Below are positions 1 to 32,000 of a stretch of DNA of 32,000 nucleotides, in pieces. Position numbers and translations under genes: made by a program. A model generated the notes under the pieces. It did no database searches and was not told where the DNA came from. It worked only from the letters and a program-made list of their open reading frames with translations. Position 1 is the first letter of the stretch, and each line of letters starts with the position of its first letter. The DNA comes from Pseudothioglobus sp. nBUS_23 (GTDB taxonomy: Bacteria > Pseudomonadota > Gammaproteobacteria > PS1 > Pseudothioglobaceae): the NCBI RefSeq assembly GCF_051201565.1, contig NZ_CP179200.1:420001-452000 (forward strand). Reading direction: 5' to 3'.

Positions 1-8
1 CTTGTATT

Positions 9-37
9 TATAATGTAATTACAATATAATTACATTA
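9..37 (+). promoter_or_regulatory. Putative promoter/operator of the TA operon: two TATAAT hexamers inside a 10-bp inverted repeat
   Basis: TATAAT occurs at 9-14 and 25-30. The inverted repeat is TAATGTAATT (11-20) / AATTACATTA (28-37) with a 7-nt spacer. TGTAATTACA (14-23) is itself palindromic. The right arm ends on the A of the antitoxin ATG (37). Type II antitoxins typically autoregulate through such palindromes. The -35 region would lie off the window. Confidence 0.4.
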
Positions 38-243
38 TGGCTAAAATCATTCAAATAGGCAATTCACAGGGTATCAGAATACCTAAGCCACTTATTGCAC
101 TGGCTAATCTTGAGGGCAAAGAGCTTGAATATGTTGTGATGGATAGTGGTCTACTGATTACTCCAGAAAAAAAAGTTCGAGTGGGTTGGGAAAATGATAC
201 TGATAATCTGAGCGTTGAATGGGAGTGGAGTAAGACCCCATGA
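37..243 (+). CDS. mazE: AbrB/SpoVT-fold (MazE-like) type II antitoxin, 68 aa
   Basis: The N-terminus IIQIGNSQGIRIPKPLI is the swapped-hairpin AbrB/MazE DNA-binding motif. The stop overlaps the downstream toxin start (ATGA at 240-243). Confidence 0.75.
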   Translation: MAKIIQIGNSQGIRIPKPLIALANLEGKELEYVVMDSGLLITPEKKVRVGWENDTDNLSVEWEWSKTP

Positions 244-554
244 GGCGCTTTGAAGTCTGGCTCATTATGAAAAATCCAGAATTTGGGCGTGTAGTTGATA
301 ATCTTGGTCTGTGCACCATAGTCACTCCAGATGAGTTGAATAAACTGCCTAGTCTAATAGTTGCCCCTATGACTACATCATTTGAGTCAATACCCAGTCG
401 AGTCGAATGCATTTTTGAAGGGGCAAAAGGATTCATCATGATTGATCAAATTAGAACGATAGAAAAATTATGCTTTATCAAAAAATTAGGAGAGCTTGAA
501 AATGACGTTCAAATAAATTTATGTGATCGCTTTCAAGAGTTTTTTGCTTACTAA
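240..554 (+). CDS. mazF: PemK/MazF-family toxin (mRNA interferase), 104 aa
   Basis: Family-typical layout: FEVWLI..., ...LIVAPMTTS..., and the near-invariant DQIRTIEK motif. It has a 4-nt overlap with the upstream antitoxin. Confidence 0.75.
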   Translation: MRRFEVWLIMKNPEFGRVVDNLGLCTIVTPDELNKLPSLIVAPMTTSFESIPSRVECIFEGAKGFIMIDQIRTIEKLCFIKKLGELENDVQINLCDRFQEFFAY

Positions 555-603
555 CTAGGGCTGTGAGTATAATCATCTCATTTATAAATTATTCAACTTT
601 GAA

Positions 604-3204
604 ATGAAAACTGCTGAAATACGTCAGAAATTTCTAACTTACTTTGAGAGTCATGGACATTCAATTCAGCAGAGCGCCCCTTTAGTTCCTCATAATGACA
701 ATACTTTGCTTTTTGTTAATGCAGGAATGGTTCCTTTTAAAGATTTTTTTACAGGTGCTGCAAAGACACCCTTTAATAGGGCAGTTTCCTGTCAAAGATG
801 CGTTAGAGCAGGTGGAAAACACAACGACCTAGATAATGTTGGATATACAGCCCGCCACCATACTTTTTTTGAAATGCTTGGCAACTTCAGTTTTGGTGAC
901 TACTTTAAAAGTGAAGCTATACGTTTCTGCTGGGATTTTTTAACTGTAGAGCTTGGCCTTCCAAAAGATAAACTCTGGGTCAGTGTTTTTGAGGATGATG
1001 ATGAGGCTGCTAATATTTGGGTCAAAGAGATTGGCTTTCCTTTGGAAAGAATCTCTCGCTGCGGTGCAAAAGATAATTTTTGGCAAATGGGTGATACAGG
1101 GCCTTGCGGCCCTTGTAGTGAAGTCTTTTATGATCATGGAGATCATATAGAAGGTGGGCCACCTGGAACACCAGAGGAAGATGGCGACAGATTTATTGAG
1201 ATTTGGAATTTAGTCTTTATGCAATTTGACCGTCAGCAAGACGGCACCTTGGTTCCTTTAAAATCAACTGGAGTTGATACTGGAATGGGCCTTGAGAGGT
1301 TAGCTGCAGTGATTCAGCACGAAAATAATAATTATGATATCGATAGCTTTAAAGAATTAACGAATGCAGTTGCAGCACTAGTTCCAAACGAGCAAGGTAT
1401 CGAATCCACTCACGCATCAGTTAGAGTTATTGCTGACCATATCAGGTCAACTGCATTTATGATTGTTGATGGGATTAGCCCTTCAAATGAGGGAAGAGGT
1501 TATGTTCTAAGAAGAATTATTCGAAGGGCTATACGCCATGGGCACAAGTTGGGTATCAGTGAAATATTCTTCTACAAGTTGGTATCAGTACTTTCAAGCC
1601 AGAACAAGTTAGCCTATCCTGAACTTATTTCTAATCAGGGGCAAGTTGAGCAAACCCTCAAAAAAGAAGAGGAGCGTTTCATTCAAACTCTTGATACCGG
1701 AATGAGCATTCTTGAGAGTGCGATTGAAGATATTTCAGGAAGTGAAATTTCTGGTGAAGTGGCCTTTAAGCTTTACGATACTTATGGATTTCCTGTTGAT
1801 CTAACGGCTGATGTTGCTAGAGAGCGTGGTTTAACGATTGATATGTCAGGCTTTGATTCTGAAATGAATATTCAAAAAGAGCGTGCAAGAAAGGCTGGTG
1901 ACTTCGAATCCAAAAAATCATCAGTAGTTATAGAAAATCCAACAGAGTTTCTTGGTTATGACTACTTTGATAATAATGCTACTATTACTGCCATTATTAA
2001 AAATAATGAGCCTGTTAATGAACTTAGTGAAGGACAAGAGGCAATTGTTATTCTAGATCAAAGCAGCTTTTATGGAGAATCTGGAGGGCAGGTGGGTGAC
2101 CAGGGTAATTTATCCAATAAGAGCTCACAATTCAAAGTTTCGGATACTCAAAAGCAAGCATCAAGTGCTTTTGAGCATTTTGGCATTTTAGATTCAGGCT
2201 CTCTTAAAGTTGGAGATAAAGTCAATGCTATCGTAGATATTGAAAGACGAAAGAAGATTATGGGAAATCATTCTGCCACCCATCTTCTTCATGAGTCATT
2301 GAGACTTATCCTTGGTGACAAGGTCAATCAGAAAGGCTCTCTAGTTGAGCCTGATAAATTGAGATTTGATTTCTCTCATGACGAAGCTGTGTCCAAATCA
2401 AATCTTGATCAAGTGGAAGCTCTAGTAAACAAACAAATATTAGGAAATTCTGAAGTGATTACTGAGGAGACTGACATTGAGTCAGCCAAGAAAAAAGGCG
2501 CTGTGGCTCTTTTTGGCGAAAAATATGGAGAAAATGTTAGAGTTCTTTCAATGGGAGATGATAATTTTTCTGTTGAGCTTTGCGGTGGCACGCATGTTGA
2601 AAGATTGGGCGATATTGGAAGATTTAAAATTATTTCAGAGAGCGGCATAGCCTCTGGAATACGAAGGATAGAAGCAGTTACTGGTCTAGAAGCCTACAAG
2701 CTTGATAAGATTAATGAGGATAATTTGGACATGATTGCTAGCCTCACAAAATCTAATTCAGTTAATCTTCTTGAAAAGATAAAGCAGTTAATCTCTGATC
2801 AAAAAAGTCTTGAGAAGCAGATTGCAAATTTTCAAAAACAATTAGCGAGTGATCAGAGTGTTGATTTAATTTCCAAAGCTGAGAATATTAATGACATTAA
2901 GCTTCTTGCAACTGAAGTCTCGGGAGTTTCTGCTAAAGACTTAAGGGATCTTGCAGATAAATTAAAAGACAAGTTAGGAACCGCAGTCGTTGTTCTTGCA
3001 GTGGTGTCAGGAAAAAAAGTTTCACTTATCTCTGCGGTTACTAAAAACCTAACTGATAAATATCAAGCTGGTACTATCTTGAATCATGTAGCATCTCAAA
3101 TCGGCGGTAAAGGCGGAGGACGTGCCGACATGGCTCAGGGTGGAGGTACTGATCCAGAGAAATTAAAAGATGCATTAAATTCTGTCAAAGATCTGATTGG
3201 ATAA
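604..3204 (+). CDS. alaS: Alanine--tRNA ligase
   Basis: 866 aa. The N-terminus TAEIRQKFLTYFESHGH...LVPHNDNTLLFVNAGM is collinear with E. coli AlaRS. Editing-domain HxxxH/CGGTHV motifs are present (HSATHLLH, LCGGTHV), as is the C-terminal DHHA1-like GGGGRADMAQGGG. Confidence 0.98.
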   Translation: MKTAEIRQKFLTYFESHGHSIQQSAPLVPHNDNTLLFVNAGMVPFKDFFTGAAKTPFNRAVSCQRCVRAGGKHNDLDNVGYTARHHTFFEMLGNFSFGDYFKSEAIRFCWDFLTVELGLPKDKLWVSVFEDDDEAANIWVKEIGFPLERISRCGAKDNFWQMGDTGPCGPCSEVFYDHGDHIEGGPPGTPEEDGDRFIEIWNLVFMQFDRQQDGTLVPLKSTGVDTGMGLERLAAVIQHENNNYDIDSFKELTNAVAALVPNEQGIESTHASVRVIADHIRSTAFMIVDGISPSNEGRGYVLRRIIRRAIRHGHKLGISEIFFYKLVSVLSSQNKLAYPELISNQGQVEQTLKKEEERFIQTLDTGMSILESAIEDISGSEISGEVAFKLYDTYGFPVDLTADVARERGLTIDMSGFDSEMNIQKERARKAGDFESKKSSVVIENPTEFLGYDYFDNNATITAIIKNNEPVNELSEGQEAIVILDQSSFYGESGGQVGDQGNLSNKSSQFKVSDTQKQASSAFEHFGILDSGSLKVGDKVNAIVDIERRKKIMGNHSATHLLHESLRLILGDKVNQKGSLVEPDKLRFDFSHDEAVSKSNLDQVEALVNKQILGNSEVITEETDIESAKKKGAVALFGEKYGENVRVLSMGDDNFSVELCGGTHVERLGDIGRFKIISESGIASGIRRIEAVTGLEAYKLDKINEDNLDMIASLTKSNSVNLLEKIKQLISDQKSLEKQIANFQKQLASDQSVDLISKAENINDIKLLATEVSGVSAKDLRDLADKLKDKLGTAVVVLAVVSGKKVSLISAVTKNLTDKYQAGTILNHVASQIGGKGGGRADMAQGGGTDPEKLKDALNSVKDLIG

Positions 3205-3241
3205 AGATAATACTTATAGTGATTCCAGTATAACTAAATCA

Positions 3242-4123
3242 ATGCACTGGAATCAAATCTCTTTTGAAGTCAATAAGCAGCAAGCTGATCTAGTCTCGGA
3301 GATTTTAATGGGTCTTGGGAGTATTTCAATCTCTTATTCTGATAGCCAAGACAATGCAATCTTTGAACCTCCTGTCGGGGAGACTCCTCTTTGGGAGTCA
3401 ATTCAAGTTAAAGCCCTATTCCAATCAGAAGTGGATATTAATCTAGTTGCTGACACATTAAGTGAGAGCTGTAATATTAAAATAATTGACTCTTTAAAAG
3501 TAGAGGATAAAATTTGGGAGGAGGAGTGTCAAAAGGATTTTCCCTCTATGCAGTTTGGAAAAAATCTTTGGGTCTGCCCATCATGGGATTCAAAAAAAAT
3601 GAGTTCAGAAGATGCAATAGTTATTAACATGGACCCTGGATTAGCCTTTGGAACTGGGACTCATCAAACGACAAGTCTATGTTTAGAATTTTTGGATGAA
3701 AATCCTCCAATTGGTTTAACTGCCATTGATTTTGGTTGTGGTACAGGAATTTTAGCTATTGCCGCTGCAAAATTAGGCGCCATAAGGGTTACAGCTATAG
3801 ACAATGATCCTCAGGCTGTAACTTCAAGTTATGAAAATGTTAAAAAAAATCATTGTGAAGATATCGTTAAAACTCTTCATACAGCTGAAAATTTTAAATA
3901 CAAGCCTTGCGATTTATTAATGGCCAATATACTTGCTAACCCTATCATTGAGTTTGAGCCTTTATTTTCAGAAATAGTCAAACCCAATGGGACTATTGTT
4001 CTATCAGGAATTCTTGAGGAGCAAGTCGAGAAAGTTATAGATTGCTATTCCAAAAATTTCAATAATATTAAAACTGAGAATAAGAGTGAGTGGTTCAGAA
4101 TTAGTGCTTCAAGAATCACCTAA
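3242..4123 (+). CDS. prmA: Ribosomal protein L11 methyltransferase
   Basis: SAM-binding motif DFGCGTGILAIAAAKLGA and the IDNDPQAV motif. Starting at ATG 3242 (MHWNQISFEV...) gives 293 aa, matching the usual PrmA N-terminus and length. The track start at 3197 overlaps alaS and adds 15 non-conserved residues. Confidence 0.9.
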   Translation: MHWNQISFEVNKQQADLVSEILMGLGSISISYSDSQDNAIFEPPVGETPLWESIQVKALFQSEVDINLVADTLSESCNIKIIDSLKVEDKIWEEECQKDFPSMQFGKNLWVCPSWDSKKMSSEDAIVINMDPGLAFGTGTHQTTSLCLEFLDENPPIGLTAIDFGCGTGILAIAAAKLGAIRVTAIDNDPQAVTSSYENVKKNHCEDIVKTLHTAENFKYKPCDLLMANILANPIIEFEPLFSEIVKPNGTIVLSGILEEQVEKVIDCYSKNFNNIKTENKSEWFRISASRIT

Positions 4124-4138
4124 GAAATAGAATGGTCC

Positions 4139-4339
4139 TTAACCCCCGCCAACAGCATTAATGACCTCAACCCTATCTGAGCTCTTTAAGAGGTAAGACT
4201 GATGTTTCGACTTTGGAATAATTGCCTCATTAACTTCGATGGCGATTCTTATATTTTTATAACCTAATTCAGCAATAAGATCTTGGATATTTGAATCTTC
4301 TGGAATTGATATTTCTTCACCATTGACAATTATTTTCAC
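4139..4339 (-). CDS. thiS: ThiS-family ubiquitin-like sulfur-carrier protein (66 aa, GTG start)
   Basis: MKIIVNGE...IEVNEAIIPKS...DRVEVINAVGGG. Length, beta-grasp pattern and the C-terminal Gly-Gly are typical of ThiS. No thiG or thiF is adjacent. Confidence 0.85.
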   Translation of the reverse strand: MKIIVNGEEISIPEDSNIQDLIAELGYKNIRIAIEVNEAIIPKSKHQSYLLKSSDRVEVINAVGGG

Positions 4340-4368
4340 AAATGTATAGAGTTTGTTTATTAAATTAA

Positions 4369-4396
4369 ATTATAACATTGGTTTGTGAAATTCAAG
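4369..4396 (-). promoter_or_regulatory. Putative sigma70 promoter for thiS
   Basis: The minus strand reads cTTGAAT-(15/16 nt)-TATAAT. The -10 is the complement of 4369-4374 and the -35 region is the complement of 4390-4396. The -10 lies about 30 nt upstream of the thiS GTG (4339). Confidence 0.4.
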
Positions 4397-4416
4397 ATAA
4401 TTTAATGATAAACACA

Positions 4417-4425
4417 TGGTAAAAT
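4417..4425 (+). promoter_or_regulatory. Putative extended -10 promoter for carAB (TGgTAAAAT)
   Basis: TGGTAAAAT at 4417-4425, about 36 nt upstream of the carA TTG start. It is followed by a strong SD (AAGGAG, 4448-4453). No convincing -35 is present. Confidence 0.35.
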
Positions 4426-4460
4426 TTCCCGTGTTTTGAACCCCAAAAAGGAGTAATACT

Positions 4461-5582
4461 TTGCCTCAAATTGCCATATTAGCACTAGAAGATGGCAAAG
4501 TTTTTTGGGGGAAATCAATTGGTTCTATTGGTCACACAGTTGGTGAAGTAGTCTTTAATACTGCAATGACAGGTTACCAAGAAATTCTGACTGACCCATC
4601 CTATTGTCAACAGATAGTAGCTCTAACCTATCCTCACATTGGTAACACAGGAATCAACATAGTTGATGAGGAGTCTTCTAATGTCTATGCATCAGGACTC
4701 ATCATCAGGGATCTGCCTTTAGTGCAAAGTAATTGGCGCTCAGAGATGAGTCTCGATAATTACCTTTCGAGCAATAATATTGTTGCGATATCTAATATCG
4801 ACACGCGCGCCCTGACAAGACATCTGAGAATCAATGGAGCACTCAAAGGCTGCATTATGGCAGCAAATTCAATAAACTCAGATTTAGCAATTCAGTATGC
4901 AAAAGATTTCGCTGGCCTTAAAAATATGGATCTGGCAAAAGTTGTTTCTACCTCCAAAACCTACTCCTTTAATCAAGGAACATTTGATATTGCTAATTCC
5001 ACTTTTAATAAAGAGCCTTCTAAATTTAAAGTAGCTGTTTACGACTATGGTGTGAAGAAAAATATACTAAGAATGCTGGTAGATAGGGGATGTGAACTGA
5101 CGGTTTTTAACGCACAAGCCTCACTTCATAACCTGCTAGCTATGAATCCGGATGGTGTTTTTCTCTCTAATGGTCCTGGAGACCCTGAGCCATGCGACTA
5201 TGCAATTCAAAATATTAAAGAATTACTAGAGAAGAATATTCCCATCTTTGGAATATGTCTTGGGCACCAGCTTTTATCCCTGGCATCTGGCGCCAGAACA
5301 GAAAAAATGAAGTTTGGCCATCACGGCGCAAATCATCCTGTTCAAGATTTAAAGTCTGAAAGAGTGATGATTACTTCGCAAAATCATGGCTTTGCAGTCT
5401 CTGAAAAAGACTTGCCCGAATCGATTGAGATTAGCCATCGCTCATTATTCGATCAAAGTATTCAGGGGATAAGAGTTAAGAATAAACCTGCATACAGTTT
5501 TCAAGGTCACCCAGAAGCATCACCTGGCCCACATGATGTTAGTTACTTGTTTGATGAATTTATAGAGCTTATGAAACAATGA
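4461..5582 (+). CDS. carA: Carbamoyl-phosphate synthase small (glutaminase) subunit
   Basis: 373 aa. TTG start preceded by AAGGAG; E. coli carA is also known to initiate at UUG. Class-I amidotransferase catalytic motif GICLGHQLL. Confidence 0.97.
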
Positions 5583-5613
5583 ATCTTAACTTTTCATTTT
5601 ATTTTATTTAGAT

Positions 5614-8600
5614 ATGCCTAAAAGACAGGACATTAAAAGTATTCTAATCATCGGAGCAGGGCCAATTGTCATAGGACAGGCTTGTGAGTTTGATTATTCT
5701 GGCGCACAGGCATGCAAGGCTCTTCGTGAAGAGGGTTACAGAGTTATTCTGGTTAATTCAAATCCTGCCACCATTATGACTGACCCCAAAATGGCTGATG
5801 CAACCTACATTGAGCCAATTGAATGGAAAACTGTTGAGAAAATCATTGAAAAAGAGAAACCTGATGCACTTCTTCCAACTATGGGTGGGCAAACAGCTCT
5901 GAATTGTGCATTAGATCTTGATCGTCATGGTATTCTTGAAAAACACGGCGTTGAGATGATTGGTGCAAATAAACAGGCAATTGATAAGGCTGAGGATAGA
6001 GAATTGTTTCGCCAGGCGATGCTCAAAATTGGTCTTGACATGCCTAAGGCAGCCATCGCACATTCTCTTGAAGATGCCTTAAAAGTTCAAGAGGAAGTCG
6101 GCTTCCCGACAATCATTCGGCCCTCATTTACAATGGGTGGCTCTGGAGGAGGCGTTGCTTTCAATAAGGAGCAATTTGTTGAGATATGTCAACGTGGCTT
6201 AGATCTATCTCCAACCAATGAGTTGCTCATAGAAGAGTCTATTCTTGGATGGAAAGAGTTCGAGATGGAGGTAGTTAGAGATAACAAAGATAACTGCATT
6301 ATCATCTGCTCAATAGAAAACTTTGACCCAATGGGTATTCATACTGGAGACTCGATTACAGTTGCACCAGCTCAAACGCTGACCGATAAAGAGTACCAGA
6401 TTATGCGCAACGCTTCACTCATGGTGCTCAGAGAAATTGGAGTTGACACTGGAGGTTCAAACGTACAGTTTGCTGTCAATCCCGATAACGGTAGATTGAC
6501 AATTATTGAAATGAATCCAAGAGTCTCCAGATCTTCTGCTTTAGCATCAAAAGCGACTGGTTTTCCTATTGCAAAAGTAGCAGCTAAGCTTGCCGTGGGA
6601 TATACACTAGACGAACTTGATAATGATATTACTGGGGGAAAGACTCCTGCGTCATTTGAACCTTCAATTGATTACGTCGTTACTAAGATTCCAAGATTCG
6701 CTTTTGAAAAATTCCCCCAGGCAGATGACAGGTTAACAACCCAAATGAAGTCAGTTGGCGAAGTCATGGCTATGGGGTCAACCTTCCAGGAGTCTCTTCA
6801 AAAGGCACTTAGAGGACTCGAGACTGACAAGTCCGGCCTCGACCCAATAATAGATATTACTGCTGATGACTCTAAAGCAAAAATAAGAAGCGAACTTCTC
6901 TCTGCTGGTGCGGAAAGAATATTCTATTTGGCAGATGCCTTTAGAATGGGTATGACTCTTCAAAATGCATTCGAACTATCAAAGATTGACCCATGGTTTT
7001 TGGCTCAAGTCGAAGACATTGTTTTGTCAGAAAAGTCAATCGAAGGTAAAGAGATTGAGGATATCCAACCTGAAACCATTAGAGAACTGAAGCAAAAAGG
7101 TTTTTCTGATAAGAGGTTATCTGAAATCTTGAATTGTACTGAAGAGGTCTTTCGTAAAAAGAGACTAGCACTTGATATTCAACCTGTTTTCAAAAGGGTG
7201 GATAGCTGCGCGGCTGAATTTGACACTGAAACTGCTTATCTTTACTCAACTTATCAGTCAGAGTGTGAGGCAAACCCATCAGATAACAAAAAAATAATGA
7301 TTTTAGGCGGTGGTCCAAATAGAATAGGACAAGGCATTGAGTTTGACTACTGCTGTGTGCATGCTTCTTTGGCGCTTCAAAAAGTTGGCTATGAAACTAT
7401 CATGGTTAACTGTAACCCAGAAACGGTCTCTACCGACTATGATGTCTCAGATAGGCTTTATTTTGAGCCACTGACACTTGAGGATGTGCTCCAGGTTATC
7501 GAAATTGAAAAACCTGAAGGCATCATTGTACATTATGGTGGGCAAACTCCACTGAAGCTTGCAGCAGCCCTTGAAAAGAGTGGTGCAAATATTATTGGGA
7601 CTAGTCCTGATTCTATTGATTTAGCTGAAGATAGAGAACGTTTTCAGAAGATGATTCAAAAGTTAAATCTTAAGCAGCCAGTGAATGATACTGCAAGATC
7701 TCAAGATGAAGCAGTAGAAATAGCTAACTCGATAGGTTTTCCTTTAGTTGTTAGGCCATCTTACGTCTTGGGCGGTCGGGCAATGGAAATTGTTTATGAT
7801 AATGATAGCCTAGAGCGTTATATGACAACTGCTGTCAAGGTATCCAATGATTCCCCTGTCCTTCTTGACTCATTCTTAGATCATGCAATTGAGGTGGATA
7901 TCGATGTCATTAGTGATGGAAAAGACATTGTTATTGGCGGCATAATGGAGCATATTGAGCAAGCAGGCATTCATTCAGGAGATTCAGCTTGCTCGCTTCC
8001 ACCACATTCTCTACCCTCAAGTGTTCTTGATGAAATGAGAAGACAAGTCAAGCTAATGGCGAAAGAATTGAAAGTTATTGGGCTAATGAATACTCAGCTT
8101 GCATATCAGGATGAAGAAATTTATGTGATCGAGGTCAATCCTCGAGCTTCGAGAACAGTTCCTTTTGTATCAAAAGCTACTGGAGCTCCCTTGGCGAATA
8201 TTGCTGCGAGAGTGATGGCTGGAATTTCTTTGGAAGAGCAAAACTTTACGAGTGAAATTATACCTGTGCACTATTCTGTGAAGGAGTCAGTCTTTCCATT
8301 TAATAAATTTTTAGGAGTAGATCCATTTTTGGGTCCAGAGATGAGATCAACTGGCGAGGTGATGGGTGTTGGAAAAGACTTTCCTTCAGCTTTCGACAAG
8401 GCCTTTCTTGCAGCCGGTGATGTAGTTCCTACAAGCGGAAAAGTTCTTGTGAGTCTTAGAACACTAGATCGTGGAAGATTAGTTGAACTCGGTGAAAGGC
8501 TTATCAGTCAGGGTTTCGAGATTGTTGCTACACGTACAAACCAAGAAATACTCTCACAAGCTGGTCTTGAATGTACAATGGTAAATAAAGTTTCAGAAGG

Positions 8601-8823
8601 GTCTCCGCACATTGTTGATGCTATTAAAAATGAAGAAATCAGCCTTATTATTAATTCCACAGATGATACTCAAGGCCTAGAAGACGCTACAGTGATTCGA
8701 TGTCAAGCATTGATCCATAAGATACCTTGCACTACAACAGTTGCTGCTGCCTTCGCAATGCTTGATGGATTGAAAACCCAAGATAAGTTAGTTGTTAGGT
8801 CCTTACAATCTATTCATAATTGA
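5614..8823 (+). CDS. carB: Carbamoyl-phosphate synthase large subunit
   Basis: 1069 aa. Duplicated ATP-grasp halves ([21 protein letters not shown] and [21 protein letters not shown]) and a C-terminal MGS-like allosteric domain. Confidence 0.98.
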
Positions 8824-8826
8824 TCT

Positions 8827-9303
8827 ATGGAAACAATACCAATAACGGTTAGTGGCGCTAAATTTCTTGAAGATGAGTTACTCAGACTCAAGGATGAGGA
8901 GCGCCCAAGAATAGTGAATGACATTGCCACAGCTAGAGAGCATGGAGACCTAAAAGAAAATGCTGAATATCACGCTGCAAAGGAAGAGCAAGCCTTTGTT
9001 GAAGGAAGAATTCAAGAAATAGAGTTCAAATTATCTCGTTTGCAAATTATTGATGTAAAGCAATTGAATCAAGATGGTCGCTGTGTGTTCGGAACGACTG
9101 TCAATTTATTAAATTTGTCTGACGATAGCGAAATCATCTATCAAATTGTTGGTGAGGATGAGGCTGACATTGAAAAAGGCAAAATTTCTTGCCATTCTCC
9201 TATAGCTAGAGCCTTAATGGGAAATGAAGAAGGCGACGAGGTCACTGTAAATGCACCCAAAGGCGACATAAGATACGAAATTCTTGACGTCCAATACCTG
9301 TAG
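8827..9303 (+). CDS. greA: Transcription elongation factor GreA
   Basis: 158 aa. Coiled-coil tip [20 protein letters not shown]. The carAB-greA linkage is conserved in gammaproteobacteria. Confidence 0.96.
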
Positions 9304-9358
9304 CACAATTCAATTACAGCTAACAATTTTTTAATTTTTTTCTTTGTCTTCATTTTTT

Positions 9359-9386
9359 AATTCTGTGTAGAATTGTAATTTTTTTT
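9359..9386 (+). terminator. Weak candidate intrinsic terminator after greA
   Basis: AATTCT-gtgt-AGAATT (9359-9374) followed by gtaaTTTTTTTT. The stem is only 6 bp and AT-rich. Confidence 0.25.
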
Positions 9387-9403
9387 CTGAATGGAATTTA
9401 AGA

Positions 9404-10531
9404 ATGCCAGGTTTACTTCCCAATATTGATCCAGATGGACTTCTAGAGTATTCAGTAGTCTATACAGATAGATCACTCAATCACATGTCTAGCTCATTTC
9501 AGCAAGCAATGAATGACGTCTCATCATCGCTCAAAACAGTTTATAACGCAGAATCGGTAGTGCTTGTACCTGGCGGTGGAACCTATGGCATGGAGGCTGT
9601 TGCTAGGCAATTTGCCAATGACAAAGATTGCTTAGTCATAAGAAATGGTTGGTTCAGTTATCGTTGGTCTCAAATTTTAGAGGTTGGAAAAATTCCATCA
9701 AAATTAACTGTTTTGAAAGCAACTCGTAAAAATCCTGGTAGTCAAGAGCCATTTTCTCCAGTAGATATTGATGAAGTTGTTCATAAAATTAAATCTGAAA
9801 AGCCAGCCATAGTTTTTGCACCTCATGTTGAAACATCAGCAGGCATCATTCTTCCTGATGAATATATAAAAGCTGTCTCTGAGGCAGTCCATTCTGTTGG
9901 AGGCATGTTTGTATTGGATTGTATTGCATCTGGCGCTATATGGGTTGATATGCAGAAATGTGGTGTCGATATTTTGGTTAGTGCGCCGCAAAAAGGCTGG
10001 AGCGCATCTCCAGCATTTGGCATGGTCATGTTATCTTCAAATGCGTCTGAGAGGATACACGAAACTCAAAGCACAAGCTTCTCATGTGATCTTCTAAAAT
10101 GGCTTCAAATGATGCAGGCTTATGAAAATGGTGGGCATGCCTATCATGCTACTATGCCGACAGACGCAATCAAACACTTCAGAGACACCATAAATGAAAC
10201 GGCTGAGTTTGGTTTTGATAATGCTAGAGATAAACAACAAGAGCTTGGAGATAGGGTTAGGTCTCTACTAAAAAAACATGGTTTTATCAGCGTTGCTGCA
10301 GATGGCTTTTTAGCTCCAGGAGTCGTTGTCAGTTTCACCTCAGACAAGGGTTTGCATAATGGATCTAAGTTTAAAGATTTAGGTATGCAAATTGCTGCTG
10401 GTGTTCCGCTTCAATGCGATGAAGGAGAGGACTATCAAACATTTCGTCTTGGGCTTTTTGGTCTAGACAAGCTCAAGGATGTAGATTCAGCAGTCAAGAG
10501 ACTTGAAGAGGTATTTAATCAATTAAAATAA
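9404..10531 (+). CDS. Class V (AGXT/serine-glyoxylate type) PLP-dependent aminotransferase; substrate unknown
   Basis: 375 aa. Fold-type I class V pattern: GGGTYGMEA glycine loop, Asp in FVLDCIASG, and the PLP-lysine motif SAPQKGW. Confidence 0.8.
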   Translation: MPGLLPNIDPDGLLEYSVVYTDRSLNHMSSSFQQAMNDVSSSLKTVYNAESVVLVPGGGTYGMEAVARQFANDKDCLVIRNGWFSYRWSQILEVGKIPSKLTVLKATRKNPGSQEPFSPVDIDEVVHKIKSEKPAIVFAPHVETSAGIILPDEYIKAVSEAVHSVGGMFVLDCIASGAIWVDMQKCGVDILVSAPQKGWSASPAFGMVMLSSNASERIHETQSTSFSCDLLKWLQMMQAYENGGHAYHATMPTDAIKHFRDTINETAEFGFDNARDKQQELGDRVRSLLKKHGFISVAADGFLAPGVVVSFTSDKGLHNGSKFKDLGMQIAAGVPLQCDEGEDYQTFRLGLFGLDKLKDVDSAVKRLEEVFNQLK

Positions 10532-10539
10532 CCATTTAT

Positions 10540-10983
10540 ATGAAGGTTGCAGCGTTAAATCTAAACGACAAAGACAAATGGGCACAGCTTTATCATGGCT
10601 ATGCAGAGTTCTATGAAATGAAAATGAACCAAGATATTCTTGATACTGTTTGGTCATGGATACATAGCCATGAAGTAAAGTTTTATTCTATAGGAGTAAA
10701 ATCTAGCGAAAATGAGTTAATTGGATTTATGCATTACAGAGAAATGCCTTCACCACTAAGAGGACAACTTGTTGGTTTCCTAGACGATCTCTTCGTGCAT
10801 CCTGATTTTAGAGGAACTGGAGCTGTTCAACTACTATTTGGTGAGCTTAAAATACAAGCAAAAAAAAATGATTGGCCTTATGTTCGTTGGATCACAGCTA
10901 CTGACAACTCTAGAGCTCGAAAAGTTTATAACCAGATTTCTAAGCCAATTGATTTTGTCACTTATCAGATGCAAATAAATTAA
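10540..10983 (+). CDS. GNAT-family N-acetyltransferase (147 aa)
   Basis: Acetyl-CoA pocket motif LFVHPDFRGTGAVQLLF (the Q/R-x-x-G-x-G/A type). It lies 8 nt downstream of the aminotransferase. Confidence 0.8.
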   Translation: MKVAALNLNDKDKWAQLYHGYAEFYEMKMNQDILDTVWSWIHSHEVKFYSIGVKSSENELIGFMHYREMPSPLRGQLVGFLDDLFVHPDFRGTGAVQLLFGELKIQAKKNDWPYVRWITATDNSRARKVYNQISKPIDFVTYQMQIN

Positions 10984-11032
10984 CTCATCATCAAACTCAT
11001 CAATTCTGGAGCAGCAGCTAGTAATTAATTGG

Positions 11033-11073
11033 TTCTAAATCATTCAAATACATGTACCTATTCTGATTTAGAA
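11033..11073. repeat. 10-bp perfect inverted repeat TTCTAAATCA / TGATTTAGAA with a 21-nt spacer
   Basis: Arms are at 11033-11042 and 11064-11073. The spacer contains the palindrome TACATGTA (11049-11056). It sits in the 125-nt gap between the two GNAT genes. No T-tract follows it, so it looks more like an operator or RNA structure than a terminator. Confidence 0.5.
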
Positions 11074-11108
11074 TCAATTAAATCATTAATTCTTTGGATT
11101 TTTAGCAA

Positions 11109-11822
11109 ATGAAACAGGGCAATTTAGTTGGCGATTTTCAAGTTCCTCCGCATCCTAAAGGTATCTCAATTGATGGGAGAATGGTGACCCTGAAACCTCT
11201 AATTGCAAGCCAATTCGCTGAAGAGCTTTTTCTTTCAAACTCAATTGATAAAGACGGTACAAACTGGGCATATCTTCCTTATGGGCCGTTTGAAATTCTT
11301 GAAACATATTCTCAATGGATAAAGTCATTTGAGGGTAAAGAAGACCCAGTTTTTTTTGCAATTATTAGTAAAAAACTAAAAAAAGCGATAGGTATAGCAA
11401 GCTATTTGAGAATTAATCCTAAGGATGGGTCAATAGAGGTTGGGCACATCAATTATTCACCACTTTTACAAAGAACAACAGAGGGAACCGAAGCTATGTT
11501 TCTTATGATGAAGTGGGCCTTTGATAATGGATATAGGAGATATGAATGGAAATGCAATGCTCTAAATTTAAGATCGCGAAGTGCAGCTCAAAGACTTGGG
11601 TTTTCTTACGAAGGAGTCTTTAGACAGATGGCCATTGTCAAGGGAAGAAATCGTGATACTGCTTGGTTTGCAATGATTGATAAAGAATGGAAAGGACTTG
11701 AATGTTGTTTCAAGGAATTTTTATCTGATGATAATTTTGATCACAATGGAAAACCAAAAAAGTCTTTAAGGGCGCTTACAAAGCCATTACTCTATAAAGT
11801 TGATAACTTAGATTCAACTTGA
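11109..11822 (+). CDS. GNAT (RimJ/RimL-like, Acetyltransf_3-type) N-acetyltransferase, 237 aa
   Basis: IEVGHINYSPLLQRTTEGTEAMFLMMKWAFDNGYRRYEWKCNALNLRSRSAAQRLGFSYEGVFRQ is the typical core of the RimJ/L-like subfamily. Confidence 0.8.
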   Translation: MKQGNLVGDFQVPPHPKGISIDGRMVTLKPLIASQFAEELFLSNSIDKDGTNWAYLPYGPFEILETYSQWIKSFEGKEDPVFFAIISKKLKKAIGIASYLRINPKDGSIEVGHINYSPLLQRTTEGTEAMFLMMKWAFDNGYRRYEWKCNALNLRSRSAAQRLGFSYEGVFRQMAIVKGRNRDTAWFAMIDKEWKGLECCFKEFLSDDNFDHNGKPKKSLRALTKPLLYKVDNLDST

Positions 11823-11831
11823 GAACTTTTT

Positions 11832-12719
11832 CTACCCTCTAGGGTGATGTTTCTGATGTTGAGTTTTGAGATGCGCGTTCTGAATATGGGTGTAGAGCTG
11901 AGTGCTTGAGATATCACTATGACCAAGCATCAGTTGAACTGAGCGCAAGTCAGCTCCTTTTTGAACAAGATGAGTAGCAAAGGCATGCCTCAGTGAGTGT
12001 GGTGAGATGGTTTTGTCAATTCCAGCTTGAGCGGCATAACCCTTTATAATATAAAAGAAATTTTGCCTTGACATCGCGCTTCCACGATTTGATAGAAAGT
12101 AACTATCACATTGGCCATTTTTTAAAAGCAGGGGTCTGACATTTTTTTCATATGCAGCTAAATAATCAATTGAAATTTCACCAAGTGGCAACATTCTCTC
12201 TTTATTTCCCTTTCCATGAACACGAATAAACTCATCTTTCAGATTGATATTATGAAAGCTTAAATTTATAAGTTCTGAAACCCTGAGGCCACAAGAATAG
12301 AGAAGTTCAATCATAGCGCGATCCCTTTGGCCAATAGTAGAATTTATATTAGGTGCATTCATTAGCTTTTCTACCTCTTGAATATTTAAAAAAATAGGTA
12401 ATTTTTTGTCTAATTTTGGATAATTCATTTGATCTGTTGGATCATTAGTGATGACTTGATGCTCTATTAAATACTGAAAGAAAGAGTGGAGGCACGTGAG
12501 AATTCGTGATTGAGATGAGGCGCTTAGCTTAGAGTCTTTTCGATATGAGAAATATTCATTAACCAAGAGTCTATTGACATTTTCAAATGGGATATCCTTT
12601 AGCCAATTACTAAAAATTTTAAGATCAGAGCGATAGGCGCTTAGAGTATTTTGACTCGCTCCAGTGGTTAGCCAGTAAAAATCAATAAATTGGTCAATGA
12701 GTTGATTATTCATCACCAT
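11832..12719 (-). CDS. xerD: Site-specific tyrosine recombinase XerD
   Basis: 295 aa, collinear with E. coli XerD over its whole length. Examples: ...NTLSAYRSDL..., ELLYSCGLRVSEL, HSLRHAFATHL, LLGHSDISSTQLYTH, and the characteristic C-terminus QHQKHHPRG. Confidence 0.93.
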   Translation of the reverse strand: MVMNNQLIDQFIDFYWLTTGASQNTLSAYRSDLKIFSNWLKDIPFENVNRLLVNEYFSYRKDSKLSASSQSRILTCLHSFFQYLIEHQVITNDPTDQMNYPKLDKKLPIFLNIQEVEKLMNAPNINSTIGQRDRAMIELLYSCGLRVSELINLSFHNINLKDEFIRVHGKGNKERMLPLGEISIDYLAAYEKNVRPLLLKNGQCDSYFLSNRGSAMSRQNFFYIIKGYAAQAGIDKTISPHSLRHAFATHLVQKGADLRSVQLMLGHSDISSTQLYTHIQNAHLKTQHQKHHPRG

Positions 12720-12746
12720 TTATTCTACTTAAGAATTTTTTAAAGA

Positions 12747-12775
12747 GGAAAAAAAATGCCAGCTAGTGCTGGCAT
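12747..12775 (-). terminator. Rho-independent terminator of rplS
   Basis: The minus strand reads ATGCCAGC-acta-GCTGGCAT (8-bp stem, complement of 12756-12775) followed by an 8-nt T-tract. It begins 17 nt after the rplS stop. Confidence 0.75.
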
Positions 12776-12792
12776 AAAAATTTGATAGAGAA

Positions 12793-13143
12793 TTACTTTT
12801 TATTAAGTTTTTCTTTAATTCTAGCAGCCTTACCTGTAAGACCTCGTAAATAATATAGCTTAGCTTTTCTAACTTTACCACTTCTTTTAACAGTAACGCT
12901 ATCAATCATTGAAGAGTGAGTTTGGAAGACTCTCTCAACACCTTCACCATGAGAGATTTTACGAACTGTAAAAGCAGAGTTTAGCCCTCTGTTTTTCTTG
13001 GCAATCACAACACCCTCAAAGGCTTGAAGTCTTTGGCGATTTCCTTCGCGAACTTTCACCTGAACAACAACCGTGTCACCCGCAGAAAATTCAGGAATGT
13101 CTGTTCTGAGTTGCTCACTTTCAATTTGATCAATTAAATTCAC
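12793..13143 (-). CDS. rplS: 50S ribosomal protein L19
   Basis: 116 aa. GTG start with an AGGTG SD. The sequence [47 protein letters not shown] is typical L19. Confidence 0.97.
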
Positions 13144-13178
13144 GATTGCACCTATATTGGGTTTGAAAAAAAGCGCTA

Positions 13179-13207
13179 ATTATACATATCTTTTAGCATT
13201 TTCACAA
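13179..13207 (-). promoter_or_regulatory. Putative sigma70 promoter dedicated to rplS
   Basis: The minus strand reads TTGTGA-(17 nt)-TATAAT. The -35 is the complement of 13202-13207 and the -10 is the complement of 13179-13184. The -10 lies about 35 nt upstream of the rplS GTG. Confidence 0.5.
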
Positions 13208-13281
13208 GAATCTATTGTCTTAAATCACCCATAAAAATAGATGTTTTTGATGATATTTTTTAAATGTTTTTCATGATATTA

Positions 13282-13290
13282 TGAGATAAT
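13282..13290 (+). promoter_or_regulatory. Putative extended -10 (TGaGATAAT) promoter for the gltD-dsrCMK operon
   Basis: TGAGATAAT at 13282-13290, 27 nt upstream of the ATG at 13318. The SD AAGGAAGG is at 13309-13316. No good -35 is present. Confidence 0.3.
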
Positions 13291-13317
13291 GTTGCGCACA
13301 AAAATTAAAAGGAAGGC

Positions 13318-14757
13318 ATGGGTAAAGCAACTGGATTTTTAGAGCTAGACAGGCAAGTTGAGTCATATCGCGAGGTTGATGTTCGCATAAATGATTATGA
13401 TGAAATTTTCTCAGGTAGCCATAATTTAGATCTGCTTCAAGAACAAGGTTCAAGATGCATGGATTGCGGTGTTCCTTTTTGTCAATCATCAAATGGATGT
13501 CCAATTGATAATCTAATTCCTGAATGGAATGATCTAGTTTATAAAAACGAATGGCAAGAGGCACTTGAGCGCCTTGAGAAAACTAATAATTTTCCTGAGT
13601 TCACCGGAAGAGTATGTCCTGCTCCATGCGAAGGTTCATGTGTCCTCGGTCTTAACAACCCTGCCGTTACAATTAAAAATATTGAATTAGCAATTGTCGA
13701 TAAGGGCTTTGAAGAAGGATGGATTAAGCCCAAAGTGATTGAGTCTCGCTCAGGAAAAAATATTGCAATAGTTGGATCAGGCCCTGCAGGTCTTGCAGCT
13801 GCAGATGAGCTGAATAAAATGGGACACTCTGTGAAAGTTTATGAGAGAAGTGATAGAATTGGTGGTCTATTGATGTATGGTATACCCAACATGAAACTTG
13901 GTAAAGATGTTGTTGAGCGCCGAGTACAATTGTTGGAGAGTGAAGGAATAGAATTTATTACCAATGTAGATATTGGAAAAGATTTAACTACCAAAGAGCT
14001 TAAGGAGACTTGCGATGCTGTTATTTTTGCAACCGGCGCCACTCAAGCGCGTGACTTGCCAGCAGAAAACAGAGATGCAAAAGGTATTTATCCTGCAATG
14101 GATTTCCTAACATCAAATACCAAAAGCCTTCTTGATAGTGGTCAGCCAGATCAAAGTGATTTATCTGCAAAAGGTAAAAATGTGATTGTTATAGGCGGTG
14201 GTGATACTGGGACTGACTGTATTGGAACTTCTTTGAGACAGGGCGCTAAATCAATCATTAATTTTGAATTAATGAGTCGCCCTCCTGAGGATCGTTCAGA
14301 CAATAACCCATGGCCAGAGTGGCCGGTAATCTTTAGAGTAGACTATGGCCACGAAGAGTCGAGTCAAGTTTTTGGTGAGGATCCAAGACATTACCAGCTT
14401 CTTACTAAGGCATTCATCAAAGATACTGATGGCAATGTTAAAGGTATAAAAACAGTAAACGTCGATTTGATTAAGGGCAAGTTAACTGAGATTGAAGGAA
14501 CTGAAAAAACTTGGGATGCTGAACTCGTTTTGTTGTCGATGGGCTTTTTATCTCCAGAACATTATTTAAGTGACGATTCAGAAATCGAGCTTGATCAGAG
14601 AGGCAACTACCTATCCGAACATGGGGATTATAAAACATCAAAAGATGGGATTTTTTCGGCAGGTGACTGCAGGAGAGGCCAATCATTGGTCGTCTGGGCA
14701 ATAAATGAAGGCCGAGGAGTAGCCTCGAGTGTGGATGATTTTCTAGCAAATTCTTAA
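13318..14757 (+). CDS. gltD: GltD-type NAD(P)H-dependent Fe-S flavoprotein (glutamate synthase small-subunit family)
   Basis: 479 aa. N-terminus [12 protein letters not shown]. Two Cys clusters ([16 protein letters not shown] and CPAPCEGSC). Two dinucleotide folds ([11 protein letters not shown] and [11 protein letters not shown]). The GltD-like C-terminal end is [18 protein letters not shown]. No gltB large subunit is adjacent. Confidence 0.88.
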
Positions 14758-14771
14758 AGGTAATAACAGTT

Positions 14772-15095
14772 ATGGCAGAAATATTAGGTGCTGAAGTTGA
14801 TGAAGAGGGCTACTTGCTTAAGGTGTCTGATTGGACAGCTGATATTGCACAGGCTATGTCTGAGGAAGACGGTATAGAACTATCACCTGAGCATTGGGAG
14901 GTCATAAATTTTCTTCAGGAGTATTATGAGGAATATGAATTTGCTCCCGCAGTAAGGGTTCTTACAAAAGCTATTGCAAAAAAGCTTGGAAATGACAAGG
15001 GAAATTCTCGATATCTTTATTCACTTTTTCCATATGGCCCTGCAAAGCAAGGATGTCGATTCGCTGGTTTGCCAAAACCAACAGGCTGTGTTTGA
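14772..15095 (+). CDS. dsrC: DsrC-family sulfur-relay/redox protein with both C-terminal cysteines
   Basis: 107 aa. ...LSPEHWEVINFLQEYYEEY... is the DsrC/TusE fold. The C-terminal arm is QGCRFAGLPKPTGCV, with Cys95 and penultimate Cys106 spaced by 10 residues. It lies 14 nt after gltD. Confidence 0.88.
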   Translation: MAEILGAEVDEEGYLLKVSDWTADIAQAMSEEDGIELSPEHWEVINFLQEYYEEYEFAPAVRVLTKAIAKKLGNDKGNSRYLYSLFPYGPAKQGCRFAGLPKPTGCV

Positions 15096-15159
15096 ATAAA
15101 CATTGTTGGTTTTGCCACAAAGCATTGACTTCCATTTTTTATCTAAGAGATAGAGCCAT

Positions 15160-15933
15160 ATGTCACTGATAAGTATTTTTTTAATTTTCTTTTTTTATAT
15201 CTCTGCCCTGATATTTATATCTGGATTATCATATAAACTGATTCAATATAGGAGAACACCTGCTCCACTTAAGATTCCAATTGCACCATCTGCACTGGAT
15301 AAAAAAGGAGTGTTGTTAAGATACTTTCGCGAGATTTTTTTGTTTGCAAGCCTGTTCAAAGCCAACAAATGGACCTGGCTTTTTGGATGGTGTTTTCATT
15401 TAGCTTTGGCCTTATTATTTTTTCGACATTTAGTTTATTTTTGGCCAGGTGAAGTGCCTTTAATTCTTTATAAAACTGAACCATTAAAATATGCCGCTTA
15501 TCCACTCATTTTTGGTCTTTTAGGGTTGTTAGCTAGAAGAGTTTTTGTTGATAGGGTTCGTTACATATCTGCACCTTCCGATTACCTGATGTTGCTCGTA
15601 TTTATATTTATTGCTTTAACCGGAATGATAATGACTTTTGCGAATTATCATCCCAATATACTTATGGTTAAAAATTTTGCTTCAGGTTTGATTACCTTTA
15701 AGTGGTCAGAATTGCCTGGAGAAATTATCTTTGTATTCCATATTCTTCCTGTTTTTTGTATTATTGCTATTTTCCCAATATCTAAGTTACTGCACGCACC
15801 AGGTGTATTTTTTGCACCTACCTTTAATCAGGTGGATAATGCACGAAAGAAAAGACATCTCTCTGATTGGGCCTCTAAAAAAGAAGATAATTTGGAAATA
15901 AATCTTGAATCCAAAAATTTAAAGGATGAATAA
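15160..15933 (+). CDS. dsrM: DsrM-type (NarI/HdrE-like) membrane di-haem b quinol-interacting subunit
   Basis: 257 aa with about 5 hydrophobic helices. Four candidate haem-ligand histidines lie in helices (FHLALALLFFRHL; FHILPV; KLLHAPG), as in the NarI/DsrM family. Confidence 0.8.
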   Translation: MSLISIFLIFFFYISALIFISGLSYKLIQYRRTPAPLKIPIAPSALDKKGVLLRYFREIFLFASLFKANKWTWLFGWCFHLALALLFFRHLVYFWPGEVPLILYKTEPLKYAAYPLIFGLLGLLARRVFVDRVRYISAPSDYLMLLVFIFIALTGMIMTFANYHPNILMVKNFASGLITFKWSELPGEIIFVFHILPVFCIIAIFPISKLLHAPGVFFAPTFNQVDNARKKRHLSDWASKKEDNLEINLESKNLKDE

Positions 15934-15935
15934 TC

Positions 15936-17474
15936 TTGTCAACTGATAATCAAATTAAACTTCCAACATATGTTGAAACGCCATCAATAAGAAAAGATTC
16001 TATGGCTGGTGATGGCCCATTTAAGGCTTCAGTTGAGATTCAAAATAACCTTGGATTCCCTGGAGAAAAGGTTGAGAATTGGCAACAAGTCGCCATCAAT
16101 AAAATGGCTGAGACTAAGTCGAAATATAAATCGGTTCAAGTTTTCTTGGATAGCTGTATGAAATGCGGTGCATGCACAGATAAGTGCCACTACTTTTTAG
16201 GAACAGCTGACCCAAAGAACATGCCAGTTGCGCGACAGGACTTATTTAGAAGTGTCTACAGAAGACACTTTACGTTTGCCGGAAAGTATTTTCCAAGACT
16301 GGTTGGAGCTAAGGACTTTGATGAAGATATGTTGGATGATTGGTATAACTATTTTCATCAATGCTCACAATGCAGAAGATGCGCTGTATTCTGTCCGTCA
16401 GGAATAGATACTGCAGAGATTTCAATGGCAGCAAGAGAGGTGATGAATGTCATTGGAGTGGGTCAAAAATATACTAATCAAATTTTAGGTAAAGTTAAGA
16501 AAATTGGAAACAATCTTGGGATGCCTGAGCCTGCGCTTAAAGATACCCTCATGGATCTTGAAGAAGAGATTAAAGAAGATACTGGTGTTGATGTTAAGTT
16601 GCCTATAGATATTAAAAATTCTGAAATATTGATGGTCTCGCCTTCAGCTGATTTTTTTGCTGAGCCTCATATTGATGGACTCATTGGATATGCAAAAGTT
16701 TTTCATGAGAGTGGAGTCAGTTGGACGCTAAGTTCCTATGCTTCAGAGGCCGCTAACTTTGGAATGTTTATTGGGAATTATGATGTCATGAGAGAAGGTG
16801 CTCTAAGAATTCGAAAGGCTGCACTGGATTTAAATGTAAAGCGAGTCGTTATTGGAGAGTGTGGACACGCTTGGCGAGTAGCATATAGTTTTTGGAATAC
16901 TCTCTCTGGTATAGGTAGTGGTGCAGATGATGAGTATGCCATGAGACTTCAAAATCAACTTGATAGTCAATATCCTCAGCCTCAACATATGATTGAATTT
17001 ACATATGATTTAATTAAAAATAATAAATTAACATTTGAAAAATCAAACAATGACCATCGAGTAGTCACATTCCATGATTCTTGTAATGTTGCTCGAGGCA
17101 GTAATATGGGTGACATAGAAAATGGTCAATTTATCTTACCTAGAGAGGTAATAAAAGCTGCCTGCAATAACTTTATAGATATGCCCAAAAATACAATAAA
17201 GTCCTCTACTTTTTGTTGTGGTGGTGGTGCGGGACTTCTCACTGATGACCTTATTGACCTCAGAATAAAAGGCGCTAAACCGAGGATGCACGCACTCAGA
17301 AAAAGTGAGCAAGAAAGTGGAGTGAACACCTTAGCTGCTATTTGTGCTATTTGTAAATCACAGTTTTCAAAAGTTCTACCAAATTATGATTTTGATCCTT
17401 ACATGGTCGTAAGCGTTCATCAGCTGGTAAGTGATGCAATTGTTCTTAGTGAGTCATTAAAGCAAAAAGACTAA
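15936..17474 (+). CDS. dsrK: DsrK-type (HdrD-like) Fe-S/CCG-domain catalytic subunit
   Basis: 512 aa. TTG start 2 nt after dsrM, with an AAGGA SD. Two ferredoxin motifs (CMKCGACTDKC and CSQCRRCAVFC). CCG-domain signatures (FHDSCNVARG and TFCCGGGAGLL). Long stretches are collinear with DsrK of sulfur oxidisers, e.g. HMIEFTYDLIKNNKL...NDHRVVTFHDSCN. Confidence 0.87.
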   Translation: MSTDNQIKLPTYVETPSIRKDSMAGDGPFKASVEIQNNLGFPGEKVENWQQVAINKMAETKSKYKSVQVFLDSCMKCGACTDKCHYFLGTADPKNMPVARQDLFRSVYRRHFTFAGKYFPRLVGAKDFDEDMLDDWYNYFHQCSQCRRCAVFCPSGIDTAEISMAAREVMNVIGVGQKYTNQILGKVKKIGNNLGMPEPALKDTLMDLEEEIKEDTGVDVKLPIDIKNSEILMVSPSADFFAEPHIDGLIGYAKVFHESGVSWTLSSYASEAANFGMFIGNYDVMREGALRIRKAALDLNVKRVVIGECGHAWRVAYSFWNTLSGIGSGADDEYAMRLQNQLDSQYPQPQHMIEFTYDLIKNNKLTFEKSNNDHRVVTFHDSCNVARGSNMGDIENGQFILPREVIKAACNNFIDMPKNTIKSSTFCCGGGAGLLTDDLIDLRIKGAKPRMHALRKSEQESGVNTLAAICAICKSQFSKVLPNYDFDPYMVVSVHQLVSDAIVLSESLKQKD

Positions 17475-18595
17475 TCAAGTTTTTGATAAAAACTTACTAT
17501 TCCTTCATAAATTGACTGAGCAATTTTTTGTTGTTGACTCTTGTTAGTCAAGCGTTTTTCTTGAGTAGGGTTTGATATAAAAGCAGTCTCAACTAATACA
17601 GAAGGAATAGAAGGCGACTTGAGGACAACAAAGTTAGCTTTTTGAGGTATTTTTTTGTGAATAGGACCAACTTTACTTAGTTGAGAAATTATTTCTTGAG
17701 CCAATTGAAATGATTGTTTTTCTTTATCTTTTCGAGAATAGTCAGTCAATATACTCTTTAAAAATTGATCATTGTCAATGACTTTCTCAACGCCACCAAA
17801 CTGATCAACCACGTTTTGCGAATCCTCGAGCTGCCTAGCAAGTTTACTATTATTCCCTTTTTCACTTAATATATATACAGAGGCTCCTTTTGCACTAACG
17901 CTCTCAACTGAATCGGCATGAATAGAAATAAACATCGATGCCTTTTGTTTTTGGGCTATGGTTAGTCTTTTTGTGAGGGGAATATAATAATCTCCTCCTC
18001 TACTTAGTACCGCATTAAAATCCCTATTTTTATTAATGATGGCTACAAGCTTTTTTGCTATTGCCAAATTTACATTTTTTTCTAGTGACTTATTTCTTCC
18101 TACCGCTCCAGAATCCTCGCCTCCATGACCGGCATCGACCAGAATAATTTGTTGGTTTTTTATCGAAGGCGGCTTGACTGGCTCTAAGATTTTTTTTGTA
18201 GGCTTTGGTTCTGAGTCAATAATATCTACTACCAGTCTATGATGTTTATATTTAGCGTTTGGGATGAGAGTAAAGTGCTTTACATTAAATTTACGATTGA
18301 TATGAACGATTAATTTGATGGTGCTTTTTTCGCGCTTAATTCTTACTTTTTGTATCCGATCGTCTTTAAAAAAAATATTTGAAAAGGTTTCAGATAGAAC
18401 TTCCGCATCATCAAAGCTAATAATGACATAATCATTAGAACTCTTAATATTGAAAAGAGTATCCTCTTCTTTATCGATAACTATTCGAGTATGGTCAGGC
18501 GCAGACCAATATCTAAAATCATAGAGTGTTGTTTTGTCTTCCCCAGAAGCAATAGATGAGAAAAAAATTAAAAGAAGACTTATCCAATTACGCAT
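17471..18595 (-). CDS. amiB: N-acetylmuramoyl-L-alanine amidase (AMIN domain + Amidase_3)
   Basis: 374 aa. Signal peptide MRNWISLLLIFFSSIASG. An AMIN-like N-domain. Zn-amidase motifs VDAGHGGEDSGAVG, ISIHADS and VLVETAFISNP. The tsaE-amiB linkage matches E. coli. Confidence 0.92.
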   Translation of the reverse strand: MRNWISLLLIFFSSIASGEDKTTLYDFRYWSAPDHTRIVIDKEEDTLFNIKSSNDYVIISFDDAEVLSETFSNIFFKDDRIQKVRIKREKSTIKLIVHINRKFNVKHFTLIPNAKYKHHRLVVDIIDSEPKPTKKILEPVKPPSIKNQQIILVDAGHGGEDSGAVGRNKSLEKNVNLAIAKKLVAIINKNRDFNAVLSRGGDYYIPLTKRLTIAQKQKASMFISIHADSVESVSAKGASVYILSEKGNNSKLARQLEDSQNVVDQFGGVEKVIDNDQFLKSILTDYSRKDKEKQSFQLAQEIISQLSKVGPIHKKIPQKANFVVLKSPSIPSVLVETAFISNPTQEKRLTNKSQQQKIAQSIYEGIVSFYQKLD

Positions 18596-19038
18596 TTTTG
18601 AATTGATCTGCCTAATTTAGATTCAAATAAAATTTGAGCTTCTCTAGAGTCTCCATTGCCGCTAAGTTTGATTGAAATATCAGCATTTGCTATTGATCCC
18701 TTTCCTAATTCTGGCCATTCAATTAACTGAAGACTATTTGATTTAAGATAATCTCGAATACCAATATATTCTAACTCTTCAGGATCAGTTAGTCGATAAC
18801 AATCAAAGTGGTGGATATCTGCTTGATCATTTTGGTATGATTCCACTAAAGTATAAGTTGGACTTTTGACCTTATCAAAGCCAAAATATCTTATAAAAAA
18901 TTGAGCAAAAGTAGTTTTTCCAACTCCTAAATCACCAACTAAATAGATTACGCAGGGAGATTTTATTTTAGAGCAGCACTCAGCAATTGTTTCTGCTAGC
19001 TCTTTAGTCTCATTAAGATTTTTTAATTTTAAATCCAA
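18580..19038 (-). CDS. tsaE: tRNA t6A37 biosynthesis ATPase TsaE (YjeE)
   Basis: 152 aa. Walker A GDLGVGKTTF and the HFDCYRL...IEWPE motifs. Confidence 0.93.
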   Translation of the reverse strand: MDLKLKNLNETKELAETIAECCSKIKSPCVIYLVGDLGVGKTTFAQFFIRYFGFDKVKSPTYTLVESYQNDQADIHHFDCYRLTDPEELEYIGIRDYLKSNSLQLIEWPELGKGSIANADISIKLSGNGDSREAQILFESKLGRSIQKCVIG

Positions 19039-19967
19039 ACTAATTGGTACAGATATGAGGCTAGAACTCCTAAAAGGATTATGCCCCCAAATCGGTTTAT
19101 TTTTAGTTTAAATGACAAGACTAGGATTAACAGAGTAAGAACAATCATATAAATAAAATCCCTATTCATTACCTCTTCAGGAATCTGAAAAGGTAGGATT
19201 AATCCCGGTATTGCTAGGACACCCAAAGTATTAAATAAATTAGATCCTATAATATTTCCGATGATCATTTGATGTTGTCTTTTTAAAGCACTGCTAATTG
19301 CGACAGCGAGCTCAGGGAGACTGGTTCCAAGAGCAACCACTGTTAACCCAATAATTAAATCACTCACTCCAAAAGCCAGGGCGAGATTAGTTCCGCCCCA
19401 AACAACAAGCCTTGCACTAGACACTAAAATGATAAGTGAGACTAATAGAAGAGTCCATATCCTTCCCTTACCTTGGTTATCAATTGATTCTTCTGAAACC
19501 TCTATTTCACTATTGTTTCCTTTTTTTGATTCACTAAAAACATAATAAAGAAATAGAAAAAGTAAGGCTAAAAGGGTCAATCCATCTAAAAAGCTCAAGA
19601 AGCCGTCCATCAGTAAAAAACCTGCAACTAAAGATGAAAGAAATAGAAAACCCCACTCTTTCTTCAAAACTGTCTTTTCAACTGTTACCGGATAAATAAT
19701 GGCAGTTACTCCAAGGACTAGACCTATATTGAAAATGTTAGAACCAAAAGCATTTCCAATGCTAAGTTCAGGATGCCCATCGAATGCTGCCAGACCCGAG
19801 ACTAACATTTCAGGTGCAGAAGTACCAAACCCAAAAATTAGTAGACCAATAATTAAAGGAGAAATATTAAAAATTCTAGCGATTTTAGCTCCATTTTCTG
19901 TGAAAGTATCTGCGCTCCATATGAGCAAACCAAAGCCAATTAAAAGAGATAAAATGGAAATTAACAT
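19029..19967 (-). CDS. yrbG: CaCA-family (YrbG-like) Na+/Ca2+ exchanger
   Basis: 312 aa, polytopic. The two alpha-repeat signatures are GFGTSAPEM and ALGTSLPEL. Confidence 0.88.
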   Translation of the reverse strand: MLISILSLLIGFGLLIWSADTFTENGAKIARIFNISPLIIGLLIFGFGTSAPEMLVSGLAAFDGHPELSIGNAFGSNIFNIGLVLGVTAIIYPVTVEKTVLKKEWGFLFLSSLVAGFLLMDGFLSFLDGLTLLALLFLFLYYVFSESKKGNNSEIEVSEESIDNQGKGRIWTLLLVSLIILVSSARLVVWGGTNLALAFGVSDLIIGLTVVALGTSLPELAVAISSALKRQHQMIIGNIIGSNLFNTLGVLAIPGLILPFQIPEEVMNRDFIYMIVLTLLILVLSFKLKINRFGGIILLGVLASYLYQLVWI

Positions 19968-20114
19968 ATTATTGTATTAATAAAATTTATTGACCATTAT
20001 AAAGTCAACCCAGTTTGAAATAAACAAACACTTGTGAAGTTATTCGATTGAAGTTGGACTATTCAAAAGAAATGAAAAGAAAAGTCTTTTACTAAATATA
20101 TTTATAATGCTAGC

Positions 20115-20843
20115 ATGCTACTGATTACTAGACCAATAGCGCAAACTAAAAACCTTGAATCACTTTTGTTAGCTAACGAAATTGATTTCGCTTTGTTTCC
20201 GACTTTTGAGATAAAAAAGCTTAAACCTATTTTTCATACACACCAATATGATGTCATTATTTTTATAAGTGTAAATGCGGTTAACTATGCTGAAGAATAT
20301 TTTGATCAATTGCTTCTTTCCCCTCTTAAAGTTTTTGCTGTTGGACCTGCTACAGCGAATCAACTCAAGAGAAAAAATATCAAAGTTGACTGTTACCCCA
20401 AGAAAAATGCTTCTAGTCAGGAGCTTTTAAAGATGAAAGAGTGTCTAATTTTGTCTAACAATAAAATCCTAATTATAAGAGGCAAGGGTGGCTCTGAAAC
20501 TTTGAAAAATACTTTGGGCATTAAAAATCAAGTTGATTATTTAGAAGTCTACGAGAGAGTTCAATGCGAATTAACATTTCAACATAGTCAGTCATTTGAG
20601 ACATTTATGAATTATTCTAATGGCGTTCTTATGGCCACTAGTGAACAGAGTCTTGTAAATATTATGCGTTTAGTTCATAGTATTTCTGTAGATTTTATTC
20701 AAATTCTCCTAACAAAAAAAATTATTGTTTTTAGTGAAAGGCTCAGAGTTCTTGCAAAGGATCATGGTTTCAAAAATATTGAGGTTACGGAAAATCCTTC
20801 AGACGAGGATTTAGTTAATCTTTTAGTTAATAAAAAGTCATAA
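20115..20843 (+). CDS. hemD: Uroporphyrinogen-III synthase
   Basis: 242 aa. HEM4-type pattern: MLLITRP..., FISVNAV, VFAVGPATA, ILIIRGKGG...L, YLEVYER. Confidence 0.8.
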   Translation: MLLITRPIAQTKNLESLLLANEIDFALFPTFEIKKLKPIFHTHQYDVIIFISVNAVNYAEEYFDQLLLSPLKVFAVGPATANQLKRKNIKVDCYPKKNASSQELLKMKECLILSNNKILIIRGKGGSETLKNTLGIKNQVDYLEVYERVQCELTFQHSQSFETFMNYSNGVLMATSEQSLVNIMRLVHSISVDFIQILLTKKIIVFSERLRVLAKDHGFKNIEVTENPSDEDLVNLLVNKKS

Positions 20844-20902
20844 AAAAATCCACAAATATAAATTGTTTGGGTAACATATACAAAACTATATCAGGAGTTC
20901 AG

Positions 20903-21358
20903 GTGATAAGATTTGGAATTTCATGGGTTGCACGCTTACTAGGTGTTAGTGGCTTCACCGTCCAACAACCTACAACTCGAGGCTCCCTCCAAGACCTAAA
21001 CATTTCTGAAAGAGTAATCCCATTTAATCCAAGCAATTTAGCTACTGATGATTCTTTATCGGATGGAAATGTTCGATCAGAAGCAACGCAACATCTGAAG
21101 CGTTTCCAAAATACTCAAACTAAACTAAATTCAGATTCACTGATCAATGAAGTTAGTAATGATGAAGATTTAGTTTCAGTCATTGCAACTCTTAAGTCTA
21201 AGCTCTATCAAGAGTCTATTAAGAGCAAACACTATACAAATGCGTTTAATGAACTTAATGATAGGCTTGTTGAACTTGAAAAAATCGTACAACCCGAAAA
21301 AAAGACAGATTTTCAAAAGCTTCAGGGCTGGGTTCATTCAAAAAGACACATCCACTAA
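20903..21358 (+). CDS. Hypothetical protein (151 aa from GTG 20903; 163 aa if TTG 20867), C-terminal coiled-coil-like segment
   Basis: An open frame with no internal ATG. GTG 20903 is preceded by AGGAG (20893-20897) at 5-nt spacing. I recognise no family motif. The C-terminus LVSVIATLKSKLYQESIKSKHYTNAFNELNDRLVELEKI is heptad-like. Confidence 0.5.
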   Translation: MIRFGISWVARLLGVSGFTVQQPTTRGSLQDLNISERVIPFNPSNLATDDSLSDGNVRSEATQHLKRFQNTQTKLNSDSLINEVSNDEDLVSVIATLKSKLYQESIKSKHYTNAFNELNDRLVELEKIVQPEKKTDFQKLQGWVHSKRHIH

Positions 21359-21440
21359 ATTTTCAATCGCGATTTAGTTTTTTTCTTGCCATATATGGGT
21401 TTTGTACCTATACCTAATGAAAAAAATAAAAGTATTTAGG

Positions 21441-21446
21441 TATAAT
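21441..21446 (+). promoter_or_regulatory. Putative -10 (TATAAT) for infA / tRNA-Leu
   Basis: A perfect TATAAT at 21441-21446, 35 nt upstream of the infA ATG. The -35 is poor (TGAAAA at 17-nt spacing). A flanking 7-bp inverted repeat TACCTAA/TTAGGTA overlaps it. Confidence 0.35.
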
Positions 21447-21480
21447 GCATTTTGGTTTTTAATTTATATCGAATGAATAT

Positions 21481-21699
21481 ATGTCAAAAAGTGATTACAT
21501 TGAACTAGAGGGCGTCGTAAAAGAGAAGTTACCCAACACAACATTTAAAGTTGAATTGGAGAATGGTCACAGCGTTCTTGCTCATATTTCTGGAAAGATT
21601 CGTAAACACTATATACGTATATTGCCTGGCGATAAGGTCACTGTTGAAATGACTCCTTATGATTTGACAAAAGGAAGAATTACTTTCAGACACAAATAA
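21481..21699 (+). CDS. infA: Translation initiation factor IF-1
   Basis: 72 aa. ...[66 protein letters not shown] is nearly invariant IF-1. Confidence 0.98.
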
Positions 21700-21710
21700 A
21701 CCTAATTAAT

Positions 21711-21797
21711 GCCAGTGTGGTGGAATTGGTAGACACGCCGGATTCAAAATCCGGTTCCTTCACGGGAGTGACGGTTCGAGCCCGTCCACTGGTACCA
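21711..21797 (+). tRNA. tRNA-Leu (anticodon CAA), class II with long variable arm, CCA encoded
   Basis: Acceptor stem GCCAGTG/CACTGGT. Anticodon stem-loop CCGGA-TTCAAAA-TCCGG gives anticodon CAA. Variable arm TTCCTTCACGGGAGT. T-arm GACGG-TTCGAGC-CCGTC. Discriminator A followed by CCA. Confidence 0.95.
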
Positions 21798-21913
21798 AAT
21801 ATGAATTGAAAGATTATTCATATAATTGAATTTTGGGGTATCACTAGGATTAAAACTAATTATTTGATATTAAAATTTAAACCATAGAATCAATTTTTTT
21901 ATGGCTATCTATT

Positions 21914-22147
21914 ATGGACAATAATTTACTCAGTGAAGCAATCAACTTAACCCTTTTTGGGATGGGGTTTGTATTTGTATTTTTGGCTTTAATGGTGGTT
22001 TTGACTAGGTTTATGTCAGCTGCTGTCTTAAAAATCCAGCCTTTTGCACCCAGTAATTCTGTTGCACCAATCCAAACGGATAATTTAATAGATGAGGATA
22101 CAAAATCAATCATTAAGAAAGCAATTAAATTGCATACTGGAGCTTAA
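21914..22147 (+). CDS. oadG: Oxaloacetate decarboxylase gamma subunit
   Basis: 77 aa. A single N-terminal TM helix (LTLFGMGFVFVFLALMVVL). It sits directly upstream of oadA and oadB. Confidence 0.88.
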   Translation: MDNNLLSEAINLTLFGMGFVFVFLALMVVLTRFMSAAVLKIQPFAPSNSVAPIQTDNLIDEDTKSIIKKAIKLHTGA

Positions 22148-22150
22148 TAT

Positions 22151-23935
22151 ATGTCAAATGATGTCAACACACAACCCGTAGGAATTACTGAACTTGTTTT
22201 AAGAGATGGACACCAGTCACTTTTCGCAACTAGGATGAGAATTGATGATATGCTGCCCATTGCTGAAAAGATAGATAAAGTGGGGTATTGGTCAACGGAA
22301 TCATGGGGCGGTGCTACTTTTGATGCATGTATTCGTTTTTTGGGTGAAGACCCTTGGGATAGAATTAGAGAAATTAGCAAAGCGATGCCTAATACGCCGC
22401 AGCAGATGCTGCTTAGAGCACAGAATTTATTAGGCTATCGTCATTACGGTGACGACGTGGTAAGGAATTTTGTTGATCGTTGCGCAGAAAATGGTGTTGG
22501 CGTTTTACGCATTTTTGATGCAATGAACGATATGCGAAACCTAAAAACAGCGGTTGACCAAACGGTAAAAGTTGGTAAGCATGCTCAGGGCACTATTTCT
22601 TACACACTTAGTCCAGTTCACACTACAGAACTTTGGATTGATATGGCTAAGCAAATTGAAGATATGGGCGCTCATTCACTCTGTATTAAAGATATGGCTG
22701 GACTTCTTCAGCCTTATGTTGCCTATGACCTTGTGAAAAAACTGAAGAAGGCAATTGATATTCCTATACAGCTTCATGCCCATGCAACAACAGGCCTCTC
22801 AACAGCAACCTTAATTAAATCAATTGAGGCGGGCATTGATCGTGTAGATACATCAATTGCTTCGATGAGCATGACATATGGGCACTCTTCGACTAATGCA
22901 GTGGTCTCGATTTTGGATCATGGTCCTCGCAAAACTGGCATCGATATGGAGCAGTTAGAAGAGATTGATGCTTACTTTAGAAAGGTGCGTCCAAAATATG
23001 CCAAATTTGAAGGTTCATTGAAAGGTATTGATCCTCGTATATTGTTGGCTCAAGTGCCTGGTGGCATGTTAACAAATATGGAAAGCCAGCTTCGGGAGAA
23101 TAATGCTCTAGATAGACTCGATGAGGTATTAAAAGAGATCCCACGCGTAAGAGAAGATCTAGGTTATATTCCTCTTGTAACACCAACATCTCAGATTGTG
23201 GGTACTCAAGCTGTTATGAATGTTTTACTGGGTGAGCGTTATAAATCAATTGCAAAAGAGTCAGCAGGAATACTTAAGGGTGAATATGGCGCATCACCAG
23301 CGCCTGTCAATGCTGAACTTCAGGCCCGTGTGCTAGATGGTGGTGAGGCAATTACCTGTCGTCCAGCAGATAATATTGATCCAGAAATGGATACCTTGGA
23401 AGCAGAATTCGATTCAATCATTGCAGAAAAGGGTATCAAACTAGAAAATGAAAAAATTGATGATTTGTTAATTTACATTCTATTTCCGCAAGTGGGAATG
23501 CAGTTCTTAGAAAATCGAAATAATCCTGATTTCTTCGAGCCAGTTCCGCAGGCTCCAAGTGAAGGGCCTAAAGAAGATGGTGTTTATACAGTCAAACATA
23601 ATGGCCAAGAGTATGTTGTTGAAGTGAAATCTGGTGGAGATATTTCTTCAATCCAGGTTGCTGGACAGGCATCTGCAGTGCCTCAAGCATCAGCGCCTCA
23701 AGCAGCACCAACAGTAGTTAATGCTGAAGACATTCCAGCACCACTTGCTGGTAATATCTGGAAGGTTTTGGTTTCACCAAACCAACAAATTAACGAAGGA
23801 GACACGCTTGTTATTCTTGAGGCAATGAAAATGGAAACTGAAGTTAAAGCTGCTCGATCAGGTACAGTTGTAGCCGTCAATGTTAGTGAGGGTGATCAGG
23901 TTTCTGCTGGACAGGCAATAATTTCTTTAGCTTAA
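22151..23935 (+). CDS. oadA: Oxaloacetate decarboxylase alpha subunit (carboxyltransferase + biotin carrier)
   Basis: 594 aa. HMGL-like TIM barrel ([10 protein letters not shown]...). An Ala/Pro-rich linker. C-terminal biotinyl-lysine motif EAMKMET. Confidence 0.95.
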
Positions 23936-23941
23936 TCAATT

Positions 23942-25243
23942 ATGGAAAATTTATACACTCTGTTGGAAAACTCCGGGCTCTATCAGCTAGACTTTGGTTC
24001 TGGGGCGATGATATTAGTTGGTCTTCTGTTGTTGTACCTTGCAATCGTAAAAAAATTTGAACCCTTGCTTTTACTGCCAATTGGATTTGGTGCAATATTA
24101 AGTAATATCCCTGGTGCTGGGCTTGCTTTATCTGCTATGGGAAGTGCAATTTATGCAGCTGATCCTGAAGTTTTAAGTGCTTTGGCTAACAGCCTTAATT
24201 TGGCGAGTTGGAATACAGCTTCAGAGATTTATGATGCATTTAAAGAAAGTTCTGGTGCTCAGCACGCTTTGGCAATTCAAACTGTAAGTGATTTGGGATA
24301 TAGGGATGGAATGTTGTACACTTTTTATACTATTGCAATTGCTAGTGGGATAGCTCCTTTAATCATTTTTATGGGTGTTGGTGCGATGACAGACTTTGGA
24401 CCACTTTTGGCCAATCCCAAGACTTTACTTCTGGGAGCTGCAGCACAATTCGGTATTTTTGCAACATTGTTAGGTGCGATTGCGTTGACATCACTAGGTG
24501 TATTTGACTTTAGTCTAAAGCAAGCAGCAGCGATTGGTATTATTGGAGGTGCGGATGGACCAACCTCTATTTATGTTGCTTCAAAATTAGCTCCTGAATT
24601 GCTTGGTGCTATTGCAGTTGCCTCATACTCTTATATGGCACTAGTGCCACTCATTCAGCCGCCAATTATGAAGTTTTTTACGACAGAAAAAGAGCGTCAA
24701 ATACAAATGGTACAACTGCGTGAAGTGTCAAAGACTGAGAAAATTGTATTTCCAATCATGCTATTGTTGCTTGTTGGTTTATTGCTTCCTGATGCCGCCC
24801 CTCTTCTTGGAATGTTTGCTTTTGGAAATCTTATGAAAGAGTGTGGTGTGGTTGACCGTTTAAGTGATACAACGCAAAATGCTCTCATTAATATTGTGAC
24901 CATTTTTCTTGGACTGGCTGTTGGTTCTAAATTAATTGCAGCAGAGTTCTTAAAACTAGATACTTTAGGAATTTTATTATTAGGTATGGTTGCCTTTGCT
25001 ATCGGAACTATGAGCGGATTATTGATGGCGAAGTTGATGAATGTATTTAGCAAAACAAAAATCAACCCACTGATTGGTTCTGCTGGTGTTTCTGCAGTTC
25101 CAATGGCTGCTCGAGTTTCAAACAGAGTGGGTCTTGAATCTAACCCTCAAAACTTCTTATTGATGCACGCAATGGGTCCAAACGTCGCTGGTGTTATTGG
25201 ATCGGCAATCGCTGCAGGAATTATGATTCAGTTTTTAGCCTAG
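23942..25243 (+). CDS. oadB: Oxaloacetate decarboxylase beta subunit (Na+ pump)
   Basis: 433 aa, polytopic. OadB/GcdB/MmdB family patterns: [12 protein letters not shown] and [13 protein letters not shown]-like [15 protein letters not shown]. Confidence 0.95.
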
Positions 25244-25255
25244 ATTCAGAGCTCT

Positions 25256-26101
25256 TTATTTATCAATCAGCGGTGCATTCATTTTTTTAGGGATACTGAG
25301 CCCCAGTATTGACAAAATACTGGGAGCTACCGAAAGTTGAGAGACTTCTTTGCTCCCTACACCTGGTATTGGATGACCAATGTCATAAAAAGGCGTCCAT
25401 CTTTCAATTTCACTGCTACCACCATGATTACCAGAGTCCGTAAATCCATGATCTGATGTAATTAAAATTCGGTATCCTTTCTCGATCCAAAAAGGAATAT
25501 GTTGAGCTAATTGATCGTTCACTTGCCATGCTTGCTTTGCGTATTCGAGTGAGTTTCCTCCAAATTTGTGACCAATAGAATCACAACTGCAAGAATGAAT
25601 CATTAGATAGTGGGGCTCATATCGACTAACCAACATACTCGCTTGATTCATTAAATCATGATCTGATGGTAATGCAATATTAAATGCTGAATAACCATTC
25701 TCTGAATAAAAACGTCCATGCTGTATAGCTTGATCAGGATCATTAACCTCTTGATCTCTAATCGGAATATAAGGATCTTCATTATACAAAGTGGAAAAAA
25801 AGGAGTGCGCGGCAGCAGCTGTTACTAATCCGCTAGCCTTAGCAATTGCGAAGATATTTTTAAATTTAGATTTACGAAGATTGTCGTTAGAAGTTATGCC
25901 ATGCTCCAAAGGTTCAAGTCCTGTATGAAGCGTTTCATAGATTGGTGCAGATAAGGTAGGCAAAACTGCAATCATTTTCATTCTTCGTGCCTTTTTTGAC
26001 TCCACAAGTGCTTCTAAATAACCACACTGTTCAATTGCAGTCTGATACTTTAGTCCATCGATTATGACAAGAATTACTTTATCTTTCATTAAGGCTGCCA
26101 T
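25256..26101 (-). CDS. Alkaline-phosphatase-superfamily phosphodiesterase / nucleotide pyrophosphatase (NPP type), no signal peptide
   Basis: 281 aa. Metal/nucleophile motifs are arranged as in NPP enzymes: VIIDGL (Asp), LPTLSAPIYETLHTG (cf. PTxTxPNHxTxxTG), CDSIGHKFG (DxxGH) and TSDHGF. The start overlaps the 3' end of lolD by 23 nt, or by 11 nt if translation starts at Met5. Confidence 0.75.
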   Translation of the reverse strand: MAALMKDKVILVIIDGLKYQTAIEQCGYLEALVESKKARRMKMIAVLPTLSAPIYETLHTGLEPLEHGITSNDNLRKSKFKNIFAIAKASGLVTAAAAHSFFSTLYNEDPYIPIRDQEVNDPDQAIQHGRFYSENGYSAFNIALPSDHDLMNQASMLVSRYEPHYLMIHSCSCDSIGHKFGGNSLEYAKQAWQVNDQLAQHIPFWIEKGYRILITSDHGFTDSGNHGGSSEIERWTPFYDIGHPIPGVGSKEVSQLSVAPSILSILGLSIPKKMNAPLIDK

Positions 26102-26756
26102 CAGTTAAATCGAATCGTCTTGACATCTTATTGGCTATAGAAAGGTCATGGGTAACTATCAAAAGCGCTGTATTTTGATTGTTATTAAGTTCGATAATCA
26201 AATCCAATACATCTCGAGCATTTTTTTCATCTAAATTACCAGTAGGTTCATCAGCTAAAAGACAGGCAGGCTCTGTAATCATTGCTCTTGCAATAGCAAC
26301 TCTCTGTCTCTCACCACCAGAAAGTTCAGAGGGTTTATGGGTGATACGATTTTCTAATCCAACTTTTTTTAAGATATTTTCAGCTTTTTTTAGTGCTTCA
26401 TTTTTATCAACATCATTAATAAGAAGAGGGAGAGCGGTATTGTAGATTGCTGAAAAATCTTTAAGCAAGTGATGAAATTGATAAACAAAGCCAAGATTTT
26501 TTGCTCTAAGTTCTGTTCTTTGGCGTTCTTTTAGATTAGAGATGTTAATGTTATTTATGAGTACTTCGCCTTCTGATGGTGTATCAAGACCAGCCATTAA
26601 ATTAAGGAGAGTGGATTTACCGCAGCCTGACTGACCTACGATCGCTATTTTTTCATTAGTTTCAACTTTAAAGTTTAAATTATTAAGTACAGATGTCTTA
26701 GAATCTCCATCACCATAATTAAAACATAAGGACCGACACTCGATAATATCACTCAT
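26079..26756 (-). CDS. lolD: Lipoprotein-releasing system ATP-binding protein LolD
   Basis: 225 aa. Walker A GQSGCGKST, signature LSGGERQR, Walker B LLADEPTGNLD. The LolD-motif region is GFVYQFHHLLKDFSAIYN. Confidence 0.93.
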   Translation of the reverse strand: MSDIIECRSLCFNYGDGDSKTSVLNNLNFKVETNEKIAIVGQSGCGKSTLLNLMAGLDTPSEGEVLINNINISNLKERQRTELRAKNLGFVYQFHHLLKDFSAIYNTALPLLINDVDKNEALKKAENILKKVGLENRITHKPSELSGGERQRVAIARAMITEPACLLADEPTGNLDEKNARDVLDLIIELNNNQNTALLIVTHDLSIANKMSRRFDLTDGSLNER

Positions 26757-27984
26757 GTCTCAATACCTCAGAAATATTAATTCTACCTGCACGTTTTGCT
26801 GGATATATGGCTGCAATAATGACTAAAACAAAAGAACCTATCACAATACTAATGACATCACTTGGCATAATCTTTGATGGAAAACGATTGATATAAAAGA
26901 CATCCTTAGGAAAAAATTGAAATCCAATAATGCTCTCAATTCCAGAAATGACTGACTCGATGTTAACTGCTAAAAGTAATCCAAGAATAGTGCCTATGCT
27001 TATTCCAATTAAGCCAATACTGATCCCTTGATAATAAAAAATTTTAACGATTCTTTTTGGTGTCATCCCTAGGGTTCTAAGAATTGCAATATCAGATTTT
27101 TTATCCGTGACTACCATCACCATCATAGAGACAATATTGAAGGCAGCTACCGCAATTATTAATGAGAGGATAATAGCAATCATCTGTTTTTCAAGATTTA
27201 ATGCCCTGATAAAATGCTTTTGTTGTTGCATCCAATCCACGCCGTAATAGCCATCACCTAAAGATCCTACAACTTCGTTTGTTATTTGATTCGCTTTAAA
27301 TAGATCATCAACCTTGAGTCGAATTCCAGAAACTTTATTGCCAAGAGTAAATAAATCCTGAGCATCAAAAAGGTGAATAAAAGCTAATCCATTGTTATAG
27401 TCGTTCAGTCCAGCATTAAAAATACCACTAATAATAAAGCTTTGAGATTGAGGAACTAGAATGCCCAGTGCATTTCTCGCTGGTGCAATAAGAGTTATTT
27501 CGTCACCCACTCCAGTACCCATCAGAGTTGCCAATCCCACACCAATTATTGCAGAGGATTGGTTTTCCTCAAGGCTCAGCGATCCATATTTAATATCATC
27601 TAAGAGGACAGAAGTTAAAGATTCCTGGTCAATAATGATTCCTCGAACGCTAACTCCTTGAGTTGCGCTCTTTGAGGTCATTAAAGCAAAGTCTTCAACA
27701 TAAGGTGAGGAGGCGATAACGCGATCATTAGAATTAATTTTTATTTGAATATCATCCCAACTTTCAATCGTATCATCTGACCCAGTTATATATGAGTGAG
27801 AAATGGTATTGAGAACTCTGTTTGTTAGTTCTTCATGAAAGCCGTTCATCACAGACATGACTGTAATTAAGGACATTACAGCCAAAATGAGACCAATCAT
27901 TGAGACGCCTGAAATGAAAGAAACAAAACCTTTTTTTCGGTTTGATCTTAAATATTGGTTGGAAATCTGAAATTCAACACTCAT
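26749..27984 (-). CDS. lolC: Lipoprotein-releasing system permease (LolC/LolE family; the only copy in the operon, LolF-like arrangement)
   Basis: 411 aa. MacB-type topology: an N-terminal TM, a large periplasmic domain, and a C-terminal FtsX-like 3-TM domain. It has an 8-nt overlap with lolD. Confidence 0.9.
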   Translation of the reverse strand: MSVEFQISNQYLRSNRKKGFVSFISGVSMIGLILAVMSLITVMSVMNGFHEELTNRVLNTISHSYITGSDDTIESWDDIQIKINSNDRVIASSPYVEDFALMTSKSATQGVSVRGIIIDQESLTSVLLDDIKYGSLSLEENQSSAIIGVGLATLMGTGVGDEITLIAPARNALGILVPQSQSFIISGIFNAGLNDYNNGLAFIHLFDAQDLFTLGNKVSGIRLKVDDLFKANQITNEVVGSLGDGYYGVDWMQQQKHFIRALNLEKQMIAIILSLIIAVAAFNIVSMMVMVVTDKKSDIAILRTLGMTPKRIVKIFYYQGISIGLIGISIGTILGLLLAVNIESVISGIESIIGFQFFPKDVFYINRFPSKIMPSDVISIVIGSFVLVIIAAIYPAKRAGRINISEVLRHE

Positions 27985-28037
27985 GGTCAGAATATTTTGT
28001 CATAATAAATGTTTTTAAAGTAATTAAAGTCATCAAA

Positions 28038-29006
28038 ATGTTAGGCAATCTAAGTTCTATAAACCATAGCAAGTTTGGCATTATCAACTTTTTACTTCTT
28101 CCTTTATCTTTAGTTTTTTATACCGTTTCTAGAATACACTTTTGGCTATATAAGTCCAGTATTCTGAATGTTAAAAAGTCCAATGTACCAGTAGTTGTGG
28201 TTGGTAATATAACCGCTGGAGGAACCGGTAAAACTCCAATTGTGATTTCAATTGTAAATTATTTTGAATCAAGAAATAAAAAGGTAGGGGTGGTTTCTAG
28301 AGGTTATGGTGGTAATTATTCTAAAGAGGTTTTAGAAGTTTTGCCCGCAAGTAATCCAATGGAGTGTGGTGATGAACCTTTATTAATTAAGCAGAAAACT
28401 CATGCTGTAGTTGCAGTATCAAAAAAAAGAATCAAAGCGGTTGAGTATTTGAGTCAACAATATCAACTAGACATTATTATTAGTGATGATGGCCTTCAGC
28501 ACTATTCTATGGGGTGTGATATTGAAGTTGCGGTTATTGATGGAAAGAGCAGGTTAGGTAATGGCTTATTTCTACCTTCCGGCCCATTAAGAGACTCAAA
28601 AAATAGACTTAATTCTGTCGATTTTATAATCAATAATGGCTCATCTTTGGATGGAGAAATTTCTAGTCAATTAGAGTACAAGGGCTTTTTAAACTTAATT
28701 ACAGGTGAAAAGAAAGATCTTGAATTTTTTAGGGGGAGGCGATGTTACGCAGTTGCTGGAATAGGGAAGCCTAATAATTTCTTTTCAATTCTTGAAGATC
28801 TTGGAATTGACATCATAGCCAAACCATTTCCAGATCATTACCAGTTTAAGAAAGAAGATTTGAGTTTTGATAATGAATATCCAATCCTAATGACTTCTAA
28901 GGATTGTGTAAAATGTTCTCAGTTTGAATCTAGTGCGATGTGGCACTTGGATGTAAACGCAAAAATAGAACCTGAGTTTTATCATCAGTTGGAGTCAAAG
29001 TTGTGA
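28038..29006 (+). CDS. lpxK: Tetraacyldisaccharide 4'-kinase
   Basis: P-loop [13 protein letters not shown] and the DDGLQH motif. ATG 28038 gives 322 aa with the usual N-terminal membrane helix. The track start at 27942 would overlap the divergent lolC start. Confidence 0.92.
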
Positions 29007-29173
29007 TTGATAATGATTTATTACAAATGCTCGTATGCCCCCTTAGTAAGGCGCCTTTAGAGCTAGTTGGTGAAGAGTTAATTTGTGAGAAAAGTCAATT
29101 AGCCTATCCAATTATTGATGGCATTCCAATTCTTCTCGTTGAAGAAGCCAGAAAAATAGAATCCTCAAAATAA
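29003..29173 (+). CDS. ycaR: Trm112/YcaR-family small protein (UPF0434), 56 aa; absent from the supplied ORF track
   Basis: My own translation from GTG 29003 (GTGA overlap with the lpxK stop) gives [56 protein letters not shown]. It is collinear with E. coli YcaR (...LLEIIACPVC...ELICK...LAFPLRDGIPVLL). The stop TAA (29171-29173) overlaps the kdsB ATG. The ycaR-kdsB synteny is conserved. Confidence 0.85.
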
Positions 29174-29907
29174 TGGACTTTACCATTATTATTCCTGCCA
29201 GATACGCTTCAAGTCGATTACCGGCAAAACTATTAAAGGACATTAATGGGAAAACTCTTATTGAGCACACATACTCAAATGCAATCAAGAGCAATGCTGC
29301 ACGAGTGATCATTGCAACAGATGATGAGAAAATAAGGCAAGTTGCACTAGACTTTGGTGCCGAGGTATGTATGACCAGTCTGAAGCATACTTCAGGCACA
29401 TCTCGTTTGTCTCAAGTCGTTTCTGACTTGAGCTTTAAGGATCATCAAATCATTGTAAATTTGCAGGGTGATGAGCCAATGATGGCTCCTGAAGCGTTGA
29501 ATCAAGTGGCTTCAAACCTAGCTACTTCAGGTATGAGTGTGGCAACTTTGTGTGAAAAAATTAATTCGCAAGAGGAATACTTTGACGAGAACTGCGTCAA
29601 AGTTGTATATAATTCGCGCGGAAAAGCTTTATATTTCTCAAGATCTCCTGTTCCAGCATTTAGATCTAGCAGTGAGATAGATTTAGATCTTTGCTTTAGG
29701 CATGTTGGTTTGTATGCCTATAAAGCAGATTTCTTAAAAGGGCATTCTAAGATGAAAGTATCTAGCCTCGAGATTGCTGAAAAATTAGAGCAGCTTACTT
29801 TTTTAGCAAACGGGTTTGATATACATGTTGAGATTTCTACAGCTGAAACTGGAATAGGTGTGGATACAGAGAGTGATTTAAAAAAAGTAAAAAAGGAATT
29901 TAAATAA
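29173..29907 (+). CDS. kdsB: 3-deoxy-manno-octulosonate cytidylyltransferase (CMP-KDO synthetase)
   Basis: 244 aa. IIIPARYASSRLPAKLL, VNLQGDEP, FRHVGLYAY. Confidence 0.95.
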   Translation: MDFTIIIPARYASSRLPAKLLKDINGKTLIEHTYSNAIKSNAARVIIATDDEKIRQVALDFGAEVCMTSLKHTSGTSRLSQVVSDLSFKDHQIIVNLQGDEPMMAPEALNQVASNLATSGMSVATLCEKINSQEEYFDENCVKVVYNSRGKALYFSRSPVPAFRSSSEIDLDLCFRHVGLYAYKADFLKGHSKMKVSSLEIAEKLEQLTFLANGFDIHVEISTAETGIGVDTESDLKKVKKEFK

Positions 29908-30740
29908 TGAATATTATTGACGGTAAAGAAATTGCAAAAAATCTTCGTTCAAAAATTGCTGAAGAGGTAAGTACTTTTGAGCGTCCACCAGGCCTTGCTG
30001 TTATTTTGGTTGGTGAAGATCCAGCATCAGCTGTTTATGTTCGAAATAAAGAGCTTGCTTGCAAACAAGCTGGTTTTTTTTCTGACAAGATTATTAAGTC
30101 CGAAAACATAACTGAAGAGCAGTTACTTGAAGAGGTGGAGCGATTGAATAATAATCCACAGATTGATGGTATTCTTGTGCAACTTCCGTTGCCCAAACAT
30201 ATCGATGCAAACAAAGTCATTGAACATATTTCTCCACTAAAAGATGTTGATGGTTTTCATAGTGAGAACATTGGCAAGTTAATGCAAAATAAGTCTCATT
30301 TGAGACCCTGTACACCTAAAGGTGTAATGACAATGTTAGAGTCAATTGATTGTCAGATTGAAGGCATGAATTGTGTGGTCATTGGTGCTTCCAATATTGT
30401 TGGAAGACCCATGGCGATGGAGCTGTTAAATGCTAGAGGTACTGTCACCATTTGTAATAGCAAAACAAAGGATCTCCCAGGCAAAGTAAGAGAGGCTGAC
30501 ATCCTCGTTGTTGGCGTTGGCATTCCAAAGATGGTTAAAGGTGATTGGGTTAAGGAAGGAGCAGTCGTGATCGATGTAGGAATCAATCGTTTAGAGGATG
30601 GTTCGCTTGTTGGAGATGTTGATTATGATGCTATTAAAGATACAGCTGGAGCAATAACACCAGTTCCTGGAGGAGTTGGCCCAATGACTATAGCTACTTT
30701 GCTTGAAAATACTTTGATTGCTTACAAGCAAAGTCTATGA
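29907..30740 (+). CDS. folD: Bifunctional methylenetetrahydrofolate dehydrogenase/cyclohydrolase
   Basis: 277 aa. YVRNKELACKQAG, GILVQLPLP, GASNIVGRPMAMELL, TPVPGGVGPMT. Confidence 0.97.
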   Translation: MNIIDGKEIAKNLRSKIAEEVSTFERPPGLAVILVGEDPASAVYVRNKELACKQAGFFSDKIIKSENITEEQLLEEVERLNNNPQIDGILVQLPLPKHIDANKVIEHISPLKDVDGFHSENIGKLMQNKSHLRPCTPKGVMTMLESIDCQIEGMNCVVIGASNIVGRPMAMELLNARGTVTICNSKTKDLPGKVREADILVVGVGIPKMVKGDWVKEGAVVIDVGINRLEDGSLVGDVDYDAIKDTAGAITPVPGGVGPMTIATLLENTLIAYKQSL

Positions 30741-31102
30741 GATTAATCTTAAAGCTCCTTAGAGAGGGTTCTGGAAGAATTTTAATTTTCTTAGACTGGT
30801 TGATTAAGCCAAGAGTTGTTCAAAGGAGCTCTGAAAAACAATTACAGGTTGATAATCAAACTGAGTCACTTAAGCTTTATGAATTCTATGCTTGTCCTTT
30901 TTGTATCAAAACTCGAAGAGCAATTAAACGATTAAATTTAAAACTAGAGACTCGTAATGCTCAGCAAGGTGATTTTAGAAAAGAGCTCGAATTGAACGGA
31001 GGCAAAGTACAAGTTCCATGCCTCAGAATTGATTATGCTGGAGAAGTGAGTTGGCTTTATGAGTCTGACGATATAATTAATTATCTAGAAAAGCATTTTT
31101 AA
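30737..31102 (+). CDS. Glutaredoxin-family protein with N-terminal extension (CPFC active site)
   Basis: 121 aa. LKLYEFYACPFCIKTRRAIKRLN...GGKVQVPCLRID...WLYESDDIINYLEKHF is a thioredoxin fold with a CPFC dithiol and the cis-Pro region VQVPCL. ATGA overlap with the folD stop. Confidence 0.8.
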   Translation: MRLILKLLREGSGRILIFLDWLIKPRVVQRSSEKQLQVDNQTESLKLYEFYACPFCIKTRRAIKRLNLKLETRNAQQGDFRKELELNGGKVQVPCLRIDYAGEVSWLYESDDIINYLEKHF

Positions 31103-31121
31103 ATAGATACATCATTAATCT

Positions 31122-31493
31122 ATGATTTACATTCATGGTGGCAATAAGGAACAAATAGAGCTCTCGCGACAATTGTTTAATTTTTGCTGTAATGGTTTAT
31201 TTAATAAGAACAACCTTCCTACTATAGACCTCACTATCCATAAGGTTCAAGACGCTCTGGCTTGGACAGATTATGAGGGCGATGGAAAATTTTTCATCGA
31301 GATTGAAGAGTCATTAGATCAGAAAAAATTTATCATTACGATGTGCCATGAAATGATCCATGTTTGCCAGTTTCTAGCAGAAGTTGAGGTGAGTGAATTA
31401 TCAGCCTATCAGTATGAAGAAAAGCTTGCAGAGCAGTTTTATCATGAAGAGTTAGAGAGGCATGGAAGTGAGCTAGATCTCAATGAGGACTAG
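31122..31493 (+). CDS. Hypothetical small acidic protein with an HExxH motif (possible minimal Zn-metallopeptidase-like fold)
   Basis: 123 aa. The only recognisable element is ITMCHEMIHVCQF (HEMIH), followed by an acidic tail (EELERHGSELDLNED). I cannot assign a family. Confidence 0.45.
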   Translation: MIYIHGGNKEQIELSRQLFNFCCNGLFNKNNLPTIDLTIHKVQDALAWTDYEGDGKFFIEIEESLDQKKFIITMCHEMIHVCQFLAEVEVSELSAYQYEEKLAEQFYHEELERHGSELDLNED

Positions 31494-32000
31494 GGTAGAT
31501 AGCTACTAAGATTTGCAATTGATTTCTGAAGTTCTTTGTAAGAGTCAGAAGTAATTGTTATGTGACCTAATTTTCTATTTTGTCGCTCCTTCTTATCATA
31601 CAAATGTAAGTGAGCATTCCTAGTTTCAAGAACCTTGTTTGTTGGGCCATGCTTACTGATAATGTTAATCATTGCGTTGAATTTACTTTTAACTGATGTA
31701 TCACCCAACGGGCTGTTTGTAATTGCTCTAATATGATTTTCAAACTGAGAAGTTTGTGCCCCTTCAATTGTCCAGTGCCCAGAATTATGAACTCTAGGAG
31801 CAATCTCATTAACAATCAAATCATCATCTGAGTCAAATAATTCAAGAGTTAAAACGCCAACATGGTTCATTTTAGTTATCAGCAGCTTCATATAACTTTC
31901 AGCTTTTTTTTGGAGTGAATCAGATATCTCTTGTGCTGGAGCCATTGTCAGTCTTAAGATTCCTTCATGGTGAGAGTTTTCAACTAAAGGGTAGAATTTT
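31490..32000 (-). CDS. purK: N5-carboxyaminoimidazole ribonucleotide synthase, C-terminal part (5'-partial, runs off the window)
   Basis: NEIAPRVHNSGHWTIEGAQTSQFENHIRAI and ...HLHLYDKKERQNRKLGHITI match PurK. The frame stays open upstream of the track's Met to the window edge (KFYPLVENSHHEGILRLT..., cf. E. coli YYPLTHNLHQDGILR). The real start is therefore beyond position 32000. Confidence 0.92.
   Translation of the reverse strand, partial: KFYPLVENSHHEGILRLTMAPAQEISDSLQKKAESYMKLLITKMNHVGVLTLELFDSDDDLIVNEIAPRVHNSGHWTIEGAQTSQFENHIRAITNSPLGDTSVKSKFNAMINIISKHGPTNKVLETRNAHLHLYDKKERQNRKLGHITITSDSYKELQKSIANLSSYLP

Follow-up and report, generated by a model that had tools for sequence, protein, structure and literature searches.

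Gene content of the locus

The window analysed here, 32 kb of DNA from Pseudothioglobus sp. nBUS_23 (Arctic96BD-19 clade; genome 1.79 Mb), carries gltD (13318..14757), dsrC (14772..15095), dsrM (15160..15933) and dsrK (15936..17474) in succession on the + strand, separated by 14, 64 and 2 nt. This layout, with its coordinates, strand and junctions, had been described in an earlier note and was borne out by a check of the open reading frames, as were the family assignments by profile searches. Housekeeping genes on the - strand bound the block on either side, again as claimed earlier and confirmed by profile matches. The left syntenic anchor (11832..13143) consists of xerD (11832-12719; TIGR02225, XerD) and rplS (12793-13143; TIGR01024, L19), and the right one (17471..19038) of an N-acetylmuramoyl-L-alanine amidase gene, ami (17471-18595; AmiA/B/C-family matches), and tsaE (18580-19038; TIGR00150, TsaE). 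The window is streamlined and short spacers between unrelated genes are normal in it; carB and greA, for example, are separated by 3 nt.

No dsrAB, dsrEFH, dsrL, dsrJOP, apr, sat or gltB was found across the whole 32 kb. Beyond the window, dsrAB are reported absent from Arctic96BD-19/Pseudothioglobus genomes, closed ones included (bioRxiv 10.1101/2020.12.11.421487, PMC8359478, PMC13508795, PMC9123188), the complete sat/aprAB/dsrAB set occurs in 0 of 67 Pseudothioglobus genomes (PMC13508795) and the TusBCD/DsrEFH relay is missing from the lineage (bioRxiv 10.1101/2020.12.11.421487). The statement that dsrC, dsrM and dsrK stand here without other dsr genes therefore holds for the window and, on the evidence of the surveys, which also place the lineage without sox, genome-wide. 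The dsrCMK genes themselves were left unscored in the published Pseudothioglobus surveys. Pseudothioglobus is an abundant marine heterotroph, and the aerobic heterotrophic lineage of nBUS_23 retains AprAB and Sat and uses taurine.

Identity of DsrC, DsrM and DsrK

For comparison, 58 loci were gathered by a DsrK scan of a genome collection, comprising 28 compact loci from species-level genomes, 25 full-cluster loci and 5 outgroup loci. The 107-residue product of dsrC matches PF04358 (145 bits) and TIGR03342 (155 bits) and is a genuine DsrC that has kept its two redox-active cysteines. Cys95 corresponds to CysB and Cys106 to CysA, with the spacing of 11 seen in DsrC, and in the alignment both are invariant in the compact (28/28), full (25/25) and outgroup (5/5) loci.

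In JGI/KEGG annotation the protein is labelled 'tRNA 2-thiouridine synthesizing protein E', and it does match the TusE equivalog model at 132 bits, so that a TusE-like role as the sulfur carrier in tRNA 2-thiouridine synthesis, with DsrMK doing something unrelated, has to be considered. This score is, however, under the model's cutoff of 191. CysB is dispensable for TusE, whereas that of the DsrC is invariant. The TusBCD/DsrEFH relay is also absent from the lineage, and a TusE role would leave unexplained the equally strong selection, described below, on the adjoining dsrM and dsrK with their 2-nt junction. We consider a TusE-type function improbable.

The dsrM gene encodes a 257-residue, NarI-like di-haem b membrane subunit that interacts with quinone or quinol (PF02665). 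Its top NCBIfam match is the DsrM model at 117 bits, where the cutoff is 300, though even the bona fide Ruthia DsrM reaches only 156 bits. The histidine pairs His80/90 and His194/212 are invariant, with spacings of 10 and 18 as in NarI, and the gene is orthologous to the dsrM of full clusters, at 55-66% identity. DsrK, with 512 residues, is the HdrD-like cytoplasmic catalytic subunit and reaches 560 bits on NF045796, where the cutoff is 400. It carries two [4Fe-4S] ferredoxin motifs and the CCG-domain cluster site, and the cysteines Cys74/77/80/84, Cys143/146/149/153 and Cys383/427/428/470/473 are invariant in 58/58 loci. The 2-nt junction between dsrM and dsrK suggests translational coupling.

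Synteny with full dsr clusters

At the same site, the genomes of SUP05, Ruthia, Vesicomyosocius and mussel symbionts have the order xerD-rplS-gltD-dsrABEFH-dsrCMK-dsrLJOPN-(ami)-tsaE. The 25 full loci run from xerD-rplS-gltD through a gap of ~3.8 kb to dsrC-dsrM-dsrK and on through DsrL and ~5 kb of further sequence, followed by tsaE or ami-tsaE where the loci reach far enough; the 28 compact loci have identical anchors with only gltD-dsrCMK between them. Curated models identify the gap genes of Ruthia as dsrA, B, E, F and H and dsrL, O, P and N, while a 127-aa open reading frame at the dsrJ position has no family match. In locus L056 dsrK is followed by dsrL (654 aa), a likely dsrJ (127 aa, no family match), dsrO, dsrP and a cobB-like dsrN. 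The eleven gap genes are present in 25/25 full loci (a 113-aa open reading frame among them in 24/25), and neither these genes nor remnants, paralogous or relocated copies of them were found in the compact loci and their flanks to at most 10 kb on each side.

The last result bears on whether dsrAB and the other dsr genes might lie elsewhere in the nBUS_23 chromosome, so that a split cluster would serve a normal rDsr pathway. The absence of dsrAB in nBUS_23 outside the window does rest on published lineage surveys, but four independent surveys, with closed genomes included and 67 genomes in one of them, place Arctic96BD-19/Pseudothioglobus without dsrAB, and no compact locus has a relocated or paralogous copy of a deleted gene in these flanks. 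A split cluster is thus very unlikely.

The four-gene arrangement is recurrent, occurring in the 28 species-level genome loci and in 10/10 contigs, from metagenomes or genomes, for which rplS served as an independent anchor; all of these contigs retain the dsrCMK trio. Conservation of the linkage across relatives, on which the claim of the earlier note depended, is therefore upheld; the locus is no isolated one-off, and the surveys point to no complete dsr cluster elsewhere. In the tree, with betaproteobacterial full clusters as the outgroup, the compact loci form a single clade whose sister group is the full-cluster clade, a placement that supports loss as the direction of change.

GltD and its relation to DsrL

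The 479-residue product of gltD has the PF14691 and PF07992 domains of a GltD-type Fe-S flavoprotein (Pfam profiles) and is named glutamate synthase subunit beta by NCBI. It scores 710 bits on TIGR01317, for which the cutoff is 448, and its best solved homologues, matched over the full length, are the GOGAT small chains of B. subtilis (7MFM; 579 bits) and A. brasilense (2VDC/6S6S; 317 bits). It differs from GOGAT in that a gltB adjoins gltD in none of the Thioglobaceae loci examined. The dN/dS of gltD in the compact clade is 0.06. Together with its synteny, these sequence matches indicate that the window GltD is an orthodox GOGAT small (beta) subunit, whose gene already stood beside the dsr cluster in the ancestor and which is no part of the Dsr system.

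The earlier note had instead assigned this protein the role of DsrL in a four-gene module, where it would link NAD(P)H to DsrC and, via DsrMK, to the quinone pool. GltD and DsrL, an NAD(P)H:acceptor oxidoreductase, do belong to one flavoprotein superfamily and share an N-terminal two-cluster domain and FAD/NAD(P) Rossmann domains, and the genes of the locus are co-oriented, with an SD-like AGG in the 14-nt gltD-dsrC junction, which is held at 13-16 nt across crown Pseudothioglobus. However, the identity to DsrL is only 30%, while it is 69%, without gaps, to the Ruthia GltD encoded upstream of dsrA, and in full-cluster genomes that have their own DsrL the same gltD occupies the same place, adjoining rplS. 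The domain comparison shows that the linker and C-terminal ferredoxin domain of DsrL are missing from the window GltD. The documented partner of DsrL is, moreover, rDsrAB (PMC7596348), not DsrC or DsrMK, and nBUS_23 is, by the lineage surveys, without dsrAB. GltD as a substitute for DsrL is not supported on these grounds: its gene is a positional and sequence orthologue of the gltD upstream of dsrA, the DsrL-specific domains are missing and rDsrAB is absent.

Deletion junctions and spacers

The first deletion junction is the 14-nt spacer AGGTAATAACAGTT (14758..14771, + strand), which contains the SD-like AGG and stands in the place of dsrABEFH in full-cluster relatives (~3.8 kb, or ~5.8 kb in locus L060). 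The second (17471..17474, no strand assigned) is a convergent 4-nt overlap of the dsrK and ami stop codons, in the place of dsrL-J-O-P-N and the 113-aa open reading frame (~6 kb). The spacing between dsrK and ami ranges from -28 to +18 nt across the compact loci. Crown Pseudothioglobus has 13-16 nt between gltD and dsrC, as against 132-184 nt in the basal dsrAB-less lineages, most though not all of which have a hairpin right after gltD. The 14-nt junction is therefore a later compaction, and the adjacency of gltD and dsrC is a by-product of the deletion of dsrABEFH. This, and the normality of short spacers between unrelated genes in the window, argues against the four genes forming one functional unit, and we consider such a module with GltD in the place of DsrL unlikely.

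Since the spacer has shrunk to 13-16 nt, dsrC in nBUS_23 has no room for an intergenic promoter of its own. Its transcription probably continues from gltD or starts at a promoter within the 3' end of gltD. The conserved tight junction and the SD-like AGG are compatible with co-expression of gltD and dsrC, so a functional link to GltD could, in principle, have been gained later.

Our preferred reading, to which we give a probability of roughly 0.8, is that the locus is a remnant of the reverse-Dsr cluster for sulfur oxidation that was ancestral in Thioglobaceae, with gltD followed by dsrABEFH-CMK-LJOPN. The comparison of the loci indicates that two clean deletions, of dsrABEFH and of dsrLJOPN, occurred in the ancestor shared by the Pseudothioglobus and DUCF01 lineages, that the first placed an ordinary GOGAT gltD beside dsrC and that genome streamlining afterwards cut the spacer between them to its present 13-16 nt.

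Selection on dsrCMK

Pairwise Nei-Gojobori dN/dS values, from pairs with dS of 0.1-1.5, are 0.04 for dsrC, 0.10 for dsrM and 0.04 for dsrK in the compact clade, as compared with 0.04 for rplS, 0.07 for xerD, 0.08 for ami and 0.13 for tsaE; in the full-cluster clade they are 0.11, 0.09 and 0.04 for dsrC, dsrM and dsrK respectively. The data show that dsrCMK is kept by strong purifying selection and is not a decaying relic. It could be argued that the three genes are non-functional leftovers yet to decay since the loss of dsrAB, given that every canonical partner of dsrCMK is gone from the locus and that PS1, a relative in culture, reportedly does not oxidise sulfur (PMC8359478). This is contradicted by the dN/dS of 0.04-0.10, which equals that of ribosomal protein L19 and is no higher than in the full-cluster clade. 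The open reading frames are also intact in the 28 species-level loci and the 10/10 rplS-anchored contigs, all of the Fe-S cysteines, haem histidines and DsrC cysteines are invariant, and 2.7 kb of dsrCMK has been retained while the flanking DNA was trimmed to a few nucleotides. That the trio is a set of non-functional leftovers is highly improbable.

Proposed function and related systems

As the trio is under strong selection and has invariant residues in the absence of dsrAB, the sequences predict that this dsrAB-less clade maintains a DsrC:quinone module that works independently of DsrAB. From what is known of the families, dsrCMK most likely keeps the DsrMK/DsrC role known elsewhere: the two b haems of DsrM would exchange electrons with the membrane quinone pool, DsrK would carry them through its two [4Fe-4S] clusters to the cluster at the CCG site, and there the Cys95/Cys106 dithiol of DsrC would be interconverted with a disulfide or trisulfide. 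This cycling would run without DsrAB, DsrEFH, DsrL or DsrJOP. Counting against it, the accepted substrates of DsrMK, the DsrC trisulfide or disulfide, are products of DsrAB.

The closest known system is the proteobacterial rDsr cluster dsrABEFHCMKLJOPN(RS) of Allochromatium vinosum, found at this exact site in SUP05, Ruthia, Vesicomyosocius and Bathymodiolus symbionts. The window genes are oxidative-type orthologues (DsrK 74-77%, DsrC 63-75% and DsrM 54-59% identity) that share its gene order, cofactor residues and, at the SUP05/Ruthia-type site, flanking genes, although the locus lacks dsrA, B, E, F, H, L, J, O, P and N and the hosts of the full cluster are sulfur-oxidising autotrophs, whereas the window organism lives as an aerobic organoheterotroph. 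DsrMK by itself is accepted as a minimal version of the complex, and the existence of such two-subunit complexes means that DsrMK can operate without JOP (PMC10504309). In archaeal and Gram-positive sulfite/sulfate reducers with a DsrABCMK set, DsrM, DsrK and DsrC likewise occur without DsrJOP, but DsrAB is always present and DsrMK is of the basal reductive type; the window DsrMK is of the proteobacterial oxidative type, has no DsrAB and is secondary, derived by deletion of JOP. The membrane heterodisulfide reductases of the HdrDE/HmeCD type have the same architecture, a NarI-like di-haem b subunit with an HdrD-like CCG-domain Fe-S subunit that reduces a disulfide with quinol-type electrons, the presumed substrate here being not CoM-S-S-CoB but the DsrC protein encoded directly upstream.

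Gene content and protein families of the locus

The earlier note had described four co-oriented reading frames, and these are found exactly as it placed them: gltD at 13318-14757 (+ strand, 479 aa), dsrC at 14772-15095 (+, 107 aa), dsrM at 15160-15933 (+, 257 aa) and dsrK at 15936-17474 (+, 512 aa), with junctions of 14, 64 and 2 nt respectively. They are flanked on the opposite strand by xerD and rplS to the left and by the gene for an Ami-family amidase (ami) and tsaE to the right. Other genes of the window are housekeeping genes (alaS, prmA, carAB, greA, an aminotransferase, GNATs, a Ca/Na antiporter, hemD, tRNA-Leu, oadGAB, lolCDE, lpxK, kdsB and folD), and within its 32 kb there are no dsr genes beyond the trio and no apr, sat, sox or gltB genes. 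All four proteins match exactly to Pseudothioglobus sp. nBUS_23, on a closed contig of 1,794,440 bp, where NCBI names them glutamate synthase subunit beta, TusE/DsrC/DsvC family protein, 'respiratory nitrate reductase subunit gamma' and DsrK. The source lineage is Arctic96BD-19, which is sister to SUP05 within the Thioglobaceae. Two antisense ORFs, at 13271-13564 (-, 97 aa) and 14471-14749 (-, 92 aa), lie within or overlap gltD; they are likely to be spurious, as related contigs call no gene there.

Protein families were assigned with Pfam and NCBIfam profile models. The 107-aa protein is recognised as DsrC by both PF04358 (145 bits, cutoff 24.9) and TIGR03342 (155 bits, cutoff 53.5). Its C-terminus, …QGCRFAGLPKPTGCV, which ends in PTGCV, carries the two-cysteine arm, with CysA at the penultimate position (Cys106) and CysB 11 residues upstream (Cys95), and both cysteines are invariant in 58/58 loci. 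DsrC is expected in a host that has DsrAB; there is none in the window and, according to published surveys, none in the lineage. The 512-aa DsrK scores 560 bits with NF045796 (cutoff 400), compared with 578 for the Ruthia control. Its two CX2CX2CX3C [4Fe-4S] motifs (Cys74/77/80/84 and Cys143/146/149/153) are invariant, as are Cys383/427/428/470/473 of the CCG domain, which holds the catalytic cluster, though this domain gives only a weak PF02754 match (20.2 bits; cutoff 20.6). The 257-aa DsrM is NarI-like (PF02665, 41.8 bits), with DsrM as its top curated match; its four haem-b ligands, at NarI-like distances, are the invariant His80/90 and His194/212. Its score with NF038037 is 117 bits against a cutoff of 300, a shortfall that carries no information, since DsrM from the complete Ruthia cluster, a bona fide member, fails as well at 156 bits; the cutoff misses DsrM of the oxidative type.

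The public labels of these proteins are of some consequence. DsrM is called 'respiratory nitrate reductase subunit gamma' by both NCBI and JGI, and DsrC 'tRNA 2-thiouridine synthesizing protein E' by JGI; in automated surveys these labels could yield spurious calls of narI and denitrification, or of the Tus relay and tRNA thiolation, for Pseudothioglobus.

The locus is a deletion remnant of a dsr cluster

A scan of the genome collection with DsrK gave 80 loci, onto which the four locus proteins and four flanking proteins were mapped. In 28 of them, which we call compact, the order is xerD-rplS-gltD-dsrC-dsrM-dsrK-ami-tsaE; their hosts are Pseudothioglobus and a deep-sea lineage of the DUCF01 type, and their DsrK is 79-100% identical to that of the window. 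The hosts of a further 25 loci, which we call full, are SUP05, Thioglobus, Ruthia, Ruthturnera, Vesicomyosocius, Thiodubiliella and Bathymodiolus symbionts; between the shared anchors these loci carry two added blocks. The first, of ~3.8 kb, lies between gltD and dsrC; the second begins 3' of dsrK with a gene ~30% identical to GltD and continues for ~5 kb, with tsaE, or ami and tsaE, beyond it in those loci that reach far enough. Curated models applied to the complete Ruthia genome (locus L056) identify dsrA, B, E, F and H upstream of dsrC, and dsrL (654 aa), dsrO, dsrP and the cobB-like dsrN 3' of dsrK, with a 127-aa ORF without family matches at the position of dsrJ. One full locus, L060, has a longer first block (~5.8 kb, 2981-8797), with roughly 2 kb of additional DNA in or beside dsrABEFH.

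The eleven genes of the two gaps are present in 25/25 full loci (a 113-aa ORF in 24/25). The compact loci hold neither these genes nor remnants of them, the best non-paralogous match having E = 0.01 and lying inside another gene. In a tree of DsrC, DsrM and DsrK with betaproteobacterial full clusters as the outgroup, the compact loci form one clade, sister to the clade of full loci. The canonical proteobacterial gene order is dsrABEFHCMKLJOPN, so the parsimonious reading is that the ancestor of the compact clade lost two segments by deletion, and the locus is a deletion remnant of a dsr cluster. A reverse-Dsr system comprises dsrAB, dsrEFH and dsrL together with dsrCMK(JOP); only dsrC, dsrM and dsrK are left here, and the locus is therefore a derivative of such a system and not a member of it. 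Nor is the five-subunit DsrMKJOP complex encoded, since no compact locus has dsrJ, dsrO or dsrP, all of which occur in 25/25 full loci. A minimal form of the complex, consisting of DsrMK without further subunits, is accepted (PMC10504309). When stand-alone dsrCMK was sought beyond the Thioglobaceae by a homologue search with DsrK, the matches listed, at least 120, all resembled Thioglobaceae, with identities of 75% or higher.

In two deep-sea dsrAB-less MAGs a five-gene operon for phenylalanine/tyrosine catabolism through homogentisate lies between rplS and gltD (L028, 1909-7132, and the equivalent in L031), encoding an aromatic amino-acid hydroxylase, HPPD, homogentisate dioxygenase, fumarylacetoacetase and a GST-like isomerase; this identification rules out gltB as the content of the 6-kb insert. 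Insertions are tolerated at the rplS-gltD boundary in these MAGs, and gltD and dsrCMK are kept joined. In two assemblies of Thiodubiliella symbionts (L071, 3404-4848; L051, 4215-5036) the gltD match is partial or in two fragments, and in L071 the DsrK match likewise begins late. These incomplete matches could be due to pseudogenisation in the symbionts or to assembly error.

Selection on dsrC, dsrM and dsrK

To measure selection, dN/dS was calculated pairwise (Nei-Gojobori) among the 28 compact loci for pairs with dS of 0.1-1.5. The values for dsrC, dsrM and dsrK were 0.04, 0.10 and 0.04, alongside 0.06 for gltD, 0.04 for rplS, 0.07 for xerD, 0.08 for ami and 0.13 for tsaE. Since the values for the trio are no higher overall than those of the full clade (dsrC 0.11, dsrM 0.09, dsrK 0.04), selection has not been relaxed in the compact clade. 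The cysteine pair of DsrC, the motif and CCG-site cysteines of DsrK and the four histidines of DsrM in the NarI pattern are invariant in the 28 compact, 25 full and 5 outgroup sequences. Strong purifying selection thus acts on the three genes, and none of their cofactor ligands has been lost. The trio is also retained in 10/10 contigs that were retrieved through rplS, independently of dsrK. The proposal of a conserved, stand-alone set of dsrC, dsrM and dsrK without dsrAB is therefore borne out by the 28 loci, the low dN/dS, the invariant ligands, the ten contigs and, for the absence of dsrAB from the lineage, published surveys. That the trio is selected as strongly as a ribosomal protein implies a function of DsrC and DsrMK independent of DsrAB. 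In the assembly collection the exact rplS protein is found in 1538 blocks; the 90% cluster of DsrK counts 1178 members.

Among the histidine and cysteine positions checked, a single one shows clade-specific loosening. His164 of DsrM (about 15649-15651) is histidine in all full and outgroup sequences and tyrosine in 7/28 compact loci.

Assignment of the 479-aa flavoprotein

The earlier note had taken the four genes as a unit in which GltD fills the role of DsrL. The 479-aa protein scores 710 bits with TIGR01317, the model for the glutamate synthase small subunit (cutoff 448), and its best solved homologues are the GOGAT small chains of B. subtilis (7MFM, 7mfm_I), matched along its whole length at 579 bits, and of A. 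brasilense (6s6s_G; 317 bits), with NfnB-type proteins at about 200 bits. With these GOGAT chains closest and the TIGR01317 score so high, an NfnB/SudA-like or DsrL-like protein was rejected. The comparison with Ruthia, which has both candidates, also rules out DsrL: the protein is 69% identical, without a gap, to the syntenic gltD product encoded between rplS and dsrA (695 bits with TIGR01317), as against 30% identity, over the flavoprotein body only, to Ruthia DsrL (654 aa; NF009410, 723 bits). By Pfam the protein stops with the flavoprotein body and has no C-terminal Fer4 domain. DsrL is defined by three features (Löffler et al, 2020; PMC7596348), and on this definition the 479-aa protein is not a DsrL. 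DsrL also goes with dsrAB in the same organism; the window has no dsrAB and published surveys report none in the lineage. DsrL is the physiological partner of rDsrAB and GltD a 'functionally clearly different' relative (PMC7596348).

On these matches the 479-aa protein is the predicted small/beta subunit of GOGAT and not a stand-in for DsrL, and the four-gene unit with GltD as the DsrL equivalent is unsupported. No gltB was found in the window or in any of the 20-kb loci. In the full loci gltD lies beside rplS, upstream of dsrA, and in the family's ancestor it therefore already adjoined the dsr cluster on the left. As judged from gene order, its adjacency to dsrC arose only upon the deletion of dsrABEFH.

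Junctions and transcription

In the basal dsrAB-less lineages (L023-L028, L031 and L035) the gltD-dsrC spacer is 132-184 nt long, and most, not all, of them have a hairpin just 3' of gltD. Crown Pseudothioglobus has a spacer of 13-16 nt that opens with an SD-like AGG. Because the basal spacers are longer, the tight, operon-like look of the locus is a secondary result of genome streamlining. At the other end, the ends of dsrK and ami are -28 to +18 nt apart among the compact loci, with a 4-nt overlap of the two stop codons in the window. Tight junctions in streamlined genomes are no proof of functional coupling; carB and greA, unrelated neighbours in the window, are 3 nt apart. Comparison of the 132-184 nt spacer with the old gltD-dsrA or dsrH-dsrC regions gave no consistent match (median z about 0-2.5), and no structured element was found in the 64-nt dsrC-dsrM spacer (z = 0.12). 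Promoter and terminator scans over 12.7-18 kb gave counts equal to the shuffled expectation. As there is no room for an intergenic promoter in nBUS_23, dsrCMK probably depends on transcripts that read through from gltD or start at a promoter in the 3' end of gltD.

Possible function of the retained genes

To our knowledge, DsrC and DsrMK are normally seen only as accessories of the DsrAB sulfite reductase. From what is known of the families, DsrM, with two b haems, would exchange electrons with the quinone pool, and DsrK would pass them through its two [4Fe-4S] clusters to the CCG-site cluster, where it would engage the C-terminal arm of DsrC and switch Cys95/Cys106 between the dithiol and a disulfide or trisulfide form. 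We propose tentatively, at a probability of roughly three in ten, that DsrC and DsrMK work as an autonomous redox module, independent of DsrAB, in an aerobic marine heterotroph that is abundant worldwide. In one version this may be a DsrC-based sulfane, sulfide or thiol:quinone oxidoreductase. This oxidoreductase would pass sulfur to a non-Dsr route that ends in the retained AprAB and Sat, though such handling of sulfane or sulfide upstream of AprAB/Sat is a speculative idea. Alternatively, it would recycle a DsrC disulfide or trisulfide made by some other enzyme.

Genomes of Arctic96BD have kept aprAB and sat, are missing sox, dsrAB and the 2-thiouridine relay, and are alone in encoding the use of taurine (Ansorge et al, bioRxiv 10.1101/2020.12.11.421487). 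The clade is described as aerobic organoheterotrophs missing most sulfur-oxidation genes (van Vliet et al, 2020; PMC8359478), rDSR was undetected in Pseudothioglobus MAGs (Dede et al, 2022; PMC9123188), and complete sat/aprAB/dsrAB was found in 82/216 Thioglobaceae genomes, none of them Pseudothioglobus, 67 of whose genomes were 'incomplete' for this set (nBUS study, 2026; PMC13508795). The retained dsrC, dsrM and dsrK are neither scored nor mentioned in these four studies, and neither DsrAB-less lineages nor the Thioglobaceae are treated in papers on Dsr evolution (PMC10504309, PMC11406059). Surveys based on dsrAB alone score the pathway as 'incomplete' or 'not detected', and metabolic reconstructions of the clade can be misled. 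This very abundant ocean clade has retained exactly three dsr genes throughout its radiation after losing DsrAB, DsrEFH, DsrL and DsrJOP. If the autonomous module exists, it could explain the thiosulfate stimulation and sulfur globules reported for 'Ca. Thioglobus singularis' (PS1) despite the absence of sox and dsrAB (summarised in bioRxiv 10.1101/2020.12.11.421487). Cultured strains with closed genomes (PS1, nBUS_23 and Uisw_041) make the function of DsrCMK experimentally tractable.

Two further observations concern energy metabolism. Some genomes of Pseudothioglobus, a genus without dsrAB and sox, encode nearly the whole Calvin-Benson cycle (PMC13508795), which raises the question of its energy source and possibly bears on the retained dsrCMK, apr and sat. 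At 21711-25243 of the window, tRNA-Leu(CAA) is followed by an operon for a Na+-translocating oxaloacetate decarboxylase, oadG (called as a gene in locus L001), oadA and oadB, a sodium-motive energy module in a Pseudothioglobus heterotroph.
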